The position numbers were made by a program, and so were the translations under genes. DNA of 64,000 nucleotides from an uncultured Candidatus Saccharibacteria bacterium (GTDB lineage: Bacteria; Patescibacteriota; Minisyncoccia; Phycocordibacterales; UBA9973): positions 5,435-69,434 of the forward strand of contig CAYYXE010000001.1 of NCBI GenBank assembly GCA_964475655.1, written 5' to 3'. Shown here one piece after another: positions 1 through 64,000 of the stretch; positions within the stretch are counted from its first letter, which is position 1, and each line of letters opens with the position of its first letter. A model generated the notes under the pieces. It was not told the DNA's origin. It was given only the letters and a program-made list of their open reading frames with translations, and ran no database searches.

Positions 1-66
1 CACTATGGTATGGGGAGAGATGCGATCATCGCAGCGGTGATGAAAGTGATTGAGCGGAAGGGTTAG
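1..66 (+). CDS. 3' end of an unidentified CDS (partial, runs off window start); ends ...AIIAAVMKVIERKG*
   Basis: In-frame translation from base 1 ends at TAG 64-66; no start in window. Confidence 0.3.
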   Translation, partial: HYGMGRDAIIAAVMKVIERKG

Positions 67-503
67 TTGAGTCTCTTGTGAGAAGATGGTTTGTCGACTT
101 GGGCACTTTCTACGCCTATAATTTGTTCGGTTTTGTCGACGAGAATTTGGAGTTTCTTTTCTATTTCATCTATATCGGCTTGAATCAATATTTCATTTTG
201 CACTTTCAGGTCATGAATTTTATTTTCAAGTTTAGTAATCTCTTGATGCTTTTGTGCGATTTCTCGAGAAACGTCTCGTTTGTTTTGTTCACGGATCAAA
301 GAATCAATTTCATTATCTAGTCTATGTAATTTTTCTTTTGCTGCTAGAAAATTACTAATGTCGTCAATTTCTTTGGTGTACACCTCTTCTTTTTTGTAGA
401 GGAAATTTTTCATGGTGGTTGATGCATCTTCGGCTACTCTATTCTGACTATTTACCGCTTCTTTGAACTCTTTGCTGTTGAAATTAAATTTTTCGGATGA
501 CAT
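63..503 (-). CDS. hypothetical coiled-coil protein (146 aa)
   Basis: ORF with heptad-rich K/E/L composition; no recognisable catalytic motif. Confidence 0.5.
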   Translation of the reverse strand: MSSEKFNFNSKEFKEAVNSQNRVAEDASTTMKNFLYKKEEVYTKEIDDISNFLAAKEKLHRLDNEIDSLIREQNKRDVSREIAQKHQEITKLENKIHDLKVQNEILIQADIDEIEKKLQILVDKTEQIIGVESAQVDKPSSHKRLN

Positions 504-522
504 ACAGTATAGAAATTATCTA

Positions 523-1515
523 TTAAAACAACGGCTGTGGAGCATAGCTCGCAGGGGCCTTACTGATATATTCTTCAATTTTTTCTGGGTGAAGCAAGCC
601 TTCTTGTGCGCCCACATACTGCACGACTGACATAGAGTTTACGGGGCCCCACATGAGGGCTTCGGGGATCGACTTGCCCATGAGGAGTGCTGCAGAGACG
701 GTAGAGGCAAACGCATCGCCGGCACCGGTGCGTTCAAACGGATCGTGTGGATAGACTGGCATAAACCACGCTTGTACACCATCGGATGCATATGCGCCAT
801 TGATGCCGTCAGTGATAAAGACGAGCTTTGGGCCGAGCTTGTGAAGCGCCTTGATGAGCATGGGAAGCTCCTTTTCTTCAGTATTGAGGATCTTCTTTGC
901 TTCCTCCAGATTACAGAAAAACGCATATGTGTTGGCATAGAGGTCTTTGAGTACTTCAATTCCGAGTTTGATTTGAAACGTGCCAGGCTGAAAGACCAGC
1001 TTCATATCAAGATGTGCCTTTACATACTCAGCGATTTCTTGGTGGTACTTCTCGGTGTGGTCGCCAAGCGAGGAGAGGTAGAGCATCTTGGGAGCAACAG
1101 GGATGCTCGGCATCATGACGGGGTATGACTGATGCTTGACGAGGATGGTGCGCTCGACCCCGTACCAGAGCACGTAGTGGTAGTTGGTCGGGATGTTTTC
1201 GTGAGAGTAGACGTAGTGTGTATCAACGCCATTCTTTTTGAGCTCTTCGATCGCCTCCGTACCATGGAGGTCCTTGCCGACATGGGCAAGCAGCGATGAC
1301 TTTAGCCCGAGGCGTGCTGCGGCTACTGCTGCATTTGCACTGTTTCCCACAGCCCGGATTTCTTGGACTGATTCGTAGGGTACTTTGTCGCCAAAGCGAA
1401 CACAGAGCTTGCAGTTGGTCTGATCGAGATCGCAGTGCGCTTCGGCATCTTTGAGCTTGATAAATGCGTCAGTCACAATGTCCCCGATGGCGAGGAAGTC
1501 AATTTGGTTTTCCAT
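523..1515 (-). CDS. PfkB-family carbohydrate/ribokinase-like sugar kinase
   Basis: 330 aa; C-terminal anion-hole motif TGAGDAF typical of ribokinase/PfkB superfamily. Confidence 0.8.
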   Translation of the reverse strand: MENQIDFLAIGDIVTDAFIKLKDAEAHCDLDQTNCKLCVRFGDKVPYESVQEIRAVGNSANAAVAAARLGLKSSLLAHVGKDLHGTEAIEELKKNGVDTHYVYSHENIPTNYHYVLWYGVERTILVKHQSYPVMMPSIPVAPKMLYLSSLGDHTEKYHQEIAEYVKAHLDMKLVFQPGTFQIKLGIEVLKDLYANTYAFFCNLEEAKKILNTEEKELPMLIKALHKLGPKLVFITDGINGAYASDGVQAWFMPVYPHDPFERTGAGDAFASTVSAALLMGKSIPEALMWGPVNSMSVVQYVGAQEGLLHPEKIEEYISKAPASYAPQPLF

Positions 1516-1550
1516 GAAAGAAGTATATAAAATAAGCCTCTAAATATACA

Positions 1551-1579
1551 TTGACATTTAATATAATGTATGCTATTAT
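1551..1579 (+). promoter_or_regulatory. sigma70-like promoter (TTGACA-17nt-TATTAT) for lipoprotein gene 1620..1988
   Basis: -35 TTGACA 1551-1556, -10 TATTAT 1574-1579; region homologous to promoter upstream of 17278 gene. Confidence 0.5.
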
Positions 1580-1619
1580 ATAGATATAAAATTCTTTCCA
1601 AACACTTAAATAAACGATA

Positions 1620-1988
1620 ATGAAAAATGTAGTCTTTATTTTGTTTTTTGCAGTAGCATTTTCTTCTTGCAACACATCTTTTTCTGGCGACACTACTTGT
1701 TTAGTACAAATGTATGACCCATTCCAAATAGCTGGAATAAACAGCGAAGGTAAGGTTGTTCAAAAATTAACGCAGGTAAAAATCAGAAAGGCTGACACAG
1801 AGAAACTTCACGAAGGCCAGGATGTATGGTTGTATCAATATTACAACAGTAATATGGGTGAAGCATCAGAATGGAGGGTGGTAAAATATAACCGATACGG
1901 TATTGACACTACTATCATCGAAGAAGTTATGCCGAACTATGGCGCCAAGACCAGTACCTATAAAAAAGCAAGGTTGGTAAAACTGTAA
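1620..1988 (+). CDS. small putative lipoprotein (signal peptide + SSC lipobox), AT-rich
   Basis: MKNVVFILFFAVAFSSC...; low GC island between normal-GC genes. Confidence 0.55.
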   Translation: MKNVVFILFFAVAFSSCNTSFSGDTTCLVQMYDPFQIAGINSEGKVVQKLTQVKIRKADTEKLHEGQDVWLYQYYNSNMGEASEWRVVKYNRYGIDTTIIEEVMPNYGAKTSTYKKARLVKL

Positions 1989-2053
1989 AAATTACAAAAA
2001 ATCATTCATAAACCGGTTTAAAAGCCGGTTTATTTTTATGCTACACTTCCACT

Positions 2054-2920
2054 ATGAACACCCTTCGGGAGTACATCGCTGATGCGAAGGAAAGGAAGGT
2101 GGCGATCGGCCACTTCAACTTTTCCAACCTCGAAGGTCTTTATGCCATTGCGCGTGCAGCTCGTACGCTCAAGGTGCCAGTGATTGTCGGACTTTCCGAA
2201 GGCGAACAGGAAGCGATTGGTACCAAGCAAGCAGTTGCATTGGTGCATACTATTCGTGAAGCATGGGGCATCCCCATATTTCTCAATGCCGACCATCATT
2301 ATAGTTTTGCAACTGTCAAAGATGCGATCGATGCAGGATTTGATGCGGTGATCTACGATGGCGCGGCGCATCCATTTCAAGAAAATGTCGAAGCAGCAAA
2401 GCAGTGTGTCGACTATGCACGGCAAGTCACACGCGATACTGGACGAGATGTCATGGTCGAAGTTGAGCTCGGCTATATCGGAGAAGGGTCCAAACTTCGC
2501 GATGAGATCCCTGAAGGGCTTGCGGTGATTACCAAAGCATCTGATGCACAGGATTTTATCACTGCTACTGGGGCAGACATGCTCGCACCTGCAGTTGGCA
2601 ACTTTCATGGCATGCTCAAATCCGGTCCCAAGCCTCGACTCAATATCGACTGCATCCGAGAGATTGCATCTACGCTCGATGTGCCTCTGGTGCTCCATGG
2701 CGGAAGCGGAGAAGACGTCGACTTTGTCGCAGCTATAGATGCGGGGATTGCAATCATTCACGTGAACACCGAGCTACGTCGTGCATATACAAGTGCACTC
2801 AAGAATTATTTGCAAAACAATCCCGATGAGATTACACCGTACAAATACGGCACCAATGCTTCTCTTGCGATGGAGGCAGTGGTAACTGAGAAGCTCAAAA
2901 TTTTTAATAAGATTCCTTAG
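2054..2920 (+). CDS. fba: class II fructose/tagatose-bisphosphate aldolase
   Basis: HFNFSNLEG, LNADHH, LHGGSG, INVNTEL motifs matching FbaA/KbaY family. Confidence 0.85.
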   Translation: MNTLREYIADAKERKVAIGHFNFSNLEGLYAIARAARTLKVPVIVGLSEGEQEAIGTKQAVALVHTIREAWGIPIFLNADHHYSFATVKDAIDAGFDAVIYDGAAHPFQENVEAAKQCVDYARQVTRDTGRDVMVEVELGYIGEGSKLRDEIPEGLAVITKASDAQDFITATGADMLAPAVGNFHGMLKSGPKPRLNIDCIREIASTLDVPLVLHGGSGEDVDFVAAIDAGIAIIHVNTELRRAYTSALKNYLQNNPDEITPYKYGTNASLAMEAVVTEKLKIFNKIP

Positions 2921-4594
2921 ATGTATACCGAAGAATTACAAAAAATAATAAAAGGAGACATTGCGACCGATACTGCAACGCTCGACAAAGCATCGCGCGA
3001 CGCATCACTCTTTGAGATGCGGCCACAAATGGTCGTGTACCCCAAGGATAGCGCCGACGTGCAAGCACTGGTGAAATGGGTTGCCGAAAAAAAGAAAGAA
3101 GATCCAACGCTCTCTATCACTGCACGCGCAGCAGGCACTTGTATGTCTGGCGGATCGATCAATGAGTCGATCATTATGGATACGACGCGCTACATGATGG
3201 GCGTGCTTGAAGTGAATAAGGAAGAAAAGTGGGCACGGGTGCTCCCGGGGACGTACTATCGAGACTTTGATGTCGAGACCAAGAAGTCCGGCCTCATCAT
3301 GCCTGCATATACTGCATCGCGCGATCTGTGTGCAGTGGGTGGCATGGTCGGCAACAACGCCGGTGGCGAGAAATCCATTCACTATGGCAAGACCGAAAAC
3401 TATATACGCGAACTCAAGGTAGTATTTCGCGATGGATACGAGTACGTCGTGAAGCCCATGACGCGCAAGGAGCTTATGCAAAAGATCGGCACGGTAGGCT
3501 TTGAAGCGGAAATGTACAAAGAGCTCTACAAGCTCATCACTGACAACTGGAAGACTATCAGCAGTGCCAAGCCCAACGTTAGCAAAAACAGCGCCGGATA
3601 CTACCTCTGGAATGTATGGAATCCGGACACCGAAGTCTTTGATCTCTGCAGACTTATCGTGGGAAGTCAAGGGACGCTCGGCATTGTGACAGAAATTACA
3701 TTCAACCTCGTACCCGTGAAGCTATACTCCACGCTCTGCGTCGTCTTTCTCAAAGATCTCAAAGACATCGGTCGTATCGTCAACGTCGCGCTTGCACGAA
3801 GCCCCGAAAGCATCGAAAGCTATGACGACAACACACTCAAGGTCGCGGTGAAGTTTTTTGGAGATTTTCTCCGCAAAAAGAAATTGTGGGGCATGATCAA
3901 GTTTATGTTCTCATTTATTCCAGAATTCTTGCTCACGCTTCGTGGAGGCATCCCCAAGATGATACTCCTTATAGAATTTGCAGGAGATGATCGCGCTATC
4001 ATTCAGCAGGATGCAACGGCACTCGCCCAAGCCCTCAAAGATCAGTTCAACGTCCTCACGCATGTGACCCATAGCGAGGCCGAAGAAGGGAAGTACTGGG
4101 ACGTCCGCCATGAATCATTCAATCTGCTTCGCAAGCATGTGAAGGGCAAGCACACTGCGCCATTTATCGATGACTTTGTCGTACGCCCCGAATACTTGCC
4201 CGAGTTTATGCCCAAGCTCGAAAAGATTTTGGAAAAATATAATCTTACCTACACGATCGCAGGCCACCCCGGCGACGGCAACTTCCATATCATTCCGCTC
4301 ATGAATCTCAAAGATCTCAAGACGCGTGAAGTGATCCTGTCTCTCTCCGAAGAAGTGTATGATCTCGTGCTCGAGTTCAAAGGCTCCATCACTGCCGAGC
4401 ACAACGATGGCATCATCCGCTCTCCATATCTCGAGAAGCAGTACGGCTCCATCATCACCGGACTCTTTGAGGCAACCAAAAACATCTTTGATCCAATGGT
4501 TATCTTCAATCCGCACAAAAAGGTGGGCGTGACCAAAGACGATATTGCGAAGTATCTCTCAAAAGGAGATTACGGAGAAGCTACCAAGAAATAA
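2921..4594 (+). CDS. FAD-binding (PCMH-type) oxidase, GlcD/D-lactate dehydrogenase-like
   Basis: 557 aa; AAGTCMSGG / GGMVGNNAGGE FAD-binding signatures; start abuts aldolase stop (TAGATG). Confidence 0.75.
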   Translation: MYTEELQKIIKGDIATDTATLDKASRDASLFEMRPQMVVYPKDSADVQALVKWVAEKKKEDPTLSITARAAGTCMSGGSINESIIMDTTRYMMGVLEVNKEEKWARVLPGTYYRDFDVETKKSGLIMPAYTASRDLCAVGGMVGNNAGGEKSIHYGKTENYIRELKVVFRDGYEYVVKPMTRKELMQKIGTVGFEAEMYKELYKLITDNWKTISSAKPNVSKNSAGYYLWNVWNPDTEVFDLCRLIVGSQGTLGIVTEITFNLVPVKLYSTLCVVFLKDLKDIGRIVNVALARSPESIESYDDNTLKVAVKFFGDFLRKKKLWGMIKFMFSFIPEFLLTLRGGIPKMILLIEFAGDDRAIIQQDATALAQALKDQFNVLTHVTHSEAEEGKYWDVRHESFNLLRKHVKGKHTAPFIDDFVVRPEYLPEFMPKLEKILEKYNLTYTIAGHPGDGNFHIIPLMNLKDLKTREVILSLSEEVYDLVLEFKGSITAEHNDGIIRSPYLEKQYGSIITGLFEATKNIFDPMVIFNPHKKVGVTKDDIAKYLSKGDYGEATKK

Positions 4595-4607
4595 AGACCA
4601 GGACTTT

Positions 4608-4889
4608 TTAATGAGTACTGGTCTTGCTGCGTTTCTTTTTTACTCTTTCATATTGATAATCTACAAGACTTCTGAAAAAATCGTTCAATAAATCAAAAAT
4701 AATCCAAAATATTGATCCAACCAAAACAGAAGAAGAGATGAATACCCCTAAGGTATTTGCGTGTGTGCTTTTATCAGAAAAATAGTTTAGACAAACTAAT
4801 GAGCAAAATATGATGCCAATGCTAAATACTAATTTAAGGCTTGTAAAAAACAATCTACTACCAAGAGTAAATGAAGGATCTTGTTTCAT
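4608..4889 (-). CDS. hypothetical small membrane protein (AT-rich)
   Basis: 93 aa, two hydrophobic segments, AT-rich codon usage. Confidence 0.4.
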   Translation of the reverse strand: MKQDPSFTLGSRLFFTSLKLVFSIGIIFCSLVCLNYFSDKSTHANTLGVFISSSVLVGSIFWIIFDLLNDFFRSLVDYQYERVKKKRSKTSTH

Positions 4890-4943
4890 AATTTTTTCTT
4901 TACTATAAAATAATAAACCAATTAAGTCAATCCTATTGTCGAT

Positions 4944-4972
4944 TTTACAAACCTATCATTTTTGTGTATAGT
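4944..4972 (+). promoter_or_regulatory. promoter TTTACA-17-TATAGT upstream of rplY
   Basis: -35 4944-4949, -10 4967-4972. Confidence 0.45.
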
Positions 4973-4980
4973 AGTGCCCT

Positions 4981-5619
4981 ATGATTACATTAGCTGCTAC
5001 CAAGAGAACGAATGAAAGTCCGGCTGCACTCCGGGCAGAGGACAAGATCCCTGCGGTCTTTTATGGCAACAAGAAGGAAACGACTTCTATTGCGATCAGT
5101 GCGCGCGAATTTGCCAAAGTATGGAAGGAGGCAGGTGAGACTACGACCGTGACGCTCGATGTAGGAGGGGAGAAGGTAACGACGCTTATCCACGATATGC
5201 AGCTCGACCCGATCATGAATGTCCCTACTCACGTAGACTTCCTCGTCATCGACATGAAGAAGGAAATCGAAGTGGCAGTGCCAATCGAATTTGTCGGTCT
5301 TGCAGAAGCCGAAAAGGGCGGACTTGGTACGCTCGTGAAAGTACTTCACGAAGTGCAAGTACGCGCGCTTCCAAATGACTTACCACACGGCTTTGAGGTG
5401 GATGTGACGCCGCTTGCAAGTCTCGACATGCAGATCCACGTCAAGGATATCGCTCTTCCAAAGGGTGTGACCATGGTGACTGATGGCGAAGAAGTCGTAG
5501 CACTTGTCGCTGCATACAAAGAAGAAAAAGAAGAAGCGCCTGCTGCGATCGACTTTGATGCGATCCAGGTAGAAGAAAAGGGTAAGAAGGAAGAAGAAGG
5601 CGAAGCTGCTGCAGAATAA
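4981..5619 (+). CDS. rplY: 50S ribosomal protein L25 / general stress protein Ctc
   Basis: N-terminal IPAVFYG...TVTLDV...VDFL motif typical of L25; acidic C-tail. Confidence 0.85.
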   Translation: MITLAATKRTNESPAALRAEDKIPAVFYGNKKETTSIAISAREFAKVWKEAGETTTVTLDVGGEKVTTLIHDMQLDPIMNVPTHVDFLVIDMKKEIEVAVPIEFVGLAEAEKGGLGTLVKVLHEVQVRALPNDLPHGFEVDVTPLASLDMQIHVKDIALPKGVTMVTDGEEVVALVAAYKEEKEEAPAAIDFDAIQVEEKGKKEEEGEAAAE

Positions 5620-5691
5620 ACAACATTTTTCCACACAGCACAATAGAAAACGATGTAAGACTCTTGGTATACTGAGAGTCTTATTTCATAT

Positions 5692-7062
5692 ATGCTCAAA
5701 ACGTTTGGTATCGCAGCGATCATCGTACTTGGTATAGGGGTGTCGGCACACTTCTGGTACGCAGAGGCTGCAGATACACAGCCGGCAGTGTGCGTAAACC
5801 CAACCTCAGACGACATCGCACAGGCATGTAAAGACTATGCGGTAGAAACGGCCCGTCTCAAAGAGCTTCAAAATCAACTGAGTCAACAAAAGGCAAAGAG
5901 TGGGACACTGCAGTCTACGGTCAATGGCATTATCTCTCAGATCAACTCCACCCAGACCAAGATCCGCGACAAGATCAACACGATCGGCACACTCTCCAAG
6001 CAAATCGGTGAGAAGTCAAAGGCGATCAACGACCTTTCGGCTGAGCTTGATCGTGAACACGACTCGATGGCACAGCTCGTCAAGCGCACCAACGAGCTCG
6101 ATCAAAAGGGTGCTGCATATGTACTTCTTTCTACAGATTCTGTTACTGATTTTTATCAGGATCTCGACGACTTCATGTCGATCAAGCAGTCGCTCTATGC
6201 ATCGCTCGACAAGATCAAGCAGATCAAATCATTGACTGAGGACCAAAAGGAAGACCTCCAAAACAAGCAGGCCCAGACCCTCGATGCCAAGAACGCACTT
6301 GAGAGTGAAAAGAAGAAATTGAGCGTGTCTCAGGCTGAGGCAAAGAAGCTTCTCGATACCTCCAAGACCGAAGAGCAGCGCGTCGCCTCGACAGTGGCTG
6401 AGCAGCAAAAGAAAGTCTCAGCGATCGAAAGCAAGCTCTTTAGCTTTGCGGGAGGTGCGACCAAGGCGATCCCGTTTAAGGATGCATATGCCTATGCACA
6501 GGAAGCCTCAGGTGCCACCGGTGTGCGCCCTGCATTGATACTTGCGATTCTCACCCAGGAGTCAAACCTCGGATCAAACGTCGGTACGTGCAACCGCGCC
6601 GGCGACCCACCCTCCAAGAGCTACACCGCCGTGATGCATCCGACGCGCGACATCCCCGTCTTTTTGCGCATTACCAAGGCACTCGGACTCAATCCCGATA
6701 CGACTCCCGTATCGTGTCGTGTAGGCAATGTCGGCTACGGAGGCGCGATGGGACCTGCGCAGTTTATCCCGTCGACCTGGGTCATGTATGAAGGAAAGGT
6801 CGCCGCAGCGCTCGGCAAAAGCACTGCCAACCCTTGGGTAGCGCGTGATGCGATCATGGCCTCTGCAATGCTCATGAAGGCAAATGGTGCAACAGGGAGC
6901 GAAGCTGCAGAGCGCAACGCTGCCTGCCGCTACTACTCAGGACGTTCTTGCGATGGCAAAAAGCCTGCCAACAGCTTCTACGGCAACTCGGTGATGGCTC
7001 TTGCCCGCACCATCCAAGCCGATATCGACTATCTCGTGCAGTACGGGGTGTCGAGACGATAG
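5692..7062 (+). CDS. membrane-anchored coiled-coil protein with C-terminal lytic transglycosylase (MltB/SLT-like) domain
   Basis: N-terminal TM, ~200 aa coiled coil, C-terminal TQESNLG and GAMGPAQFIPSTW motifs. Confidence 0.7.
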   Translation: MLKTFGIAAIIVLGIGVSAHFWYAEAADTQPAVCVNPTSDDIAQACKDYAVETARLKELQNQLSQQKAKSGTLQSTVNGIISQINSTQTKIRDKINTIGTLSKQIGEKSKAINDLSAELDREHDSMAQLVKRTNELDQKGAAYVLLSTDSVTDFYQDLDDFMSIKQSLYASLDKIKQIKSLTEDQKEDLQNKQAQTLDAKNALESEKKKLSVSQAEAKKLLDTSKTEEQRVASTVAEQQKKVSAIESKLFSFAGGATKAIPFKDAYAYAQEASGATGVRPALILAILTQESNLGSNVGTCNRAGDPPSKSYTAVMHPTRDIPVFLRITKALGLNPDTTPVSCRVGNVGYGGAMGPAQFIPSTWVMYEGKVAAALGKSTANPWVARDAIMASAMLMKANGATGSEAAERNAACRYYSGRSCDGKKPANSFYGNSVMALARTIQADIDYLVQYGVSRR

Positions 7063-7084
7063 AAGCATCTGTCGCCTCGAGCCG

Positions 7085-7151
7085 CAATGATTTTTTTGGT
7101 CCTCGGGTCGGCCCGGCAGGGGACCCTCAACCAGACGCAAAAAAATCATTG
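7085..7151. other. nested inverted-repeat element (14-bp outer stem CAATGATTTTTTTG/CAAAAAAATCATTG enclosing GC-rich hairpin)
   Basis: Direct reading of perfect complementarity; no flanking U-tract. Confidence 0.5.
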
Positions 7152-7197
7152 TGGCTCTCAGCTCCAGCTTTGCAAGTATGAGGCGAGGTATGAGCCC

Positions 7198-7226
7198 TTG
7201 AATGAATTGAAGCTCTATGCTATAGT
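7198..7226 (+). promoter_or_regulatory. promoter TTGAAT-17-TATAGT for rpmE
   Basis: -35 7198-7203, -10 7221-7226. Confidence 0.5.
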
Positions 7227-7234
7227 AGCCTCCT

Positions 7235-7486
7235 ATGAAAAAGGACATCCATCCCACCAACTTCCGCCCCGTTATCTTTGTGGACAACTCTTCTGACACG
7301 CAGTTTTTGATCGGCTCAACCGTCAAGACCTCAGAAAAGGGCAAATACAATGGCCAAGAATACGATCTCTACCGAGTAGAAATCTCAAGTGCGTCGCACC
7401 CGTTTTACACTGGTACCGAAAAGGTGATCGACACTGCAGGACGCGTCGACCGCTTCAAAAAGCGCGCAGCAGCTGCAAAGAAATAA
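7235..7486 (+). CDS. rpmE: 50S ribosomal protein L31
   Basis: MKKDIHP start and HPFYTG motif. Confidence 0.85.
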
Positions 7487-7504
7487 CTACGTCAAACGCC
7501 GCTC

Positions 7505-8485
7505 TTGGAGTACACTGAGAGCGGCTTTTGCAGTACCATGGACCTCGACTCACTCAAACAAAATCACAAGACCCACTACCTCGCCACCGAATACGAGCGG
7601 CTCTTGAAACAAGAAGAAGAAGTGCACGCACTCATTGCAAGCGATGAGTCTATGAAGGACATCGCCGCTGACGAGCTTGCATCGCTCCAGGTCCAAAAGT
7701 CTGCCATAGAAGACCAGATCAAGGCTATCGAAGCTGCCGAAAAGGAGGAAGAAGAATTTCCCAACGAAATCATCCTCGAAGCGCGCTCGGGTGCAGGAGG
7801 AGATGAAGCAGCGCTCTTTGCGACCGAGCTTGTGGCCATGTATGAAAAGTTTGCTGATATGCGCGGGTGGAAGACCAAGCATATCGACGACTACACGCTT
7901 GAGATCCATGGCAAGGACGTGTACAAGCTCTTGCGCTACGAGACTGGCGTACACCGCGTCCAGCGAGTGCCGGTGACCGAAAAGATGGGTCGCATTCATA
8001 CGTCGACTGCATCGATCGCCATACTCCCGATCCGCAAAAAGACGAAGTTTGTGATCAATCCTGCAGATCTCGATATGGAGTACTCGCGCTCAGGAGGTGC
8101 GGGCGGCCAAAACGTCAACAAAGTCGAGACAGCGGTGCGTCTGATCCACAAGCCCACTGGTATTGATGTGCGCTCGACGAGTGAACGCAGCCAGCTTGCA
8201 AACAGAGAGAAGGCGCTCATGATCCTCACCGCCAAGCTCCAACAGCTCAAAGAAGAAGAAGAGGCGCAAAAGTACTCCGGCGACCGCAAAAATCAAATCG
8301 GCACTGCAGATCGCTCCGAAAAGATCCGCACCTACAACTTCCCCCAAGACCGCGTCACCGACCACCGCATCCGCCAAAACTTCTCCAATATCGAAGGCAT
8401 CATGCTCGGCAAAATAGACAAGATCATCGATGCCATGCAGGCCGGAGAGGTGGGTGAGGCGAGTGGTGACGACTCGGACGAATAG
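7505..8485 (+). CDS. prfA: peptide chain release factor 1
   Basis: GGQ motif ([11 protein letters not shown]) and RF1-type PVT tripeptide (RVPVTEK). Confidence 0.9.
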
Positions 8486-8593
8486 CATTTTTGGCGCCGA
8501 GCGACTTCTTCCTGCGGAAGTCGCTCTTGTCCTCAGAAAATCATTTTGCTTCACAAAAACCAAGCTGATTTTCTTGCGGCCGCGCCAAAAATG
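8486..8593. other. structured intergenic element: long-range inverted repeat (CATTTTTGGCGCC / GGCGCGCCAAAAATG) enclosing 10-bp hairpin GAGCGACTTC/GAAGTCGCTC
   Basis: Direct complementarity; lies between prfA stop and tRNA promoter. Confidence 0.45.
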
Positions 8594-8619
8594 CTATTCG
8601 TCCTTTGTTTGACTATGAC

Positions 8620-8647
8620 TTGAAAATCTGCCTGAAATAAGTATAAT
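8620..8647 (+). promoter_or_regulatory. promoter TTGAAA-16-TATAAT for tRNA-Ile/rsmI
   Basis: -35 8620-8625, -10 8642-8647. Confidence 0.5.
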
Positions 8648-8658
8648 GATCCCACCAC

Positions 8659-8730
8659 GCGTGTATAGTTCAGTGGTAGAACGCTGTCCTGATAAGACAG
8701 AGGTCCATGGTTCGATTCCATGTACACGCA
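8659..8730 (+). tRNA. tRNA-Ile (anticodon GAT), CCA not encoded
   Basis: Cloverleaf readable: acceptor GCGTGTA/TACACGC, anticodon loop CTGATAA, T-arm CATGGTTCGATTCCATG. Confidence 0.85.
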
Positions 8731-8734
8731 CAAC

Positions 8735-9430
8735 ATGCAGCTCTCCATTGTCGCAACTCCCATCGGCAATCTCAAAGACATCTCACTTCGTGCAAAAGAA
8801 GTGCTTACAGAGGCGACGTTGATCGTAGCAGAAGACACGCGGACGACAGGGCAGCTGTTGAAATTACTCGAGATCTCGTCTGAGGGTAAAACATTTCGAT
8901 CTTCGCATGCACAGTCGAGCGATATGTCGCTTGCAAAGCTTCTGGTAGAATGCTCGGAGCACGAACACATCGCACTCGTCACCGATGCAGGTACGCCAGC
9001 TATCTCTGACCCCGGTTCGCAGTTTATTGATGAATTTCGTAAGGCGTATCCAGAGGCAACTGTGGTGCCGCTTCCGGGCCCGTCAGCTGCGATCGCAGCA
9101 CTCTCGATATCAGGGTTTCCGGTCAACCACTTCGAATTTGTAGGATTTGTACCGCACAAAAAGGGGAGGCAGACACTCTTTGCAAAAATAGCTGAAACTG
9201 AGCACGCAGTCGTGCTGTACGAATCTCCACACCGCATTTTGAAGACATTGGAATCGCTCGTCGAAGTACTAGGCGAGAGACAGCTCATGGTGGGTCGCGA
9301 AATGACCAAGGCCTTCGAAGAATACAAACGCGGCACCACACAACAGTTATTTGAATACTACAGAAATAATCCTGATAAAGTCCGCGGAGAATTTGTCATC
9401 GTCATTGCTCCTATTCATTACCGTACGTGA
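8735..9430 (+). CDS. rsmI: 16S rRNA (cytidine1402-2'-O)-methyltransferase RsmI
   Basis: Tetrapyrrole-methylase fold motifs IVATPIGNL, AEDTR, DAGTP; start chosen at MQLSIV because upstream ATG lies inside tRNA. Confidence 0.85.
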   Translation: MQLSIVATPIGNLKDISLRAKEVLTEATLIVAEDTRTTGQLLKLLEISSEGKTFRSSHAQSSDMSLAKLLVECSEHEHIALVTDAGTPAISDPGSQFIDEFRKAYPEATVVPLPGPSAAIAALSISGFPVNHFEFVGFVPHKKGRQTLFAKIAETEHAVVLYESPHRILKTLESLVEVLGERQLMVGREMTKAFEEYKRGTTQQLFEYYRNNPDKVRGEFVIVIAPIHYRT

Positions 9431-9444
9431 TATACTAGCCGTAT

Positions 9445-9663
9445 ATGAAAGGGAAACTGAGGCTCTTGCTTTGGATAGGGATCGTGGTGCTATTTTTGCC
9501 GTTTGTGGGAGTACCCGACTGGCTCCGGACCGCACTTACGATAGTTATCGGTCTTGTGCTTATTTATCTTTCGTACACGATCAAATATGCGTACAAGAAG
9601 CTCAAGTTTGAACTTCGTCCACAGGCGCATGAGCCCCTCGCTACAGACATTCACCATGCATAA
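9445..9663 (+). CDS. hypothetical small membrane protein (2 TM)
   Basis: 72 aa hydrophobic ORF. Confidence 0.4.
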   Translation: MKGKLRLLLWIGIVVLFLPFVGVPDWLRTALTIVIGLVLIYLSYTIKYAYKKLKFELRPQAHEPLATDIHHA

Positions 9664-10879
9664 CACCACACCACAGACACATATCACCACTGGATTTCGC
9701 ATTGCGGCAGGACTTGTGCTGATGGTCGGCATCTTTTTTGGCGGGGTATACATAGGCTATGCCAACAGGCCTGCAAGCGACAAGATAGTGGCAGTCGTCA
9801 ATAAAGATTCTCCTATCACAAGCAAGGCTGACTTTGAGACGTTTTGGAAGGCGTGGCAGATCGTCGAGAGCAAGCTTCCTGATGCAGACAAGACTGCCGC
9901 GCAAGACCGCATCTACGGCGCCATCAAAGGCATGCTCGGATCATTTGGTGATCCGTATACGACGTTCTTCCCACCAAGTGAAAACACGGCATTTGAGACA
10001 GAAATATCGGGCACGTTTAGCGGCATCGGGGCTGAGATAGGGGAGAAGGATGGGGTGCTCACCGTGATCGCACCGCTGAAGGATACACCCGCCGAGAAAG
10101 CGGGTATGGAAAGTGGTGACAAGATTATCGCGATTGATGGCACGAGTACTATCGATATGACCGTAGATAAGGCCATCTCATTGATTCGCGGCAAGTCCGG
10201 CACGACTGTGACGCTGACCATCATCCATGCAGGCGGGCAAAAGGACCTCAAGATTGTGCGGCAGCAAATCGATCTTCCGACCGTAAAAACTGAGAAGCGG
10301 GAGAATGATCGCGTCTTTATCATTCACCTATACAACTTTTCGGCCAAATCTGCATCATACTTTTATGATGCAATGCAAGAATACCTGGCCTCCGGCTATC
10401 CCAATCTCATCATTGATCTGCGCGGCAATCCCGGCGGGTATCTTGATGCTGCTGTAAAGATCGGTGGATGGTTCATCCCTGAAGGCAAGACCATAGTCAA
10501 AGAAGTCGGAAAGACCTCAACTGACGTCAGTGTGCATACCAGTGCTGGACCAGTACTCTTCCCTCGAAACGCACGTTTGATCGTATTGGTGGACAAGGGG
10601 TCTGCATCAGCATCTGAGATCCTTGCAGGAGCACTTGCGGACCATCGCATCGGGGTCATCGCAGGGGAGCAGACCTACGGCAAGGGATCCGTGCAAGAGC
10701 TTATCAAGGTGACCCAAGACACATCGCTGAAGGTCACGATCGCCAACTGGTATACCCCCAATGGCACCTCGATCAGCAAGAGCGGCCTAACCCCTTCCGT
10801 AAAGATTTCTCCCGATAAAGACGAAAAGTCTGGCGTGGATTCGCAGCTTGAGGCAGCAGTTGCACTCTTTAAAAAATAA
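9656..10879 (+). CDS. ctpA: carboxy-terminal processing protease (S41) with PDZ domain
   Basis: N-terminal TM, PDZ (GDKIIAIDG), S41 motifs (DLRGNPGG, GSASASEI); start set at MHNTT after long hydrophilic N-extension. Confidence 0.8.
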   Translation: MHNTTPQTHITTGFRIAAGLVLMVGIFFGGVYIGYANRPASDKIVAVVNKDSPITSKADFETFWKAWQIVESKLPDADKTAAQDRIYGAIKGMLGSFGDPYTTFFPPSENTAFETEISGTFSGIGAEIGEKDGVLTVIAPLKDTPAEKAGMESGDKIIAIDGTSTIDMTVDKAISLIRGKSGTTVTLTIIHAGGQKDLKIVRQQIDLPTVKTEKRENDRVFIIHLYNFSAKSASYFYDAMQEYLASGYPNLIIDLRGNPGGYLDAAVKIGGWFIPEGKTIVKEVGKTSTDVSVHTSAGPVLFPRNARLIVLVDKGSASASEILAGALADHRIGVIAGEQTYGKGSVQELIKVTQDTSLKVTIANWYTPNGTSISKSGLTPSVKISPDKDEKSGVDSQLEAAVALFKK

Positions 10880-10880
10880 G

Positions 10881-11315
10881 ATGAAAGTACTTCTCCTCAA
10901 AAACGTCCCCAAGGTAGGCAAGAAAGATGAGGTAGTCGAAGTCGCCGAAGGCTATGCCAACCACGCACTCTTTCCCAAGAAGCTTGCCGTGCCTGCAACC
11001 GCTGCAGCAGTTGCATCGCGTGATCGCCGTCGCCAAAACGTCGCCGCAGAACAGGAGATTCGTCACCGACTGCTCGATACGATGATCCAAGGACTTGCAA
11101 GCAAGGAGTTGTCCATGAAAGTGAAGGCAAACGGCCAGGGCCATCTCTTTTCTAAGGTGCATCCTGCTGATATTGTAAAATTTTTGGCAACCCATCGTAT
11201 CGAAGTAAGCGAAGCATCGCTCGTGCTTCCTGAAATCAAAACGCTTGGCGCGTATACGATCGGAATACAAGATGGGGACTACCGTGCATCGTTTGCTCTC
11301 ACGCTCACAACATAA
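10881..11315 (+). CDS. rplI: 50S ribosomal protein L9
   Basis: MKVLLLKNVPKVGKKDEVVEVAEGYANHALFP. Confidence 0.85.
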   Translation: MKVLLLKNVPKVGKKDEVVEVAEGYANHALFPKKLAVPATAAAVASRDRRRQNVAAEQEIRHRLLDTMIQGLASKELSMKVKANGQGHLFSKVHPADIVKFLATHRIEVSEASLVLPEIKTLGAYTIGIQDGDYRASFALTLTT

Positions 11316-11342
11316 AAGCCTCTCAGTTCGAGAGGCTTTTAA

Positions 11343-11624
11343 TTATTTAGTATCGATGATGTTTGCTGCTTTGCGTACAGTAGTGGTGCCGTCAAAGTTG
11401 TGTTTGCGCTTTGAGGTAAATTTTACAAAGCCTTCTTTGAGCGCAAAGAGGGTGTGATCCTTGCCGAGGCCTACTGATGTGCCAGGAAGGATTTTGGTGC
11501 CGCGCTGGCGCACGATAATAGACCCAGCAGTTGCAAACTGACCATCATAGAGCTTGGTGCCGAGATATTGTGGATTTGAATCCGTTAGGTTTTTTGCTGC
11601 GCCTTGCGCTTTCTTATGTGCCAT
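11343..11624 (-). CDS. rpmA: 50S ribosomal protein L27
   Basis: [12 protein letters not shown]...[11 protein letters not shown]. Confidence 0.9.
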
Positions 11625-11682
11625 AGAGAAGACTATCTTAGCCTAAAATCCCCCCATAGTCAAGGTAAGAAAGGGGAGCGGA

Positions 11683-12078
11683 ATGGGTAATGATACACTA
11701 GGAGCTATGGAAGACTTTGTATCCCGACACTACCGCGTACTCTTTGCGCTGCTTTTGGGCACCATTGTCATTTTGGCTTTTTATGTTGGAATGTTGCAGG
11801 GGAGAAAGGGGGGAACGTCGGGAGTCATTCTCTCCTGCACCGACGAAGTACTCAGTAGTCTCAAGATCGTATCTCCTGTGGAAGCAAAGGCTGAGTATAC
11901 CGCAGAGGCGACTGCTGTCCCCGATGCGCCCCAGGGTGCCTTTGCTGGCTCCAAAAACGGCACCAAGTACTACGCACCAGGATGTGCAGGGCTTGAGCGC
12001 ATCAAGCCTGAGAACCGCGTGTGGTTCAAGAGCGTAGAAGATGCTACGCTGCAGGGATATACGGCCGCGGCCTGCTAA
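11683..12078 (+). CDS. membrane-anchored protein with C-terminal Ada-like zinc-binding domain
   Basis: TM helix then YYAPGCAGLERIKPENRVWFKSVEDATLQGYTAAAC, matching Ada N-terminal metal-binding pattern (Y-x-PGC...EN..WF.S...A...GY...C). Confidence 0.45.
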   Translation: MGNDTLGAMEDFVSRHYRVLFALLLGTIVILAFYVGMLQGRKGGTSGVILSCTDEVLSSLKIVSPVEAKAEYTAEATAVPDAPQGAFAGSKNGTKYYAPGCAGLERIKPENRVWFKSVEDATLQGYTAAAC

Positions 12079-12083
12079 TCACT

Positions 12084-12968
12084 ATGACTTTTTCTATCAA
12101 AACATTCACTGCCATACTCGCACTGCTCATCACGGTACTGGCCATTCGTCCGACCGTAGTGAAGGATATCCTCGGATCTGCCATCGTACAGAGTTCGACA
12201 GAGACCGTGCAGACGATTGGAAGCCTTATTCCCTCAAACATCATTTCATACATTGAGCCCATCAAACCAGTCTCTGTCACGAGAAGTGACGCCGAGCTCT
12301 CGGTCGAAGCCATCATCGACGCCACCAACAAAGAGCGCATCAAAGCAGGCCTCATACCGCTTCGTTCAAATGCGCGCCTTACGCAGTCTGCGACCACCAA
12401 GACCCGTGACATGATCACACGCGACTACTTCGAACACCAATCTCCCGATGGCAAAGGGGTAGCTGACCTTGCGCTTGCAGCCGGGTATGACTATGTAATC
12501 GTAGGCGAAAATTTGGCACGTGGGGGATTTGCCAGTGCAAGCGATCTGGTCAATGAATGGATGAATAGTCCCGGCCACCGAGCAAATATGCTCAGCTCCA
12601 AATACGAAGAGATTGGAGTCTATGCCGCGCAAGGTATGTATGACGGTCATGAGGTATGGTTTGCGGTCCAACACTTTGGGACGAGTCGTGCGACGTGTCC
12701 CGTCATCAGTGAGCGTCTCAAGATCGAAATCGACACCATGAATGCTGACCTGGGCAATCGCCGTGCCCAGATCGCAAGTGAAAAGGCGGCACTCGAAGCA
12801 CCAAACCATCCCGAGGGCGACGAGTATCGAGCGCGCGTCACGACATTTAATGCACTCGTCGCCGAGTACAATACCATCCTCGTCATTTCCCAAGAAAAGA
12901 TCAAAGCCTACAACGCCCAAGTCGCAGCCTTCAACAATTGCCTCACTGTATACAAACCAGTCAAATAA
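12084..12968 (+). CDS. secreted/anchored CAP (SCP/YkwD-like) domain protein with C-terminal coiled coil
   Basis: NSPGHRANMLS and HYTQVVW-like (EVWFAVQHFG) CAP motifs; start at MTFSIKTF after previous stop. Confidence 0.65.
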   Translation: MTFSIKTFTAILALLITVLAIRPTVVKDILGSAIVQSSTETVQTIGSLIPSNIISYIEPIKPVSVTRSDAELSVEAIIDATNKERIKAGLIPLRSNARLTQSATTKTRDMITRDYFEHQSPDGKGVADLALAAGYDYVIVGENLARGGFASASDLVNEWMNSPGHRANMLSSKYEEIGVYAAQGMYDGHEVWFAVQHFGTSRATCPVISERLKIEIDTMNADLGNRRAQIASEKAALEAPNHPEGDEYRARVTTFNALVAEYNTILVISQEKIKAYNAQVAAFNNCLTVYKPVK

Positions 12969-13564
12969 ATATAAAGAAGCCCCAGTAGAAACCGGGGCCG
13001 TTTACCAAAATTAACTGCTTTAAAAAAACTTACGATTTTTATTATCGTTAAGTATACTCCTAGGTGAGGTGTAGGGCCTCACACCGGAGAACTTGTAGTG
13101 TATAGATCTTGCTATATTTTCTTACGATACAAAAGCGCTATTTCACTGCTAGGGAGAAGTGGTCTGTATAATATAAACAACGTCGCACAATATATCTTTA
13201 CGACATATACACAGAGAGAAAGGATCCGTCTATATACCCAAGCACTTCCCCTTGGCTTTTTTATAAATGGCGGGATAGTGCCGACAAATCTTTGATCCAT
13301 ATCTACATGTCCACACTAGTTCTCTGTTGTATATTTTATGTACAGTATTTCTTGCGTAGAAATTCGATAAAAATACAGGCAACCCAAAAAGAACGTATCA
13401 GGGGAGTACTTCCCTATTTTTGACCAAACAAAAAGCCCCCATAAGAGATATGGCGGCTTAATTATCAAAACCAACTGTATGTACTTTTTAAAACTGGAAT
13501 CCTAACTGCATGTATAAAACCGGATCCCAGCCTATGAAAACTTACTAGAAACTATAGCAACTAC

Positions 13565-13942
13565 CTAGCTACAAGGCAAGCCAGTGGTAGTACTTACGGG
13601 ACTGGTGAGTGTGCAACCGTCTGGAAATACGGTACCGTTGTCATACTGCTGGTAGCTGTAGTCCACGTACTGGGTTTGCGGATAGGTGTAGTAGGTGTAA
13701 GTAGAACCGCTTGAGTAGGTCTGTGCGGTACGCGGTACGTAGCGGACAATCGAGTACGTGCCAGTCGCTGGACCAACGTTTACATTGAGCGGAAGCGCGC
13801 TTGCAGCATACTGCGTGCCTCGGTATGAGTAACCTACTGTGGTATTTGATCGGCTGAGCAAAATCACCACGATAATGATACCGATGATAAGGATTGCGCC
13901 GAGGAGTGTCTTGTGAGAATTGTCTTGCATAGAATGACTCAT
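13565..13942 (-). CDS. small Tyr/Thr/Ser-rich membrane-anchored protein
   Basis: Only the 3' ~125 codons of the 244-aa ORF are plausible; rest overlaps rluB-like gene on opposite strand. Confidence 0.4.
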   Translation of the reverse strand: MSHSMQDNSHKTLLGAILIIGIIIVVILLSRSNTTVGYSYRGTQYAASALPLNVNVGPATGTYSIVRYVPRTAQTYSSGSTYTYYTYPQTQYVDYSYQQYDNGTVFPDGCTLTSPVSTTTGLPCS

Positions 13943-14035
13943 GGGGTTACGTTGGGATACTACCATTACTTCCCCGCTTCGCCTACAGTATTGACTATTT
14001 CGTATAAAGTGTGTTCTAATGATGATATGCAAAAA

Positions 14036-14707
14036 GAACGACTCGAAAAGATCATCGCACAGCGCGGCCTTGCATCGCGCCGTGAAGCAAAGGCGCTCAT
14101 CGGTGAAGGAAAGGTGACGGTCAATGGCAAGGTGGTCACTGAGCCTGGCTTTGGTATCGACCCTGATACAGCCCACATCGAGCTCAAAGATACTACCACC
14201 AAAGAATCCTACCTCTTGTACAAGCCACGTGGTATCGAGACGAGTAAGACGAACAGGAATTCTAAAGATATTCATGATGTCTTTCCGAAGCTTGCGCACC
14301 TCTCGCCTATTGGCCGGCTCGACAAAGATTCCGAAGGGTTGATTATTCTTTCAAATGACGGCACGCTTACCAAAGCGCTTACTCAAGAACATTTTTCAGT
14401 CGGCAAAACATATCGAGTCACCGTCAAAGAATTCGTATCAGATGCTGCCTTGCAAAAGATGTCGCACGGCATTGTGCTCGACAAAGTAAAAACGAAGCCG
14501 GCTGTTACGAAGCGCGTATCGCGCATGGTCTTTGATATCACGCTTCACGAAGGCCGCAAGCACCAGATCAGGCGCATGTGTGATGCGTGCAAGCTTACGA
14601 TCGAGTCGCTCGTGCGCATCGGCATCGGACATCTCAAGAGTACAGGCATGAAGGCTGGTAATGTAAAAAAGTTGAGCCCCCAAGATATCGCAGATCTGAA
14701 AGCTTAA
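14036..14707 (+). CDS. pseudouridine synthase, RsuA/RluB family (S4 domain + catalytic domain)
   Basis: S4 motif QRGLASRREAKALIGEGKVTVNG; catalytic GRLDKDSEGL; start placed at MQKERLEK. Confidence 0.8.
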   Translation, partial: ERLEKIIAQRGLASRREAKALIGEGKVTVNGKVVTEPGFGIDPDTAHIELKDTTTKESYLLYKPRGIETSKTNRNSKDIHDVFPKLAHLSPIGRLDKDSEGLIILSNDGTLTKALTQEHFSVGKTYRVTVKEFVSDAALQKMSHGIVLDKVKTKPAVTKRVSRMVFDITLHEGRKHQIRRMCDACKLTIESLVRIGIGHLKSTGMKAGNVKKLSPQDIADLKA

Positions 14708-15222
14708 ATCGCGCGACTATCGTACGCCCAGTGCAGGAGTGCTTGGCGTTGCTTGGGTCGGCAGTGTATGTCCCCTGGTCTGCAATGCGCCTGTACTTGC
14801 CCAACGTGTCTGCGGATCGCCTTCCAACGCTTGATCTGACGTGCGTCTTCGATAGGTATGCGCCGGCCCATGTAGTAGCGGCAGTACCACTGAAACCATC
14901 CTCTAGGATCGTCCTTGTATATCCATCCCTTTGCTTGCCACACTGAGAGCGGCTGGCTTGCATTTACTCCAAAGTAGTTGATCGACTTTTCGTGATGGGT
15001 GCTACAGAGTTTGGACTGCTTGAACCAACTTTTGGGAAATTCGTCCTGACAATCAGTCATATACTTGCCGCCAAACACGCCGAGGTGCAGCATCTCTTTG
15101 GGGGTAAGTGATGGTCGAAATTCTGGGTCAAAATGTTTACCCATAGGCTCAGAAAGCACGTACGTGTACTTCTTTTGCATTTTGTCGTTGACTACTACTT
15201 TTTTCATATACGCAGTATACAC
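14704..15222 (-). CDS. conserved hypothetical protein (GWFQWYCRYYMGRR motif), family not assigned
   Basis: 172 aa ORF with Trp-rich conserved-looking core; 4-nt overlap with rluB-like stop. Confidence 0.5.
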   Translation of the reverse strand: MYTAYMKKVVVNDKMQKKYTYVLSEPMGKHFDPEFRPSLTPKEMLHLGVFGGKYMTDCQDEFPKSWFKQSKLCSTHHEKSINYFGVNASQPLSVWQAKGWIYKDDPRGWFQWYCRYYMGRRIPIEDARQIKRWKAIRRHVGQVQAHCRPGDIHCRPKQRQALLHWAYDSRAI

Positions 15223-15274
15223 AACGAAGGTTTTAACTCCTCCATGTGTTGGTGCAAAATTGCTATACTAAAGC

Positions 15275-15892
15275 ATGTTCAACCTCACTCCATCCGAAGC
15301 AAAGCTTTTCAAGAAGCTCAATACCCCTGCCAAGATTCAGGACTTTTTGAATTCTATTTCATACAACTTTGAGAAAGGTGGTGAGACGTGCAGGAGTCCT
15401 CGAGAAGTGCTCAAGGTAAAGTGTGCGCATTGCCTCGAGGGTGCGTACTTTGCGGCAGCGGTGCTGTGGTATCACGGAGAGAAGCCACTACTCCTTGATC
15501 TCCGGAGTACCAAGCATGATCTCGATCATGTAGTTGCAGTATTCCGAAGGAATGGGTGCTATGGAGCAATATCGAAGACCAATCACGCAGTGCTCCGCTA
15601 TCGTGAGCCCATCTATCAGACACTGCATGAGCTCGTACTCTCCTACTTTCACGAATATTTCCTCGATGATGGGCAAAAGACGCTGCGTGAATACTCCAAG
15701 CCATTTGATCTGTCAAAGTTTGGAGACGAGTGGATTACCAGTACGGATGACCTGTGGGAGATCGGAGCCTTACTCGACGATGCGCCACACAACGCTATCT
15801 TGCCGCAACGTATGAATCCTAAGTCTCTTCGTAAGGCTGACAAGGTTGAGATAGAGGCGGGTAAGCTAGTAGAATATACATCGTCTCTATGA
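15275..15892 (+). CDS. hypothetical protein with papain/C39-like Cys-His arrangement (putative cysteine peptidase fold)
   Basis: KCAHCLEGAYFAAAVLWYHG ... DLDHVVAVF ... spacing like C39/transglutaminase-like domains; inference only. Confidence 0.4.
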   Translation: MFNLTPSEAKLFKKLNTPAKIQDFLNSISYNFEKGGETCRSPREVLKVKCAHCLEGAYFAAAVLWYHGEKPLLLDLRSTKHDLDHVVAVFRRNGCYGAISKTNHAVLRYREPIYQTLHELVLSYFHEYFLDDGQKTLREYSKPFDLSKFGDEWITSTDDLWEIGALLDDAPHNAILPQRMNPKSLRKADKVEIEAGKLVEYTSSL

Positions 15893-16830
15893 GTATGAAG
15901 AAAAAGAAGCACATAGCTCTTAGCCTTCTTGCACTTGGTGCGGCTGTTGTCATTGGTGGGTACGTGGTGACAAAGCAGGACCAGGTCGCTCCGCAACCTG
16001 CAATATCTGATGTGCAGACAGACGTACTCCCTACTACCCCTGAGCCTACACAAACTGTAGACGAAGTCGTACCACCTGATGGTCAGACATATAGATCGAT
16101 CAAAGTCGTCACCGATCAGCCGGGCTATGAGATCTCACGCGAAGTCGGACTTGCCAATGTCCCCTTTGTGCTGAGCTTCAACCGCATGGACGAAAAGCAT
16201 ATCCAAAAGAACTCCACAATCACCATCCCTCCGACATTTACGGATTGGGATTCACTTTCCCCCTTCCCCCGAGAGCTTCCTGTCGCACAAGATATCGACA
16301 AGCTTCTCTTGGTCTCGCAGCGCATCCAGGCAGTCGGCGCATATGAGCGCGGCACGCTCGTGCGTTGGATGGTCACCAGTACGGGCAAGAAAGAAACGCC
16401 GACCCCAAGCAAGCTCTACTTTACCAACTGGAAGGGTAAGCTCGTGACAAGTACGCTCGAAGGCGGCTACATCTTGCCGTGGGCATTCAACCTCGACAGT
16501 ATGGAAGGTATTGCGATGCACCAATTTGATCTGCCCGGATTTCCTGCAAGTCACGCATGTGTGAGACTACTGGAAGCGGATGCAATGTGGATCTATGATT
16601 GGGCAAATCAATGGATACTCGATGCAAGCGGTCAAAATGAGCTCGCGAAAGGCACCCCAGTCATCATCTTTGGCAAATATGCCTATGACAAACGAGCTCC
16701 TTGGAAAAACCTTGCCACTGATCCAACCGCGACGACACTTACGGTAGCTGAGCTGACTGAAGTCCTAAACAAAAATATCAATGAGATCAAAGCTGCTGCG
16801 GAGAAAAGAGTGGATGTAGAAAATCAATAA
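15889..16830 (+). CDS. L,D-transpeptidase (YkuD domain) with N-terminal membrane anchor
   Basis: Catalytic HxxSHACVRL motif (MHQFDLPGFPASHACVRL); 4-nt overlap with upstream gene. Confidence 0.75.
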   Translation: MSMKKKKHIALSLLALGAAVVIGGYVVTKQDQVAPQPAISDVQTDVLPTTPEPTQTVDEVVPPDGQTYRSIKVVTDQPGYEISREVGLANVPFVLSFNRMDEKHIQKNSTITIPPTFTDWDSLSPFPRELPVAQDIDKLLLVSQRIQAVGAYERGTLVRWMVTSTGKKETPTPSKLYFTNWKGKLVTSTLEGGYILPWAFNLDSMEGIAMHQFDLPGFPASHACVRLLEADAMWIYDWANQWILDASGQNELAKGTPVIIFGKYAYDKRAPWKNLATDPTATTLTVAELTEVLNKNINEIKAAAEKRVDVENQ

Positions 16831-16840
16831 AGAAGAAATA

Positions 16841-16868
16841 AAAAAGCTGCAAATTTGCAGCTTTTAAT
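16841..16868. terminator. bidirectional rho-independent terminator (AAAGCTGCAAA/TTTGCAGCTTT)
   Basis: Perfect 11-bp palindrome flanked by A- and T-runs between convergent genes. Confidence 0.7.
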
Positions 16869-16885
16869 GAAATTAAACAAAATTT

Positions 16886-17278
16886 TTATTTGCCAGCTTC
16901 TCTAACCACTGGAATACCCCAATCATCAATGATTACTCCTTTCCGCACTATGTAAGTCATAGATGTATCGATAGGAAGATCTTTAATAATTGCAACCCTG
17001 AATTCAGGTTTTCCGGGACCCTCACTTACCAAGGCCTGATAGTAGTGTTTTTCATCCTTTAAATGAAAGTGTGTTGTTACAGCATCTTTAAATGTTAGTT
17101 TAACACGAAGATTGTCTTTTAAGTTTCCGTATAAACTTTTGTAGGCATTTAAGGAGTCACGGCATTCTTGAATTTCTTTTTGTAATTGAGAAATCCCCTT
17201 ATTATCTTCATTGTCCTCGCAGGATACAAATAATGTTGTAATAGCTGCAAAAAGCAGAAATAAAAATACTTTTTTCAT
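16886..17278 (-). CDS. small putative lipoprotein (LFVSC lipobox), AT-rich
   Basis: MKKVFLFLLFAAITTLFVSC...; driven by repeated promoter module. Confidence 0.55.
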   Translation of the reverse strand: MKKVFLFLLFAAITTLFVSCEDNEDNKGISQLQKEIQECRDSLNAYKSLYGNLKDNLRVKLTFKDAVTTHFHLKDEKHYYQALVSEGPGKPEFRVAIIKDLPIDTSMTYIVRKGVIIDDWGIPVVREAGK

Positions 17279-17318
17279 GTTTATCGTTTTTATTTTTTAC
17301 AAAGAATTTTATAAATAT

Positions 17319-17347
17319 ATAATATCACATTTACTTATAAAAGTCAA
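17319..17347 (-). promoter_or_regulatory. promoter TTGACT-17-TATTAT for lipoprotein gene 17278
   Basis: minus-strand -35 at 17342-17347, -10 at 17319-17324; homologous to promoters at 1551 and 45157. Confidence 0.5.
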
Positions 17348-17351
17348 TACA

Positions 17352-17382
17352 CAAAAAAGCCCTATCGCTAAGGCTTTTTTGA
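17352..17382 (-). terminator. terminator downstream of lexA (AAAAAAGCC...GGCTTTTTT), part of repeated terminator-promoter module
   Basis: Short GC stem with A/U extension plus U-tract; near-identical copy at 45193. Confidence 0.5.
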
Positions 17383-17393
17383 CTGAGTATTCT

Positions 17394-17957
17394 TTAATAT
17401 TTCCGTATCACTCCTCGTATGATAGCTATCACCTGCAAGTCGTGTTTGGGATGCATGGGTTTAAACTTTTTGTTGGCGGGTTCGAGCCAGGATTTCTTGC
17501 CGTCGGTACGAAGGTATTTCATCGTGTGCTCCCCGTCGATTTGTGCGATCACGATATCGCCATCCTTGGCCACAGAGGTACGCTCTGCGATCACGATATC
17601 GCCGTCACAGATGTGCTCGTCGATCATGGAATCTCCATCGACTTCTACCATATAGGTCTCCTTCTTCTTTTTGACCAGATAGCTTTCGAGGTTGAGTGTC
17701 TCGAGTACTTCGTCGACTGCTGATGGGAATCCCGCTTTGACTGAGCCGAGCAGCGGCAAGCTATCAAATGAATTGGTCGGCAGAAGCTTGCCAAGCTTGT
17801 CTTTGGTGACGATACCGGCATCGATGAGCTTCTCCACAAGTCGTGCCACCGCATTCTTGCTTTTGTACCCAAAGAGCTTCATCATCTCGGTGTACGTCGG
17901 CATACGCTTGTGTGACTCGTGGAAGTCTATGAGTTGTTGTTTGTGGTTGCCTTCCAT
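17394..17957 (-). CDS. lexA: LexA repressor
   Basis: wHTH N-domain, Ala-Gly cleavage site (VKAGFP), S24 peptidase Ser (GDSM) and Lys. Confidence 0.85.
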   Translation of the reverse strand: MEGNHKQQLIDFHESHKRMPTYTEMMKLFGYKSKNAVARLVEKLIDAGIVTKDKLGKLLPTNSFDSLPLLGSVKAGFPSAVDEVLETLNLESYLVKKKKETYMVEVDGDSMIDEHICDGDIVIAERTSVAKDGDIVIAQIDGEHTMKYLRTDGKKSWLEPANKKFKPMHPKHDLQVIAIIRGVIRKY

Positions 17958-18503
17958 ATCCTAAAAGAGAAATTGTACCACGCGCATAAAGGAGAACCAT
18001 CGAGTATAGGGGCTCGGTTGCTTTTTTGCAGGTAGTGATCGGTATGAGTGAAATGCGACTGGATAAGAATGTAATTCGTTGAGCGCTATCACCCCTTCGA
18101 GGCGCTTGAGCTCTGTTTGGACTAAGGATTTGAATTGGGTGTTGATCTGTAGATTGTTTGGTTTCATATTAGGCAAAGGAAAATAGCTTGCTAAAGAGTC
18201 CGCGTTTGGTTTGGCGAGACATATATCGAGTGAGTGCCTTGTGGCGGCGTGATTCTTGCGAGTAACGCTCTCCACGCAGGATCTTGTAATCGATTTGTTC
18301 GTTGAGCATGCGAAGCTCGCGTCGGATATTTTGTTTGAATTGTTGCTGTGTCATAAATGTTGTTTGTGTGGACGTTACTTGATAATCGCGACCTGTATCT
18401 AGTATACGTGAACGATCGTTCACCATGCAAGTACAATACTGTGGATAACGTGCTGTGTATAAAAAATCTTTAAATATAAGCGTATTTTCGATATACTTGA
18501 TCT

Positions 18504-19358
18504 ATGAAATCTCTGGTCCAAGAAACACTCCAACATTGGCGCACTCACAATGCGCCGCGTATGGGAGCCGCACTCTCCTACTACGCGATGCTCTCCTTTG
18601 TCCCACTTCTCCTTCTCCTTGTGACGTTTGCAAGCTCGCTCTTTAGCAAGGATCTCGTCCAAGGTACGCTCGTATCTGAGCTCAGCAAGATCTTGGGTAC
18701 GGATGCAGCGCATTATATCGGAGAGATCCTTCGCAGTCGATCAATCCAGGGCATTACCCTCGCAACAACAATCATCACTGCTGCAGTGACTCTCTTTGGT
18801 GCAATGGGAGTATTTGCAGAGCTTGATCAAGACTTTGATGCACTGTGGGATACGCCCAAGGCTCGCAAAGTACACACGACCTTTATCACAACTGTATGGG
18901 CATATGCACACCGCAAACTCATTGCGTTTTCGTTTGTACCACTTCTTGTACTTGTCCTGCTCGTGATCATCGGCGTAACGGTATTCTTTGGGGCGATAGA
19001 GCGTGTCGTTGCCTTTCCTGACTCAGTGACACTCGTCGTGCAGATAGTGCAAGTGGTTGCACCGCTCGTGCTCGGCACCGCACTCTTTGCGACTATCTAC
19101 CGCATCTTGCCCAACCGCAAGCTTCCCTGGTGCGTGCTGCTGCTCGGAGCGCTTGCCACCACGGTACTCTTTGTGATCGGCAATTTCCTCATACTCGAGT
19201 ACATCAAGCTCCTCGTGCACACCGACGTCTTTGGGGGCGCAGCGTCACTTGTGGGACTTCTGGTATGGGTGTACTACTCTTCGCAGGTATTTTTTATCGG
19301 TGCGTCATTTACGTATGTGTATGCGCGGCATGAAGGATTTATTCCTTCAGGTGACTGA
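18504..19358 (+). CDS. YihY/BrkB family membrane protein
   Basis: 6 TM; FGGAASLVGLLVWVYYSSQVFFIGA signature of YihY family. Confidence 0.8.
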   Translation: MKSLVQETLQHWRTHNAPRMGAALSYYAMLSFVPLLLLLVTFASSLFSKDLVQGTLVSELSKILGTDAAHYIGEILRSRSIQGITLATTIITAAVTLFGAMGVFAELDQDFDALWDTPKARKVHTTFITTVWAYAHRKLIAFSFVPLLVLVLLVIIGVTVFFGAIERVVAFPDSVTLVVQIVQVVAPLVLGTALFATIYRILPNRKLPWCVLLLGALATTVLFVIGNFLILEYIKLLVHTDVFGGAASLVGLLVWVYYSSQVFFIGASFTYVYARHEGFIPSGD

Positions 19359-20475
19359 GCGCGATCTTGATTGCTTCGGTCGCGATCTTGCGGGCTGCAT
19401 CGGGTGTGGCAAAGGCCTTGGCATGAGAAGACATGGCGTCGTATCGGTCTTTGTTTTCGAGAATTGATTCTAGTTCGTTGAGCAGCACTGATGGCGTGAG
19501 ATTTGCTTCTTCGATCACGACACAGGCACCGGTACGCGCGTAGTGGTACGCATTTTTGCGCTGGTGATCGCCATGTGCGTGTACATAGGGCACGAGGATA
19601 CTCGGCTTGCCCCATGATGCGATCTCAAAGAGTGATGAGCCTGCACGCGATACGACGATGTCGACTGCGCCGCCAAACATTTTGGTCTGGACGTCGTTGA
19701 GGAAAGTAAATGCCTTGTAGCGGCTACGCTTGGTATTGTCGCCAAGCGCGATCCGGACTTCGGTCGTTACATCATCAAAGTCTGCGGCACCAGTCTGGTG
19801 AAGTACCTGATATTTTTGTATAAGATGCGGCACGATCGATACGACTGCGTCATTGATACCTTTTGCGCCTTGTGAGCCGCCCCAGATGCCGATGGTCCGT
19901 AGCCCAGTGTCAGGAAGTTCAAAGAATTCCTCTGCACCGTCCTTTACAGGATGAAGGAGGTTGCGGCGAATGGGCTGCCCCGTCACTGCTACCTTACTCT
20001 TATCAAAGTACTCCGCAGCTTCGGGAAACGACAGTGCAACTTTCTTGGCAAACTTGCCAGACCATTTGCTTACGCGTCCGGGTACAGTGTCTGACTCATG
20101 GATAATCACAGGGATGCGCAATATTCGCGCAGCAAAGAGTACAGGGAACGCCACATAACCACCCTTACTGATGATCACATCTGGATAAAGCTTAAATACT
20201 TTGCGGATTGCACCGATCGTGCCAAAGAGTGTCTTGAAGATATCGACAAAGTTCTTGAACGAAAAGTACACACGGAGCTTGCCGGCAGTGATCGGGATAA
20301 AGGTGATGAATTGATCTTCAAACAGTTGCGGATCAAGCGACATCTTGTCTGCCATGTAGTACAGTTTCATGTCGGGAATGCGTTCTTCGTCGGCAATGTG
20401 GTTGAGCTCTTCGGCAATGGCCACCAGCGGATAAATATGCCCGCCAGTCCCCCCGCCTGTTAATAGGATTTTCAT
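19339..20475 (-). CDS. murG: UDP-GlcNAc:lipid I N-acetylglucosaminyltransferase MurG
   Basis: MKILLTGGGTGGHIYP N-terminal G-loop, GT28 architecture. Confidence 0.9.
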   Translation of the reverse strand: MKILLTGGGTGGHIYPLVAIAEELNHIADEERIPDMKLYYMADKMSLDPQLFEDQFITFIPITAGKLRVYFSFKNFVDIFKTLFGTIGAIRKVFKLYPDVIISKGGYVAFPVLFAARILRIPVIIHESDTVPGRVSKWSGKFAKKVALSFPEAAEYFDKSKVAVTGQPIRRNLLHPVKDGAEEFFELPDTGLRTIGIWGGSQGAKGINDAVVSIVPHLIQKYQVLHQTGAADFDDVTTEVRIALGDNTKRSRYKAFTFLNDVQTKMFGGAVDIVVSRAGSSLFEIASWGKPSILVPYVHAHGDHQRKNAYHYARTGACVVIEEANLTPSVLLNELESILENKDRYDAMSSHAKAFATPDAARKIATEAIKIALSHLKE

Positions 20476-20567
20476 ATAGTGAGTACAGTATAGCGATTTT
20501 GGAGCGAGCGGACAATGAATATTGACAATTAATTTAAGTCATGTTAATATATTAAAAATTTACAATA

Positions 20568-20975
20568 ATGAAAATACGAACAATAACTACTGAAGCAGAA
20601 ATGAGTCTTGAACAACTAACTGCTGTTTTAAGACATGCTGGATTGTTGGTTAGAAATCAAGTAATCCACGAAATCAGCAGAGATTTAAATGGAATCCGAT
20701 TCACAATTACTGAGCAGGTTGATCAAGAATTTACAACATCCGGCCGAGTATTTACTGAAAAAGAAGAAAAAATTATTTGCAGTAAATCACTCGAGGATTT
20801 AAATCTTAGTGTGAGAGCGTTTAATTGCCTAAAAGCTTCCAAGATAAATTCTTTAAGACAACTTCTGGATTATTCAGAGGAAGACTTAACAAAATTTCGA
20901 AATTTTGGAATGAAATCTATTTCAGAAATTAAAGAAGTTCTTACCAAGCTAGGGTTAAGCCTCAATTCTAATTGA
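20568..20975 (+). CDS. stand-alone RNA polymerase alpha C-terminal-domain (alphaCTD)-like protein with unknown 70-aa N-domain
   Basis: C-terminal LEDLNLSVRAFNCLKASKINSLRQLLDYSEEDLTKFRNFGMKSISEIKEVLTKLGLSL matches alphaCTD (ELTVRSANCLK...GKKSLTEIK...GLSL); AT-rich. Confidence 0.7.
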   Translation: MKIRTITTEAEMSLEQLTAVLRHAGLLVRNQVIHEISRDLNGIRFTITEQVDQEFTTSGRVFTEKEEKIICSKSLEDLNLSVRAFNCLKASKINSLRQLLDYSEEDLTKFRNFGMKSISEIKEVLTKLGLSLNSN

Positions 20976-20986
20976 AAAAACTTTCA

Positions 20987-21026
20987 AACCACTTTACTTT
21001 TAAATAAGTCGAGTGGTTTTTTTTAT
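20987..21026 (+). terminator. rho-independent terminator (AACCACT...AGTGGTT + T8)
   Basis: 7-bp stem plus TTTTTTTT after alphaCTD-like gene. Confidence 0.7.
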
Positions 21027-21159
21027 TATCCATCTTTGGGAGCAAAACCCTCGCCTTCAGGCGATCCCTTCAGGATATTGTGGTTTGTGAGTGTCGTTCG
21101 AAAAAGAATGTCTCTAGACACTAAGTCACTCTTTGTGACTATACTTCGCACTTCAGTGC

Positions 21160-21189
21160 AAAACTGAAACTTCCGTCTTTAGACGGAAG
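21160..21189 (-). terminator. terminator of ftsW (CTTCCGTC/GACGGAAG stem + U-tract on minus strand)
   Basis: 8-bp perfect stem 4 nt after ftsW stop. Confidence 0.6.
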
Positions 21190-21193
21190 TGGT

Positions 21194-22315
21194 TCATTTC
21201 TCCCCTCTTTGAAACCTCGACACATTGAGTACTATTCCCACCATAAAGAGCGCGATAAAGAGCGAGGTGCCACCGTGGGAGATGAAGACGAGCGGGACAC
21301 CAGTGAGTGGGAAAAGGCCGACGAGAGATGCGATATTGAGAAATGACTGCGCGACGATCAGCGTCACGATGCCGACTACTAAGTACTGCCCAAACTTATC
21401 CGGCGCAAGGATCGCGATCTTGTAGCCGCGAATGGCAAAGAAGACATAGAGGACGACGAGTATCGCACTTCCGATAAAGCCAAATTCTTCGCCTATCACC
21501 GCAAACACTGAGTCACCTTGGGGTTCGGGGAGGTAGTTAAATTTCTGCACGCTTTGCCCCAGTCCGCGCCCAAAGACACCTCCAGAGCCGATGGCAATGA
21601 GTGATTGTTGGAGTTGGTACGACGAGCCACGGGGGTCTGATGCGGGGTTGAGGAACGTTTTGGCGCGTTCCATGAGATACGGTCGGACAAATGCAAGCGC
21701 AATGATGCCAAGCGCACCGATGCCTGCAATCATCGCGATCTTTTTCCATGATACACCTGAGACAAACAGCATGCCACACGCTGCGCACGTGATGAGGACG
21801 AGGCTTTTGGTGTCCGGCTGCTTCAGCAAAATGACGGAGACGATGCCGAGGAGCACGACGAGCGGAATGATCTTGAACTTGATGTCCTGTTGCTTCTTTT
21901 GGGTCCAGGCAAGCCAGGTCGCAAAGTAGATGACGAAGCCGATCTTGAGGATTTCTGCCGGCTGGAATGATACCGGACCGATCGAGATCCACCGCTGTGC
22001 GCCGCCGTGGCTAAATCCGAGTGCCGGCACAAAGACAAGTATGGTGAGGATGAGGCTTGCGAGAAAGAGATAGAAGGCATTCTTCTTCCAAAAGGTATAT
22101 GGAATGCGCATCGCAAGCCACAATCCCCCAAAGCCCCCCACAAGTCCGAGCACGAGCTGGTTGAAGAGCACGCCATAAAACTTCCCTTCGCTCTTGGCAT
22201 AGATGCCCAGACTTGCCGAGACAAACGAAAAGAGTCCGATCACTGCAATCAAAATCACGATACTGAGGAAGTATCGATCAAATGGCTTTTGAGGTTTTTT
22301 GAGCGCTTGCAACAT
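21194..22315 (-). CDS. ftsW: SEDS-family peptidoglycan glycosyltransferase / cell-division protein FtsW
   Basis: 10-TM FtsW/RodA/SpoVE profile; located next to mraY. Confidence 0.85.
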   Translation of the reverse strand: MLQALKKPQKPFDRYFLSIVILIAVIGLFSFVSASLGIYAKSEGKFYGVLFNQLVLGLVGGFGGLWLAMRIPYTFWKKNAFYLFLASLILTILVFVPALGFSHGGAQRWISIGPVSFQPAEILKIGFVIYFATWLAWTQKKQQDIKFKIIPLVVLLGIVSVILLKQPDTKSLVLITCAACGMLFVSGVSWKKIAMIAGIGALGIIALAFVRPYLMERAKTFLNPASDPRGSSYQLQQSLIAIGSGGVFGRGLGQSVQKFNYLPEPQGDSVFAVIGEEFGFIGSAILVVLYVFFAIRGYKIAILAPDKFGQYLVVGIVTLIVAQSFLNIASLVGLFPLTGVPLVFISHGGTSLFIALFMVGIVLNVSRFQRGEK

Positions 22316-22327
22316 TTGTATGGTGTC

Positions 22328-23383
22328 TTATCGACTAATGAATGTTATCACGACACCAAGGAGGGCGCAGATGATGGAGACGACCCAGTAGCGCATGACG
22401 ACCTTTTCGCGCGACCAGCCGAGCGCATGAAAGTGATGGTGTAGTGGTGCGATCCGGAAGACGCGCCGTTTGCCAAAGTATTTGTAGCTCGTGATCTGGA
22501 TGATGTTTGAGGCAACAGTAGCTACGAGCGGTAGTGCAATCAGCGGCAAGATAAGGACGGTGTCTGTGAGAAATGCGATCACCGTGAGTACGACCGTGAG
22601 ACCCAGGATGCCTGTCTCTCCCATATAAAACCGCGCGGGTGGGATGTTGAACCACAGAAATGCCAGGATGGAGCCTGCGAGCACACCAGAGAGTGCGGCG
22701 ATGTCGATCTGGTTTTGACCGAATGCGATGATCGAGTATGCTGCAAAGATCACGGCAAAGACGCCGCCGGCCAGGCCATCCATGCCATCGATCACTGAGC
22801 TCGAAAAGACGGCAAGGAGTACTGTGACAAAAAACGGCACAAACATCACCCCGAGATAGAGTGGTGTGGTACTAAACGGCACACTCACCGCATTTACCCC
22901 AAGTTTGGTATAAAACCACGCGCCCACGAGTGCGCCGATGGCAATGACGATGAGTATCTTGATGTATCGGTGCGAAATGCGCTCAACGACGCCTTTGATC
23001 TGCGCCATATCGTCTACGAATCCGATGAGTGCACCCACGACGAGTGCGGCAAGCGGCACGAGCGTCTGGCTACGGCTATAAAAGTCGAGCTTGGCAGTGA
23101 GCTCTGATGGTACGACTTTTGAGACCAGCCAGATAAGTCCGATACACAACAATGTCGAAAGCCAGATGATGATCCCGCCGACGCGTGGAGTCGAGATTTC
23201 TGCGTCGGTGTTTTGGATCTTTTTGAAGTCGTCGTTGGTGATCTCGGCATCCTCCACCCGCTTCTTTTTGCGCCAGAGCTTGTGCGCGTACATGTACGTG
23301 GTGAGGCGTGGGGTGAGCGCAATGCCGATCAAAAAGGCAAGGGTCGTGGGCAAGAAGATTTTGATGACGTTTGCAATAATCAT
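22328..23383 (-). CDS. mraY: phospho-N-acetylmuramoyl-pentapeptide transferase MraY
   Basis: MraY TM profile with DDxxD-like (GFVDDMAQIKG) and HHH (APLHHHF) motifs. Confidence 0.9.
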   Translation of the reverse strand: MIIANVIKIFLPTTLAFLIGIALTPRLTTYMYAHKLWRKKKRVEDAEITNDDFKKIQNTDAEISTPRVGGIIIWLSTLLCIGLIWLVSKVVPSELTAKLDFYSRSQTLVPLAALVVGALIGFVDDMAQIKGVVERISHRYIKILIVIAIGALVGAWFYTKLGVNAVSVPFSTTPLYLGVMFVPFFVTVLLAVFSSSVIDGMDGLAGGVFAVIFAAYSIIAFGQNQIDIAALSGVLAGSILAFLWFNIPPARFYMGETGILGLTVVLTVIAFLTDTVLILPLIALPLVATVASNIIQITSYKYFGKRRVFRIAPLHHHFHALGWSREKVVMRYWVVSIICALLGVVITFISR

Positions 23384-23384
23384 G

Positions 23385-23924
23385 TTATTCGGCGTTGGCT
23401 TCTACACCATTGAGGAGCCCATCGATCTTGGCTTTGGTGGCTGCGTAGTCCGGAAGTTGGGTGAGGTCGGTGATACCGAAGTGTTGCAAGAGCTCGAGTG
23501 TTGGATAGTACCCCACTGCTCTTCCCTGCCCCTTCGACTCTATAAGTCCACGCATCGACAGTGCTCGAAGCGAGTATGAGACATTCACCCCGCGGATGAA
23601 TTCTATCTGGCTTTTGCTGACCCCGGGCGCGTATGCGATCACCGCAAGGGTCTCCGCCGAGGCCTTGGTGAGCTCTTTTGACAATTCTTCTTTGCGGATG
23701 CTTTCAATCAAACTGCTATATTCAGGTTTGGTTGCGAGTGTTGCCACTTCATTAAGTACCATAAGTGTCATGCCATGCCCTCCAAGCGACTTCGCAAGCT
23801 CGTCTACTGCACCAGAGACCTCTTCGATCGAAGCATTGAGCAGCTTGCCAAGCTCGGCAAAGGTATGTGGCTCTGCAGTGGCAAAGAGGATTGCTTCGAT
23901 TTGTTGAGAAAGGTTTGACTGCAT
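23385..23924 (-). CDS. scpB: segregation and condensation protein B
   Basis: QIEAILFAT...wHTH tandem typical ScpB. Confidence 0.85.
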   Translation of the reverse strand: MQSNLSQQIEAILFATAEPHTFAELGKLLNASIEEVSGAVDELAKSLGGHGMTLMVLNEVATLATKPEYSSLIESIRKEELSKELTKASAETLAVIAYAPGVSKSQIEFIRGVNVSYSLRALSMRGLIESKGQGRAVGYYPTLELLQHFGITDLTQLPDYAATKAKIDGLLNGVEANAE

Positions 23925-23926
23925 AA

Positions 23927-24676
23927 TTACTCGGTAGATTGGGCGCGCTCAAGTGCAATGTCGCCAAACTGGTCGCTTTGTTCAGCTTGCACCAGTCCGC
24001 GTCTGACAAGCTCTAGCATACCAAGAAACGACACGATCGTATAGACTTTTTGGGCCTTGTCGTCTCCGTCAGGTGCGTGGACGCGCAGGCTGTTGAATGA
24101 CCCACTTGTCATCTTATTTATTCTTTCTATAAGAGTATCGATGACCTCTCCGATCGATATGGTCACCGTCACGCGAGCCTCAGGCTTCACAGGCGTAGGT
24201 GGCGGGATGCGTCCGATGATCGATGCGATAAGGTGCGGAAGTTGCTCTACGGTAAGTGAGGGATCTGGTGCAAAGATGACCCCAGTCTTTTGTGGCTTCC
24301 CTTCAAACGACACTTTCTTGCCGTATTGCTTGATGAGGTCGTTGGATACATGCGAGATGATCTGATAGAGCGCGAGGCGGCGTTCGAGGTCGGTGATGGA
24401 CTCGGATTCTTCGGCAGTGAGCTCGAGATTTGGCAACAATGAGCGCGCCTTTATCAGGATAAGTGTCGCTGCAACTGCAAGGAAATTTGCAACCAGATCC
24501 GGGTGCATGCCCTTGCTTTGTATAAAAGAAATGAAGTCATCAGTGACCGACGCGAGCGAGACGTCGTTGACAAAGAGCTTTCGCTTCTCGATAAGCTCAA
24601 GCAGTACCTCGATTGGTCCTTCGAAGGCGTCGTGTTTGACTTGAAATTGCGCTGCAAGATCGCTCTGGGTTTCCAT
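23927..24676 (-). CDS. scpA: segregation and condensation protein A
   Basis: FEGPIEVLLELIEKRKL motif of ScpA kleisin. Confidence 0.85.
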   Translation of the reverse strand: METQSDLAAQFQVKHDAFEGPIEVLLELIEKRKLFVNDVSLASVTDDFISFIQSKGMHPDLVANFLAVAATLILIKARSLLPNLELTAEESESITDLERRLALYQIISHVSNDLIKQYGKKVSFEGKPQKTGVIFAPDPSLTVEQLPHLIASIIGRIPPPTPVKPEARVTVTISIGEVIDTLIERINKMTSGSFNSLRVHAPDGDDKAQKVYTIVSFLGMLELVRRGLVQAEQSDQFGDIALERAQSTE

Positions 24677-24711
24677 TGGGATAAGTATAGCAAAAAGCCC
24701 GTCCGAAGGGC

Positions 24712-24954
24712 CTAGTGTGCGAGTTTGATCTTGAGATCTTTTTCAAATGCAGTGTCGATAATCCGTACTTTGTCTTCTAGATTAGCAATGCGGTTCTCAT
24801 GATTGTTAGAAAGTTTATTGAGTTCTTCGTGTACTCGGTCAAACTCGTTTTTGGTAGATTGAGCCAAGGTATCAACTGATACCGAGAGGTCTGCGATCAT
24901 GCGTGCAAGATCAGCATTAGTCACCTCTGTAGTTGTAGGCTTTTGGTCGCTCAT
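24712..24954 (-). CDS. small coiled-coil hypothetical protein (80 aa)
   Basis: Only the 3' third of the 186-aa ORF looks protein-like; start at MSDQKPTT. Confidence 0.4.
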   Translation of the reverse strand: MSDQKPTTTEVTNADLARMIADLSVSVDTLAQSTKNEFDRVHEELNKLSNNHENRIANLEDKVRIIDTAFEKDLKIKLAH

Positions 24955-25447
24955 GAAGCTATAGTATACCCGCGTCATACTGTCGCGCAACTGTATATAA
25001 AAGATGGAGCCCCTACATTGGTATGAGGGGCTTGGCGATGTGTACAGAGTACACGGGACGATGTTGAATTGTGATAAAGGTAAAGAAATGAAAGAACAAG
25101 GATAAGAAATAAGGGCAAAATGAATCGCGAATGATGGAGAAAGAGGTAGAAGGTATAGACAAATATTTGTATATACCACCCGCCTGCAAAAGCTATGCGT
25201 TAGCATTGCGGGCAGGGAGAAAAGAAAAGCTTCGCTGGCGTCGGATGTATAGAGATACTCCGAATGGTTCATTTATGAAGCACGCCGGTTTGAGACCTAA
25301 ATGGTGGTGTGTACAAAGTGATATAGAAATATCGAACCCTGTACCCTCAAAATAGTGTGTTCAATGGCCCTTGGCAAAGAACTAATGGAAGCAGAGAAAC
25401 TACCTACTTCCATCTTAGAGACGAAATACTTCCCTTTTTATTACATA

Positions 25448-25480
25448 TTGACAAATTCAAATTTGAAAGTACTATATAAT
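25448..25480 (+). promoter_or_regulatory. promoter TTGACA-16-TACTAT(ATAAT) for small membrane gene
   Basis: -35 25448-25453; extended TATATAAT at 25473-25480. Confidence 0.4.
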
Positions 25481-25493
25481 AAAACTTAGATTT

Positions 25494-25799
25494 ATGTATA
25501 TGTTCTTTATGTTCAGATTTGTATACAGAGTCATTATTCCAATCATCATTACATGTGTAACCGCAATTGAATTTTTCGATAAAAGAGCTACTACAGATAT
25601 TACAAAATATCCTGTTTTGGGTGAAAAAACTTTTGTATTATTTGTATTTATGACATTTTGGTCATGGATTCAAATGTCTATACTCAGTGATGAGGGTCAA
25701 GACGATAGAGTAAGAGCTCGCAATATAATAAAACTCATTTATTTTGTGGGCCTTATCGCAATGATTGTTGTTTGGAAAAATAATTTGTATATGTACTAA
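25494..25799 (+). CDS. hypothetical small membrane protein (AT-rich)
   Basis: 101 aa, 3 predicted TM segments. Confidence 0.45.
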   Translation: MYMFFMFRFVYRVIIPIIITCVTAIEFFDKRATTDITKYPVLGEKTFVLFVFMTFWSWIQMSILSDEGQDDRVRARNIIKLIYFVGLIAMIVVWKNNLYMY

Positions 25800-25800
25800 A

Positions 25801-25830
25801 ATCCCCCGTTTTGGACGGAGGATTTTTTTA
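25801..25830 (+). terminator. rho-independent terminator (TCCCCCGT...ACGGAGGA + T7)
   Basis: 8-bp stem (1 mismatch) + TTTTTTT; overlaps aspS stop on the other strand. Confidence 0.65.
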
Positions 25831-27264
25831 TTTCTTCTCTACTTTTTTGAGCACGATGTTGAGCTCGTCGAGTTGTTTTTGGGAGACTTCGCTTGGTGCG
25901 TGCATCATAGGGTCCTTCCCTTCTCCAGTTTTCGGGAATGCCATGACTTCGCGGATGTTGGGTTCGTCAAGGAGAAGCATCATGAGGCGGTCAAATCCCC
26001 ATGCGATGCCTCCGTGTGGAGGGGTGCCGGTCTTAAACGCCGTGAGCATGTGAGAGAAGTTTGCCTCAATGTCTTCCATACTATGACCGAGGATTTCAAA
26101 TACCTTTGCGAGTGCGTCATAGGTGTGATTGCGGATTGATCCCCCGCCGATCTCGTAGCCGTTGAGCACGATGTCGTACTGAGTCGTGAGGATAGATCCG
26201 ATATCTTTTTTGTTCATGAGGTTGTCCATATGCTCAGGGATGGGGCGAGAAAACGGGTTGTGTGTGTAGGTCCATGAACCAGTTGCATCAGGATTGTCAG
26301 ACTTACTGGTCTCTTCAAAAAATGGGAAATCTACTACCCAACAAAATGCGAGCGTGTTGGGATCGTTTTTGTCTTGACGAATGTCTGGTCGGTCAGTACC
26401 GTACTTGCTCATGGCATCGGCATATGAAATGCGTGGGAATGGGATTTGCTGGATCTTCTTTTCTGGGAAAAACTTCTGCACGATGTCGATCAGGAGCTTT
26501 TCGTTGACGTTCATCACATCATCACGGTCGACAAAGGAGAGTTCCATATCGAGCTGGGTGAACTCTGGCTGGCGATCACCGCGTCCGTCTTCGTCGCGCA
26601 TGCACTTGGCAAATTGGAAGTATCGTTCCACACCTGCGCTCATCAGGAGCTGCTTGTACTGCTGCGGAGACTGCGGGAGTGCATAAAACGTGCCTGGGTA
26701 GAGACGTGCAGGGACGATGTAGTCACGCGCACCTTCCGGAGTAGACTTGGTAAGGATGGGCGTTTCTACTTCGATAAATTTCTCTGCATGGAGTGCATTG
26801 CGCAAATGCTGTACTACGGTGTCGCGCATGCGCATGTTGCGTTGCATGCGAGCACTTCTGAGGTCAAGGTAGCGGTGTGCAAGGCGTACTTCTTCGCTCA
26901 CTTCTCGTGTGTCGACGTTGATCTCAAATGGAAGCGGCTCGGCGTAGTTGAGGATTTCGATACCAGTCACTTCAAGCTCGATGTCGCCGTTTTGTTTGTC
27001 AGCTTGCACATTGCGTTCGGGGCGCTTGTTCACGATGCCTTCTACTCGCACTACGGTCTCAGGACGCGCAGTCTTGGCTATCTCGATCACCTCAGGACGA
27101 TTGGGCAGCACGACGCCTTGAATGTAGCCAGTCATATCTCGGAAGTCAAAAAAGACCATTTTGCCCTGGTCGCGGCGGACGTCGATCCATCCTTTGATCA
27201 CTACTGTCTCCCCTGCTTTCGCTCCCAAATCGCTAATATATGTGCGCTCCATAGTGCTTTCCAT
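25828..27264 (-). CDS. aspS: aspartate--tRNA ligase, compact bacterial-type (no GAD insertion domain evident)
   Basis: Class II motifs FYALPQSPQQYKQLLM, FRDEDGRGDRQPEFTQLDME, GGIAWGFDRL; start at MESTMERTY (ORF upstream extension looks non-coding). Confidence 0.85.
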   Translation of the reverse strand: MESTMERTYISDLGAKAGETVVIKGWIDVRRDQGKMVFFDFRDMTGYIQGVVLPNRPEVIEIAKTARPETVVRVEGIVNKRPERNVQADKQNGDIELEVTGIEILNYAEPLPFEINVDTREVSEEVRLAHRYLDLRSARMQRNMRMRDTVVQHLRNALHAEKFIEVETPILTKSTPEGARDYIVPARLYPGTFYALPQSPQQYKQLLMSAGVERYFQFAKCMRDEDGRGDRQPEFTQLDMELSFVDRDDVMNVNEKLLIDIVQKFFPEKKIQQIPFPRISYADAMSKYGTDRPDIRQDKNDPNTLAFCWVVDFPFFEETSKSDNPDATGSWTYTHNPFSRPIPEHMDNLMNKKDIGSILTTQYDIVLNGYEIGGGSIRNHTYDALAKVFEILGHSMEDIEANFSHMLTAFKTGTPPHGGIAWGFDRLMMLLLDEPNIREVMAFPKTGEGKDPMMHAPSEVSQKQLDELNIVLKKVEKK

Positions 27265-27299
27265 AGTTTTTGCATTGTGCCATAAAATGAGGAATAAAA

Positions 27300-27327
27300 A
27301 AAGCCCCGCGGGATATCGGGGCCTAAC
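27300..27327 (-). terminator. hairpin GCCCCG...CGGGGC + U7 on minus strand, 35 nt upstream of aspS start
   Basis: 6-bp GC stem followed (minus strand) by TTTTTTT. Confidence 0.55.
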
Positions 27328-27356
27328 TACTGATGAATCAGTGGTTTGTAATGTTT

Positions 27357-27599
27357 TTACGCAATTTCTATTCGCCAAAATACCAAAATGCTTTTTACAA
27401 TAGCAATAAATTGTTTTGATGCACATTCTCTTTTTTCTTTGAAATGTGCAAAGTAAGATTCTTTTGCTATCGAAAGATTAGTTATATTTTTGGGGATCGA
27501 AACGTGCTCTCCTTCTGTTTGTGCTTTTTGGAGATCACGTATGGGGACACCGGTGGCGAGGTTGATGTCAGAGAGATTAAGATTTTGGAGTATGTTCAT
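27357..27599 (-). CDS. candidate small protein (80 aa) downstream of M16 peptidase; coding status uncertain
   Basis: ORF MNILQNLNLSDINLATGVPIRDLQKAQTE... bounded by two terminator hairpins; no obvious SD. Confidence 0.25.
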   Translation of the reverse strand: MNILQNLNLSDINLATGVPIRDLQKAQTEGEHVSIPKNITNLSIAKESYFAHFKEKRECASKQFIAIVKSILVFWRIEIA

Positions 27600-27651
27600 A
27601 AAGAGTTGGTTTTTTAAAAATATTACCACCCGTACATTTTTTGTCAAAAAA

Positions 27652-27671
27652 CCCGGGACTGTGTCCCGGGG
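27652..27671 (-). terminator. terminator hairpin CCCGGGAC/GTCCCGGG + U-tract immediately after M16 peptidase stop
   Basis: 8-bp perfect stem then TTTTTTG on minus strand. Confidence 0.65.
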
Positions 27672-27676
27672 ATACT

Positions 27677-28954
27677 TTAAAAATACTTTTCTGAACATTT
27701 TTTACCATTAACGATAATATGACAGTTATCGAGAGTAATATACTTTTTTAAAACTTCATGTATTTCTTCTGGACTTACGTTTTCCATAAAGTTATACCAA
27801 TCAGTGAAATCTTCTATCAAAGGGGTATCCTCAGGATATAAGTCAGAAAATTCATTTACAAAGTTTCTTGATGTTTGAATCTCTCGTATATCTGAAAACC
27901 ATTCCGTAACAAGTTTATCACGGTATTCTTTTTGAGATATTCCCTCTGAAAGAAGTTCTGTATAGCATTCAAAGATCGAATCAAGCAACAGGTCTGTTTT
28001 TTCGGGAGCAGTACCTGCAGTAGTCCCAGTGTACATCAAATGGTTAAGTGCAATTCTGGGAGAACCTAGACCATATACCAAGCCACGTTCATTCCGAAGT
28101 TTTTTGTAAAACCTTGAAGATAAACCGTCATGTGCATACTCTAGAGCAAATCTAAGAATAATACTCTCTCTCGAAGCTAAAACTGGTCCATCAAACCCAA
28201 CTACTACTCTTGTTTGCTCAAGATTCTGTTCAAGAAAAATTCTTGAACCCGAAGCAATCCGCTTGGGAGGGTCTGGGAGAAATTTTTTAATACCACACAA
28301 GAAATTGATATCTGAAAATGTTTTTTTGACATCGTCTACAGTACATCCACCAGCTATAACAAGTAGCATATTTTCAACAGTACAATGAGATCTAAAAAAA
28401 TTTTCAACGTTGATTGGCAACATAGCTACTATTGATTCTTTTGTACCCAAATTTGAATTACTCCAATTGGTACCATTTCCCCAAATAGACGCAAAAGAGA
28501 GACTTGAAATATACTCAGATTTCGAAAGATTTTGAAGTAACTCAGAAGTTATCACACCGATTTCTTTTTGATGTGACTGGGGAGTTATATATAATCCTGA
28601 CAAAGCTTCAGAGTAGTATTCTTTCATATTACTCATATGTTCAGGTATCGCCACTTCACATTCAATAGACATTTGGTCACGACCTGTGCGTGCGTTTGAG
28701 TGTCCACCGATTGAATCTATTATTCCTGCAAATGCTTCCTTTGTAGGATATTTGTTTGATCCAGATACAATAACGTGTTCTGTAAAGTGCGCCAGGCCAC
28801 TATCTCCATCATTAAATACAGATCCTGCACGCATGAGAATATTGGCAAAAATAGGACCGGAGGATCTTTGGATAAAAACAACCTTCAATCCATTTTCTAA
28901 TACGAGCTCGTGCTTCGTAACACCAAAATCATCGAGTGAATAGTTTCTTTTCAT
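27677..28954 (-). CDS. M16-family zinc peptidase (insulinase/pitrilysin-like)
   Basis: Inverted zinc motif HFTEH with downstream Glu; 425 aa; AT-rich. Confidence 0.75.
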   Translation of the reverse strand: MKRNYSLDDFGVTKHELVLENGLKVVFIQRSSGPIFANILMRAGSVFNDGDSGLAHFTEHVIVSGSNKYPTKEAFAGIIDSIGGHSNARTGRDQMSIECEVAIPEHMSNMKEYYSEALSGLYITPQSHQKEIGVITSELLQNLSKSEYISSLSFASIWGNGTNWSNSNLGTKESIVAMLPINVENFFRSHCTVENMLLVIAGGCTVDDVKKTFSDINFLCGIKKFLPDPPKRIASGSRIFLEQNLEQTRVVVGFDGPVLASRESIILRFALEYAHDGLSSRFYKKLRNERGLVYGLGSPRIALNHLMYTGTTAGTAPEKTDLLLDSIFECYTELLSEGISQKEYRDKLVTEWFSDIREIQTSRNFVNEFSDLYPEDTPLIEDFTDWYNFMENVSPEEIHEVLKKYITLDNCHIIVNGKKCSEKYF

Positions 28955-29022
28955 TATTTAAGTTTTTAACGTTTTACAAAATTGTTTATTAAAATAATAA
29001 CATAAATTTATTAAAAAGCAAA

Positions 29023-29601
29023 TTAAGATTTTTGGGCTATGAAATGAAACACATGCCAGTGTTTCGGGGTACCTACAGCAGTAGTTCCGTCTTTTTCTTC
29101 TTCTACAAATTCAATAAGTTCGAGATCTGACAGCATGTTTTGAGCTTCTTCTTTGGTTTGAAATGCAAGAGCTGCATCCGGTGTATTCCACTGGTCTCGA
29201 TCCCCAAATAATTGTCCAACAAATATCCCTTCTCGCTTTAGAGACACAACACAATTTTTCATAAATGCAGCAAAGCCGTCTTTTCCATAAAACGGAAGTG
29301 CGTATTGAGCATTAATAAGGTCATACGTATTGGGTACAAGTGTAAAATCTTGAAATGGTACATTTGCTAATGTAAATTTTGCAGAAGTAATACACATCGC
29401 AAATTCTTTGGATTGTGGTGAGCTATCGACTGCCGTCACCTGGTCAAAGCCTGCTTCCAAAAGATACTTTGATTCGATTAGTGTTCCGGCGCCAAGATCG
29501 AGAGCAGAGTTTCTATCTGGACAAATTTCAACAGCACGAACAAGTTGTTCTCGAGGCTTACGAGTTGCGTGTACTTTTGCGTATGTTTCCCAGTTTGCCA
29601 T
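29023..29601 (-). CDS. small class I SAM-dependent methyltransferase (TehB-like size/architecture)
   Basis: Motif I LDLGAGTL; acidic motif II VDSS; 192 aa. Confidence 0.7.
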   Translation of the reverse strand: MANWETYAKVHATRKPREQLVRAVEICPDRNSALDLGAGTLIESKYLLEAGFDQVTAVDSSPQSKEFAMCITSAKFTLANVPFQDFTLVPNTYDLINAQYALPFYGKDGFAAFMKNCVVSLKREGIFVGQLFGDRDQWNTPDAALAFQTKEEAQNMLSDLELIEFVEEEKDGTTAVGTPKHWHVFHFIAQKS

Positions 29602-29605
29602 ATGT

Positions 29606-31408
29606 TTACGCCATTAAGATCTGATTCTTAATCAATTTCTGATATTCTTTATTTTTCTTTTCAAGCTCAGCATGGGTTCCCTGTCCGACGATCTTACCTT
29701 CTGATACGACAAAGATAATATCAGCATCCATTACGGTGGAAAGTCGATGTGCAATGATAATCGTGGTGCGACCAGCTGCTGATCGGTTGATCGCATCATG
29801 GATGAGCTTCTCATTGATCGAGTCGAGTGCTGAGGTTGCCTCGTCAAAGATGAGGATCTTGGGGTCTTTGATAAGTGCTCGTGCGATGCCGATGCGTTGA
29901 CGTTCTCCACCTGAGACTTTGATACCACCTTCACCTATCACAGTGTCGAGTCCGTGATCTTTGAGCTTGACGACAAAGTCAGTAAGCGATGCATCCTCGA
30001 CTGCTTTTTGAAGTTTCTCTTCACTTACTTCTACCCCCGAAGGAATTCCAAACAATATGTTGTCTCTGATACTTCGGTCAAAGAGTTCAATCTTTTGTTC
30101 GACGTTGCCGATCTGAGAGCGAAGCCAGTGAAGGTCAAGCTCCTTGAGTGGCTCGCCATCAATCAAGATCTCACCTTCTGTGGCGTCATAATAGCGACGC
30201 ATAAGGTTTACGATAGTACTCTTGCCAGATCCAGATACACCGACAAATCCCACTTTTGCTCCGGGAGGGATTTTGAAACTTACCTCTGCAATCGTATGCT
30301 CAAGTTCATTTCCATCTGATTCTTCTTCATTTTCAATTTGCTGCGCTGATTGCCGGTATGGGTATGCGAAGCTTACCTTCTTGAATTCAATTTCACCTTT
30401 GAGCTCAGAGATAGTCTTGCCACCGATGTTGGGATTTATATCTGGTTCTATATCAAGAAGATCAAAATACTTTTTAATTTCAACTGTTTGGAACATTAGT
30501 CGACGCTGTGTATTCATAATATTATTGATATTGTCAAAAATTGATCCTGTCCATGCGTAAAATGTTACAAACATACCGACTGAGTGATATCCCTTAAAAA
30601 TAAAATAAATACCGACACCTAATGTTAGATATCTTCCGAGAAGAAGAATAATTTTGGAGCCATAGTATTCTTTTATATATGTGAGCCATGTTTTAATTGT
30701 AAAATCAGTAACTTTTTCGTACGCTATTTCGAAATCGCTCACTGTTTTATCTTCCTGTGCTTCTGCAATAACAAGCGTTGAATTTCTAAAAAGTTCTGAC
30801 TGCAACTTTGATTGCGATTGGTTCTTTTTACGCACTTCGTCCACTCGAGGGTAGTATCGAATATTTCGGTTGTATGCAATAAGTATGTGGAGCAATACAA
30901 ATATAAATGCTACTAATCCAGCTTTCCAATCAAATATAAAAAGAATGACAAATGTTACCAAAATCTGAATACCTGTTTGGAGCAGATCATAAATAAACAT
31001 ATTTACTGTATTGATCAGTGAATTCTGTCCTTTATTAACTATGGTCTGCTTCACACCTGAGTGTTCGTTGATGTGTTGACCTATCGAGAATTGAAACATT
31101 CTCTTGAGTGAGATCACAGAGAGTGCCTTATCGATATTTGCGTCGAGTTTTTTGATGTCAATGTATTCTTTGATATACCAGACAACCTGCTGCTGCAAAA
31201 TTGCAATGCCAAATGATGTGGCTAAAAAGATAATAGTGAGCCGAGCATCTCCTTTAATGATTGCATCAACACCCTTTCCAAATAAATATGGAGTAAATGT
31301 TGCAAATACCTGAACAATAGCAATTAAAGCTGCTGTAATAATGAAATATTTCCAAAAAGGTTTAAAAAATTGTATTGTTCTGTGCAAAAAACTTTTCTTT
31401 TTATTCAT
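29606..31408 (-). CDS. ABC exporter, fused permease + ATPase (type I exporter, MsbA/MdlB-like)
   Basis: 6-TM N-domain; Walker A GVSGSGKST, signature VSGGERQR, Walker B ILIFDEATSALD, H-loop IIAHRL. Confidence 0.85.
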   Translation of the reverse strand: MNKKKSFLHRTIQFFKPFWKYFIITAALIAIVQVFATFTPYLFGKGVDAIIKGDARLTIIFLATSFGIAILQQQVVWYIKEYIDIKKLDANIDKALSVISLKRMFQFSIGQHINEHSGVKQTIVNKGQNSLINTVNMFIYDLLQTGIQILVTFVILFIFDWKAGLVAFIFVLLHILIAYNRNIRYYPRVDEVRKKNQSQSKLQSELFRNSTLVIAEAQEDKTVSDFEIAYEKVTDFTIKTWLTYIKEYYGSKIILLLGRYLTLGVGIYFIFKGYHSVGMFVTFYAWTGSIFDNINNIMNTQRRLMFQTVEIKKYFDLLDIEPDINPNIGGKTISELKGEIEFKKVSFAYPYRQSAQQIENEEESDGNELEHTIAEVSFKIPPGAKVGFVGVSGSGKSTIVNLMRRYYDATEGEILIDGEPLKELDLHWLRSQIGNVEQKIELFDRSIRDNILFGIPSGVEVSEEKLQKAVEDASLTDFVVKLKDHGLDTVIGEGGIKVSGGERQRIGIARALIKDPKILIFDEATSALDSINEKLIHDAINRSAAGRTTIIIAHRLSTVMDADIIFVVSEGKIVGQGTHAELEKKNKEYQKLIKNQILMA

Positions 31409-31411
31409 GTT

Positions 31412-32380
31412 TTATTCTGTAAGCCCTACCACCTCATACACATCCGTCAGCTTCTTCATTGCGATCTCATTCGCCTTCATCGCGCCCTGAAGCAGTATTT
31501 CTTGTACAAGCTTGGGATCATCTTCATACTTTTTGCGGCGTTCGCGCATGGGGGTGACGAAGGAGATGATGTCCGCTATGAGCATCTTTTTGGCATCGCC
31601 ATAGCCGAGGCCTTGTCGATACTGCGATTTGAGTTCGTCAGATGAGTTGAAGAGTTTGTGGATCTGGTAGAGCACCATGTCGTCGGGGTTCTTTTCTTCA
31701 TCTTTGCCTCGAGAGTCAGTCGGGATACTCATGACAGCCTTTGTGATTTCCTCGTCAGTACCAAAGAGTGGAATCGTGTTGCTGTAACTTTTGCTCATCT
31801 TTTGTCCATCGGTACCGGGGACTGTCGCAACTTCTTCCATAATGAGTTCGTTTGGAAGTTTGAAAAGCTCAGCGTATTGGAAGTTGAACTTCCCTGCGAT
31901 GTCGCGCGTGTATTCGATGTGCTGCTTTTGGTCTTTGCCGACCGGTACGACGTCTGCATCGTAGAGCAAAATATCGGCAGACATGAGCACTGGGTAGTTG
32001 AAGAGTCCCATGCCTGGCTCGATGTCTTTGGCGACAGCGTCTTTGTAGGCATGCGCTCGCATCATAAATGGTACCGTGACGAGCGTATCAAATATCCAGG
32101 TGAGCTGCGTGTGTGCAGGCACGGCGGATTGCTTAAACAATGTCACCTTGGCAAGATCAAGGCCGATGCCGAGATAGTCGAGGACGAGATCATACGAGAG
32201 CTTCTTCATTTCCTCGGCGTCTTGGATGGTATTGAGCGCATGGAGATCTGCAAGAAAGATAAATGTTTCGTATTCATCCTGGAGATCGACAAATTGCTTC
32301 ATTGCGCCAAAGTAATTGCCGATATGCGGACGACCGGTTGGTTTGACACCTGAAACAAGGCGCTTTTTTGTGGAAGACAT
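31412..32380 (-). CDS. trpS: tryptophan--tRNA ligase
   Basis: HIGH-like PTGRPHIGNY and KMSKS motifs. Confidence 0.9.
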   Translation of the reverse strand: MSSTKKRLVSGVKPTGRPHIGNYFGAMKQFVDLQDEYETFIFLADLHALNTIQDAEEMKKLSYDLVLDYLGIGLDLAKVTLFKQSAVPAHTQLTWIFDTLVTVPFMMRAHAYKDAVAKDIEPGMGLFNYPVLMSADILLYDADVVPVGKDQKQHIEYTRDIAGKFNFQYAELFKLPNELIMEEVATVPGTDGQKMSKSYSNTIPLFGTDEEITKAVMSIPTDSRGKDEEKNPDDMVLYQIHKLFNSSDELKSQYRQGLGYGDAKKMLIADIISFVTPMRERRKKYEDDPKLVQEILLQGAMKANEIAMKKLTDVYEVVGLTE

Positions 32381-32464
32381 GTGGATATAGTATCAAAAAT
32401 AAGGCTCAAATGCCACGTTTCTGTGCATTTCGTCCCGCGTGTGCCGGGTGCTACAATCAATCCT

Positions 32465-33847
32465 ATGAATAAGCCTCAAGGCCTCGCCAACCTCCGCGTC
32501 CCACCTCACTCGCTCGAAAGCGAGCAGGCAGTGCTCGGTGCGCTCATGCTCCGCCCCGCTGCAATCCACGAGATCGTCGACCTCCTTACGCCAGATATGT
32601 TTTATGCCAAGAAGCATTCGATTATCTTTAAGACGATCCTTGAGCTTTCGATGAAAAACGAACCGATCGATGTCCTCTCGCTTGCAAACTCCCTCAAAGA
32701 AAAGAAAGACCTCGCGGGCATCGGCGGCAACACGTATCTCAATGAGCTCATGAGCAATGTCCCTTCGACGGTCAACATCCGCCACTACGCCGATATCGTC
32801 TACAAGAAATTCATTTTGCGAAGCTTGATCGATGCATCTGAGTCTATCGCCACGCTTTCGTACGAAGAAAACGAGCTTCCTGCAGCCGAGATCCTCGATG
32901 CTGCCGAGAAAAGCATCTTTCGTATTTCTTCGACTATGAATACCAAAAATGCCTTTGTATCGATCAAGCAGTCGCTCATGGACACCGTCGAGCAGATCGA
33001 GCACCTTCGCGAACACAAAGATGAGATCCGCGGCGTACCAACGGGCTTCCCTGATCTCGACAACCTCCTTGCCGGCCTGCAAAAAAGCGACCTTATCATC
33101 CTTGCGGCGCGACCAAGTATGGGTAAGACGACGTTTGCGCTCGATATTGTGCGCAATGTTGCGCTCTCAGGCACACCTGTGGGCATCTTTTCACTTGAAA
33201 TGTCATCGCAGCAGCTCGTGCAGCGCATGCTCTCTGCAGAAAGTCGTGTCGATGCATGGGCGATCCGTACCGGACACGGCCTTACCAACGCTCACTTCAC
33301 CACACTCCAAGAAGCAGCAAGTAGACTGCAAAAGGCGCCGATCTATATCGATGACCAAGCTGGCAACTCCATTGTCAAAATGCGCTCTGTCGCACGCCGC
33401 CTCAAAGCCGAACACGGTCTCGGACTCATCGTCGTCGACTACCTCCAACTCATGACGACTAGCAAAAACTACGACAACATGGTCAACCAAGTCACCGAAA
33501 TCTCTCGCTCGCTCAAGCAGCTTGCCCGCGAGCTCGACGTGCCCGTGCTTGCACTCTCCCAGCTCTCTCGTGCCGTCGAAAGCCGTGGCGGCAAACCTCG
33601 CCTTTCCGACCTTCGTGACTCAGGATCTATCGAGCAAGACGCTGATCTCGTGATGTTTATCCATCGCGAAGATAGATTTAAGGATGAAAAGGACTTCATC
33701 ACCGACATCCTGATCGAAAAGCACCGCAATGGTGCAGTCGGATCGGTGCAGCTTCTTTTTGATGCCAAGACGACGTCATTTATCTCCATCGACAAGGCAC
33801 ACGCGCAAGGATTGGTCAGCAAGCCCACAACATTTGACGACTTTTAA
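32465..33847 (+). CDS. dnaB: replicative DNA helicase DnaB
   Basis: N-terminal DnaB domain, Walker A ARPSMGKTTFAL, RecA-fold motifs; start at MNKPQGL. Confidence 0.9.
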   Translation: MNKPQGLANLRVPPHSLESEQAVLGALMLRPAAIHEIVDLLTPDMFYAKKHSIIFKTILELSMKNEPIDVLSLANSLKEKKDLAGIGGNTYLNELMSNVPSTVNIRHYADIVYKKFILRSLIDASESIATLSYEENELPAAEILDAAEKSIFRISSTMNTKNAFVSIKQSLMDTVEQIEHLREHKDEIRGVPTGFPDLDNLLAGLQKSDLIILAARPSMGKTTFALDIVRNVALSGTPVGIFSLEMSSQQLVQRMLSAESRVDAWAIRTGHGLTNAHFTTLQEAASRLQKAPIYIDDQAGNSIVKMRSVARRLKAEHGLGLIVVDYLQLMTTSKNYDNMVNQVTEISRSLKQLARELDVPVLALSQLSRAVESRGGKPRLSDLRDSGSIEQDADLVMFIHREDRFKDEKDFITDILIEKHRNGAVGSVQLLFDAKTTSFISIDKAHAQGLVSKPTTFDDF

Positions 33848-34440
33848 TGGAACGAAATCTTGAACAACTCGCAAACCTCTTTCTCAAATTCCCGGGCATC
33901 GGGAGACGGCAGGCCATGCGCTTTGCGTACTTTATATTGACCCAGCCGGAAAGCTACGTGGCAAGCCTCGCACGCGAGCTCACCAGTGCCCGCAGTCAGG
34001 CACACACCTGTACCAAGTGTCAGCGGATCTTTGAAGGAAATGCCGGACTCTGTGAGATCTGTAGCAATCCATCGCGTGACCAATCCCAGCTTCTCATAGT
34101 GGAAAAAAGTCAGGACATCGATAGCTTCGGCAAGACCGACTACCACGGGCTCTTCTTTGTACTCGGCGGGCTCATCCCGATCGTCCAAAAGAACGTCCTC
34201 GCCGGCACCAACATCGCCCTTCTCAAGGAGCGCGTATCCAAGGAAAGCACCAGTCCCTATGAGGTCATCCTCGCCTTCCCCATCACCCCCAATGGCGAAC
34301 ACACCGATACCGTCGTCCGCGAAATGCTCGCCGTTTACCCGATCTCTATCTCAAGTCTCGGTCGCGGCCTCTCTGCAGGAGCAGAGCTTGAATACGCCGA
34401 TGCAGAGAGTTTGAATGCGTCGCTTAAGAAGAGAGAATAA
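33847..34440 (+). CDS. recR: recombination protein RecR
   Basis: HhH (KFPGIGRRQAMR), C4 zinc finger CTKCQ...CEIC, Toprim. Confidence 0.9.
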   Translation: MERNLEQLANLFLKFPGIGRRQAMRFAYFILTQPESYVASLARELTSARSQAHTCTKCQRIFEGNAGLCEICSNPSRDQSQLLIVEKSQDIDSFGKTDYHGLFFVLGGLIPIVQKNVLAGTNIALLKERVSKESTSPYEVILAFPITPNGEHTDTVVREMLAVYPISISSLGRGLSAGAELEYADAESLNASLKKRE

Positions 34441-34441
34441 A

Positions 34442-34473
34442 AAAATCCCTTCGTTACTGAAGGGATTTTTTTA
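34442..34473. terminator. bidirectional terminator (AATCCCTT...AAGGGATT flanked by A/T runs)
   Basis: 8-bp stem between convergent recR and rplU. Confidence 0.7.
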
Positions 34474-34839
34474 TTATATAGAAAGGATCTTTACCTTAAG
34501 GTATGGTTGGCGGTGGCCATTCTTCTTTTGATAGCGGCTTTTTTGCTTGTATTTCAGCACGATGACCTTGGGTGAGCGGCCGACTACGGTGACTTCGCCA
34601 GTTACAGATGCGCCAGCAATGTATGGAGTACCGATCACGGTATCTGCACCGCTGTCAGTGAGGAGTACCTTGTCAAAGGTAACAGAGTCGCCCTTTTTGA
34701 GGCCTTCGATCTTTTCGATCTGGATGGTCTCGCCGACTGTTACCTGGTACTGCTTGCCGCCAGTTGCAATCACTGCAAATCCTTCAGCTTTTGGAGCCTT
34801 GGGAGCTGTCTTTTTGGTTGGTGTGGTCGCGGTTGCCAT
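34474..34839 (-). CDS. rplU: 50S ribosomal protein L21
   Basis: FAVIATGGKQYQV motif; Ala/Lys-rich N-extension. Confidence 0.85.
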   Translation of the reverse strand: MATATTPTKKTAPKAPKAEGFAVIATGGKQYQVTVGETIQIEKIEGLKKGDSVTFDKVLLTDSGADTVIGTPYIAGASVTGEVTVVGRSPKVIVLKYKQKSRYQKKNGHRQPYLKVKILSI

Positions 34840-34947
34840 ATAGGTATTTGAGGCCCTTATTATACTTATTTCCCGCTTGATTGCAAGTCATACCCGCGAA
34901 GTGCTGCTATAGATCAGGGCGAAGAGGGATATGGTATAATAATTTCC

Positions 34948-35856
34948 ATGATTTCACGCTACAGCGCGCATGGGCTTACCTGGATCGACCTCGTATCCCC
35001 TACTGCCGACGAGACTGCGCACATTGCCGAAGAATTTGAGATCCCAAGTCTGGTCAGCCAAGAGCTCATCGACCACACCTTGCGCTCCAAGGTAGACATG
35101 TACCCTAGTTTCCTTTATCTCGTACTCCACTTTCCGCTTATCGACGCAGAAGACAAGGAACAGGAAGTCGACTTCATCGTCGGAGAAAAGTTTATGATCA
35201 CGGTGCGCTATGAGCAGATGCGCGCGATCGACAGCTTTGCAAAGATCTTTGAACGGCACACGCTGGGCACCCAGATGGCGATGACGGCACACGGGACGTT
35301 CTTGTTTATGCAGCTCATTAAGCTCCTCTACCGTTCACTCCTGCATCAGCTCGAGACCATGACCGACGAGCTCAAGCACATCGAGTCACGTATCTTTACC
35401 AACAACCAAGTCTCGATCGTCCGCGATATCTCTCGGGCATCGCGCAAGCTGCTTGACTTCAAGCAGTCCACGAGATTTCATGCAGAAGTCCTCGCCTCTT
35501 ACGAATCTGCAAGCAAGCGACTCTTTGGAGATGAGTACGTCTACTATGGCGAAGTCGTCAACGGCGAATACAAAAAGGTTGCCTCCATTCTCGAAAGTCA
35601 CCGTGACGTAGTCGCCGAGCTCCAGCGTACCAACGACTCACTCCTCTCTACGAAGTCCAACGAAATCATGAAAAACTTCACCATCATGACCTTTGTCATG
35701 CTCCCACTCACGCTCATCACGGGCATCTTTGGGATGAACACCACAAGCGATCTTATCTTTATCAAGTCGATCGATAGCTTCTTCTTTGTGATTGGCGTCA
35801 TGGGCATTACTGGTCTTGTGCTCTTCTTATTCTTCAAGCTTCGTCGCTGGATCTAG
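34948..35856 (+). CDS. corA: CorA-family Mg2+/Co2+ transporter
   Basis: Two C-terminal TM with GMN motif (GIFGMNTTS). Confidence 0.8.
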   Translation: MISRYSAHGLTWIDLVSPTADETAHIAEEFEIPSLVSQELIDHTLRSKVDMYPSFLYLVLHFPLIDAEDKEQEVDFIVGEKFMITVRYEQMRAIDSFAKIFERHTLGTQMAMTAHGTFLFMQLIKLLYRSLLHQLETMTDELKHIESRIFTNNQVSIVRDISRASRKLLDFKQSTRFHAEVLASYESASKRLFGDEYVYYGEVVNGEYKKVASILESHRDVVAELQRTNDSLLSTKSNEIMKNFTIMTFVMLPLTLITGIFGMNTTSDLIFIKSIDSFFFVIGVMGITGLVLFLFFKLRRWI

Positions 35857-35859
35857 TCT

Positions 35860-37248
35860 ATGTCTCTCAAGCTCTACAACACCAAATCTCGCAGTATTGA
35901 GGAATTCGTCCCGCTCAATGGCAACACCGTCACCATGTATGCCTGTGGTCCGACCGTCTACGACTACACGCACATCGGCCATATGCGCAAATACATTGGA
36001 GATGATATCTTGCGCCGTACACTGACTCTGCTCGGATATGAGGTGAAGCATGTGATGAATATCACTGATGTAGGGCACCTTTCAGATGATGCAGATAACG
36101 GAGATGACAAGCTCGACAAAAAGGCGCGCGCAGAAGGCAAGACTGTCTGGGATATTGCGGCGTTTTATACTGACTACTTCCATACGACGATGCGTGAAGT
36201 AAACGTGCTTTCCCCGACTATTGAATCGAAGGCTACCGAACACGTAGAGCAGATGAAATCGCTTGTGGAGAAGCTGCTCGAAAAGGGCTTCGCGTATGAG
36301 ACCCCACATGCAATCTACTTTGATGTCTCCAAGGACCCACACTACGGTGTGCTCTCAGGACAAAAGATTGCGGAGAAAGAAGTAGCGGTGCGTGACGATG
36401 TAGTAGTAGATCCTGACAAAAAGCACCCAGCAGACTTCTCTCTGTGGTTTAAGCGGGTTGGGCACTTTGCAGATCATGCAATGCATTGGCCAAATCCCAA
36501 AGGAGTAGAACAAGGTGACGGATTTCCTGGATGGCATATCGAGTGCTCGGCGATGGCGATGCACTATCTCGGTGAGACGATCGACATCCATACGGGCGGT
36601 ATCGACCATATCCCTGTGCACCACGAAAACGAAATTGCACAGAGTGAATGCGCGACAGGGCACGACTTTGTGAAGTACTGGGTACACCACGACTTCCTTA
36701 CGGTAGATGGTGTAAAGATGTCCAAAAGTCTCGGAAACTTCTACAACATCGATGACATCATCGCGCGAGGTATCAATCCGCTCGCCACTCGCCTCCTCTT
36801 CATGCAGACAAGCTATCGCAAGCCACTCAATTTCTCTTGGGAAGCACTTGAGACTTCAAACATGCAGCTCAAAAAGCTCTATAAATTTGCATCGCACCAA
36901 AATGATATTGGCGGTATAAGCTCCATGCACAAGGAGCAATTTATTGAGGCACTGAGTGATGATCTTAATACGGCACGCGCTATTGCTGTCGTATGGGATA
37001 CAGTCAATTCTTTTGCACTTCCTGACGAGGTTAAGTGGGCAACACTCCTCTATTTCGACCAAATACTCGGTCTCAAACTCGACACCGTGCCAAAGTTTGC
37101 TATTACCGATGAAGCAAAAAGTCTTGTGCAAAAGCGTGATGAAGCCAAAGCCTCCAAAGATTTTGCGACTTCAGATCAGATCCGCAATGAACTTATTGCA
37201 CTTGGATACGACGTGCTTGATACCGCAGAAGGTACGAGGCTTCAGTAA
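35860..37248 (+). CDS. cysS: cysteine--tRNA ligase
   Basis: HIGH (HIGHMRKY), KMSKS, zinc-binding Cys residues. Confidence 0.9.
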   Translation: MSLKLYNTKSRSIEEFVPLNGNTVTMYACGPTVYDYTHIGHMRKYIGDDILRRTLTLLGYEVKHVMNITDVGHLSDDADNGDDKLDKKARAEGKTVWDIAAFYTDYFHTTMREVNVLSPTIESKATEHVEQMKSLVEKLLEKGFAYETPHAIYFDVSKDPHYGVLSGQKIAEKEVAVRDDVVVDPDKKHPADFSLWFKRVGHFADHAMHWPNPKGVEQGDGFPGWHIECSAMAMHYLGETIDIHTGGIDHIPVHHENEIAQSECATGHDFVKYWVHHDFLTVDGVKMSKSLGNFYNIDDIIARGINPLATRLLFMQTSYRKPLNFSWEALETSNMQLKKLYKFASHQNDIGGISSMHKEQFIEALSDDLNTARAIAVVWDTVNSFALPDEVKWATLLYFDQILGLKLDTVPKFAITDEAKSLVQKRDEAKASKDFATSDQIRNELIALGYDVLDTAEGTRLQ

Positions 37249-37279
37249 AAATTGAATTTGAACCTGCTATACTTGAGCG

Positions 37280-37693
37280 GTGAAAACACTAACTCCTCGA
37301 GAGCAGTTCATGATGTTCTCAAATCTCTTTCTCATACTTCCTGTTATATCTGCCGCACAGTATCATGAGTGGTTATACTGTTTCTTTGCGAGTGGATTAT
37401 TTATATTCTCGCCACTTTTTCACTGGTATAGAATCAGTGATACTTCATCAATATATTTTCGTGTATTCAAAAAAGCTGATTGGATATTTGCGATTGGCGC
37501 ATTTCTGTATATGTACTATTACATCTATGCCTTTATTTCTGGAAGACAACAACTCGCTTTATTTATACTTCTCACGCTTGTTGTATGGTTCTTCTGGTAT
37601 GGATGGAGACGTGGTGAATATGACACATGGCACCCATGGTTTCATATCGTTGCCCCGATTGTATCATCAGTTATTCTTATCGTTGCGAATTAG
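37280..37693 (+). CDS. hypothetical membrane protein (AT-rich, Trp/Tyr/Phe-rich)
   Basis: 137 aa, 4 TM. Confidence 0.45.
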   Translation: MKTLTPREQFMMFSNLFLILPVISAAQYHEWLYCFFASGLFIFSPLFHWYRISDTSSIYFRVFKKADWIFAIGAFLYMYYYIYAFISGRQQLALFILLTLVVWFFWYGWRRGEYDTWHPWFHIVAPIVSSVILIVAN

Positions 37694-37706
37694 ACTAATA
37701 CCCTTA

Positions 37707-39407
37707 CTAACTCGCCATTGCCGGAAGCCTGACCGTAAATGTCGCTCCTTTGCCTAACCCCTCACTCTCGATCGTGATGTCGCCCTTGTGGGCTATCGCA
37801 ATCTGCTTTGCGAGGTAGAGCCCGAGACCGCTTCCGCCCGTGTTTACCTTGCCTCCCTCGCCGCGTGAGAACTTCTCAAAGAGCTTGTCCTTGGTCTCTG
37901 GCGAGATGCCCATGCCGGTGTCTTTCACGGCAAATACGATCTGCTCTTTGCCGATGCGTGAGAGCGAGATCGCGACGGTGCCGCCTTCGGGTGTGTACTT
38001 GATGCTGTTGTCGACGAGATTGAGGAAGACTTGCTTGAGCTTGGTCGGGTCGGCAGTTGCCGCAAAGTCGTCACCATGCGCTACAGAGAGCGTGAGGTTG
38101 ATCTGTTTGCTTTGTGCCGGGATCTGCATTTCGCCATAGAGCGTCTGGACGATGTCGGCTACTTTGGTCGGCATAAATTCGTACTTCATGCCGCCCTGCT
38201 CGATTTTGGAGACATTGAGGAGGTCTTCGACGATGTTTGAGAGCCCTTGTGCAGAGGTGTAGATGCGCTGGATCGGCTCGGTGGTCTTGACCGCAAGCTT
38301 GCCAAACGAGCCTTCGATCAGCATCGATGCATACCCCTTGATCGCCGTGAGCGGACTGCGCAGCTGGTGGGATGCGAGCGAGAGGAATTCTGTCTTGAGC
38401 TTGTCGAGACTCTTGAGCTTGGTGTTTGCAACCTCCAGATCGAGATTGGTTTGTTCGAGGCGCATGCTGAGCTTTTGGAGATTTTCTTTTTGCTGGACTT
38501 CTATACGCACTGATCGTACAAGGAAATATCCACTGATCACAAAGAAGATGAGTGTCACCGAACTCAACACGAGGTCAGTTGTATTTGCATTATAAAAGAA
38601 TCGTGCACCGATCAAGATCGTGATCAGCAGTACGAGTGCCTGCGTTCCAAACAATTTGATGTTGAATGTACGAAACTTCACCATGAGATATCCAAGCAAG
38701 ATAAAGAATGCGAGCATGCCGACAGGTCCCCATAGGTTGAATTCGTATACTCCAGTGAGCTCTCCATAAAAGTTGGAAAGGAAGAATGTGGCGAGGAGTG
38801 CTACTATACCCATAGCAAAAAGCTTGATCTGTTTGCGGTACATAAACGAAGTTTCCTTGTGATATGCGTGTACCCCCAACATCCCAATGAGTACGATGCT
38901 CGCCGCCTCGAGTCCATAAATGATATTCCACAAGGGCCCGACTACGCCTTCACAGTTGACGACATCATATGCCGCGACATTTACCGTACTCGGTATAAGG
39001 CATGCGGTTAGCGTCCATATACCCACTACGATATATTGCCCGGCTCGCGTGAGATTTCTTTTGTATACAAAAACATACGCCAGACAAAATGCGCTCAAAA
39101 ACAGTCCGACTTCAAAGAGTGCGGTAAGCTGCCACGCAAACATAAGCACGCTGTGATATGAAGCAACCCACTGCACAAGTATGTTGATCACCCACAAGAA
39201 AAAGAACCCTGTCATCGCAAGGAGCATGCGGGACTTGAGGGAGTGATTGTCCTTTTTGTACACGAGCAGTCCAATGATGAGCGAAATGAGGGCGATCGGA
39301 ATGTATGAATAAAAGAGAAGCTTCGGAGCAGTCGAAAAGTCAAACAATCCCAATACCTGAGGTATTTCGGTGCCACACAAGGCTTGGTTGTACTGTGAAA
39401 ATAGCAT
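37707..39407 (-). CDS. sensor histidine kinase with large polytopic N-terminal membrane domain (orphan; no response regulator adjacent)
   Basis: H-box LSLASHQLRSPLTAIKGY; HATPase N/G1/G2 boxes (VDNSIKYT, DTGMGI, GGSGLGL). Confidence 0.8.
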   Translation of the reverse strand: MLFSQYNQALCGTEIPQVLGLFDFSTAPKLLFYSYIPIALISLIIGLLVYKKDNHSLKSRMLLAMTGFFFLWVINILVQWVASYHSVLMFAWQLTALFEVGLFLSAFCLAYVFVYKRNLTRAGQYIVVGIWTLTACLIPSTVNVAAYDVVNCEGVVGPLWNIIYGLEAASIVLIGMLGVHAYHKETSFMYRKQIKLFAMGIVALLATFFLSNFYGELTGVYEFNLWGPVGMLAFFILLGYLMVKFRTFNIKLFGTQALVLLITILIGARFFYNANTTDLVLSSVTLIFFVISGYFLVRSVRIEVQQKENLQKLSMRLEQTNLDLEVANTKLKSLDKLKTEFLSLASHQLRSPLTAIKGYASMLIEGSFGKLAVKTTEPIQRIYTSAQGLSNIVEDLLNVSKIEQGGMKYEFMPTKVADIVQTLYGEMQIPAQSKQINLTLSVAHGDDFAATADPTKLKQVFLNLVDNSIKYTPEGGTVAISLSRIGKEQIVFAVKDTGMGISPETKDKLFEKFSRGEGGKVNTGGSGLGLYLAKQIAIAHKGDITIESEGLGKGATFTVRLPAMAS

Positions 39408-39408
39408 A

Positions 39409-39534
39409 TTACTCTTCTTCTACCGAAGACTCGTCAATAATAGCGAAATCTTTGTGTATCACAGTCTTGTAATACGTGAGCCCAATACTTACGACAACCA
39501 CAACAATGATAAGTGCCTTGATGATCGGCTTCAT
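39409..39534 (-). CDS. possible 41-aa single-TM peptide immediately upstream of histidine kinase
   Basis: ATG...TAA ending 1 nt before kinase ATG; MKPIIKALIIVVVVVSIGLTYYKTV...; below ORF-track size cutoff. Confidence 0.25.
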   Translation of the reverse strand: MKPIIKALIIVVVVVSIGLTYYKTVIHKDFAIIDESSVEEE

Positions 39535-39554
39535 GTATCAAGTATAGCGCATCG

Positions 39555-40460
39555 CTACGGCAATGTAACCATTATTTTTTTGAGCAAAAAGTATGGGCGG
39601 TACTTTTCTTTGGCATGGCGAAGTCCTGGGATGCCCAGATCCTGTTCCCAGTTGAGAAACTTTACCCCCTTGGCGTGCATGACTTTTCCTTCTTCCCAGT
39701 TGAGGATTTCATATACACCGGGATACACCGATGTGTGTGCCTTCGAAAAGTGTGCGACTGCGTAATGTTTCGGGAGCAACTCGTATGCCGAAAATCCTGC
39801 AAGCTCGTCTCCTACATAGAGCGATACAAATACGATATGTGTGTCAGCGAGCCCAAGAAAACGCTCAAATGCCTTAAATTCATTGAGATCAAATGCATGG
39901 TTGCCATGCTTTTCGAGTGACCATTTGTGAAATACATCCAAATAATGGTCTTTATTAATCTTGCTGAGCGGTGCGACGACGACCTTGTGCTCTGGAAAGG
40001 TACTCAAATACTTGCGGAGCGCTTTGCCTTTGGGGTTTTTGCTCCACTCTCGCATAGTCATGAGGTGATCTGAAAGATATATATAATCCGCATCTGCTCT
40101 GTCGTGATGCACGATAAACGGCGAATCTTTGAATGAAAAGTATGGTGCCAATTCTTCGGGGATAAGCTTCAAGAAATTCTGTTTGAAATGTACCTTTGCA
40201 TACGAAAGAAGTTGGAAGGCAGTTGCGGATACCTTTTTGTCCCCAATGAACGAGAGGAATGGTTCGCCGGTGACATAGTCAGCAAAGAGTACGACGAGAT
40301 TGCCATTGAGCTTGCTTATCTTGACGGCGTTTTTGATATTCCATACCCAGAGACTTGTGAAGTTGAAATCCGAATACGCTGGAAATACTTTGGTAAGACG
40401 TTCAACTGCGCGTTTGTCGGGTAGTTCGAGTGATTTAAACGTAGGAAAGGTTGGGATCAT
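39555..40460 (-). CDS. putative aminoacyl-tRNA-dependent transferase, DUF2156 (MprF C-domain)/Fem-like GNAT-fold protein
   Basis: 301 aa; C-terminal GLRHAKEKYRPYFL resembles the G-L-R-x-F-K-E-K-F-x-P tail of lysyl-PG synthase C-domains; assignment from recall, not a search. Confidence 0.45.
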   Translation of the reverse strand: MIPTFPTFKSLELPDKRAVERLTKVFPAYSDFNFTSLWVWNIKNAVKISKLNGNLVVLFADYVTGEPFLSFIGDKKVSATAFQLLSYAKVHFKQNFLKLIPEELAPYFSFKDSPFIVHHDRADADYIYLSDHLMTMREWSKNPKGKALRKYLSTFPEHKVVVAPLSKINKDHYLDVFHKWSLEKHGNHAFDLNEFKAFERFLGLADTHIVFVSLYVGDELAGFSAYELLPKHYAVAHFSKAHTSVYPGVYEILNWEEGKVMHAKGVKFLNWEQDLGIPGLRHAKEKYRPYFLLKKIMVTLP

Positions 40461-40467
40461 ACACCTT

Positions 40468-41388
40468 TTATATCAAAAACAGCGCACCGGTAATCATAAT
40501 ACACAGCGAGATACCTTTATGGATTAAGGATCTCTTTGAAATGTCTTCTGTTAGTATGCGCGGGAAAAATATAGTGCATACAATGCCTAGCAAAAATACG
40601 ATAAGGGGTTGCGCGACTTCAATGACAAGTACCAACACAATTGGCACAGATAAGATAGCGTAATTTACAAGCAGGTTTCCGATAATCGTCGTAGACTCTG
40701 AAGCAATATTCACTAGGAGTATCTTTTTGCCTGATGTCCGCACCATGCTGAAAAATGCTTCTCGATACTTCTTTATCAACACAAGTACAACTATCCCTGC
40801 TATACCCAATCCCAAATGTTCCCAAAATGTTGCCGCCCAAAATCCGCTATCTCTTCCTACAAATTTAAAAAGTACTATCCATATCGCAATAAAGAGCGAT
40901 GCAAACAGCATGTACAATACTGACCTCCATTTTACGTGGTACCGGATAGATACTGCGGATTTTTCTGTACGGATAGAAAGCACAACACCACCCAATACAA
41001 CAATGGCGCCCCCGATCATTTGTATATACGTAATAGTTTCTCCTAAGAAAAAATAGCCCAGAATATAGCCGAACAATGGCAGAGTCAAAAACCACGGAAT
41101 AACACTCGATACATCATCGACGGCAAGGGCCTTGAAGTAGAACATAAGCCATACCAAGTTACAAAACCCAGCAACAAGAAGGATAAGAATGTCGCGGGCA
41201 CTGAGCGCAAAATTTTTTCCACCAACTAGATAGATAACACCTGCAGCAACCAGTGCAAAAAGACTCGAAAACAACACAAGTGCTCCAATCGAACGGCTTA
41301 CATTTTTATTTTTTTCAACCAAATAATTGTCCGTAATATTTACTAGGGAATAAAGAAATACGGCAATAAAGGTTAGGAGTATCCACAT
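40468..41388 (-). CDS. EamA/DMT-superfamily transporter (10 TM)
   Basis: Two EamA-like 5-TM repeats. Confidence 0.7.
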   Translation of the reverse strand: MWILLTFIAVFLYSLVNITDNYLVEKNKNVSRSIGALVLFSSLFALVAAGVIYLVGGKNFALSARDILILLVAGFCNLVWLMFYFKALAVDDVSSVIPWFLTLPLFGYILGYFFLGETITYIQMIGGAIVVLGGVVLSIRTEKSAVSIRYHVKWRSVLYMLFASLFIAIWIVLFKFVGRDSGFWAATFWEHLGLGIAGIVVLVLIKKYREAFFSMVRTSGKKILLVNIASESTTIIGNLLVNYAILSVPIVLVLVIEVAQPLIVFLLGIVCTIFFPRILTEDISKRSLIHKGISLCIMITGALFLI

Positions 41389-41393
41389 AGCTT

Positions 41394-42851
41394 TTACTCC
41401 CTTGGCTTAAGCAATGGGAACAGCTGCGTCTCGCGGAGGGGCTTGTCGACGAGAAATGCGAAGAGTCTTTCTCCAAAGCCAAAGCCGAACGTTGGCGGCA
41501 TACCATGCTCAAGCATGCCGACAAACTCGTCGTCTGCCATCATTGCCTCGTCATCCCCTTCCGCAATGAGCCCTTGCTGAATATCAAATCGGCGCTTTTG
41601 TTCGATAGGATCATTGAGTTCGGCATGTGCACGACCCATTTCGCTCCCTCCAATAATGACTTGAAACATGTCGGTTTTGCGTGGATCCTTTTCGCTTGTC
41701 TTTGAAAGCGGTGCAACAACGAGAGGATGGTTTATGAGAAATGCCGGCCCACTCACTTGCTTGCGGCAATATTTCCACAATGAATCAGTCATGCGCTCTT
41801 TATTCTTGCCATCGTATTTGACGCCGAGTTCGGCAAGTTTTACAGCCATATCTTCAACGGAAGCAGCGAAAATATCGATACCGGTTCGCTTTTGTATTTC
41901 ATCAGCATAATCGATCTCTACCCACTCATCCTCAAGGTTGAATGTATGACCACGCGTCGTAAACGTCGTCGTACCAGCAACTTCTTTGGCAATCGTTATG
42001 AAGAGGTTTTTTACAAGCTCTTTCCCTGTACCTAGATTCATATACGCCGCATAGCACTCCATATTGGTGAACTCTTGTACATGATCAGGACTACTTCCTT
42101 CATTGCGATACACCCGACCGATCTCAAAGGTCTTGGGAAATCCTGCAGCCATGAGACGCTTCTGCCAGAGTTCTCCGACTGAGATGCGCATGAAGACATC
42201 GAGTGCAAAGTCTTTGTGATGTGTCTTGAATGGATTTGCTTCGGCACCGCCAGTGGTGACTTCGAGCGTCGGTGTTTCGACTTCCATAAAGCCTCGCTCT
42301 TTCATAAACGTGCGCGTCACGTCCCAAAACTTCGCTTTCTTTTTAAACATGTCTTGAAGCTCAGGATCAGTCAGGATGTCGAGATATCGCTTGCGGTAGC
42401 GTTCGTCTTCGTCAGTGAGGCCGTGCCATTTCTCAGGAAGCGGCAGAAGCGACTTTGCAAGCATGTTCCAGCCAGATACAAATAGTGCTTTCTCTCCGCG
42501 CTTAGTGGTGTACGCGATGCCGGTCGCTTCGACAAAGTCGCCAACGTCAGTCGTCTCGTTCCAGAGCTCGTATGCAGCAGTGTCCATCTCATCAGACTTG
42601 AGGAAGAGCTGCATGGTGCCCGTGCCATCAAATATATCTGCAAATGCAAGTCCGCCCTGCCCGCGCTTCGACATAATACGCCCTGCGAGTACGGCCGTGT
42701 CTTTGGTGCCTTCGTAGAGCGAAAAGCGGTCGATAAACACCTCGATTGTGTCGGTGCGGTTGGTATGAGCGGGATAGGGATTGATACCTTTCTCCTCAAG
42801 TATCGCCTTCTTTTTCAGCCGTTCGTCCCGCAGTTCTGGAATGGATGCCAT
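41394..42851 (-). CDS. lysS: lysine--tRNA ligase (class II)
   Basis: OB-fold N-domain, class II motifs (FMEVETP, RNEGSSPDHVQEFTNMECY, GGSEMGRAHAEL). Confidence 0.9.
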   Translation of the reverse strand: MASIPELRDERLKKKAILEEKGINPYPAHTNRTDTIEVFIDRFSLYEGTKDTAVLAGRIMSKRGQGGLAFADIFDGTGTMQLFLKSDEMDTAAYELWNETTDVGDFVEATGIAYTTKRGEKALFVSGWNMLAKSLLPLPEKWHGLTDEDERYRKRYLDILTDPELQDMFKKKAKFWDVTRTFMKERGFMEVETPTLEVTTGGAEANPFKTHHKDFALDVFMRISVGELWQKRLMAAGFPKTFEIGRVYRNEGSSPDHVQEFTNMECYAAYMNLGTGKELVKNLFITIAKEVAGTTTFTTRGHTFNLEDEWVEIDYADEIQKRTGIDIFAASVEDMAVKLAELGVKYDGKNKERMTDSLWKYCRKQVSGPAFLINHPLVVAPLSKTSEKDPRKTDMFQVIIGGSEMGRAHAELNDPIEQKRRFDIQQGLIAEGDDEAMMADDEFVGMLEHGMPPTFGFGFGERLFAFLVDKPLRETQLFPLLKPRE

Positions 42852-42887
42852 AGTGACTTTAGTATAACAAAATAAGTCTTTTTTGCC

Positions 42888-43358
42888 TTATTCTAATTTT
42901 CTCCCAGGAATAATAGCTGCCAAAATAAGTATAATTGATGTAATACTAATATGAGATGTGTTGAATAAGCTCAAATCGTACCCATATTGTTTATGAACAA
43001 AAATACTTACTATTTTTAACAAAAGGAAAAGAATAGCAATAGATACGGCGATCCAATTTTTAGTGAAATCTCGATATCGCTTATATGTTGTGTATGAAAT
43101 TAATAACACTCCAATAATAAAGACAGGGACGAAATTATTATAAATATCTGAACCTGGATACACGAAAGACAACAAATCGCCACCAAAAAGACCTCCTAAT
43201 GACCAGAAGAAAAACGAGATCCCAATTCCATATATAATAAATTGAAATCTATTAAACGTTTTATTCTTTAAAAAACTTGATAATCCTTTTACAGTATCAA
43301 TTTGCGGTACTTGCCAACCTAAATCTGTCCCTTCTTCTTTTGGATCTTGTACAAACAT
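42888..43358 (-). CDS. hypothetical membrane protein (AT-rich)
   Basis: 156 aa, 4 TM. Confidence 0.45.
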   Translation of the reverse strand: MFVQDPKEEGTDLGWQVPQIDTVKGLSSFLKNKTFNRFQFIIYGIGISFFFWSLGGLFGGDLLSFVYPGSDIYNNFVPVFIIGVLLISYTTYKRYRDFTKNWIAVSIAILFLLLKIVSIFVHKQYGYDLSLFNTSHISITSIILILAAIIPGRKLE

Positions 43359-43359
43359 A

Positions 43360-44427
43360 TTATATATTCTCTTTTTTTAGTTCTTCTATTAATTCTTTAG
43401 CATGCTTACTCAGTTTCTCCGGCAGCTTGATGTCGAGTTTGATGATGAAATTGCCGCGTTTGCTACCAGAGGTTGGTACACCTTTGTGTTTGAGTGTGAT
43501 AGTGTCGCCTACTCGTGTACCAGTCGGGATCGACACTTGCTCCATACCATCGAGTGTCTCGACTGCATAGGTCGCACCGAGAAGAGCGTCGGTGAGCTTG
43601 ATCGGAAGCGTCATGTACAGGTCTTGCCTGTCGCGCTTGATCGTCTTGTGTGGAACGACGGTGACGTGCACGTACAAGTCGCCTGACTGTCCGCCACTGA
43701 TCGCTTCACCCATACCTGCAAGTCGGAGTGTTTCGCCATTTTGAATACCAGCAGGGACAGTGAGTTTGATCGTGCGTTCTTCGTTGACCACGCCTTTGCC
43801 GCGGCAGGTCGCACAAGGATCCTTGGGGATCTTGCCGACGCCATGACATTTGTCACAGATTTGGTTGGTCGCGATCGAGCCGAGGATCGTGCGCTGGATG
43901 TTGCGCACTTGGCCCTTGCCGTTACATTGGCTACAGGTCTCGAGACTTGTACCAGGCTTTGCGCCGTTGCCCTTACAGGTGTTGCAAGTACTTGGCTTTT
44001 TGATCCTGAGCTCGCGTTCGACACCAAAGATTGCATCCTTGAAGTCAAGCGAGATAGTGGTCTGCAGATCCGCTCCGCGCTGTATGCGACTGCGTCGTCC
44101 ACCACCAAAGATGTCGCCAAACATATCGCCCAGATCGAATTCGAAGCCCCCGGCACCTTGCTGGAAACCACTAAAATCGAAACCTCCGAAGCCTTGGCTC
44201 CCTCCGCCAAAGGCGGACGGCCCTTCAGAGCCGAACTGATCATACTGCGCACGCTTCTGATCATCTGAGAGTACTTGATATGCTTCGTTTACTTCCTTAA
44301 ACTTTGCCTCGTCGCCGGTGGATTTATCAGGATGGTATTTATGCGCCATTTTGTGGAAGGCCTTTTTGATCTCATCCTTTGACGCACCCTTTTCGATGCC
44401 CAGCGTCTTGTAATAGTCCTTACTCAT
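43360..44427 (-). CDS. dnaJ: chaperone DnaJ
   Basis: J-domain HPD (KYHPDKS), G/F region, four CxxCxGxG repeats. Confidence 0.9.
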   Translation of the reverse strand: MSKDYYKTLGIEKGASKDEIKKAFHKMAHKYHPDKSTGDEAKFKEVNEAYQVLSDDQKRAQYDQFGSEGPSAFGGGSQGFGGFDFSGFQQGAGGFEFDLGDMFGDIFGGGRRSRIQRGADLQTTISLDFKDAIFGVERELRIKKPSTCNTCKGNGAKPGTSLETCSQCNGKGQVRNIQRTILGSIATNQICDKCHGVGKIPKDPCATCRGKGVVNEERTIKLTVPAGIQNGETLRLAGMGEAISGGQSGDLYVHVTVVPHKTIKRDRQDLYMTLPIKLTDALLGATYAVETLDGMEQVSIPTGTRVGDTITLKHKGVPTSGSKRGNFIIKLDIKLPEKLSKHAKELIEELKKENI

Positions 44428-44758
44428 ATAGTGATTATACCACGAATGTCAAATAAAGAAACCACCCAGAAACTGAGTGGTTTTTTCTCAAACAATAAAA
44501 CTTGCAATGAAACAAAATTTACACCTCCCCGAAGGATCTAATCATAGGCTGATGGGTTTAGTGAGAGATATTTCAAAACAAAATAGCACTCGAGGTGCTA
44601 TTTGTCAATTATCGATGACGCATTGAGACGGTCTTGCCATCTCGCTTTGCCTTCTTCTTTGCAGCAATTTTTCTCTTTTTGTTCATGGAAATACTATAGC
44701 ATAAATTGGAAATAAAAAAAGCCTTTTAGTTTTTCAAAAGGCTTTTAATGAGGCGTTT

Positions 44759-45121
44759 TTAAATGAGGAAAAATTTATTTCGGAATAGTCCAACTATTCT
44801 TTGCAGAAAATGTTTTATTTTAAAAACCCATTTTTTAAAAAAAGGAGTCAATAAAACAGTAAAGAATAGACTAAAGAACCCAATGCCTGCATTTGCAAGA
44901 AAAGCTGCTAGTGCAGGAGTAAAAGCAATGACGGTAACAGTGTAGTTCAAATCTTTTTCATCCAGATACCATAATATTACCAATGAAAAAATTACTATCG
45001 GTACAGGTATGCAGGATTGATTTTCTTGGAAGAAAACAATACTAAATCCGAAGAAAAGTATCCAAATTATAAACAAGATGACACCGAGTATTTCCTTGAG
45101 AAGTGGCAATAACTTTTTCAT
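44759..45121 (-). CDS. hypothetical membrane protein (AT-rich) between dnaK and dnaJ
   Basis: 120 aa, 3-4 TM; preceded by repeated terminator-promoter module. Confidence 0.45.
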   Translation of the reverse strand: MKKLLPLLKEILGVILFIIWILFFGFSIVFFQENQSCIPVPIVIFSLVILWYLDEKDLNYTVTVIAFTPALAAFLANAGIGFFSLFFTVLLTPFFKKWVFKIKHFLQRIVGLFRNKFFLI

Positions 45122-45156
45122 ATTTAAGATTTTTAGTTAAATAACTTATTTTTTAT

Positions 45157-45185
45157 AAAATACAATATTTTAAAATAAAAGTCAA
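45157..45185 (-). promoter_or_regulatory. promoter TTGACT-17-TATTTT (module copy) for 45121 gene
   Basis: minus-strand -35 at 45180-45185; homologous to 17319..17347. Confidence 0.4.
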
Positions 45186-45192
45186 TACATAC

Positions 45193-45218
45193 AAAAAGCC
45201 CTATTTCTAAGGCTTTTT
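45193..45218 (-). terminator. terminator after dnaK (module copy: AAAAAGCC..GGCTTTTT)
   Basis: Near-identical to hairpin at 17352..17382. Confidence 0.5.
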
Positions 45219-45242
45219 GTGAGGTTTGTATTTGAATATCGA

Positions 45243-47144
45243 TTATTCCTTTGGAGCTTCTTCTGTCGTATCAGTCGCCTCAGCATCTTTGGGAGCTGAC
45301 TCTGCACCTGCTGGAGCTTCTTCTTTTGGTGCATTCTTTGCGATATGTTCGCCGATCTTTTGCATTTCGGTTGAGAGGGCGTTTACCGCCGCATCAAGTG
45401 CTGCCTTATCACTTCCCTCCTTTGCTTTCTTTGCTTCATCGATCTTGGCCTGCACCGAAGTCTTGATCTCGTCTGGTATATTTGCGCCGTGTTCTTGCAA
45501 AGCTTTCTCAGCTGAGAAGATCATCATATCTGCAGTGTTCTTAGCGTCCGCCATCTCTTTTTTCTTGGCATCATCTGCTGCATTCATCTCTGCATCTTTC
45601 TTCATCTTTTCGATGTCTTCTGGAGTGAGGCCACTTGAGGCTTCGATACGGATAGATTGCTCTTTGCCGGTTGCCTTATCCTTTGCTTTGACTGCGAGAA
45701 TGCCGTTGGAGTCCACATCAAAGGTCACCTCGATCTGTGGAAGTCCGCGGGGAGCTGGCGCAATACCGTCGAGCACAAATCGTCCAAGAGATTTGTTGTC
45801 TGCTGCCATTGGGCGCTCACCTTGCGTGATATGGATCTCAACAGACGGCTGGTTATCGGTCGCAGTGGAGAAGATCTGACTCTTTGAACTTGGGATAGTC
45901 GTGTTGCGTTCGATGAGCTTGGTCGACACACCGCCCATAGTCTCAATACCGAGACTGAGCGGGATCACATCGAGCAAGAGCACGTCGCGCACATCACCTT
46001 GAAGCACACCACCTTGGACTGCCGCACCGAGTGCAACCACTTCGTCTGGGTTGATTGAACGATTGGGTTCTTTGCCAAAGAGCTTCTTTACTTCTTCGAC
46101 GATCTTGGGCATGCGCGTCTGACCTCCCACAAGGATCACTTCATTGATGTCACTCATCTTGAATCCTGAGGCTTCCACTGCGCGCTTGGTGATGTCGATA
46201 GAGCGCGTAATGAATTCGTCTGCGATCTCTTCGAGCTTTGCGCGAGTCATTTTGAGCAAGAGGTGTTGTGGTCCTGCATCGGTACTCGTGATGAACGGGA
46301 TGTTGATCTCGGTCTCTGTTGTCGTACTGAGCTCGATCTTTGCCTTCTCAGCCGCTTCGTCGAGTCGCTGGCGGGCAAGGGCGTCCTTCATCACGTCGAT
46401 GCCGGTATCCTTTTTGAATTCGTCGGCGATCCACTGCATGATCTTGAGATCGATGTCGCGTCCTCCCATGAGCGCGTCTCCGTCAGTCGACTTCACTTCG
46501 ATCGATTGCATGTCGTCGACATCGGACACCTCGAGGATCGAGATATCAAACGTTCCACCTCCGAGGTCGTACACGGCGATCTTTTCATTCTTTTTGCTGT
46601 TAAATCCGTATGCGAGTGCTGCAGCAGTTGGTTCGTTGATGATGCGCTTGACGTCAAGACCGGCGATTGCACCCGCGTCTTTGGTCGCCTTGCGCTGTGC
46701 GTCGTTGAAGTATGCAGGCACGGTAATGATCGCTTCCGTGATCTTTTCACCGAGCTTTGCTTCGACGTCTGCCTTAATCTTCTGCAAGATCATCGCAGAG
46801 ACTTCTTCGGGGCGGTATTCTTTGCCGTTCATGGTGACGAGCGCGCCACCATCTGCGCCACTCGTAACCTTAAATGCAGAAGACTTCACTACCTTTTCGA
46901 TGCCTTCGTCTGAGGCCTTGTGACCCATGAAGCGCTTGATACCGTAGATCGTGTTCTCCGGGTTCGTCACGGCCTGGCGCTTTGCGAGGAGTCCCACGAG
47001 TCGGTCACCGTTTTTGCCCACTGCGACGATAGACGGTGTCGTACGTGCACCTTCGATGTTTTCGATAATTTTGGGCTGGCCACCTTCGATGATGGCTACC
47101 GCTGAGTTTGTCGTTCCAAGGTCAATTCCAATGATTTTTGGCAT
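45243..47144 (-). CDS. dnaK: chaperone DnaK (Hsp70)
   Basis: [27 protein letters not shown] signatures. Confidence 0.95.
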
Positions 47145-47264
47145 AGTTTGAATATATAAATAATTTATAAATATAAGTATTTTGGAGGAATTTCTGTAAT
47201 TTTACGATAATTTCGCGACCGCAAAATACTTGTACAAAAAGGAGTATAGTGCTACGATTTTGCT

Positions 47265-47795
47265 ATGTCAAGTAATTCTATACGACAAAGCTATTCCAAA
47301 AAGCTATTGGCCCTCCTCGGGTCCAAACCAGCCCTCCCAGTAGAGAAACTAGGCGACTGGATAGACGTCTCAGGCACCGAAAAGTATGCGCTTACACGGT
47401 CACTGAAGGGCCTCAGGGAAGCAGGACTCGTCGAGTACCACGACTCAGGACAGCAAGAGTATGCCCGTCTCACCCGCGATGGCCGCAAGAAGGCGCACAG
47501 CCTCAAGCTCGATGAAGATACCGCCGTGCTAAACCCCAACTGGGATGGCAAATGGCGCATCATCATGCTCGACCTCCCCGAAGACCGCAAAAGCGATCGT
47601 GATGGCCTGCGCTATCTGCTCAAAAAGGCAGGCTTTATCCTCCTCAAAAACTCCGTCTGGATCTCTCCCCACCCCTTCGAACACTTCTTTGCAAATATCA
47701 AAAAAGACCTCGGTCTAACGACAGAGATCATGATTTTTGTGACGGATACGCTGGATAGCGAAACTGAGAAAGAGTTTTTGAAACTATTAAAATAA
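47265..47795 (+). CDS. PaaX-family-like transcriptional regulator (wHTH + PaaX C-domain)
   Basis: C-terminal WDGKWRIIMLDLPEDRKSDRDGLRYLLKKAGFILLKNSVWISP matches PaaX_C pattern W-G-W-hhh-LPE-R-R-LR-L-GF-L-VW. Confidence 0.55.
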   Translation: MSSNSIRQSYSKKLLALLGSKPALPVEKLGDWIDVSGTEKYALTRSLKGLREAGLVEYHDSGQQEYARLTRDGRKKAHSLKLDEDTAVLNPNWDGKWRIIMLDLPEDRKSDRDGLRYLLKKAGFILLKNSVWISPHPFEHFFANIKKDLGLTTEIMIFVTDTLDSETEKEFLKLLK

Positions 47796-48041
47796 ATGAA
47801 ATGGGTTTATAAAGACAAGATAAATTATTATAATAATAAGCAATCCAAGAGCTACCCCAAGAACAATATTAATTGCCCTATATACTTTTTGATTTCTAGT
47901 GAAAATACCAATAAGAGAAATTAGTATAAAAACTCCAGACCAAAAAACTTCAGCAAAATTAGCAGTCCCTGTACTATGAAAAGAATCCATTAGAAGAAAT
48001 ATAGGGTATCCAAGACCTATAATTGGTAAAATATATCTCAT
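47787..48041 (-). CDS. hypothetical small membrane protein (AT-rich)
   Basis: 84 aa, 3 TM. Confidence 0.4.
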   Translation of the reverse strand: MRYILPIIGLGYPIFLLMDSFHSTGTANFAEVFWSGVFILISLIGIFTRNQKVYRAINIVLGVALGLLIIIIIYLVFINPFHLF

Positions 48042-48042
48042 A

Positions 48043-48363
48043 TTATTTCACTTTTGATTCTAATTTTTCGACACGAATAAGCATGTGCTCTATCTTTTCG
48101 TCGTGCTTGGAAGCGGTCATTTCGTTTTGAAACATCCTTTTCCTAAAGTCTTCATGATCAGTATGGATCACTTGAATTTCTTTTAGAATAGAAGTTAGTA
48201 CTTTCGCTTGTCTTTCAAGTGCATCATTAACAGCCGCAAAAGACTTCGCAATAGACATCATCGCTTTCTCAAAGGTCTTTTCGGTCACATACTTTTCAGT
48301 TGTTTTGGCAGCAGCTTTCTTCATTGTTGAGACAGTATACTCCCCGCTTCTGGCAAGGTGCAA
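48043..48363 (-). CDS. hypothetical coiled-coil protein
   Basis: 106-aa ORF directly downstream of grpE. Confidence 0.4.
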   Translation of the reverse strand: MHLARSGEYTVSTMKKAAAKTTEKYVTEKTFEKAMMSIAKSFAAVNDALERQAKVLTSILKEIQVIHTDHEDFRKRMFQNEMTASKHDEKIEHMLIRVEKLESKVK

Positions 48364-48374
48364 ACTGGGGATAA

Positions 48375-48935
48375 TTACGCCTTGAGAACGAGCACTGTCA
48401 CCCTCGCCGGCCGAAGCACCGTCTCCCCGAGCTTATAGCCTTGCTGGAGGATGGTATCGATACGCTGATCAAAGCGTTTGTCCCCTGTCTCTACTTCAGA
48501 CACCGCTTCATGGTACTTGGGGTCAAAGACATCACCCTTCTCTGCTATAGGCTCGAGGTTGTGCTCCTTGAGCGCATTCATGAGCTGGCTGTAGATATAC
48601 TCGACACCAGTGCGCCAAGTTGGCTCTACCTTCTCCCAGGCCTCCTTGTTGGACATTGCCATATTGAAGCTATCCACTACCGGAAGCAAGTCTTCGACAA
48701 ACCGCACGGCAAAGTGCTCACGGAAGCGCTTCTTGTCTTCGTCAGTAGACTTCTGGAGATTGGCATAGTCGGCACGCGCACGCTGCCAGCCGTCGAGATA
48801 CTCGGTCTTTTCTTTCTCAAGAGTCTTGATCTTTTCTTGGAGTTTTTTGAGCTTGGCGTCCCCAGGGAGCTCATCCCCATCTTCATTGGACTCGACAAAC
48901 TCAGGGTCGAGCACTACATCTTCATCGTCTTTCAT
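48375..48935 (-). CDS. grpE: nucleotide exchange factor GrpE
   Basis: Long N-terminal helix + C-terminal beta-domain motifs (ARADYANLQK, GDVFDPKYHEA). Confidence 0.85.
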   Translation of the reverse strand: MKDDEDVVLDPEFVESNEDGDELPGDAKLKKLQEKIKTLEKEKTEYLDGWQRARADYANLQKSTDEDKKRFREHFAVRFVEDLLPVVDSFNMAMSNKEAWEKVEPTWRTGVEYIYSQLMNALKEHNLEPIAEKGDVFDPKYHEAVSEVETGDKRFDQRIDTILQQGYKLGETVLRPARVTVLVLKA

Positions 48936-49020
48936 ACGGCATCATTATACTGAAAATTGGGAATAAAAAAAGAGCTTGGTTAGAGCTCTTGGGAAGGTAA
49001 TGTTCTATTGTGTTACTGAA

Positions 49021-49488
49021 TCATTTTGCAGGTTGCACAGTATTGTCGGAAATCGGTATTTGATAGTTCTTTGGGGAAAGGCTGATACCAGATTTTGGGC
49101 GACGCACAAATACAACAGCGGTAGACAATTTGTACCAACACTTCTGTAGCACCTTCACTAACAAATGGTAGAAGCTCTTCTTCGCCCGCATCGGCAGAAG
49201 AGAATGCAGTTTCTTTTCGCATAAGAAATAGGTGACAACAAAGCCGGGATCTCCCTTGTGCATATGAACGGTACCACCGATCAAATCGGCGGAGAGACTT
49301 CCTTCTTCGTCGGATTTGATTTCGAGATGTACAACCTTTTTGGTCAGCAGACCGACCTTTTCGTAATCGGGTACATAAATATCTAAGGTTGCTTTAAGTA
49401 AACCACACCCGTCTTCTATTGTTCTTTCACTTGCAATAGACTGCTCCTTCAGAAATTTTTCCCATTCTTCCAGATTTTTCTTTTCCAT
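49021..49488 (-). CDS. hypothetical protein (155 aa)
   Basis: ORF with own terminator (49531-49566 hairpin upstream, AAGAGC..GCTCTT hairpin downstream). Confidence 0.45.
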   Translation of the reverse strand: MEKKNLEEWEKFLKEQSIASERTIEDGCGLLKATLDIYVPDYEKVGLLTKKVVHLEIKSDEEGSLSADLIGGTVHMHKGDPGFVVTYFLCEKKLHSLLPMRAKKSFYHLLVKVLQKCWYKLSTAVVFVRRPKSGISLSPKNYQIPISDNTVQPAK

Positions 49489-49748
49489 GAGTGTTTTCCT
49501 TTATTGTACATGGAAAATGGCAAAAGAAAAAAGCCTGGTCTATGTACCCAGGCCGAGAAGGCTTACGTATAACCGCGACATGCATGGCACGTAACTTGAG
49601 TCACCTTTTATTGAAGCTTCGTATCTATAATACCACACAAAAATCCCCTTTCGGGACTTAGTTGTTTCTTAACGCTTTGTCCACCTTCAGCCTGTCTGGC
49701 GACAACGGCTGATGCCCTCTTCGGGGCACCGGAGTAAACGCTAAGTAG

Positions 49749-50153
49749 TTAACGCTTACTCCACTGTGGACTCTTACGAGCCTTCTTGAGACCGAATTTG
49801 CGGCGCTCCTTACTTCGTGGGTCACGCTTGAGGAATCCTTCGCCTTTGAGCTTGGTCTTGTCAGCTTCGTCCTCCTTCACAAGGCCGCGAGAGATGCCGT
49901 GACGGACTGCTTCAGCCTGTGAGTGGATGCCTGAGCCAGCCACCTTCACTGATACGGCGTATGCCTTCTCGGTGACTTTAAACGGATCAGTAACGATCTT
50001 TTGGAGTTCACTTGTCGGGAAGTATGCCGCAAGATCCTTGTCGTTGATTGTGTAGCTTGCCTTCGTAGCAGGTGTGAGGCGCACGCGAGCAGTTGCAGTC
50101 TTGCGTCGGCCGATAGTTTCGATGTATTTCTTTGATGCGGTAGCTGATGCCAT
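49749..50153 (-). CDS. rpsI: 30S ribosomal protein S9
   Basis: GGGIHSQAEAVRHGISRGL core; C-terminal ...KKARKSPQWSKR. Confidence 0.9.
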   Translation of the reverse strand: MASATASKKYIETIGRRKTATARVRLTPATKASYTINDKDLAAYFPTSELQKIVTDPFKVTEKAYAVSVKVAGSGIHSQAEAVRHGISRGLVKEDEADKTKLKGEGFLKRDPRSKERRKFGLKKARKSPQWSKR

Positions 50154-50176
50154 ATGTATAAAAAGTATTTGGGCTG

Positions 50177-50521
50177 TTATTCGGTAATAGTGAGGTGCTT
50201 CATCATGTCGCGCTTGAGCTTGTTGTCAGGAAGCATGCCCTTCACTGCCTTTTCGATGACTTCCTTGAAGCCTTTGGTAGCTACGACGTGTGCCATAGTG
50301 CTCTGCTTGAGACCGCCTGGGTAGCCAGAAAATGAATTGTACGTCTTGGTGAGCATTTTGCGGGGATCGGTCTTGATCTTGGATGCGTTGGTCACGGTCA
50401 CGAGATGGTTGGGCACGGCGTTCTTTACGAAGTCAGCAGAATTCTTGCCCATGAGAATGCTTGCCACTTCTGTAGCGAGTCGTCCGAGTGATTTATTTGT
50501 TGCGTCGATGGTGTAGTTCAT
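50177..50521 (-). CDS. rplM: 50S ribosomal protein L13
   Basis: L13 N-terminal motif MNYTIDA..SLGRLATEVA. Confidence 0.9.
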   Translation of the reverse strand: MNYTIDATNKSLGRLATEVASILMGKNSADFVKNAVPNHLVTVTNASKIKTDPRKMLTKTYNSFSGYPGGLKQSTMAHVVATKGFKEVIEKAVKGMLPDNKLKRDMMKHLTITE

Positions 50522-50532
50522 ATCTATTTGGG

Positions 50533-50889
50533 TTACTGGACGAATTCGATCACTGCCATCGGAGAGCCGTCACTGAGGCGCTGTACGACCTTGGTGATGC
50601 GGGTATAGCCACCTGCACGATCTGCAAACTTGGGGGCAACATCGTCGATGAGGCGAGATACGACTGCTTCGTTGTTGTAGAGACCTGAGAGGAGGACGCG
50701 GCGGTTGGCAAGGGTAGGATTTTTGGCCTTCGTCACCATCTTTTCTACCACTGGGCGGATTTCCTTTGCCTTTGCTTCAGTCGTGAGCATGCGTCCGTGC
50801 TCGATGAGAGATGCAGCAAGACCGCGGATGAGCGCTACTCGTCCGTTCTTTTCTCGCCCAAATTTTCGTACATTTACATGATGACGCAT
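50533..50889 (-). CDS. rplQ: 50S ribosomal protein L17
   Basis: MRHHVNVRKFGRE...GGYTRI. Confidence 0.9.
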   Translation of the reverse strand: MRHHVNVRKFGREKNGRVALIRGLAASLIEHGRMLTTEAKAKEIRPVVEKMVTKAKNPTLANRRVLLSGLYNNEAVVSRLIDDVAPKFADRAGGYTRITKVVQRLSDGSPMAVIEFVQ

Positions 50890-50911
50890 AGATGACCCTT
50901 GTTATACCGTA

Positions 50912-51925
50912 TTATTCCTTCAAAGACAAGCCGAGGGCTCCGAGTGCGTCACGGATCTCTGTGATACCCTTGTCGCCGATACCGTCGATCTCGAGGAGAT
51001 CAGCTACGTGCTTGCGCGCAACACCGCCGACTGTGCGGATGTTTGCTGCAGTGAGGGCATTGAGGGTACGGGTCGAGAGGCCGATCGTATCGATGCGGTT
51101 CTTGAGCACATCGGTAACGTCGACTGAGTCTTCACTCTCTGTCATAGAAGCTGCCCCAGCAGCATCAGTAGCCGCTTCTGCCATCAGAGGAGCCTTCATG
51201 CTCATGCGTGACTGTACTTCTTCGATCACGCCAGGAGCGCTGATAGAAACGATCGCTGCGAGCTGCTCGATCATAGTGCCGACTGACTGCTCGAGCGCTT
51301 CGCGAGGAGAGATCGTGCCGTCGGTCTCGATGGTCATGCGGAGGCGGTTGAAGTTGGTCTTGTCGCCGACACGCATTTCTTCGACATCGTATGAGACGCG
51401 TCGGATAGGAGAAAAGATCGCATCAAGAAAGATCGTACCGATATCAGCCTTTTGCTTGTGGTGTGCTTCGCGAGAGACAAATCCGAGACCCTTTTCGATA
51501 GTAAGCTCGATGGTGAGAGATGCCTTGCCGGTGATCTCGCAGATGTACTGGTCAGGATTTGCAACCGTTGCCGCACCCTTTGCGGAGATATCTGCTGCCG
51601 TTACCACCTTGGGACCCTTGACTGAAAGGGTGACCTTTTGGGGCTCGTCAGTGGTGAGTGCAAAGCGCACGTTCTTGAGGTTGAGAAGGATTGTGATCAC
51701 GTCTTCTTTGACGCCGTCGATCGTTGCAAACTCATGACTTACTCCATCGATCTTTACTGCAGTGATCGCAGTACCCGTAAGAGACGAGAGGATGATGCGA
51801 CGCAGAGAGTTGCCGAGCGTATAGCCGTATCCTGGCACGAGACCGTCTATTTCAAATACGCCTTTGTTGCCTTCTTCGAAGGTAGCTTTTGGTTTGGATG
51901 GGAGCATGATGTTGTGTTGGGTCAT
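50912..51925 (-). CDS. rpoA: DNA-directed RNA polymerase subunit alpha
   Basis: NTD GNSLRRIILSSL and own CTD (LSTRTLNALTAANIRTVGGV...GLSL). Confidence 0.9.
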   Translation of the reverse strand: MTQHNIMLPSKPKATFEEGNKGVFEIDGLVPGYGYTLGNSLRRIILSSLTGTAITAVKIDGVSHEFATIDGVKEDVITILLNLKNVRFALTTDEPQKVTLSVKGPKVVTAADISAKGAATVANPDQYICEITGKASLTIELTIEKGLGFVSREAHHKQKADIGTIFLDAIFSPIRRVSYDVEEMRVGDKTNFNRLRMTIETDGTISPREALEQSVGTMIEQLAAIVSISAPGVIEEVQSRMSMKAPLMAEAATDAAGAASMTESEDSVDVTDVLKNRIDTIGLSTRTLNALTAANIRTVGGVARKHVADLLEIDGIGDKGITEIRDALGALGLSLKE

Positions 51926-51973
51926 ATGAAAATAAACTATACCATTATTTTGTAAAATCTCCTAATCTGTGTC

Positions 51974-52576
51974 CTAACGACTGTAGAACTCAAGCACCGT
52001 GTCGAGCTGCAGAAATGCTTCGTCGTTCTTGGGCTTGGCGGTGACTTCAGCCGTAAGTGCTTCGGGGCTCCATTTGAGCCAGTTGGGCACGGTGTGTGTT
52101 TCACCCTTTTTCTTCATATCTGCAAAGATAACGCTTTTCTTGCTTCCTTCACGCACTGCGATCTTGTCGCCGATACGTACCGCAAGGGACGGGATCGTCA
52201 CCTTGGTACCATTGACGGTGATGTGACCGTGAGATGCAAGCTGTCGCGCAAAGCGTCGAGTACTTGCAAGGCCGAGACGGTATACGACGTTGTCGAGGCG
52301 CGTCTCGAGGAGCTCAAAGAGCTTGTCGGTCACGGGCATACCTTTGGTACTCGTTGCCTTTTGGACGTAGTTGCCGAGCTGGCGCTCTGAAATACCATAT
52401 GAGAAGCGGACCTTTTGCTTCTCAATGAGCTGGCGGCCGTAGTCAGAGAGCTGCTTGGGGCGCTTGCCTTTTGCGGCTGACTTTTTCATTTCTGATTGGG
52501 TGTATTTGGCAGTCTGGCACTTTTCGTATACTCCCGGGCCGAGACGGCGACACATTTTGTATTTTGCAGTAGTCAT
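51974..52576 (-). CDS. rpsD: 30S ribosomal protein S4
   Basis: N-terminal KYKMCRRLG zinc-ribbon-like, S4 RNA-binding domain. Confidence 0.9.
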   Translation of the reverse strand: MTTAKYKMCRRLGPGVYEKCQTAKYTQSEMKKSAAKGKRPKQLSDYGRQLIEKQKVRFSYGISERQLGNYVQKATSTKGMPVTDKLFELLETRLDNVVYRLGLASTRRFARQLASHGHITVNGTKVTIPSLAVRIGDKIAVREGSKKSVIFADMKKKGETHTVPNWLKWSPEALTAEVTAKPKNDEAFLQLDTVLEFYSR

Positions 52577-52587
52577 ATAGATGTAGA

Positions 52588-53022
52588 TTATACTCGTCGA
52601 GGTTTCTTGGGTTTAGGACCATTGTGCGGCACGGGGGTCCGGTCTTTGATCGATACAAGCTCAATGCCGGTGCCGATAAATCCTCGGATCAAGGGCTCGC
52701 GACCAGACCCTACTCCGCGCACAACGACTGCTACATCTTTGATGCCTGCAGCGGTTGCTTTCTCAGCGAGCACTTCACCTACCTTTGAGGCTGCAAAGGG
52801 AGTACCTTTCTTGGCCCCCTTAAATCCAAGCGAGCCGGATGATGACCAAAAGAGCGCATTGCCCTTCATGTCTGATACGACTGCCTTGGTGTTGTTAAAC
52901 GTTGCTTCGATAGAAAGCATGGCGCTCGTCACCTTTTTCTTGGTGGTACGCGCAACTGCTCGACCGCGCATTTGTGCATCGACGAGTTGTCCTTCTTGAT
53001 TTGTGATACGCTTTTTACCCAT
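52588..53022 (-). CDS. rpsK: 30S ribosomal protein S11
   Basis: S11 core (TFNNTKAVVSD...GSGREPLIRG). Confidence 0.9.
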   Translation of the reverse strand: MGKKRITNQEGQLVDAQMRGRAVARTTKKKVTSAMLSIEATFNNTKAVVSDMKGNALFWSSSGSLGFKGAKKGTPFAASKVGEVLAEKATAAGIKDVAVVVRGVGSGREPLIRGFIGTGIELVSIKDRTPVPHNGPKPKKPRRV

Positions 53023-53034
53023 ATAAATTAGTGA

Positions 53035-53415
53035 TTATGTCTTACTCTCCTTTCGGCGGCCGCTACCCATCGTGTTGCGGACGTTGCCTCGGACCGTGCG
53101 AGAGTTGGTCTTGGTGCGCTGGCCGTTGACCGGGAGGCGGCGCATATGGCGGATACCGCGGTATGCTTTGATGTCTTTGAGGCGCTTGATGTTGCCGGCG
53201 ATTTCACGCTTGAGGTTGCCTTCGATGGTGCGCTCTTCGATAGCCTTGGTGATCGTCTTTTCTTGATCAATAGAGATCTCGGTGGGCTTCGTAGAAGGAC
53301 TTACTCCTGCATCCTTGAGAATCTTGTGGGCAGTAGTCGTGCCGATACCATAGAGGGTGGTGAGACCGATGTCGAGACGCTTGTCGTTGGGGATGTTGAT
53401 ACCGAGGATACGCAT
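53035..53415 (-). CDS. rpsM: 30S ribosomal protein S13
   Basis: MRILGINIP...YGIG motif. Confidence 0.9.
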   Translation of the reverse strand: MRILGINIPNDKRLDIGLTTLYGIGTTTAHKILKDAGVSPSTKPTEISIDQEKTITKAIEERTIEGNLKREIAGNIKRLKDIKAYRGIRHMRRLPVNGQRTKTNSRTVRGNVRNTMGSGRRKESKT

Positions 53416-53438
53416 GAATGATAGAATTATTGTGTTGC

Positions 53439-53549
53439 CTATTGCTTTTGCTTGTGCTTAGGGTTGTCACAGATCACGACCAAATGGCGATTGCGCTTTA
53501 CAATCTTGCACTTATCACACATCTTTTTTACGGTTGATCTGATCTTCAT
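53439..53549 (-). CDS. rpmJ: 50S ribosomal protein L36
   Basis: Hand translation: [36 protein letters not shown] (C-x2-C...C-x4-H zinc ribbon); below ORF-track cutoff. Confidence 0.8.
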
Positions 53550-53588
53550 AAAACGCCTAAAATTTGTAGCCGGGGGATTATATACTAT

Positions 53589-53798
53589 TTATATTCGTCT
53601 GACAATACGTCCCTTCCCACCATACGGATCCATGACGACTTCGACGGTATCTCCGATCAATACCTTGATGCGGTGAAGGCGCATTTTGCCTGCCAGGTAC
53701 GCGATCACGCTTTCGCCTCCCTCGAGTTCAAGCCTGAACATGGTGTTCGGGAGCGCTTCGGTTACGGTTGCTTTGACTGCGTCTTCTGGTGTAGGCAT
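53589..53798 (-). CDS. infA: translation initiation factor IF-1
   Basis: S1-like OB fold, GKMRLHRIKVLIGD. Confidence 0.9.
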   Translation of the reverse strand: MPTPEDAVKATVTEALPNTMFRLELEGGESVIAYLAGKMRLHRIKVLIGDTVEVVMDPYGGKGRIVRRI

Positions 53799-53839
53799 TA
53801 AGGGGTTTATAATAACACAAACTTTTGCTCTCGGTCAAC

Positions 53840-55084
53840 TTATCGTGCTTCGACGGTGATCCGCTGCTCTTTGGTAGGGAAAAAGGGCGCCCAAAAGGGG
53901 TAGAAATGGTACTCGGCAGTGTCGATCTCGGGGACTGCATTGATGATCTCTCCAAAGGCAGCTTTGCGAGTGCCGACAAGCGAGTCTCGGAGGGATGCAA
54001 GCGGCGCCTTGGTGATAATGACACCTTCTCCGCTCACGCGTACATGGATCGTGTCGGGAGTATTTTTGGCATCGGCTGGAAGTGCCGTCACGGGAGTAAC
54101 TACGAGGTCGCCAAGTGCCGGGATAGAGACGTCGGTATAGGTGTGGTCATTGAGCACATGGTTGGCAATGGCAGTCTCAAAGAGCTCGCGCGGGATGAGA
54201 TACGTCGTCATCGTACCCTTCATAGTGGCGGGAAATTTCACACTATCGCCACGGAGGTTGACCGAACCTGAGTCAATACTCGGCACCTGGAGGTCGGGAT
54301 ACGTGATGAGCGTCTCGGGGATCTGGGTGCGTGTCTCGCGCTTGAGGCGCTCGGTGAGTTGGGCCTGGAGAGTGGCAATGACATCGCCTTGCTCATCGGC
54401 ACTGACACTGTGCTTCATACCTTCTTCACCACCTGTGATCGCTCCCGCAGACTGCGCATAGAGACTTTTGCCCCACCCAGCGACAGAGAAGCTTGTACCA
54501 GTTGTGTTGTAGGTCGGGCCGACTGCGGTCGCAACTATTGCCGTTGCAGGAGAGGTGCCCGCCGTCTTTACTTTGCCTTTGAGTGTATAGCCAGGGACCG
54601 TGACCACTGCGGTGGTTTGATACTTTTTGCCATTTGCGGCAGTGAGCGTCGTCTTGGCCTTGATGGTCTGGGCCTTGGTGCTGTATTCATTAAAGAAGAC
54701 GACTTTGCCCCGGGCCGTGCTCGTGCTCTGCTCTACCTTTGAGCCATAGACTTGACGCGTCGCTTCACTGGAGACAAGCATGGTCTGAAACGTAAGCCTG
54801 CCGACACTCGCCTCCCCTTCATGCGTGAGCTCAAATTCTGCATTCTCCAGCACAAACGGTATGCGACGCTCAGTCACGACTACCTTTACACGAGCGACCT
54901 TCATCCCCAGCACATAGAGTATGACTACAAAGATAAGTGCACACCCAAGTATCAGGAGTTTGCGCCACCTGACCGGATGATGATGGCGCGTGATCACGGG
55001 ACGAGTTACTTCTTCGAGTATAGGATCTTCTGCACCCTTTTTCTTCTTTGCGTTTTCGCTTTGGATGATGTCGTAGAGTTTCAT
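53840..55084 (-). CDS. single-pass membrane protein with large extracytoplasmic domain, co-transcribed with PilM-like gene (possible PilN/PilO-like)
   Basis: 44-aa cytoplasmic N-term, one TM, Thr/Val-rich beta-looking ectodomain; ATGA overlap with upstream gene. Confidence 0.45.
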   Translation of the reverse strand: MKLYDIIQSENAKKKKGAEDPILEEVTRPVITRHHHPVRWRKLLILGCALIFVVILYVLGMKVARVKVVVTERRIPFVLENAEFELTHEGEASVGRLTFQTMLVSSEATRQVYGSKVEQSTSTARGKVVFFNEYSTKAQTIKAKTTLTAANGKKYQTTAVVTVPGYTLKGKVKTAGTSPATAIVATAVGPTYNTTGTSFSVAGWGKSLYAQSAGAITGGEEGMKHSVSADEQGDVIATLQAQLTERLKRETRTQIPETLITYPDLQVPSIDSGSVNLRGDSVKFPATMKGTMTTYLIPRELFETAIANHVLNDHTYTDVSIPALGDLVVTPVTALPADAKNTPDTIHVRVSGEGVIITKAPLASLRDSLVGTRKAAFGEIINAVPEIDTAEYHFYPFWAPFFPTKEQRITVEAR

Positions 55085-56214
55085 AGGTGTACCGTCTGCT
55101 GTGCAAATACTGCGGCGGTTGCAAGGGGGACATCGAGTGCCGTCTGGTCGGCAGTGCGCACAAGCCCGGCAAGCACTGACTCATCGAGGTACTTCACCGT
55201 CACCTCTCCGACCGTGCAGCGATGCTTGAGAAATTCATCGGTCGTGAGCACTCGCGTAAAGAGCTGCTGAAACTTGGGATCGGCAGTCACCGTACACTGG
55301 GACGGCACACAAAAGCCATAGTGGCCGCCTTCGAGGATCTCGCGAAATGCTGCGCGCCATGTACCAAGAAATGCTTCGATCGCCTTCTCTACGGGCACCA
55401 CTGCCGACGTATCGAGTTTGCCCAAGCGGTATGCTTCGAGCATGCTGTGCGCTTCGGCAGTGGTGTGCCGACCGATGCTTGCGAGGGTGCGATAGAGCTC
55501 AAACGTACCGACCGGAAATGAATGCTGATAGAGCATGATGCCACCCTTGATAAAGGCAACATCGGTGATCTCTTCGCCTACGTCGATGATGATGGACTCT
55601 GCGATGCTCGGCATGACGTCTCGCATGACGACATAGGTCGCAAAGGGACTCGTGGTAAAGCTGATGGTGCGCGTACCGTATGCGCGCTGGAGCACGTCGG
55701 TAAATCGCTCGAGCACGGGCTTGGGTGCGACGGTAACACTGAGGAAGAGCTCAAGGCTGGTGGCGTGCTTACCAAAGGGTGTGCTCGTCTCGTAGCCGTT
55801 GAGCAAGATGCTCGAGATCTGCTTTTCGACAACGACTGAATCGGGGCCAAACGACCCGCCTTCTGCCAGTATCGCCTCGACTTCACGATCGACGAGTCCG
55901 TCTACGAGCTTTGAGGTACAGGTAAATGCCTTCTCTTGCTTGTACACTATCGTGCGTGTCTGCGACACATACCAGGGAGATGCGAGGATGACTTGGATAT
56001 GAGTGGGATGGTGTGCGTCCTTTGCTTTGATCTGCTCCACAATCTGCCCGAGATGCTTCACACCTTCTTCGACAAAGCGCGACATGTTGATGTCGTCTTG
56101 GAGCGGGATGTTGGTACGCGCACTTGCAAGCATGACCGGAGCCGCATCCGTCCGCACTACATGCGCACCCGCAACAGAGCTCGAACTGATGTCATACACC
56201 GCAAGGACGTTCAT
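55081..56214 (-). CDS. actin-like (ASKHA) ATPase, PilM/FtsA-like
   Basis: N-terminal phosphate-1 like VLAVYDISSSSV; IIIDVGEEITDVAFIKGG...FPVG pattern as in PilM/FtsA. Confidence 0.45.
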   Translation of the reverse strand: MNVLAVYDISSSSVAGAHVVRTDAAPVMLASARTNIPLQDDINMSRFVEEGVKHLGQIVEQIKAKDAHHPTHIQVILASPWYVSQTRTIVYKQEKAFTCTSKLVDGLVDREVEAILAEGGSFGPDSVVVEKQISSILLNGYETSTPFGKHATSLELFLSVTVAPKPVLERFTDVLQRAYGTRTISFTTSPFATYVVMRDVMPSIAESIIIDVGEEITDVAFIKGGIMLYQHSFPVGTFELYRTLASIGRHTTAEAHSMLEAYRLGKLDTSAVVPVEKAIEAFLGTWRAAFREILEGGHYGFCVPSQCTVTADPKFQQLFTRVLTTDEFLKHRCTVGEVTVKYLDESVLAGLVRTADQTALDVPLATAAVFAQQTVHL

Positions 56215-56246
56215 ACAGCAAGTATACCAAAAGAATGTATAGACAA

Positions 56247-57983
56247 CTACGAAAGTGTTGCCTTAATACGTCGCACGCCTGCACTTGATGCTTCTTCTTT
56301 CTGTATTTTGAACGTGCCAAGCACTCCAGTGCGCTCGACGTGTGGTCCTCCGCAAAATTCTTGGGAGAAAACTTTGTCGCTTGCGTCATGGATCATGTAC
56401 ACAGACACCATGTCAGGATATTTGGTGCCAAATTCCATTTCTGCACCCAGTGCCTTTGCCTCCTCGAGGGGCATTTCGCGACGGGTCACGGTGAGGTCTT
56501 CGCGGATCTTTTCATTTACCAAGTCTTCTACCTTTTGGAGCTCTTCACTGGTAAGCTTGCGGTCGAAGTTGAAGTCGATGCGAAGTCTCTCCTCTGTAAT
56601 ATTACTCCCCTTTTGGTGAATGTCGGGAGAGACGACTTCTTGTAAAGCCTTGAGAAGCAAGTGATGTGCAGTGTGAAGCTTCGTGGTCATCTCTGAGGTG
56701 TTGGCAAGGCCACCCTTAAACTTTTGCTCAGCACCTGCGCGAGATGCGTCTTGGTGAGCCTTCATTTGTGCGTCAAATGCTGCACGATCAATAGAAATTC
56801 CCTTTTCTTTTGCGAGTTCTTCGGTGAGTTCTATTGGGAAGCCATAGGTGGTCGCCAAAAGAAACGGGTCTGCACCTTTTTCAAATTCTTTGAGACCGGA
56901 TTCGAGTGTTTTGGAAAATTTACTTTTTTCAGCAAGAAAAATATCTACTAAATCTTGTTTATTCACTTCAGGATAGTGAGTTTGGTAGTGCCGTTGATAA
57001 AGTTCGGGAAGCGAATCAAAAGTTTCGTCTCGCAACCGTATCTTCTTTGATTGCATAACTGCACGCCTAATAATCCGACGAAGAACATACCCTTGATCCT
57101 TACTACTTGGAAACACTCCATCAGCAATCAAAAATACAGCGGTTCTGACATGATCTGCAATAATGCGCCCACTTCTTTCATTGTAATCTATTGCGCCCTG
57201 TTTTATGTCTGACAGTATAGAAGAAAACATATCCGCCTCGTACACATTGGACTTCCCTTGTACGATCATTGCGATTCTTTCCAAACCTGAACCTGTATCA
57301 ATGTTTTTTTGGGGAAGCTGTCCGACGACTTTGCCACCCTGTGAGAGATACTGCATAAATACATCGTTCCAAATCTCCACTACATCTCCTCGATCATCCG
57401 CAGCCACGTACTCCTCATGCGTCATATCACCGAGCGTGCCGGTCACATCATAAAACATCTCCGTATCGGGTCCGCACGGACCGTTGTCACCAGCGCTCCA
57501 CCAGTTGTTCTTTTTGGGAAGGAAATAAATTCTGTTTTCTGGAATATATTGCTTCCATATCTCTACCGCCTCCATATCGCGCGGTGCATCCGCATCACCT
57601 TCAAACACCGTCACATAGAGTCGTGCTGGATCAAGGCCAAGCCCTTCTTCTTTCGACGTAAGGAATTCATAGCTCCACTTGATCGCGTCGGGTTTGAAAT
57701 AATCACCAAGCGACCAGTTGCCAAGCATTTCAAAAAATGTGAGGTTTTTATTATTTCCCACTTCTTCGATATCGCCCGTGCGCACGCACTTTTGGCAACT
57801 CGCCAGACGAGTGCCTTGCGGATGCTTTTCACCCAAGAGGTATGGCACGAGCGGCTGCATACCTGCGGTATTGAAGAGTACTGAAGGATCGTTTTTGGGT
57901 ACGAGAGATGCACTGGGCAAAATAGCGTGTCCGCGTGCAGCAAAAAAGTCGAGGAAACGCTGGCGGATCTGAGAGCTTGTCAT
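56247..57983 (-). CDS. alaS: alanine--tRNA ligase, short form (catalytic + editing domains, no C-Ala domain)
   Basis: N-terminal FLDFFAARGH...LLFNTAGM class II motifs; editing-domain CGGPHV near C-terminus; 578 aa. Confidence 0.85.
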   Translation of the reverse strand: MTSSQIRQRFLDFFAARGHAILPSASLVPKNDPSVLFNTAGMQPLVPYLLGEKHPQGTRLASCQKCVRTGDIEEVGNNKNLTFFEMLGNWSLGDYFKPDAIKWSYEFLTSKEEGLGLDPARLYVTVFEGDADAPRDMEAVEIWKQYIPENRIYFLPKKNNWWSAGDNGPCGPDTEMFYDVTGTLGDMTHEEYVAADDRGDVVEIWNDVFMQYLSQGGKVVGQLPQKNIDTGSGLERIAMIVQGKSNVYEADMFSSILSDIKQGAIDYNERSGRIIADHVRTAVFLIADGVFPSSKDQGYVLRRIIRRAVMQSKKIRLRDETFDSLPELYQRHYQTHYPEVNKQDLVDIFLAEKSKFSKTLESGLKEFEKGADPFLLATTYGFPIELTEELAKEKGISIDRAAFDAQMKAHQDASRAGAEQKFKGGLANTSEMTTKLHTAHHLLLKALQEVVSPDIHQKGSNITEERLRIDFNFDRKLTSEELQKVEDLVNEKIREDLTVTRREMPLEEAKALGAEMEFGTKYPDMVSVYMIHDASDKVFSQEFCGGPHVERTGVLGTFKIQKEEASSAGVRRIKATLS

Positions 57984-58250
57984 GCGCCCATACTAGCAAA
58001 AAATGGCTAATAAAAAAAGCGCTCCTGTGCGGGCGCCTTAAATCAAAACCTGTGGAAATAGTTTAGCTCACGAAAAAACAAAATACAACAGTAGCTATTA
58101 CAGCACAAACTACTATCTCTGCGCACTTTATAAAAAGTGGCGATTCTTTTGAAAAAATCGGAATGTGACGAAACATAGGCTGAATTGGTTTAATTAGTGA
58201 AAAAAATAACAATCCTTTTTCCACTATACAACATATGCATGGTTTTGCAA

Positions 58251-60038
58251 TTATTTCTTTTTTGACTTCAGCCAATTCTTCGAAAGCTTCTCGAGGCGGT
58301 CGATATCTGCTTCGATCCCCTTAAGTCCTGCTTCAAAAAACTTTTTGTCAGTGTTAATGCCAATACTTTTGAATATATCTTTGGGACTCATAGAGTTTCC
58401 GGCGGAAAGAAATTGTTCGATTTTTAATTTAAATGAATGATCTTTTTTCCAGTTTTCATATAATGCACGGCTCACAAGTAACCCATAGACATAGGTATAC
58501 ACATAGAACGAATAACGCAAATGCGACCATGCCGTAAATACATACCCATCATCTTCTGTTATTTCAACCGCATTTCCAATATACGATTTAAGATGTTTTT
58601 GCATGATCCGTGCCATTTCTTCTTTTGAAAGGTATGCTTTTGATCTGACCCCTTCCTGCAGTTCTTTTTCGCAATTAAAGCATGCTATCTGACGGAACGT
58701 CGTAGCGATATCGCGATTGATTCTATCGTGTAAAACGATTATTTGTTGATCATCAGGCAAACCTTTGAGAATTTCATCGACTACAAATTGCTCAAAAAAC
58801 GTACTCGCGACTTCCGCTACCGAAATCGTATAGTCACCATAGAGCGGATCAAGTGGCTTGCTGAGTTCGGTATGGATTGCATGTCCCATTTCATGAGCAA
58901 GTGTTTCAACTGACTTGAGATTATTAACATGATTGAGAAAAACAAAGACAGGCAGTTTACCAAGCCCTGAGCAAAATGCTCCGCCCTTTTTGCCAGTCCG
59001 AGGCGACACATCGATTTGTCCTTGTTGTAAGTAAGTATCCAATAGGTCACTATACTTTTGATCAAATTTTGCAAATGCACTTTTTACAATCGACACAGCT
59101 GAGTCGAAATTAAATTCTTTTTTTATTTCACCCAAATGAAGATACAGGTCAGAAATTGTAAGTTTTTGTTCTTTTGTTAGTTTTTTGTGAAGAGTGTAAT
59201 ATCGATTGCTAATCGGAAATAGCTTTGTGGTAACCTCAACCAAATCGTTTACTTCCTTTTCATCATTTTCATATTTAAGCACTGTCGCACTATACGGTGT
59301 TTTGTATCCACGCAACTCATCACTTACTTTTTGAGTTGCATATATAGCGTTTAACTCTGCTTCAGCAAGGTTTGCAGTGTTTTTGCGAGCAGCAATTACT
59401 TTGTAATAAAGCGCGTGTCGTTCATCTTTTTTACGTAAACTCGTATATATCTCAGTTGCTTGAGATAACGATATTTTTTTACCCTTATATTCAACAAGCT
59501 GCTCACTGAGTAGCTTAACTTGTGCGTCATACCACATCTTTTCTGCAGGCTGAGAAAGAAGCGAAAAGAGCTGTTCTTCTTTTTCAGTCAAATTATGTGA
59601 TGCTCGAACAAAGACTTTTTGCAAATAATACCAAAAATGTTTCAATATTTTATCTTGCAGATATTTCTTTTGATTTTCTTTTGGGATTTTTGCAAGTGTC
59701 AATTCAAAAAATAACACTTTATTGAATGCTTTACGTTGGCGTTCATTCATCTTAGTTTCCATTGCTGCGGCGTATGTGTTGCTAGTATTGATGCTTTTAC
59801 ACAAACCAAAATACCAAAGTGGTTTATACGTAGAATCTGATAAGAACAACTCATAGTCTTTCAGCGCCTGAAGAAGTTTTGATGTAGTGCTTATAAAGTC
59901 CTTTTCTTTATATTTTTTCTCAAAACGTGCACAAGCAGCTTCAATAAATTGCATATCCTTCTCAATAGCAGGGTCCTTTTCGTTTTTATAAAGGAGGCCG
60001 AGATTCCATTCAGTCTTATATTTCATACCCGCCATCAT
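58251..60038 (-). CDS. pepF: oligoendopeptidase F (M3B)
   Basis: HEMGHAIH zinc motif; M3 architecture; AT-rich. Confidence 0.85.
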   Translation of the reverse strand: MMAGMKYKTEWNLGLLYKNEKDPAIEKDMQFIEAACARFEKKYKEKDFISTTSKLLQALKDYELFLSDSTYKPLWYFGLCKSINTSNTYAAAMETKMNERQRKAFNKVLFFELTLAKIPKENQKKYLQDKILKHFWYYLQKVFVRASHNLTEKEEQLFSLLSQPAEKMWYDAQVKLLSEQLVEYKGKKISLSQATEIYTSLRKKDERHALYYKVIAARKNTANLAEAELNAIYATQKVSDELRGYKTPYSATVLKYENDEKEVNDLVEVTTKLFPISNRYYTLHKKLTKEQKLTISDLYLHLGEIKKEFNFDSAVSIVKSAFAKFDQKYSDLLDTYLQQGQIDVSPRTGKKGGAFCSGLGKLPVFVFLNHVNNLKSVETLAHEMGHAIHTELSKPLDPLYGDYTISVAEVASTFFEQFVVDEILKGLPDDQQIIVLHDRINRDIATTFRQIACFNCEKELQEGVRSKAYLSKEEMARIMQKHLKSYIGNAVEITEDDGYVFTAWSHLRYSFYVYTYVYGLLVSRALYENWKKDHSFKLKIEQFLSAGNSMSPKDIFKSIGINTDKKFFEAGLKGIEADIDRLEKLSKNWLKSKKK

Positions 60039-60075
60039 ACCAAAAAGCCCCTCGTAGGGCTAATGGCGTGAAGTG

Positions 60076-60552
60076 CTAGAGGGTGGGGTTTTGTTCGTCG
60101 TGATCAAAGGGTAATTTGCGGATCTGGCGTTCGAGGAACCACATGACGACAAAGGTGAACAGTGCGAGCACGGTGACCACAACGGCGAGCTTGTAGAGTC
60201 CAAAGCCGGCAGCCATGCCGATCCCTGCTGCCACCCAAAGCCCCGACGCAGTCGTGATACCCGAGACGCGTTCACGGTGATGAAAGATTGCACCGACACC
60301 GAGAAATCCCGCTGCAGCCACTACTTGTGCGGCGATGCGCATCGGGTCAAAGGTCGCAAACTGATACTGCGCCGTCACCATTTGCGAGATGATCACAAAC
60401 ATCGCAGCACCCATCGAGATGAGCGTGTATGTGCGCATGCCCGCAGTCTTGTGCGCGAGAAATCGCTCGATACCGAGCACCATGCCAAGCAGCATCGCAA
60501 CGAGCAGACTCAAGATCATCGGATCATTTAGCAAGCTTTGTATCATATGCAC
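60076..60552 (-). CDS. mgtC: MgtC/SapB-family membrane protein
   Basis: N-terminal LGMVLGIERF...RTYTLISMGAA motif of MgtC family. Confidence 0.7.
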   Translation of the reverse strand: MHMIQSLLNDPMILSLLVAMLLGMVLGIERFLAHKTAGMRTYTLISMGAAMFVIISQMVTAQYQFATFDPMRIAAQVVAAAGFLGVGAIFHHRERVSGITTASGLWVAAGIGMAAGFGLYKLAVVVTVLALFTFVVMWFLERQIRKLPFDHDEQNPTL

Positions 60553-60567
60553 AAAGTATATCGCACT

Positions 60568-61623
60568 TTATACGACTTCATCAATGATCCCGCCGCCCAC
60601 AAGCACCTCACCATCATAGATCACAAGCGATTGTCCGAGTGCGATGAGCCCGTCATAGGCAAGCTGTACTTCCCTATCGCTTAATATTTTTGCTTCGATC
60701 AATGTTCCGTGATAGCGGATTTGTGCAGTGTATTTTTTGCTCGTATCAATAGTCTCAATCCAATTTACATCACGAAGCTTGAGTTTTTGTACTCCCGAAA
60801 CGACAGTTTGAGACTTTGGTGTATGCGAAACAATTACTCTGTTGTGTTCAATATCTTTGCCGATTACATAATATGGCCGATCATCAGAAGTCTTGGCAGT
60901 GATAGTAAATCCATGCCGTTCTCCCAGTGTATGGAACCATACGCCATCATGGGTACCGATCACAGCCCCCTTTTCATCGACGACTTCTCCCTGCTTTTGC
61001 TCTATATAGTGTGAGAGAAACTCTCGCATATCGACGTCTCCGAGGAAGCAGATACCCTGGCTATCCTTTTTGGTACTTGTAAAAAGCTTTGCTTCTGCTG
61101 CAAGCTTGCGTACCTCACCTTTGGGCAAATGTCCGATGGGAAATTGCACATGTGTCAATTCCTCTTTCTGCAACATCCACAAGAAGTATGATTGATCTTT
61201 TGATTTATCAATCCCCTTCAGTAATTTTTTGCCGTCAGTTTGCGCATAATGCCCTGTCGCGACTGCATCAGCCCCGAGAGACTGCGCATACTCCCACAGG
61301 ACGCCAAACTTGATCACACGATTGCACAGCACATCAGGGTTGGGTGTGCGACCTGCGCGGTATTCATTGATCATATACTCGGCCACGCCGTCCTTGTACG
61401 CTTGCTCTGCATCGAGGAAGTGGAATGGAATATCAAGGGAGGCACACACTCGCATCGCATCGCGCTTTTCATCAAGCCATGTGCACGGCAACCACTCAGG
61501 TGACCACGTCTTTACAAAGACGCCATGGACGTCATGGCGTTGCTGCTTGAGTAGATATGCCACAACAGACGAGTCTACTCCGCCTGATACGCCGACTACA
61601 ATTTTTTGCTTTCGCTTATTCAC
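60568..61623 (-). CDS. mnmA: tRNA-specific 2-thiouridylase MnmA
   Basis: PP-loop VGVSGGVDSSV and catalytic Cys motifs. Confidence 0.9.
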   Translation of the reverse strand: MNKRKQKIVVGVSGGVDSSVVAYLLKQQRHDVHGVFVKTWSPEWLPCTWLDEKRDAMRVCASLDIPFHFLDAEQAYKDGVAEYMINEYRAGRTPNPDVLCNRVIKFGVLWEYAQSLGADAVATGHYAQTDGKKLLKGIDKSKDQSYFLWMLQKEELTHVQFPIGHLPKGEVRKLAAEAKLFTSTKKDSQGICFLGDVDMREFLSHYIEQKQGEVVDEKGAVIGTHDGVWFHTLGERHGFTITAKTSDDRPYYVIGKDIEHNRVIVSHTPKSQTVVSGVQKLKLRDVNWIETIDTSKKYTAQIRYHGTLIEAKILSDREVQLAYDGLIALGQSLVIYDGEVLVGGGIIDEVV

Positions 61624-61688
61624 GAACTGATACTACCATATATTTGACAAAATAACGATTTGAGTTAGAGTATGAAAAATAATTCACT

Positions 61689-61946
61689 ATGCTAAAAATT
61701 CAAATTCGTAGGACTATTACAACTCTTATCAATCCTTCAAACTTCACCGTTGACAGCAACAGTCACGACAAAAAAGTAAATGAATTCCTGGAAAAACTTA
61801 CAGCAACAGACGACTTTGAAACATCTGTTCGACACGAGGAAATAGGTATACAGAATGGAGTATTTTTCGTTTCAGTTTTTCTCAGCAGTTTTTATAAGAA
61901 CAAGAAAGAGTTATACGAAAAAATCGTCAGCGAAGCTGCAAAATAA
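61689..61946 (+). CDS. hypothetical small protein (AT-rich)
   Basis: 85-aa ORF followed by strong terminator. Confidence 0.35.
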   Translation: MLKIQIRRTITTLINPSNFTVDSNSHDKKVNEFLEKLTATDDFETSVRHEEIGIQNGVFFVSVFLSSFYKNKKELYEKIVSEAAK

Positions 61947-61952
61947 CCTTTT

Positions 61953-61985
61953 AACACACCGTCATTAATTGGTGTGTTTTATTTT
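61953..61985. terminator. bidirectional terminator (AACACACC...GGTGTGTT + T-run)
   Basis: 8-bp perfect stem between convergent genes. Confidence 0.7.
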
Positions 61986-62521
61986 AAATTCAAAAGTTTC
62001 TTAAATACCTCAAAAGTAGCATAGGCGTCTGCAAAGGCACTATGCGCTTTTTTATTTTCGATGCCGTACTTTTCACAAAGCGCGCGGAGTGAGAGCTTGC
62101 CCATGTCGTCGTTGTTCTGCAAGATGCCAAATGCAAGTGCGAGCGTGTCGAGCTTGTGATAGTGAAATTTATCCTCGATGCCATAGCGCTTGAGATTTGC
62201 TTCGATAAATCCATAATCAAACACGATATTGTGCGCGACAAACACTGCTCCCTCAGTCTTCTTTACAAATGTATTGAGCGCGTCTTCGATCGATACTGCA
62301 AATATCCAATCAGCTTCGTTGTAGCCGTTGATCCGCAGTGCCTGTGCATCGGCAGTCTCGATGTGCTTGGGCATGATCTTGAGATCGAGCTGATCGATGA
62401 CTTCCAGTGTGTCATCTCGCAGGCGCGCGATGACGACCCCGAGTTCGATGATCTCACCCTTTTCATGATCAAGGCCAGTCGTTTCGATGTCGACAAATGC
62501 GAGCGGTTGCTGAAGTATCAT
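61979..62521 (-). CDS. DEDDh 3'-5' exonuclease (DNA polymerase III epsilon-like)
   Basis: Exo I FVDIETTGL, Exo II VAHNIVFDYGF, Exo III HSAFADAYAT; ORF N-terminal 148 codons judged non-coding. Confidence 0.7.
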   Translation of the reverse strand: MILQQPLAFVDIETTGLDHEKGEIIELGVVIARLRDDTLEVIDQLDLKIMPKHIETADAQALRINGYNEADWIFAVSIEDALNTFVKKTEGAVFVAHNIVFDYGFIEANLKRYGIEDKFHYHKLDTLALAFGILQNNDDMGKLSLRALCEKYGIENKKAHSAFADAYATFEVFKKLLNLK

Positions 62522-62540
62522 AGGAAGCTGAGTATAGCGT

Positions 62541-63488
62541 TTATCTGAGATACTTTGCAATGTTGGCTTGGTGTTCCTTGTAGGTCTTGGCAAAGTGCAC
62601 ACCACCGTCTCGATCGTGGAGATAATAGTAGTAGTCAGATGGCACTGGAGCTGCGGCAGCCTTGATCGCATCGAGTCCGGGATTGCTGATCGGGCCGGGT
62701 GGGAGGCCTTTGTTCTTGTAGGTATTGTACGGAGAGTTTGAGGCGAGGTCTTTGCGCGTGAGTTCACTCGACTCCTTGCCAAGCGTGTACAAGAACGGTG
62801 CATCCACTTGCATCGCCATACCTTCATCAATGCGCTTCCACAGGATGCCTGAGATGATCGGCATTTCTTCGGCCTTGTTTGCTTCTTTCTCGATGATAGA
62901 GGCCATGATGATGATGTCCTTTTGACTTCGACCAGAAGTACGCATGCTCTGCTGAAGTGGGACAAGCTGCTCTTCGAAGTTGCGCTTCAAGAGCGCCACC
63001 ACGACATCCGGCGTCACTGAGGGGAAGAAGCTGTAGGTGTCTGGGAAGAGATAGCCTTCGGACTCTTTGGCAAGCGTCAAGAAGAGTGCCGTATCAAAGT
63101 CTGGAAGTGTTGCACCAAGCCGATCGCTCATTTGCTTGGCAGTGAAGCCTTCGGGAAAGGTTACCTTTTTGCGATCGATCCCAAACTGCCGTCCCGAGAT
63201 GCGAAGCGCAATCTCAAGCGCAGACGCCGGCTTTTTGAAATAGTATTCGCCTTCGCTCGTGCGCCGCTCGCTCCCAAGTGCGATCATAAGCATCTCAAAC
63301 GGCTTTGTGTATCTGATGGCGTGGGCATCTTGGAGCTCATGCGATATGGAGAAGAGGCTCTGCCCTTCTTCGATCGTGAGGCGATACGGGACCGGGAAAT
63401 CGCTTGGCGGCGCAATAAGTGCACGCACGCCGATCCAGATTGCTGCGAGTACTATGATGATCCCAATGAGTTTCAATAGTCGTCTCAT
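62541..63488 (-). CDS. mltG: endolytic murein transglycosylase MltG (YceG-like)
   Basis: N-terminal TM, YceG core (GYLFPDTY, LPPGPISNPG). Confidence 0.85.
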   Translation of the reverse strand: MRRLLKLIGIIIVLAAIWIGVRALIAPPSDFPVPYRLTIEEGQSLFSISHELQDAHAIRYTKPFEMLMIALGSERRTSEGEYYFKKPASALEIALRISGRQFGIDRKKVTFPEGFTAKQMSDRLGATLPDFDTALFLTLAKESEGYLFPDTYSFFPSVTPDVVVALLKRNFEEQLVPLQQSMRTSGRSQKDIIIMASIIEKEANKAEEMPIISGILWKRIDEGMAMQVDAPFLYTLGKESSELTRKDLASNSPYNTYKNKGLPPGPISNPGLDAIKAAAAPVPSDYYYYLHDRDGGVHFAKTYKEHQANIAKYLR

Positions 63489-63490
63489 AC

Positions 63491-64000
63491 TTAGATAGGG
63501 AGGTTTGCAGGCGGTTCGCCTTTCTTGGACTCGATGCGCGTAAACGTCGGCGTCTCTGCAACACGTCCTGGGAGGTGGAAGAGCGTAGCGAGCTCTTCAC
63601 TCGTAAGCAAAAATCCATCACTGCCGCCCTTTTCAGGATGACTGAAGTATCGTTCGATCTTGTCAAAGCGAAATGGCCGATAGAAATATTCGCGGTCTTT
63701 GTAGTCGCCAAGATAGTGCTTTTTCATCTTTTTTACTTTGCGATCAAAGGGATCTTTCCATGGCATGGCGTCGGGCGTCTTGGTAAGGTCAAACATAGAG
63801 AGCGCGTTCATATCTTCTGACGTGCTGTACTGGCGAAACATTGCCGTGAACGCAGAGATAGTGTTGCCACTAAAGTTTTCCTTTTTGGCGACGTAGAGCA
63901 CTCTGATACCACAATCAAACCCTGCCTTGTTGCGATGGCGCTCGATCGACTCGATCACCTGTTGTTCGCCTTTGGTGAGTCTGCCGCTGACTGTCTTGCC
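63491..64000 (-). CDS. C-terminal part of a larger unidentified protein (partial, continues beyond window)
   Basis: Open frame continues to window edge (…GKTVSGRLTKGEQQVIESIERHRNKAGFDCGI…); no family assigned. Confidence 0.35.
   Translation of the reverse strand, partial: GKTVSGRLTKGEQQVIESIERHRNKAGFDCGIRVLYVAKKENFSGNTISAFTAMFRQYSTSEDMNALSMFDLTKTPDAMPWKDPFDRKVKKMKKHYLGDYKDREYFYRPFRFDKIERYFSHPEKGGSDGFLLTSEELATLFHLPGRVAETPTFTRIESKKGEPPANLPI

Follow-up and report, generated by a model that had tools for sequence, protein, structure and literature searches.

A candidate terminator-promoter module ahead of small orphan genes of a Candidatus Saccharibacteria bacterium from the gut

In the genome of a gut Candidatus Saccharibacteria (CPR/Patescibacteria), three small genes are preceded by related regulatory sequences, for which we favor the reading of an insulated terminator-promoter "expression socket" that may also be a homology source for the gain and replacement of gene cassettes. 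We give this reading somewhat better than an even chance (about 0.55). The three copies, c1, c2 and c3, lie ahead of the genes P1, P2 and P3 in the stretch of 64,000 nucleotides that was analyzed (the window); their coordinates are collected in Table 1, and compared loci are cited by L numbers. We observed a sequence family, hairpin changes that preserve base pairing, an insertion together with empty sites, the replacement of cargo in one slot, and one unit relocated as a whole. The promoter and terminator functions named below are predictions from consensus matches and folding.

Results

Host genome and surroundings of the modules

The modules are surrounded by core bacterial genes with a GC content of about 0.50, and the cargo genes P1-P3 have a GC content of 0.31-0.37. 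The first-pass annotation had described the cargo as small AT-rich proteins, two with a lipobox (FSSC and FVSC) and one polytopic, and we agree with this description; each unit lies between core genes, has a foreign-looking composition, and is autonomous in its order of promoter, ORF and terminator. Syntenic loci matched at ~75-76% nucleotide identity belong to Ca. Saccharibacteria MAGs. Because the sequences of c1-c3 recur across many independent assemblies, they are not an assembly artefact. A profile search over the window, 10 kb downstream and 4 kb upstream on the scaffold, and the loci of relatives gave no further copies, so that the expectation of additional genome-wide copies found no support in this region: there are three copies in ~78 kb of the host genome. 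This low number counts against a recombination "system", which would be expected to leave more copies.

Table 1. Window coordinates of the modules, their cargo genes and adjoining elements; promoters, terminators and lipoboxes are predictions.
Feature	Position	Strand	Description
pfkB divergent promoter	1516..1550	-	leaderless-type; -10 TATACT 1522-1527, 6 nt ahead of ATG at 1515
c1	1550-1653	+	module copy ahead of P1
c1 promoter	1551..1579	+	promoter of P1; -35 TTGACA 1551-1556, 17-nt spacer, -10 TATTAT 1574-1579
c1 leader	1580..1619	+	A/U-rich, without Shine-Dalgarno; AAAATTCTTT and AAACGATAA common to c2
P1	1620..1988	+	122-aa putative lipoprotein, …AFSSC lipobox, GC 0.37
P1 terminator hairpin	2008..2033	+	extended -10 box TGCTACACT of aldolase gene directly after
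TATTGATTTT	16820..16829	-	native ykuD …ENQ-stop codons, other strand; abuts P2 insert
whole P2 unit	16831..17393	-	563 bp: 13 nt, hairpin, promoter, leader, ORF, terminator
P2 terminator hairpin	16842..16865	-	AAAAGCTGCAAATTTGCAGCTTTT; homologous hairpin after P2 homologue in L077
P2	16886..17278	-	130-aa putative lipoprotein, …LFVSC lipobox, GC 0.35, near-orphan
c2	17279-17393	-	module copy ahead of P2
c2 leader	17279..17318	-	A/U-rich, without Shine-Dalgarno; AAAATTCTTTGTAAA at 17310-17296
c2 promoter	17319..17347	-	-35 TTGACT 17347-17342, 17-nt spacer, -10 TATTAT 17324-17319
c2 hairpin	17353..17380	-	AAAAAAGCCUUA-GCGA-UAGGGCUUUUUU; folds at -16.5 kcal/mol, z -4.3
right flank of dnaK-dnaJ slot	44609..44716	-	T-run, TGCTATAGT, 25-aa basic ORF 44609-44686
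P3 terminator	44717..44746	-	T-run opens right-hand conserved block of dnaK-dnaJ spacer
P3	44759..45121	-	120-aa polytopic membrane protein, GC 0.31, orphan
c3	45122-45242	-	module copy ahead of P3
c3 promoter	45157..45185	-	-35 TTGACT 45185-45180, 17-nt spacer, -10 TATTTT 45162-45157
c3 hairpin	45193..45218	-	AAAAAGCCUUA-GAAA-UAGGGCUUUUU; folds at -16.6 kcal/mol, z -4.8

Similarity between c1, c2 and c3

The similarity among the three copies is real but uneven. Common to c2 and c3 is a 26-nt terminator hairpin with a GNRA loop, followed by TATTGACTTTTAT. The string AAGCCTTAGNNATAGGGCTTTTT has exactly two copies in the window, at 17354-17376(-) and 45193-45215(-), where shuffles lead to an expectation of 0, and TATTGACTTTTAT stands 4-5 nt after both of them; the two modules align over 48 nt at 89.6% identity. 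c1 and c2 are alike over ~105 nt that comprise the -35 box, the leader and the start of the signal peptide. Here TATTATATANNTATAAAATTCTTT occurs exactly twice, at 1574-1597(+) and 17301-17324(-) (0 expected), the repeat finder pairs 1550-1653 with 17245-17348 (104 nt, 71%), and BLAST reports 75-77% across 108-111 nt, reaching the signal-peptide codons. These results bear out both the hairpin that had been noted ahead of TTGACT in c2 and c3 (folding z below -4) and the noted resemblance of c1 to c2 from the -35 box into the leader. The description of all three as homologous terminator-promoter modules stands for c2-c3, through the hairpin, and for c1-c2, through the leader, but not for c1-c3, whose likeness is generic, nor for a terminator in c1.

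The -35/-10 geometry of the three promoters is as first described, and the match to the consensus decreases from c1 (11/12, with TG at 1571-1572) through c2 (10/12, TG at 17327-17326) to c3 (9/12, without a proper TG), which has the weakest -10 box. In a comparison anchored on TTGAC, family pairs shared 28-41 of 53 positions, whereas unrelated AT-rich promoters of the window shared 14-27 (shuffle mean 20, sd 3.3). Leave-out profiles were scored with phage promoters pre-selected to match the core as the negative control. The profile from c1 and its orthologues (M1) scored c2 at 33.5 bits over its full length and the best of these phage promoters at 18.7 bits over the core only; the profile from dnaK-site modules (M3) gave 48.8 bits for c2, 54 for L066 and 40.6 for L043 against 16.9 for phage, and M2 gave 40 for c3 and 24.9 for c1 against 14. 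Between c1 and c3, however, the score was only ~10 bits, with the best phage promoter at 17 bits. The similarity of the family pairs therefore goes beyond that of AT-rich promoters in general, but the likeness of c1 and c3 lies within the background and is no greater than that between generic strong promoters. According to the leave-out profiles, the family-specific signal is confined to the hairpin junction, the leader and the signal-peptide parts.

Taken by itself, the core formed by the -35 and -10 boxes and their spacer is a generic strong sigma70 promoter. Patterns of this core (TATTGAC…TGnTATTATATA) match 24 and at least 81 unrelated phage contigs, and some phage promoters agree with c2 at 31 of 36 positions; part of the module similarity is therefore convergent. 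If this were extended to the whole module, the likeness would be that of any strong consensus promoter and ordinary terminator in AT-rich DNA and would not reflect shared ancestry, in line with the background-level likeness of c1 and c3 and with the use of the exact hairpin as a terminator in unrelated phyla. We consider this very improbable. Family members score 15-35 bits above the core-matched phage promoters, and c2 and L066 are 82.8% identical across 93 nt that include the non-consensus leader. Furthermore, an 18-nt hairpin pattern was found at 42 loci in 596 Gb, corresponding to ~25 independent sites (~17 expected by our own estimate); chance therefore does not account for two such hairpins in a window of 64 kb, both with the same junction after them.

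The terminator hairpin

The hairpin of the full module, present in c2 and c3, consists of a 13-bp stem and a GNRA loop with A- and U-tracts on either side. Its folding energy across the family is -16.5 to -19.3 kcal/mol (z -4.3 to -7), and the loop conforms to GNRA every time (GCGA, GAAA or GAGA). In strain variants of c2 the loop changes to GAAA and one U-A pair to U-G, so that the stem is still paired; the c3 hairpin is kept behind dnaK in L039, L066 and L068, with a G-U pair replaced by G-C through a U-to-C substitution. The c2 hairpin is a predicted intrinsic terminator of bidirectional type behind lexA, and the c3 hairpin is a predicted terminator behind dnaK. A simple terminator scanner called neither of them, because the U-tract pairs with the upstream A-tract, and the support for both is the folding result. 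Each GTDB Saccharibacteria genome matched had a single occurrence of the exact hairpin. It is not diagnostic alone, because most of the 42 pattern matches come from other phyla, where they are coding sequences or unrelated terminators. A metagenome scan for the hairpin plus the -35 pattern, in a collection that does not hold the window's own species, gave nine matches, among which L068 alone was relevant. The loci L033, L037 and L047, considered as one hairpin-led cassette in three contexts, turned out to be orthologous and syntenic, and this candidate was rejected.

The leader

The motif AAAATTCTTTGTAAA in the c2 leader is common to c1 and L066, and it is also kept in L079; in L043 and L068 it is degenerate. 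Its position, near +1 to +15 at the predicted transcription start, would suit an operator or an RNA-level site, and the leader/promoter segments might then be similar because one regulator keeps unrelated genes co-regulated. This explanation appears very unlikely. The 90-110 nt of similarity, which include the terminator and signal-peptide codons, exceed what an operator needs, and c3 and L039 do not have the leader motif. At the RNA level, an Rfam scan matched one tRNA only, with zero matches inside the modules, and the almost all-A/U leader has, by inspection, no potential for a stable fold.

c1 and P1: a resident gene

Because c1 sits in a divergent intergenic region, it comprises only the promoter, leader and signal-peptide part of the module. 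What had been read as a degraded terminator half is better described as the predicted divergent promoter of pfkB, since no hairpin forms in 1516-1560 (-2.1 kcal/mol, z -0.2). The c1 promoter is retained at the orthologous loci L079, L080 and L078, P1 orthologues with 80% and 57% identity stand at the same site, and the search for P1 homologues found syntenic orthologues only. Across species the promoter is better conserved than the P1 protein. P1 has thus been inherited stably and vertically at one site in at least three species, and c1 shows no mobility.

c2 and the P2 unit: an insertion between lexA and ykuD

The P2 unit lies exactly between the stop codons of the convergent genes lexA (17394-17396) and ykuD (16828-16830). 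In related lineages, whose LexA proteins are 74-90% identical, the two stop codons overlap or directly adjoin in four cases out of five (L083/L084, L086, L088 and L196-L200), and the fifth, L085, has a cargo-free 110-nt inverted-repeat spacer between the two genes. On this comparison of sites, the P2 unit can be taken as a demonstrable lineage-specific insertion. The sole P2 homologue found (L077, 62% identity) stands between different genes. Its homology with P2 starts at the -35 box and includes the whole terminator, and it does not have the module hairpin; the hairpin and the promoter therefore do not always travel together. Thus, the proposal of a portable cassette holds for the P2 unit, with its insertion and relocated homologue, and for the differing cargos of the dnaK slot described below, but not for the vertically inherited c1 and P1.

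At the right junction, the insert abuts TATTGATTTT, which agrees at 9 of 10 positions with the -35 box of the cassette, TATTGACTTT; the motif has only three occurrences in the window (0.36 expected). The empty site L088 carries the same motif, and ykuD ends in ENQ-stop there too. The junction thus shows microhomology, an argument that was framed after the data were seen. A simple target-site duplication and a simple integration of a circular cassette at TATTGAC were both considered and, for the copy in the window, rejected, as the right TATTGAT is native ykuD coding sequence and the hairpin lies outside the repeat.

In two independent contexts, P2-type cassettes have TATTGAY at either end, L068 carries a tandem array of cassettes, and a hairpin next to the junction is reminiscent of attC-type sites. 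These features could point to a mobile element with its own recombinase, of the MITE/transposon or integron type, acting on the hairpin or on the TATTGAC core. However, no integrase, transposase or relaxase was found among the genes called in the window and the flanking loci, inverted repeats were not found at the ends of the P2 insert, the right-hand repeat is already present in the empty site, and copies are few. We see only a very slim chance for this explanation, and the suggestion of a miniature mobile element found no support in the comparison, nor was a target-site duplication seen.

c3 and the dnaK-dnaJ slot: replacement behind a resident module

In four species, the spacer between dnaK and dnaJ consists of two conserved blocks and a variable stretch. 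The left block, from the hairpin to about the -10 box, is 86-94% identical, while dnaK DNA is ~75-76% identical; the regulatory frame of this slot is thus better conserved than dnaK itself. The right block, which contains TGCTATAGT as an extended -10 box (TATAGT at 44698-44693), has 81-87% nucleotide identity. The 300-1000 nt between the blocks are unrelated in each of the four species, starting just past the -10 box and ending at the cargo terminator, and no mutual similarity was found among the cargo proteins of these species. This pattern indicates that the hairpin and the promoter are the conserved resident part of the slot and not the mobile part. Together with the empty lexA/ykuD sites, the species-specific contents of the slot supply the comparison of insertion sites with relatives that the first-pass annotation had called for.

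Two further arrangements were found in relatives. L068 has two cassettes in tandem, in both of which promoter, leader and signal peptide recur. In L043, a third site, the module stands after GAPDH; in the species with a P1 orthologue the GAPDH-rpiB junction is 1 nt long.

Cargo proteins

Searches of Pfam, PHROGs and NCBIfam with eight cargo proteins gave no significant family, and P2 had signal-peptide-type matches only. In homologue searches, P2 and P3 were near-orphans. The AF2 model of P1 is all-beta (pLDDT 75), with no match in a PDB fold search, and that of P2 (pLDDT 44) is unusable. Three related cargos, L066 and L043 among them, do not have a signal peptide, so the cargo cannot be described as envelope proteins only.

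A different account of the family is plain paralogy combined with selection: a small lipoprotein gene with the dnaK terminator would have been duplicated, its promoter, leader and signal peptide held by purifying selection, and its surface-exposed mature part diverged beyond recognition, with no role for the module in gene movement. The extension of the c1-c2 likeness into the signal peptide is consistent with this, as are the similar mature parts of the putative lipoproteins P1 and P2 (~105-110 aa each), a weak co-linear motif at equivalent positions of both (GK..E[FW]RV…IDT[ST]), the better conservation of the P1 promoter than of its protein, and the tandem pair of L068, which resembles a local duplication. 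However, the mature parts of P1 and P2 reached an hhalign probability of only 0.6% and BLASTP E-values of 0.035-0.5, and modules with the same leader head proteins free of signal peptides. Furthermore, paralogy leaves unexplained both the fact that cargos differ at the orthologous dnaK slot although the module ahead of them is conserved, and the presence of the lexA/ykuD insertion beside empty sites. We therefore regard it as rather unlikely, although it deserves real weight.

Discussion

A model of the expression socket

In the expression-socket reading, the GNRA-loop hairpin of the full module (c2 and c3) would terminate transcription of the upstream core gene, and a canonical sigma70-type promoter (TA-TTGACT, 17 nt, (TG)n-TATTAT) would start 4-6 nt after it, with the T-tract of the terminator in the usual position of an UP element. 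Next would come a leader of ~45 nt that is rich in A/U and has no Shine-Dalgarno sequence. Each module would thereby head an insulated one-gene unit (promoter, ORF and own terminator) for an AT-rich orphan protein, placed between GC-normal core genes. Because the module is the only sequence common to otherwise unrelated cassettes, it may serve as a patch of homology or microhomology for RecA-type or illegitimate recombination of naturally transformed DNA. Saccharibacteria are naturally transformable and integrate DNA via homologous recombination (PMC10633639). Cargo ORFs would be inserted (c2), replaced behind a resident module (c3, dnaK-dnaJ) or tandemly duplicated (L068), and their exchange would leave neighboring operons undisturbed. 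The actual termination and initiation, the route of recombination and the roles of the cargo proteins are the parts of this model that we infer.

Comparison with known systems

Among known systems, the module has its nearest analogue in the PeSL (promoter-early stem-loop) cassette of T4-type phages, and phage morons and putative mobile promoters also apply. PeSL is a composite element of ~100 bp (Arbiol et al. 2010, PMC2839356). Like the modules described here, it is built from a promoter of strong sigma70-like type, AT-rich sequence ahead of the -35 box and a stem-loop of the terminator kind, which in one PeSL subclass lies upstream of the -35 box (PMC2839356), as it does here; at the sequence level c2 and c3 have this composite structure, and c1 is without the stem-loop. 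In both systems the element accompanies small orphan genes in regions of variable content, its cassettes form insulated transcription units, and relatives differ by insertion, deletion or replacement of orphan genes at the element, as seen in the dnaK slot of four species and in the lexA/ykuD insertion. Crossovers mapped in PeSL fall either in the stem-loop or in the interval from -10 box to ATG (PMC2839356), and the breakpoints of the dnaK slot match these positions. In the phages, recombining PeSL copies also release the cassette DNA as circles. However, the modules reside in a CPR chromosome and not in a T4-type phage genome, they number 2-3 per ~78 kb and do not form the dense arrays of PeSL hyperplastic regions, their stem is GCCUUA/UAGGGC with a GNRA loop instead of GGGG…CCCC, and they are mostly one-sided, flanking both sides only in the L068 tandem pair.

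Phage morons were reportedly described by Hendrix and Juhala in 2000. The P2 unit resembles them in being self-contained, deviant in composition and located between genes that are adjacent in relatives. Morons are independent promoter-gene-terminator units (PMC3594210) and are not defined by a common flanking regulatory sequence, whereas the units described here share the module. They also lack a phage or prophage setting: pattern scans of viral collections did not support a phage origin of the modules, the P1 and P2 units had no BLAST match to phage genomes, and there were no significant PHROG hits.

Putative mobile promoters (PMPs) are homologous upstream regions of non-homologous coding sequences (Matus-Garcia et al. 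2012, PMC3488235), with a threshold of at least 50 nt at 80% identity or more within -150 to -50 of the start codon (PMC3488235). We likewise find homologous regions upstream of non-homologous genes, both within one genome and between genomes: the genes upstream of the modules are pfkB, lexA and dnaK, and the cargos are unrelated except for the signal peptides of P1 and P2. The threshold is passed only by the between-genome pair c2-L066; c2-c3 falls short in length and c1-c2 in identity, and the c1-c2 similarity, unlike that of PMPs, continues into the coding sequence.

Promoter-coupled terminators have no more than 35 bp between termination site and start site, with a mode of ~10 bp, and the stem-loop itself serves as the -35 box (Fletcher et al. 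2026 preprint, 10.64898/2026.08.19.745784). As in that arrangement, a single short spacer of tandem genes accommodates both the terminator and the promoter that follows it, and the terminator T-tract probably contributes to promoter function. In c2 and c3, however, the -35 box is separate and lies 4-6 nt past the T-tract, and the predicted spacing is ~40 nt. As a separate observation, the tighter promoter-coupled type is present in the window behind cargo terminators, in the form TTTTT…TGCTATAGT-ATG.

The dnaK slot, with its resident promoter and interchangeable cargo, recalls an integron platform, as does the tandem array of L068. Unlike in integrons, there is no intI among the genes annotated in the window and its flanks and no attI or attC, and each cassette has its own terminator and often its own copy of the promoter. 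Terminal inverted repeats and a target-site duplication, the marks of transposons and MITEs, were not found at the P2 insert. The "upstream homology box" of Borrelia erp/ospEF genes and the corresponding sequences of Mycoplasma vsp/vlp genes are conserved 5' regions of variable lipoprotein gene families, which are multi-copy and lie in plasmids or in loci with site-specific inversion or phase variation. As in these families, promoter, 5'UTR and lipoprotein signal peptide are conserved and mature parts are unrelated or highly diverged when c1 is compared with c2, or the first with the second cassette of L068 (L068A and L068B). The modules differ from them in their few copies, the absence of invertible elements and the presence of some non-lipoprotein cargos.

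Implications

These loci provide a concrete test case, with a defined insertion beside its empty sites and a slot with species-specific contents. Should the module work in recombination as well as in expression, the PeSL principle would reach beyond T4-type phages to a bacterial chromosome. CPR genomes are tiny and streamlined, yet rich in lineage-specific orphan genes, and such a module would help explain gene gain in reduced genomes without broken operons. As a tentative generalization, for which we see a modest chance, the genomes of Saccharibacteria, and perhaps those of other CPR with natural competence, may keep "cassette sockets" that work without a recombinase and through which lineages continually exchange orphan genes. 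Each socket would be a slot bounded by a terminator-promoter module and a conserved block, such as the dnaK-dnaJ spacer, and its cargo, often surface or membrane proteins, would be exchanged via transformation and short-homology recombination. If so, they would do on a chromosome what PeSL shuffling does in phages and would supply the strain-specific repertoire of small proteins for the epibiotic lifestyle.

The site between convergent genes and the dnaK-dnaJ spacer are candidate natural neutral insertion sites, and for the new genetic tools of Saccharibacteria the module may offer a native, compact part that unites terminator, promoter and leader. In a survey of upstream regions, the core genes were mostly of the leaderless type, with the ATG only a few bases past an extended -10 box, whereas the cargo genes were leadered; this difference may give a lead on translation initiation in the phylum.

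Sequence relationships among the promoter modules

The first-pass annotation had described one family of three homologous terminator-promoter modules (c1, c2 and c3, located ahead of the genes P1, P2 and P3, respectively), possibly forming a miniature mobile element. We read the three regions directly and then aligned them with one another. The promoter geometry was as described, with the -35 and -10 boxes separated by 17 nt in each module. Modules c2 and c3 lie on the minus strand and have AAAAAGCCTTAG-NN-ATAGGGCTTTTT in common; a pattern search found AAGCCTTAGNNATAGGGCTTTTT in the window only in these two modules (shuffles expect 0), followed after 4–5 nt by TATTGACTTTTAT in both. The overlap between c1 and c2 is a longer and different stretch, which starts at the -35 box, takes in the leader and reaches ~11 codons into the coding sequence, and TATTATATANNTATAAAATTCTTT occurs in the window only in these two modules. 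The repeat finder paired 1550-1653 with 17245-17348 (104 nt, 71%), and BLAST aligned c1 and c2 at 75–77% over ~108 nt. The module sequences were recovered in many independent assemblies and are thus not assembly artefacts.

Coordinates of the features discussed in the text
Feature	Position (strand)	Description
P1	1620-1988 (+)	between pfkB and the aldolase gene
P2	16886-17278 (-)	between lexA and ykuD
P3	44759-45121 (-)	dnaK-dnaJ spacer
c1 promoter		TTGACA-17-TATTAT, upstream TG
c2 promoter		TTGACT-17-TATTAT, upstream TG
c3 promoter		TTGACT-17-TATTTT
AAGCCTTAGNNATAGGGCTTTTT	17354-17376; 45193-45215	c2; c3
TATTATATANNTATAAAATTCTTT	1574-1597 (+); 17301-17324 (-)	c1; c2
-10 box of divergent pfkB promoter	1522-1527 (-)	TATACT, 6 nt before ATG
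P2 insert	16831-17393	563 bp
Third TATTGAYTTT copy	16820-16829 (-)	abuts the P2 insert
Low-identity patches versus strain L004	14850-16250; 17370-17445	79–89% identical in ykuD and its neighbour; divergent over lexA 3' end and hairpin
Basic ORF	44609-44686 (-)	25 aa, highly basic, MNKKRKIAAKKKAKRDGKTVSMRHR
Inverted repeat at dnaJ	44581-44608 (-)	TAGCAC-N5-GTGCTA
Extended -10 boxes (examples)	2036-2053; 4964-4980; 7218-7234; 44687-44700; 43428-43445	
ftsW-murG region	20476-21193	
Gene in ftsW-murG region	20568-20975 (+)	AT-rich (GC 0.33)
FAD-oxidase-L25 insert	4595-4980	386 nt, AT-rich
ORF in FAD-oxidase-L25 insert	4608-4889 (-)	93 aa, orphan
AT-rich island	~27200-31600	4.4 kb
Inverted repeat at tRNA gene	8476-8497; 8582-8603	perfect, 22 nt, 84-nt spacer
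tRNA gene	8659-8730	the only one in the window

Convergence among strong promoters is an alternative to common descent. When viral contigs were scanned with the -35 to -10 core positions only, 24 and at least 81 phage contigs matched, and some phage promoters agreed with c2 at 31 of 36 positions. The core is thus a generic strong sigma70 promoter and by itself no proof of homology. As a second control, leave-out profiles were scored on the window, on related loci, and on ~1 Mb of phage loci pre-selected for the core. The profile of c1 and its orthologues only (M1) gave c2 33.5 bits over the whole length, against 18.7 bits, in the core only, for the best phage promoter. The profile of the dnaK-site modules c3, L039 and L068A (one of two tandem cassettes of locus L068) gave 54 bits for L066, 48.8 for c2 and 40.6 for L043, against 16.9 for the best phage promoter (M3), and that of c2 and L066 gave 40 bits for c3 and 24.9 for c1, against 14 (M2). 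A c3-type model gave c1 only ~10 bits. In a TTGAC-anchored comparison, family pairs had 28–41 of 53 positions in common, versus 14–27 for other AT-rich promoters of the window and a shuffle mean of 20 (sd 3.3). On the basis of these scores, we accept the c1–c2 and c2–c3 relationships as genuine and reject c1–c3. The proposed family of three therefore stands in two of its pairs only. The 'degraded terminator half' ascribed to c1 did not survive: this stretch has no fold (-2.1 kcal/mol, z -0.2) and is a divergent pfkB promoter. Overall, the first-pass observation is confirmed in part and its interpretation supported in part.

The hairpin

The hairpins of c2 and c3 consist of a 13-bp stem (five A-U pairs, GCC/GGC, U-G, U-A and A-U) and a GNRA tetraloop, with fold energies of -16.5 kcal/mol (z -4.3) for c2 and -16.6 kcal/mol (z -4.8) for c3. 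In other strains, the loop changes from GCGA to GAAA and one U-A pair to U-G, with the structure kept; the loop is GAGA in L039, and in L068 a U-to-C change gives a G-C pair (-19.3 kcal/mol). The A- and U-tracts on either side would make the hairpin a bidirectional-type intrinsic terminator. A simple terminator scanner did not call the c2 and c3 hairpins because it counted the U-tract into the stem. The exact 18-nt hairpin pattern was found at 42 loci from many phyla in a genome collection of 596 Gb, which, with orthologues collapsed, is about the chance expectation by our own estimate. The hairpin by itself is not special; two hairpins within 64 kb with an identical downstream junction are not a product of chance. 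The exact hairpin AAGCCTTAGAAATAGGGCTT also follows tRNA genes as a terminator in Lachnospiraceae and Desulfovibrio and recurs in other phyla (loci including L029, L031, L040, L042, L050 and L056).

Insertion between lexA and ykuD

The lexA-ykuD locus was compared in five related lineages, picked by their LexA homologues (74–90% identical). The convergent stop codons overlap or abut in L083/L084, L086, L088 and L196-L200, and the junction of L085 holds a 110-nt inverted repeat only. The window has 13 nt, hairpin, promoter, leader, P2 and terminator at this place. Since the junction is without cargo in the five lineages, this segment is a lineage-specific insertion, and since the YkuD C-terminus is …ENQ* in the window as in L088, whose site is empty, the segment lies exactly between the two stop codons.

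A single P2 homologue (62% identity; locus L077) was found among 5.8 billion proteins. It is flanked by genes different from those in the window, and nucleotide homology begins at the -35 box and ends with the terminator, which indicates that the whole promoter-ORF-terminator unit has changed context; the L077 cassette is without the hairpin. The window has three copies of TATTGAYTTT (0.36 expected), two of them -35 boxes and the third native ykuD sequence that is also present in the empty site of L088. In L077, TATTGAC lies on both sides of the cassette, exactly at the AT-rich/GC-normal transitions. With the hairpin located outside the TATTGAC repeat, neither a target-site duplication nor integration of a simple circle fits. 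The junction would fit the joining, guided by microhomology, of a linear fragment that may have come out of a tandem array such as that of L068; this reading was made after the data had been seen.

In addition, strain L004, otherwise 99–100% identical to the window, differs in short patches within ykuD and its neighbour, with a small divergent tract over the lexA 3' end and the hairpin. This patchwork is a mosaic of the kind typical for recombination.

The dnaK-dnaJ slot and the sites of c1 and L043

The dnaK-dnaJ spacer was compared in four species (the window, L039, L066 and L068). Its left block starts with the hairpin, extends to about the -10 box and shows 86–94% identity, more than the ~75–76% of dnaK DNA; its right block, with 81–87% identity, comprises a T-run and an extended -10 box followed by a 25-aa basic ORF. 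The 300–1000 nt between the blocks show no relation across the four species, and neither do the cargo proteins, that is, the products of the genes headed by the modules. L068 carries two tandem cassettes in which promoter, leader and signal peptide are repeated and the mature proteins are unrelated. Of the modules L066 and c3, L066 is the nearer to c2, with 83% identity across 93 nt that include AAAATTCTTTGTAAA.

At a third site, in L043, hairpin and promoter stand behind GAPDH, ahead of another orphan gene; the GAPDH-rpiB gap is 1 nt in species with P1 orthologues. These orthologues (80% and 57% identity) occupy the same site between pfkB and the aldolase gene with promoter and leader conserved, so c1 is old and vertically inherited.

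The 25-aa basic ORF, between the variable slot and dnaJ, had no Pfam or NCBIfam match and could encode a small ribosome- or nucleic-acid-associated protein. Just upstream of dnaJ, an inverted repeat inside a TTGACA-17-TATTTT promoter resembles a shortened CIRCE/HrcA-type operator. The L039 spacer has, after the tiny basic ORF, an extra ~120-aa ORF (~460-820 of L039, minus strand) that by eye resembles a PemK/MazF-type toxin.

Expression class and cargo proteins

The syntenic matches to the dnaK region, at 75–76% nucleotide identity, are MAGs labelled Candidatus Saccharibacteria, and the LexA homologues carry the label Patescibacteria. Most core genes in the window lack a Shine-Dalgarno sequence and have an extended -10 box (TGnTAnnnT) only 5–9 nt ahead of the ATG, which suggests that core mRNAs of this Saccharibacterium are predominantly leaderless. 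A complete -35/-10 promoter followed by an A/U-rich leader of 40–50 nt precedes the cargo genes, and the module thus represents a distinct expression class in this genome.

As first annotated, P1 (…AFSSC) and P2 (…LFVSC) are putative lipoproteins and P3 is a polytopic membrane protein. The GC content of their genes is 0.31–0.37, versus ~0.50 in neighbours, and all cargo proteins are orphans. The structure model of P1 is all-beta and had no match in the PDB; that of P2 was unusable. No relation between the mature P1 and P2 sequences was detectable (hhalign probability 0.6%); given a weak co-linear motif, the two may be distant paralogues.

Proposed role and known systems

The module is most likely an insulated terminator-plus-promoter signal. 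The hairpin would end transcription of the core gene upstream, its T-tract would occupy the UP-element position (about -41 to -46), and the near-consensus promoter and A/U-rich leader would drive a one-gene unit ending in its own terminator. The breakpoint between conserved and unrelated sequence falls just after the -10 box in the dnaK slot, ~20 nt into the leader between c2 and L066, and after the signal peptide between c1 and c2 and between the two L068 cassettes. From these positions, we infer that the module may also be a patch of homology used to gain and swap cargos. Saccharibacteria are documented to undergo natural transformation and to recombine the DNA homologously, and they tolerate an engineered promoter-ORF-terminator cassette placed between convergent genes, which is also the layout of the P2 insert (PMC10633639). 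No integrase, transposase or phage genes were found in the window or flanking loci, the repeat finder gave no terminal inverted repeats in the window, the modules contain no Rfam family, and no phage DNA similarity was found. We give the combination of signal, cargo insertion or replacement, and recombination patch a probability of roughly 0.55, limited by low module copy number, a generic promoter core and a mechanism drawn from a handful of loci; the terminator/promoter function and the insertion/replacement facts are rated higher, and the recombination-patch role lower.

The closest described system is the PeSL cassette of T4-type phages, a combination of strong promoter, AT-rich stretch and terminator stem-loop bordering orphan genes, which are inserted, deleted or replaced through it; its crossovers have been mapped to the stem-loop or to the interval from the -10 box to the ATG (PMC2839356). 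In contrast to PeSL, the present modules reside in a CPR chromosome, have a low copy number and a different stem sequence, and are usually one-sided. In structure, the P2 unit also qualifies as a moron, apart from its location outside any phage (PMC3594210). The c2–L066 pair reaches the threshold for putative mobile promoters, which the pairs within the genome narrowly miss (PMC3488235). A related arrangement with a spacing other than that of the module is the tight promoter-coupled terminator (preprint 10.64898/2026.08.19.745784); it is present in the window behind the cargo terminators. The modules are probably regulatory cassettes of a PeSL- or moron-like type, carried by a Saccharibacteria chromosome.

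Other loci

Between ftsW and murG, the window carries a gene with a TATTGACA promoter of its own, whose product is a free-standing homologue of the C-terminal domain of RNA polymerase alpha; the gap is 10 nt in relatives, and strain L006 has a different 195-aa ORF there. The orphan ORF flanked by the genes for FAD-oxidase and ribosomal protein L25 has its own TTGACT-17-TATAGT promoter; L079-L082 have a 42-nt gap in place of the insert, and the ORF found there in L078 is a different one of 82 aa. The AT-rich island carries genes for an M16-family peptidase, a SAM methyltransferase and an ABC exporter and has the look of a cluster for peptide processing and export that was acquired horizontally. 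The perfect 22-nt inverted repeat lies just upstream of the tRNA gene. To the left of the window (L009/L010/L079), the N- and C-terminal halves of transketolase are separate genes, and the strain-variable small ORFs between them (DUF1653, orphans) form another variable slot.

Follow-up and report, generated by a model that had tools for sequence, protein, structure and literature searches.

The subtilosin A cluster (sbo-alb) combines an M16B peptidase pair (AlbE/AlbF) and an ABC exporter (AlbC/AlbD) with the radical SAM enzyme AlbA. The yeast a-factor pathway employs the ABCB exporter Ste6, the methyltransferase Ste14 and the M16 peptidases Axl1/Ste23; to our knowledge, no other described pathway joins these three kinds of protein to make and export a peptide. 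The E. coli TehA-TehB pair consists of a membrane transporter and a methyltransferase, TehB being a tellurite/selenite SAM methyltransferase. At strain-variable loci between core genes, e.g. pneumococcal capsule and bacteriocin loci, the flanks hitch-hike during cassette switching. For the M16B "peptidasome" enzymes, whose defining features we took from the same source, the physiological substrate has yet to be identified (PMC12731061).

We analysed a window of 64,000 nt (the whole stretch of DNA) from an uncultivated Candidatus Saccharibacteria lineage, a host that agrees with the reduced genome proposed in a preliminary description. The interval between trpS and aspS is what currently fills a slot that is conserved yet plastic, and it encodes an ABC half-transporter, a small methyltransferase (MTase) and an M16 peptidase. 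We judge the chances about even that this is a plastic slot of exchanged accessory genes with separate efflux, methylation and peptide-degradation functions, and not a ribosomal-peptide biosynthetic cluster.

Layout and transcription of the slot

All features lie on the minus strand, and open reading frames, motifs, gaps and both terminators fall where the preliminary description had placed them. The tryptophanyl-tRNA synthetase gene trpS (31412..32380; PF00579, E 5e-59) comes first in the transcription unit, followed after 3 nt by the ATG of a 600-aa type-A ABC half-transporter (29606..31408) and, after a further 4 nt, by a 192-aa type-A class I SAM MTase (29023..29601). The single trpS-ABC-MTase transcript proposed from these gaps is upheld: a trpS/ABC junction of 1-3 nt is kept in 6/6 type-A loci, indicating that the ABC protein is made from the trpS transcript, and the MTase starts 1-6 nt after the ABC gene across loci. 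The gene for the 425-aa M16B zinc metallopeptidase (27677..28954) is separated from the MTase by 68 nt that contain a putative promoter of its own (28994..29022; TTTGCT, 17 nt, TG-extended TATTAT). In the window this site scores under the threshold of the consensus scanner, and the aligned sites of three relatives (L010, L026 and L027) read TTGACT-17-TATAAT/TATAGT.

Immediately 3' of the M16 stop lies an intrinsic terminator (27646..27670; 8-bp stem at 27670-27652 with 7 G-C pairs, then a T-run). A second one (27294..27324; 8-bp stem at 27324-27301 with 6 G-C pairs, then a T-run) closes a small transcription unit, which comprises a promoter-like site (27620..27647; TTGACA, 16 nt, TAATAT, with the upstream TG of an extended -10; 10/12 consensus matches in the scanner) and a putative orphan ORF of 80 codons (27357..27599). 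The right-hand anchor of the slot is aspS (25828..27252, 474 aa), and of the intergenic DNA only the ~50 nt upstream of its start are conserved among relatives. At the slot borders we found no repeats, tRNA or integrase.

The three encoded proteins

The domain assignments of the preliminary description proved correct by Pfam. The ABC protein (ABC_membrane, 1.3e-14; ABC_tran, 1.2e-31; no Peptidase_C39 domain found by Pfam) has an exporter fold, with an N-terminal membrane domain of about six TM segments, a C-terminal ATPase, and canonical Walker A (GVSGSGKST), signature (VSGGERQR), Walker B (ILIFDE) and H-loop (AHR) motifs. It shares this one-chain, six-helix-plus-ATPase architecture with Sav1866, MsbA and the ABCB exporters; its nearest solved half-transporters are Sav1866 (222 bits over a full-length alignment), ABCB9, ABCB10 and MsbA, and it falls far under every NCBIfam equivalog cut-off (MsbA, 320 vs 602 bits). 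Unlike these exporters, it carries a conserved, family-specific acidic insertion of ~20 aa in the ATPase domain, preceding Walker A, its gene is coupled in translation to one for an aminoacyl-tRNA synthetase, and at least three alleles, ~76% identical, coexist in the window's own population.

The MTase matches Methyltransf_11/25/PK (3e-7 to 2.5e-6) and contains the motif LDLGAGTL. It scores just under the Pfam TehB cut-off (18.6 vs 20.4 bits), which type-B MTases of the slot exceed, and 22.9-28.3 bits against NCBIfam TehB equivalogs with cut-offs of 218-303. Its AF2 model (pLDDT 92) finds its best full-length structural match in E. coli TehB (Foldseek TM 0.78-0.81, both proteins full length), with ~0.64 to peptide N-terminal methyltransferases vs ~0.8 to TehB. 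As modelled, the protein is a small cytoplasmic class I SAM enzyme with a TehB-type compact fold. It also resembles TehB in size (~195 aa) and in the position of its gene directly downstream of a membrane transporter gene; it differs in sequence (18-21% identity) and in its partner, which is an ABC exporter and not TehA. The family has an invariant C-terminal KHWH-x-F motif of its own and occurs throughout Patescibacteria, at over 513 metagenomic loci among unrelated neighbours, usually without a peptidase or exporter close by.

The M16 protein (Peptidase_M16, 1.1e-10; M16_C, 4.5e-19) carries HFTEH at residue 56 (H56-x-x-E59-H60), together with E131/E138 and R287/Y294; H56, E59, H60, E138, R287 and Y294 are invariant across 38 M16 sequences. 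No signal peptide or TM segment was found. Judged from its sequence, it is a catalytically intact, cytoplasmic and lineage-specific M16B enzyme. The AF2 model (pLDDT 94.8) superposes on bacterial M16B enzymes, including homodimeric BH2405, with TM 0.82-0.87. Like BH2405/BHP of Bacillus halodurans (PDB 3hdi), TTHA1264/1265 and SPH2681/2682, it is a ~47-kDa two-domain subunit of the same fold, with HXXEH, a distal Glu and, in its C-terminal domain, an R/Y pair; as in homodimeric BH2405, a single gene supplies the R/Y pair as well as the catalytic motif, and the window contains only one M16 gene. Unlike those subunits, with which it shares just 15-19% identity, it belongs to a discrete, fast-evolving clade and occupies a strain-variable slot in which it is allelic with a ClpP-family protease. 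The clade spans 506-682 bits, after which scores drop to 292 bits or less (1.84 billion representatives searched), and it is limited to a narrow Saccharibacteria lineage, close homologues being essentially all from Saccharibacteria MAGs. M16 diverges ~3x faster than neighbouring genes, as expected if the enzyme tracks a variable substrate. A second cytoplasmic oligopeptidase, PepF, is encoded in the window and is low in GC as well.

Composition, ancestry and exchange of the slot

No other 4.1-kb segment of the window is as AT-rich as this interval: its GC content of 0.374 is the minimum of all segments of that size (mean 0.472, sd 0.032), and the lowest non-overlapping segment after it reaches 0.414. 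GC3 is 0.366 for ABC, 0.269 for the MTase and 0.258 for M16 (z = -3.8, -5.5 and -5.7, respectively, against 0.586 +/- 0.057 for the 39 other window genes of at least 150 aa), so the AT-rich block noted earlier is confirmed at 3.8–5.7 SD below those genes. About a dozen further low-GC ORFs, including PepF (58251-60038) and an EamA transporter (40468-41388), indicate that low GC marks a gene class and extends beyond this block. Across all lineages a GC3 deficit of 0.1-0.3 persists, and the block genes keep a roughly constant GC3 of 0.25-0.41 in hosts with a core GC3 anywhere between 0.3 and 0.65. Low GC3 in every lineage and in other accessory genes points to a gene class or pool, as opposed to a fresh insertion, and its cause may be either weak selection and low expression or continual import from a low-GC pool.

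Relatives were retrieved via M16 or the MTase, a sampling by which genomes with an empty slot are undetectable. Nine of them (L008, L010, L014, L017, L020, L022, L026, L027 and L028) show the order trpS-ABC-...-M16-...-aspS, and in L021 the slot reads trpS-MTase-M16-aspS, without ABC; across these ten, identity is 71-89% for the flanks and 39-58% for M16. The complete trio is present in L010, L026, L027 and L028, where M16 identity goes as low as 43%, and in L028 is rearranged as ABC_A-M16-MTase-ABC_B. In L018, L023 and L024 M16 lies outside the slot and again without ABC. The MTase and a peptidase are adjacent in 8/16 M16-clade contexts. Two relatives have a protein with a Cys/Gly/Ser-rich tail between exporter and M16.

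These comparisons bear on whether the block is an island recently received from a low-GC, non-Saccharibacteria donor and placed between formerly adjacent trpS and aspS, which we hold to be the least credible account. In composition nothing else in the window deviates as strongly, and Patescibacteria genomes hold many transferred regions (PMC12455944). However, the site is shared with lineages whose flanks are only 71-89% identical, the borders lack repeats, tRNA and integrase, the 1-3 nt trpS/ABC junction leaves no room for an insertion scar, M16 has essentially all its close homologues in Saccharibacteria MAGs, and the MTase family is native to Patescibacteria; among the relatives sampled, these findings contradict this candidate. 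The cassette had been described as wedged into a trpS–aspS adjacency, a view that does not survive the occupation of the site by ABC and M16 in the syntenic relatives examined. Conservation of the trio at this locus with host-like composition had been named as the pattern contrary to acquisition: the trio is indeed kept at the locus in relatives, but its composition is not host-like. The parts were in place before the sampled lineages split, yet recombination exchanges them as cassettes among Saccharibacteria.

Such exchange is visible within the window's own population. The segment 27675..29606, containing MTase-A and M16 (haplotype H1), is replaced in other strains by a 1.3-kb segment (H2) encoding a divergent MTase-B and a ClpP-family protease, each with its own promoter-like site; H2 is present in at least eight independent assemblies. 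Aligned with the window, L111 matches 35586-29607 at 99.25% and 27674-24669 at 95.1%, with non-homologous DNA between. The swap is bounded on the left by the ABC stop codon and on the right by the first terminator, which H1 and H2 have in common. The earlier proposal of horizontal acquisition is right in that the block belongs to exchanged DNA, with MTase+M16 swapped as a unit. The flanks vary too: trpS has three alleles in the population (100, 96 and 77% aa identity), aspS is ~9% diverged between strains, and ABC and trpS alleles within the population differ as much as those of different species. Overall, the slot is a hot spot of recombination, in which exporters of two families, MTases of three subtypes and peptidases of two families (M16B, ClpP paralog) alternate. 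As at pneumococcal capsule and bacteriocin loci, alternative non-homologous cassettes meet conserved anchors at sharp boundaries, and the neighbours trpS and aspS are unusually divergent within one population; unlike those loci, this one encodes an exporter, a small methyltransferase and a putatively chambered peptidase, in an epibiont that is ultra-small and has a reduced genome.

An anti-phage system in a core-gene-flanked defence hot spot would also be expected to show low-GC cassettes that can be swapped. The ABC ATPase and the MTase give weak PADLOC matches to MADS components, and M16 of L018 sits among restriction-modification genes and resolvases. The PADLOC matches are, however, confined to generic ATPase and Rossmann cores and do not extend to M16, the small-molecule fold of the MTase comes without a DNA-target recognition domain, the ABC protein is a membrane exporter, and the block has no nuclease or sensor gene, all of which makes a defence function highly improbable.

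A somewhat unlikely alternative is that the genes are unrelated, housekeeping-like neighbours: a lipid/drug flippase cotranscribed with trpS, a general Patescibacteria MTase and a nutritional oligopeptidase turning peptides back into amino acids, their low GC3 reflecting weak codon selection and low expression, and their turnover neutral churn at a recombination-prone site. The Patescibacteria-wide MTase family with its unrelated neighbours, the presence of PepF as another low-GC oligopeptidase, the occurrence of M16 without ABC outside and inside the slot, the separate transcription units and a block GC3 that stays roughly constant across hosts all fit this picture. Against it, housekeeping genes are not expected to be dimorphic in one population or swapped for non-homologous analogues, recR, scpB and mraY are equally diverged in protein (61-77%) but host-like in GC3, and the M16 clade does not extend beyond a narrow lineage.

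Peptide maturation versus separate accessory functions

The preliminary description had favoured a peptide maturation module, modelled on the subtilosin cluster, which pairs M16B with ABC exporters (PMC12731061) and, like this locus, has an M16B gene beside an exporter. Under this hypothesis (RiPP, bacteriocin or pheromone-like), a chambered peptidase would trim, the MTase methylate and the ABC protein export a peptide, and, as in pherotype or bacteriocin loci, each allelic cassette would specify its own type of product. The trio recurs and outlasts rearrangement in L028, its parts are replaced in place by analogues (ABC A/B, three MTase subtypes, M16 or ClpP-like), and both the dimorphism of the population and the deep divergence among exporter alleles resemble diversifying selection; rapid M16 evolution and the Cys/Gly/Ser-rich-tail proteins also fit.

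Several observations nevertheless make a peptide module quite unlikely, beginning with the precursor, for which no candidate was found. The 80-codon ORF is a species-level orphan without a detected TM segment, signal peptide or family match; it encodes one Cys and no recognisable leader/core layout, and it is 99-100% conserved in all strains, H1 and H2 alike, although both putative maturation enzymes are swapped. A search for short ORFs found none common to different loci, and no RiPP class-defining enzyme (radical SAM, YcaO, LanM-type) was found within +/-10 kb. The exporter lacks a C39 domain, M16 has its own promoter-like site and terminator, as MTase-B and the ClpP-like gene of H2 have their own promoter-like sites, and the MTase is structurally nearest to small-molecule TehB-type enzymes, from a family mostly without a peptidase or exporter nearby. 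Set against sbo-alb, the window shows neither precursor gene nor radical SAM enzyme, a single, separately transcribed M16B gene replaces the active/inactive AlbE/AlbF pair, and the exporter is a fused half-transporter in place of separate ATPase and permease. The a-factor pathway is no closer: it relies on an integral-membrane isoprenylcysteine methyltransferase, Ste14, and on a prenylated CAAX precursor, neither of which has a counterpart here, and the high PDB score of the ABC protein to Ste6 arises because the scores of the two halves are summed.

The detox/export alternative of the preliminary description is, by comparison, mildly favoured. In the reading as separate accessory functions, family and fold suggest that the three proteins would each handle exogenous or unwanted compounds: the exporter by ATP-driven efflux, the TehB-like enzyme by small-molecule methylation, and the M16B subunit by pairing with itself, like B. 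halodurans BH2405, into a closed chamber that would degrade cytoplasmic oligopeptides. The in-place swaps of each part by analogues, together with the MTase–peptidase adjacency, suggest that the parts may be functionally coupled; such coupling is not predicted by a reading of independent functions. If correct, a plastic slot of exchanged accessory functions would suit an amino-acid-auxotrophic epibiont that faces the peptides and toxins of its host and competitors.

Anatomy and composition of the trpS-aspS interval

Three minus-strand ORFs lie between trpS (31412-32380, minus strand) and aspS (25828-27252, minus strand) at the positions given in the preliminary description: an ABC exporter (29606-31408), a small methyltransferase (MTase, 29023-29601) and an M16 peptidase (27677-28954). 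Pfam searches recovered the domains claimed for them (ABC_membrane plus ABC_tran, weak class I methyltransferase matches, and Peptidase_M16 plus M16_C). The motifs named earlier are present (HFTEH at M16 residues 56-60, GVSGSGKST, VSGGERQR, and LDLGAGTL), as are the gaps of 3 nt from trpS to the exporter and 4 nt from the exporter to the methyltransferase, and trpS, ABC, and MTase constitute a predicted single transcription unit. The MTase-M16 gap holds a TTGACT-17-TATAAT promoter in relatives, represented in the window by a version with a weaker -35 and an extended -10, and the first of the two terminators described previously, a strong hairpin with a T-run (27670-27652), sits directly 3' of the M16 stop codon. 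Since the gene thus has both a promoter-like site and its own hairpin, M16 is a separately promoted and terminated unit. Another promoter-like site (TTGACA-16-TAATAT) separates the first terminator from the previously proposed 80-codon ORF (27357-27599, minus strand), an orphan mini-unit closed by the second strong terminator (27324-27301).

The 424-nt M16-aspS spacer was also considered as a T-box, riboswitch, or leader RNA, for which Rfam returned nothing at gathering thresholds and chance-level matches only at E ≤ 1. The spacer transcript folds better than shuffled sequences (z = -3.7), a figure that includes the two terminator hairpins. About 50 nt upstream of aspS (27253-27300) are 75-88% conserved in relatives. 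Upstream of trpS (32381-32420), a TACTAT -10-like hexamer 6 nt before the ATG, with no Shine-Dalgarno sequence, suggests a leaderless mRNA. Elsewhere in the window, two minus-strand ORFs are likely over-called: one of 186 aa (24712-25272), where the source assembly calls an 88-aa gene, and one of 262 aa (8551-9339), which overlaps on the opposite strand the only tRNA gene in the window, a tRNA-Ile (8659-8731, plus strand).

The AT-richness noted earlier was borne out, the interval (GC 0.374) being the lowest of any 4.1-kb stretch in the window, with the GC3 of ABC, MTase, and M16 3.8-5.7 SD under that of 39 other window genes. Gene composition in the window is bimodal, and about a dozen further ORFs are low-GC (GC3 0.13-0.40 vs. 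~0.59 in housekeeping genes). These are placed singly between conserved genes, at 63-503, 1620-1988, 4608-4889, 16886-17278, 20568-20975 (an RNAP alpha-CTD-only protein), 25494-25799, 37280-37693, 40468-41388 (an EamA transporter), 42888-43358, 44759-45121, 47787-48041, 58251-60038 (an M3 oligoendopeptidase F), and 61689-61946, several of them being small and without a family match. Low GC therefore marks a gene class and not the block alone. In every lineage compared, slot-gene GC3 lies 0.1-0.3 under the flanks and holds steady at ~0.25-0.41, while host core GC3 spans 0.3 to 0.65. Divergence rate alone fails to explain this offset, since the proteins encoded by recR, scpB, and mraY are equally diverged yet their genes are GC-rich.

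Occupancy of the site and exchange of its parts

The window has an identical counterpart in a metagenomic scaffold. The neighbourhood recR-dnaB / trpS ... aspS-scpA-scpB-mraY-ftsW-murG was found again in about 10 (10-11) other lineages, the loci with M16 homologues coming from Candidatus Saccharibacteria MAGs. The trpS-aspS interval is occupied in all 10-11 of these syntenic relatives, which were retrieved through M16 or MTase, so that empty-slot genomes fall outside the sample. Several layouts were observed among the metagenomic or genomic loci compared (L-numbers): ABC-MTase-M16 in the window, L010, L026, and L027; ABC_A-M16-MTase-ABC_B, with exporters of both the window type (type A) and a second family, in L028; the exporter plus other genes and M16 in L008, L014, L017, L020, and L022; and MTase-M16 in L021. 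Identity to the window is 71-89% for flanking proteins, 73-79% for type-A exporters, 47-70% for MTase, and 39-58% for M16, and the trpS stop codon lies 1-3 nt from the ABC start in 6/6 type-A loci.

The borders were checked for direct repeats, tRNA genes, and integrases or other mobility genes, and none were found; a search for insertion scars was equally negative, the trpS/ABC junction being just 3 nt. A recently integrated genomic island would account for the atypical composition, but the site is occupied in all the relatives retrieved through M16 or MTase, and mobility genes, a tRNA target, and repeats are all absent. Occupancy of the same site across diverged lineages, together with clean borders, makes the block an old resident of this site. 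Although atypical in composition, it is thus not the fresh insertion between trpS and aspS that was proposed.

The window's exact TrpS protein and 80-aa ORF variant led to a second haplotype in the same population. Whereas the window haplotype (H1) combines a type-A MTase with M16, the alternative (H2) combines a type-B MTase, of the same family but just 33% identical, with a 193-aa ClpP-family protease, each gene being preceded by a promoter-like site. L111, a locus carrying this alternative, matches the window at 99.25% as far as the stop codon of ABC and at 95% beginning with the terminator hairpin, and between these points the 1.9-kb MTase+M16 segment is replaced by 1.3 kb with two genes. 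The replacement protease does not represent a housekeeping ClpP moved into the slot (65 bits vs. a cut-off of 228). H2 is present in at least eight independent assemblies from different projects, and H1 and H2 coexist in sampled populations. H2 DNA is 99.7-100% identical in strains whose three ABC alleles share only ~76% protein identity; the same strains have TrpS proteins of 77, 96, or 100% identity but dnaB genes of 97-100% nucleotide identity, and every one shows 99-100% identity in the small-ORF unit. A type-B MTase also precedes an M16 of the window clade in another locus (L019).

Across lineages, one layout is filled with alternating parts, the exporter coming from either of two families, the MTase from any of three subtypes, and the peptidase again from either of two families. 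Further cassettes come and go, among them one for a GRDP-like protein whose tail is Cys-rich, a gene pair encoding ~363 aa and ~57 aa, and a Pol-beta-type nucleotidyltransferase. Strain divergence is patchy as well: relative to loci L002 and L003, zero-difference blocks (27500-33500 and 34500-38900) alternate with blocks of ~9% divergence (aspS, the recR region, and 25000-25500, within the compared stretches 24000-27500 and 33500-34500), indicating that strains often recombine homologously. When tree congruence was used to weigh vertical descent against transfer, even the distances for trpS and for aspS were barely correlated (rho -0.04 to 0.31), consistent with rampant recombination. The slot is a recombination hot spot. 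Given H2 and the alternating cassettes, the earlier term "horizontally acquired" holds if it is taken to mean that Saccharibacteria exchange DNA with one another at this hot spot, though not if it means a fresh insertion. Such exchange is in line with a published account in which gene transfer in Patescibacteria mostly stays within the group (PMC12455944).

Individual loci displayed further rearrangements. In L014, aspS (9709-11232) is just 42% identical to that of the window while trpS, dnaB, scpA, and ftsW are 82-85% identical, and M16 is the most divergent of all (39%); here a distant lineage seems to have supplied a replacement for the entire M16-aspS end of the slot, housekeeping synthetase included. 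A two-gene sub-cassette encoding a ~363-aa protein and an acidic ~57-61-aa protein (L014:6578-7872 and L026:10087-11398; 49% and 43% identical between the two loci) is found on the upstream side of M16 in one lineage but on its downstream side in the other, hence gene pairs move within the slot. Between exporter and M16, L014 (5820-6449, plus strand) and L022 (9280-9888, plus strand) encode a ~205-aa protein lacking a counterpart in the window, with a GRDP-like/UCP032817-like N-domain (FWHAHILDTRRYH...HHYPYFG) and a C-terminal Cys/Gly/Ser-rich tail (e.g., ...CSAGGGNCVSSCAQQGNCVSSC) that could be a metal-binding region or RiPP-core-like. Another unrelated cassette, in L008 (4849-5481, plus strand), places a Pol-beta-superfamily nucleotidyltransferase with a weak MntA-antitoxin-like match (28.5 bits vs. 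a cut-off of 60) between trpS and the exporter. Outside the trpS-aspS slot, L012/L018 (GCA_964473175.1, CAYYNN010000003.1) carries an M16-clade member (47% identical) next to two serine recombinases, ParB, restriction-modification genes, and an ATP:guanido phosphotransferase, with an MTase-family fragment 7 kb away, which suggests that the M16 gene also travels on mobile DNA.

Protein families encoded in the slot

The M16 protein is a two-domain subunit of ~50 kDa with the M16 alpha/beta fold and without signal peptide or transmembrane (TM) segment, whose AF2 model (pLDDT 94.8) resembles the bacterial M16B subunits 3amj, 3hdi, 5hxk, and 7v4y, the homodimeric Bacillus halodurans enzyme included (Foldseek TM 0.82-0.87). 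Its N-terminal HXXEH motif (H56-F-T-E59-H60) is invariant in 38/38 clade members. The distal zinc-ligand Glu of M16B enzymes lies ~76-82 residues past the first His, as in BH2405 (H46...E126; PMC12731061); in this clade E138, 82 residues past H56, is invariant and E131 nearly so, giving an E-x6-E pattern, and R287 and Y294 are invariant within "LRNERGLVY", a candidate C-terminal-domain R/Y pair. Judged from sequence and model, the protein would thus have the defining features of M16B set out in a 2025 review of M16 enzymes, which also describes the physiological substrates of prokaryotic M16B enzymes as mostly unknown (PMC12731061). The clade evolves fast and is sharply bounded, with ~38 proteins at 39-82% identity followed by a drop to ~24%, and an exhaustive profile search scored full-length members at 506-682 bits and everything else at ≤ 292 bits. 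The gene, the only M16 gene in the 64-kb window, represents a new, narrow M16B clade of predicted cytoplasmic enzymes with an intact predicted active site. Our literature search found no paper linking Saccharibacteria with M16 peptidases.

The MTase has a class I SAM-binding core and belongs to a family (~191 aa) that counts hundreds of members in Patescibacteria phyla, mostly in unrelated neighbourhoods. Invariant features of the family are LDLGAGT, the G-x-G-x-G motif, and an acidic residue, D59. Its AF2 model (pLDDT 92) has its best full-length structural matches to TehB (TM about 0.8; TMq 0.80-0.81 and TMt 0.78-0.79 for 2xvm and 4dq0, Foldseek), compared with ~0.64 for peptide N-terminal methyltransferases. 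Its scores fall under curated TehB cut-offs (Pfam TehB 18.6 vs. 20.4 bits; NCBIfam equivalogs 15.4-28.3 vs. 218-303 bits), whereas type-B MTases exceed that of Pfam (31.5 and 27.8 bits), and no TehA-like gene was found at the locus. No module that joins MTase to ABC or to M16 in a fixed way throughout Patescibacteria was found: among ~70 metagenomic MTase loci with neighbours, pairing was seen just in L038, which is Saccharibacteria-like, and L042, whose M16B is a different one (24% identical). In the latter, a 245-kb Patescibacteria contig, this non-clade M16B lies directly upstream of the MTase-family member (4646-6567) in an unrelated gene neighbourhood without trpS-aspS synteny, and one such adjacency in ~70 loci is compatible with chance.

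The exporter, 600 aa long, is a half-transporter of type IV; it has ~six TM segments and its ATPase motifs are canonical, a layout from which a competent homodimer is predicted. Its nearest solved half-size relatives are Sav1866, ABCB9/TAPL, ABCB10, and MsbA, and no NCBIfam equivalog threshold was reached. Immediately ahead of Walker A, the ATPase domain has an acidic insertion of ~20 residues (QQIENEEESDGNELEH, residues ~352-372) that is kept in all type-A slot exporters. A peptidase-containing ABC transporter was rejected, as the absence of a C39 domain noted previously was confirmed (no PF03412 match): TM1 begins directly at residue ~21, and the NCBIfam bacteriocin_ABC alignment starts only at profile position 161. 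The slot has its exporter, but a generic one.

For the 80-aa ORF, no homologue was found outside the species among 5.8 billion proteins, and no family or structure match was obtained. It has one Cys, no TM segment, no signal peptide, and no leader/core or Cys-rich layout. A helix-turn-helix regulator was suggested by eye alone, without a Pfam match even at E ≤ 10, the sole PDB match being a TetR regulator at E = 0.74.

Independent accessory activities or a coupled module

The preliminary description favoured a peptide maturation and export module and proposed looking for short leader/core ORFs. This reading was not upheld: the 80-aa ORF, a species-level orphan, is unchanged when both enzymes are swapped and makes a poor conserved precursor, no small ORF is common to the loci, and no radical SAM, YcaO, or LanM/LanB was detected within ±10 kb (precomputed Pfam) or in the slot genes (Pfam scans). 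An alb-type sactipeptide or other RiPP/bacteriocin cluster is accordingly not supported, as an exporter is present but a precursor and, within ±10 kb, a class-defining enzyme are absent. Anti-phage defence fared no better, PADLOC 2.0 giving only partial ATPase and Rossmann-core matches to MADS components and no component-model match for M16 or the small ORF.

We favour instead three independent accessory activities on exogenous or unwanted compounds, in which the exporter would act in efflux, the TehB-like enzyme would methylate a small molecule, and an M16B homodimer would degrade oligopeptides in its chamber. This fits the lack of a conserved precursor and class-defining RiPP enzyme, the MTase fold, the separate promoters, the occurrence of M16 without the exporter (L018, L021, L023, and L024), and the constancy of the small ORF across the swap. 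Pointing instead to a coupled module are the repeated in-place exchange of every part for an analogue (for M16, a second protease of the self-compartmentalising type), the frequent placing of MTase beside a peptidase, the fast evolution of M16, and the polymorphism of the slot in the population. For these reasons a coupled peptide maturation/export or host-interaction system is kept as a live, though unlikely, minority reading. In its fullest and equally doubtful form, the slot would be a Saccharibacteria-specific modular [quoted passage not shown] whose function-bound parts are allele-swapped under diversifying selection, mediating dealings with the host bacterium or competitors through an exported, processed, and methylated peptide signal (its precursor encoded elsewhere or lineage-variable) or through strain-specific neutralising of host antimicrobial peptides or toxins.

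The slot proteins all add new members to known superfamilies, and the locus itself can be placed among strain-variable loci with accessory cassettes, which are a known kind. What appears to be new is its architecture and dynamics: an exporter predicted to be translationally coupled to an aminoacyl-tRNA synthetase gene precedes an allelic cassette of "small methyltransferase + chambered peptidase", and the housekeeping genes flanking this hot spot show species-level divergence inside one population. GC-based island calling in CPR genomes consequently calls for caution, since what stands out as an "island" by composition can be a slot that is old and stable in position, with contents that recombination reshuffles inside the phylum. 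Saccharibacteria, which are ultra-small epibionts, have almost no biosynthetic capacity, and to our knowledge most of their accessory genes are uncharacterised. If the three activities are coupled, the slot would represent a previously undescribed CPR peptide-processing/export or resistance system; if not, it is an ordinary accessory region, correctly annotated. The host or niche association of the coexisting haplotypes is directly testable on metagenomes, and this strain-dimorphic set, MTase+M16 or MTase+ClpP-like behind a polymorphic exporter, could explain why strains might differ in host range, in tolerance of toxins, or in their use of peptides.

Follow-up and report, generated by a model that had tools for sequence, protein, structure and literature searches.

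The 370-nt region between an M16 peptidase gene and aspS is probably a separate monocistronic unit, composed of a promoter, an 80-aa lineage-specific orphan gene and a terminator, and not a leader of aspS. Some real doubt attaches to this account, which taken as a whole is the best explanation that we can offer and in which neither of the two hairpins bounding the region would be an attenuator of aspS. The sequence elements, their pattern of conservation and the coding-like statistics of the small open reading frame were observed directly. The region is an ordinary feature and matters little beyond annotation.

Organization of the locus

The window, that is, the whole 64,000-nt stretch of DNA that was analysed, carries the genes concerned on its minus strand. 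They are trpS (31412-32380), an ABC exporter gene (29606-31408), a SAM methyltransferase gene (29023-29601), the gene of an M16 (insulinase-type) peptidase (27677..28954; Pfam Peptidase_M16 and Peptidase_M16_C) and aspS (25828..27264; Pfam tRNA-synt_2 and the OB anticodon-binding domain). The M16 gene is the final member of an ABC exporter/methyltransferase/protease cassette. An HFTEH motif was seen in its translation, and the methyltransferase gave a weak Pfam match to the N-terminal protein methyltransferase family PF05891. The spacer between the M16 gene and aspS, read in the minus-strand context, was taken as 27253-27676 (424 nt).

The base composition of this part of the window is uneven. 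The stretch from the ABC gene through the methyltransferase and M16 genes to the spacer is a low-GC island, with a GC content of 0.36-0.41 and a GC3 of 0.26-0.37; the core genes have a GC content of about 0.5 and a GC3 of 0.56-0.67, and aspS itself has a GC3 of 0.59. The nearest relatives of aspS, at 64-87% identity, all belong to metagenome-assembled Patescibacteria (Paceibacteria/Nomurabacteria-like).

Predicted terminators and the unit between them

Two terminators, each a hairpin followed by a U-tract, had been reported in the first-pass annotation, and both were found in their places on the minus strand. Predicted intrinsic terminator 1 (27646..27670; stem CCCGGGAC/GTCCCGGG plus T6) consists of CCCGGGAC-aca-GTCCCGGG at 27670-27652 and T6 at 27651-27646. 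It begins 6 nt 3' of the M16 stop codon (27679-27677), and its 8-bp stem, 7 pairs of which are GC, has a folding energy of -15.1 kcal/mol. Predicted intrinsic terminator 2 (27296..27322; stem GCCCCG/CGGGGC plus T7) consists of GCCCCG-atatcccg-CGGGGC at 27322-27303 and T7 at 27302-27296, with a stem of 6-8 bp and a folding energy of -11.5 kcal/mol. Both hairpins are directional, the U-tract being present on the minus strand only, and both have the form of an intrinsic terminator, a GC-rich stem-loop with an immediate U-tract on the strand of the upstream gene. When the terminator-like sites in a 20-kb scan (38, vs. 18.2 +/- 4.3 in shuffles) were ranked by the number of G-C pairs in the stem, these two hairpins headed the list. 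The second hairpin had been placed about 35 nt before the aspS ATG; its position was correct, and the distance from the end of T7 is amended to 31 nt for the first ATG (27264, MEST-MERT...), the second ATG (27252) lying at 43 nt.

A sigma-70-like promoter was recognized by consensus match at 27620..27647 on the minus strand. It has TTGACA (27647-27642), a 16-nt spacer and TAATAT (27625-27620) with TGG ahead of it, as in an extended -10 element; 10 of the 12 positions agree with the consensus, and TG precedes the -10 box. The -35 box and the U-tract of terminator 1 overlap, and 20 nt lie between the -10 box and the ATG of the ORF. The 80-codon orphan ORF noted in the first-pass annotation exists and occupies 27357..27599 of the minus strand, stop codon included (MNILQNLNLSDINLATGVPIRDLQKAQTEGEHVSIPKNITNLSIAKESYFAHFKEKRECASKQFIAIVKSILVFWRIEIA); its product begins MNILQNLNLSD.... 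The stop codon is followed by 34 nt before the stem of terminator 2, and a small AU-rich hairpin (AACCACTGAT/ATCAGTAGTT, inverted repeat I10) lies in the predicted 3' UTR at 27325..27346, also on the minus strand. No MITE-like terminal repeats were found around the block.

The elements suggest the following order of events, in which the sites of transcription start and termination, as well as translation, are predicted from sequence. Hairpin 1 would terminate the M16 transcript or, in sister strains, the transcript of a ClpP-like gene. From the near-consensus promoter TTGACA-16-TGGTAATAT a transcript of about 320 nt would be made, which would have a leader of roughly 13 nt without a Shine-Dalgarno motif and would encode the 80-aa orphan protein. 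Hairpin 2 would terminate this mRNA, and aspS would then be transcribed from its own promoter, with CACAAT 16 nt past T7 and the ATG 9 nt past the -10 box.

The remark that the ORF has no Shine-Dalgarno sequence was true, as it is for the other starts: the motif was not seen upstream of any of the gene starts examined in the window (17/17), and its absence is therefore no evidence against the ORF. Sequences resembling a -10 box were found 6-9 nt before the ATGs of trpS, scpA, a lysS-like gene, a corA-like gene and aspS. Furthermore, the window has other joints of terminator, promoter and ATG, whose T-runs lie at 2033(+), 58018(-), 49532(-) and 44720(-), and before scpA.

The joint upstream of aspS

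The -10 region assigned to aspS, TGG-CACAAT, is located at 27274..27282 on the minus strand, exactly 16 nt past T7, and the ATG at 27264 follows after another 9 nt. In the 27 closest species, the 150 nt that precede aspS were compared. The joint, comprising a GC hairpin, T7, exactly 16 nt and a -10-like hexamer, was present in the window and in 16 of these 27. The hexamer is TAGAAT, CACAAT or TAAAAT, and the ATG usually follows after 9 nt. T7 is invariant and the stem sequence is variable (GCCCCG, GCCCGG, GCCCTGTC, GCCTTAGATATC and others); since the arms differ between species yet still pair, the pairing has been kept by changes on both arms. Species that have no T7 hairpin still keep TAGAAT, 9 nt and ATG before aspS.

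The gene that precedes the joint is not constant. It is an ABC exporter gene in L032 and L027, a ClpP-like gene in L016 and L021, and another orphan ORF in L028 and L014, and in several species the hairpin is found 5-25 nt past the stop codon of the upstream gene. The first-pass annotation had proposed that conservation of the ORF be weighed against conservation of the structure at homologous loci. The outcome was divided. The position of hairpin 2 was kept in the 16 species, while no homologue of the ORF was detected in 80 related species by tblastn, nhmmer or blastn of the ORF or the block, and the only part of the block that was conserved across the 80-species search was the last ~52 nt, which is the aspS promoter joint. 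Because the joint is conserved whatever gene lies upstream and the ORF is undetected in the 80 species, hairpin 2 is taken to end the upstream unit. It would serve as the terminator of whatever gene lies there and would insulate the aspS promoter.

The comparison places the putative aspS promoter between hairpin 2 and the ATG, and the aspS mRNA would be essentially leaderless, so that hairpin 2 would lie outside it. Sister strains have a 12-nt deletion by which the MERT ATG comes to lie exactly 9 nt from the -10 box. That these strains retain the 9-nt spacing speaks for the assigned promoter as well as for a start at 27264, and the first ATG (27264, MEST-MERTYISD...) is probably the aspS start.

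A cis-regulatory leader of aspS, whether T-box-like, a leader peptide or another attenuator, in which hairpin 2 would be the terminator under regulation, had been suggested by the presence of a strong terminator 31 nt ahead of the start of an aminoacyl-tRNA synthetase gene. This idea now seems barely credible. A covariance-model scan had been recommended as a check, and it yielded nothing relevant in the region or in the whole window. Neither a T-box nor a riboswitch was returned by cmscan of 26900-28000 at E <= 10, and no Rfam family matched the region at E < 0.3. The top match was Phe_leader, at 23.2 bits vs. a gathering score of 55 (E = 0.33), and the terminator alone aligns. At the gathering threshold the whole window gave tRNA-Ile only. 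The statement that the spacer has no T-box box was confirmed, as the motif AGGGTGGNACCGCG had no match in 27253-27676 even with up to 3 mismatches; elsewhere in the window it matched 10 times vs. a chance expectation of 10.1. The positional evidence likewise speaks against a leader. The conserved -10 box is downstream of hairpin 2, the same joint is found in species that do not have the 370-nt region, including places where the hairpin directly abuts the upstream stop codon and leaves no room for a leader, and joints of this type are generic in this genome. The T-box class was rejected on the combined absence of a covariance-model match and of the motif and on the promoter being placed after the terminator by comparison. 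A leader-peptide attenuator was also rejected, since only 2 of the 80 codons of the sole ORF encode Asp and they form no run.

Coding potential of the 80-aa ORF

The length of the ORF is mildly unusual. When the 424-nt spacer was shuffled 5,000 times with its dinucleotides preserved, 4% of the shuffles contained an ATG-initiated ORF of at least 80 codons (P = 0.04). The codon usage is more distinctive. Scored with the usage of the island genes, the ORF had a per-codon log-odds of 0.215 vs. 0.204 +/- 0.055 for in-frame windows of the island genes, and none of the other five frames exceeded 0.025. The value of the ORF was not reached by any of 1,680 random ORFs of at least 50 codons, drawn from dinucleotide shuffles of the spacer (mean -0.007, sd 0.065), or by any off-frame window of real genes. 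The GC content by codon position is 0.46/0.31/0.31. The overall GC of 0.36 and the GC3 of 0.31 match the island genes and are unlike aspS, and were counted as evidence for coding. Moreover, gene callers in public assemblies also predicted the ORF.

Its own predicted promoter and terminator, together with the island-like codon usage, indicate that the small ORF is probably a gene. Several observations weigh against this view. It is without evolutionary depth, the 11 loci providing only two alleles (K37/Q37) and one SNP in the promoter spacer; searches of proteins, viral contigs and metagenome contigs gave no homologue; the AlphaFold model is of low confidence; the transcript body folds better than shuffles, which leaves room for an RNA function; and the promoter and the terminators were recognized solely by their agreement with a consensus.

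Searches for relatives and alternative origins of the ORF

No family match for the ORF was obtained with Pfam, PHROG, NCBIfam or PADLOC, and searches of 5.8 billion clustered proteins and of 1.84 billion representatives returned no relative other than itself. Back-translated peptides of the ORF gave no match in metagenome or viral contigs, nor did the hairpin-1/promoter DNA in metagenome contigs. The structure predicted by AlphaFold from the single sequence had a pLDDT of 58.7, too low for a fold search.

The sole PDB match, obtained with phmmer at E = 0.24-0.74, was to the helix-turn-helix region of the TetR-family regulator 3nrg_A. Residues 25-60 of the ORF product align in register with residues 26-61 of 3nrg_A ('IAKESYFAHFKEKRE' vs. 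'IAKGSFYQYFADKKD'). A TetR_N profile, our own build from 120 PF00440 database proteins, scored 2.9 bits against the ORF with an empirical P of 0.033, and hhalign of TetR against the ORF gave P = 0.032 at a probability of 1.6%. The Pfam TetR_N model did not match the ORF at E <= 10. Membership of the TetR family was rejected, as the similarity is not significant (P about 0.03) and the C-terminal ligand-binding/dimerization domain of ~150 aa is lacking. The TetR-like motif may be treated as a lead only. Our best guess, weakly held, is that the ORF would encode a small helical cytoplasmic protein that possibly binds DNA.

Consideration was given to the possibility that the unit is transcribed into a small RNA of about 320 nt, either non-coding or with a dual function, and that the 80-codon frame is incidental. 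Such an RNA would account for a unit with its own promoter and terminator, for the failure to find protein homologues among the 5.8 billion clustered proteins and 1.84 billion representatives, and for the only SNP within the ORF being non-synonymous. The body of the transcript without the terminators folds better than shuffled sequences (z = -2.64, with 2/200 shuffles as good), and with the terminator included the z value is -3.45; helices are predicted at about 27370-27480. However, the codon usage and positional GC of the ORF fit the island genes and are better than those of random ORFs and of the other frames, 96% of shuffles have a shorter open frame, and no Rfam family matched. On this evidence an RNA function is decidedly unlikely. 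It was also considered that the ORF is a decaying, non-functional remnant of a cargo gene; it might, for example, be the DNA-binding N-terminus of a TetR-type regulator that once controlled the ABC exporter. The remnant would have kept its own promoter and become fused to the terminator before aspS. TetR regulators commonly adjoin exporters, and the only PDB match of the ORF is the in-register TetR helix-turn-helix; in addition, the slot is a site of gene turnover, and a recent fragment would retain its codon-usage signal. However, neither the profile (P = 0.033) nor hhalign (P = 0.032) gave a significant TetR similarity, the 34 nt between the stop codon and the terminator stem are too little for a remnant of the C-terminal domain, and no parent family was detectable among the 1.84 billion representatives. 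A relic of this kind is accordingly rated as unlikely, with a small but tangible chance.

The variable island between trpS and aspS

The trpS and aspS genes are adjacent in distant Paceibacteria. In closer relatives the interval contains an ABC gene; two ABC genes; ABC, methyltransferase and M16 genes; or ABC, methyltransferase and ClpP-like genes. The slot immediately before aspS is taken elsewhere by a 94-aa ORF (L028), a 197-aa ORF (L014) or nothing, and in L012 and L024 by the gene of a reprolysin-like lipoprotein of about 400 aa. Terminator-promoter joints of one kind flank the cargo units that were read at both ends, namely those of the window, L014 and L028. Judged by these gene contents, the trpS-aspS interval is a variable island.

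The 80-aa ORF was found only in very close strains (L001-L010 and L091), always before aspS. The block is 99.5-100% identical in all ORF-bearing strains, and the flanks are 76-95% identical. Across the 11 loci the block has two SNPs, at 27632 in the promoter spacer and at 27491; the latter, K37Q, is non-synonymous and is the sole SNP internal to the ORF, for which no diverged homologue was found. The near-identity might be taken to mark the block as an island of conservation, but this was dismissed because the divergence of the population is mosaic, as illustrated by the window and L010, which have 0 SNPs over 4 kb beside patches of about 15% divergence. With a shared clonal frame and mosaic divergence, the identity of the block reflects shared ancestry and not constraint.

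The other suggestion of the first-pass annotation was a small precursor-like peptide gene belonging to the upstream cassette. The gene part of this claim is probably right, given the predicted promoter and terminator and the codon usage, while the link to the cassette fared badly. In such a scheme the product would be handled like a RiPP or bacteriocin: the M16 peptidase would cleave it, the methyltransferase would methylate it and the ABC transporter would export it. It has in its favor a small ORF with a strong promoter and terminator right after a protease/methyltransferase/ABC-exporter set, the same low GC in the ORF and the cassette genes, and the weak match of the methyltransferase to PF05891. 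However, the identical ORF adjoins two non-orthologous cassettes, one of the M16 type and one of the ClpP type, with methyltransferases that are 33% identical, and the sequence identity between strains of the two types begins exactly at hairpin 1. No homologue of the ORF is present at the orthologous cassettes of L016, L021, L014, L012 and L017, the first two of which have no small ORF of any kind at this place. On direct reading, the ORF sequence shows no double-glycine (GG/GA) leader, signal peptide or Cys/Ser/Thr-rich core, and the ABC exporter has no Pfam peptidase domain. The exchange of cassettes beside an unchanged ORF, together with orthologous cassettes that lack it, makes the role of precursor peptide very improbable. 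A further possibility is that the slot upstream of aspS, beside an exchangeable cassette, is a conserved site of acquisition or birth of orphan genes, and that each Paceibacteria lineage has its own family-less ORF there (80 aa in the window, 94 aa in L028, 197 aa in L014). The ORF product would then be a genuinely new, lineage-specific small protein, which might bind DNA as a minimal regulator or be a client of the cassette. This proposal is speculative, and we regard it as unlikely to be correct in full. The separate monocistronic unit remains our preferred explanation of the region.

Comparison with known systems

The small unit bears some resemblance to the phage 'morons' of Hendrix and colleagues, which are reportedly independent promoter-gene-terminator units inserted between two genes. 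It too has its own predicted promoter and factor-independent terminator and separates two genes that would otherwise be neighbors; in composition it is unlike the core gene beside it (GC3 0.31 vs. 0.59 for aspS); and it is present in some relatives and absent from others, with a small predicted protein product of no assigned family. By sequence, the features of a moron-like cassette, namely a promoter and terminator of its own, presence or absence among relatives and a composition unlike that of the core, are all found. Unlike morons, the unit is located in a chromosomal island and not in a prophage, with no phage genes nearby, no PHROG match and no match in viral contigs, and its GC content equals that of the neighboring island genes.

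The locus shares with T-box and other aminoacyl-tRNA synthetase attenuators a strong intrinsic terminator just upstream of the start codon of the synthetase gene. It differs from T-box leaders in that the aspS promoter appears to follow hairpin 2 and in having neither the covariance-model match nor the motif. The resemblance to TetR regulators is limited to the weak in-register similarity of residues 25-60 and to the location beside a cassette with an ABC exporter; the ORF has 80 aa compared with about 200 for these regulators, and there is no Pfam match.

Gene organization with leaderless mRNAs has been described, for example, in mycobacteria (PMC3898074, PMC4633059) and has been modelled in GeneMarkS-2 (PMC6028130). 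The arrangement of aspS, trpS, scpA and other genes of the window, with a -10 box 6-9 nt before the ATG and no Shine-Dalgarno motif, is similar. The small ORF departs from this pattern; the distance of 20 nt from its -10 box to the ATG would give a short leader that lacks a Shine-Dalgarno motif.

The analysis removes a candidate aminoacyl-tRNA synthetase riboswitch or attenuator from a candidate-phyla-radiation genome and likely corrects the aspS start to 27264. In these genomes a terminator, a promoter and a leaderless start codon would be packed within about 40 nt, and with such packing the nearness of a terminator to a start codon should not be taken here as the sign of an attenuator. For the study of gene turnover in Patescibacteria, the orphan ORF and the variable island between trpS and aspS offer modest starting points.

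Gene turnover between trpS and aspS

The interval between trpS and aspS (window 27253-32380) was compared with the related loci L011-L090. In distant species aspS directly adjoins trpS. The insertions found between the two genes in closer relatives comprise one or more ABC exporters, a methyltransferase and an M16 or ClpP-like protease, and further insertions carry a reprolysin-like lipoprotein and orphan ORFs. Across Paceibacteria, the trpS-aspS interval is a gene-turnover hot spot.

The same region differs within a set of very close strains. In one of these, L002, the dnaB, trpS and ABC exporter genes are 98-100% identical to those of the window, whereas the methyltransferase and M16 protease of the window (27677-29601) are replaced by a different methyltransferase and a ClpP-like protease (L002 4680-5921). 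The methyltransferases share 33% amino acid identity, and the junction of the swap lies between the stop codon and the first hairpin (27670-27652). The difference is a cassette exchange inside one population.

The position between the cassette and aspS, occupied in the window by an 80-codon orphan ORF (27357-27599, minus strand), has other occupants in related loci. A 94-aa ORF in L028 (5654-5938) and a 197-aa ORF in L014 (4822-5415) are unrelated ORFs that belong to no Pfam family, and both are flanked by similar joints of hairpin, T run and promoter.

Structure prediction places a long, imperfectly paired hairpin inside the 80-codon ORF (27370-27480, minus strand; GCACAUU.../...AAUGUGC, with flanks AUAGCAA/UUGCUAU), and the body of the ORF transcript folds better than shuffled sequences (z = -2.64). 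Residues 25-60 (window 27424-27525) show a weak, in-register likeness to the helix-turn-helix signature of the TetR family, the ORF stretch 'IAKESYFAHFKEKRE' aligning with 'IAKGSFYQYFADKKD' of the TetR-family regulator 3nrg_A. When tested with profiles, this resemblance did not reach significance (P about 0.03).

Promoter joint and start of aspS

A conserved joint precedes aspS in the window (27250-27302) and in 16 of the 27 closest related species checked. It consists of a hairpin, T7, 16 nt, TAGAAT or CACAAT, 9 nt and the ATG, and is predicted to be a leaderless promoter. Conservation of the joint implies that aspS starts at 27264 (MEST-MERT...) rather than at 27252. A 12-nt deletion in sister strains keeps the 9-nt spacing before the aspS ATG.

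No Shine-Dalgarno motif was seen upstream of any of the 17 gene starts examined in the window. Many ATGs have a -10-like box 6-9 nt upstream, and predicted terminators throughout the window are often fused to the next predicted promoter; examples lie upstream of 32380, 24676, 42851, 34948, 58018 and 44720. Together, these three features suggest that leaderless or short-leader mRNAs are widespread in this genome.

Mosaic divergence around aspS and trpS

A mosaic patch lies within aspS (26100-27150): here the difference between the window and the very close strains L003 and L010 is about 15% per 200 nt, against 0 SNPs over 27700-31620, which suggests that the aspS patch was imported by recombination. 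In L005 and L008, trpS is only 77% identical although dnaB is 100% identical.

The region 3' of aspS (window 24712-25830) has a low GC content (0.38), and its odd ORFs include a low-complexity one of 186 aa (24712-25272, minus strand) and a hydrophobic one of 101 aa (25494-25799, plus strand). It differs among strains, with a GGACT-domain gene present there in L001, and a patch at 25100-25500 is divergent between the window and L003.
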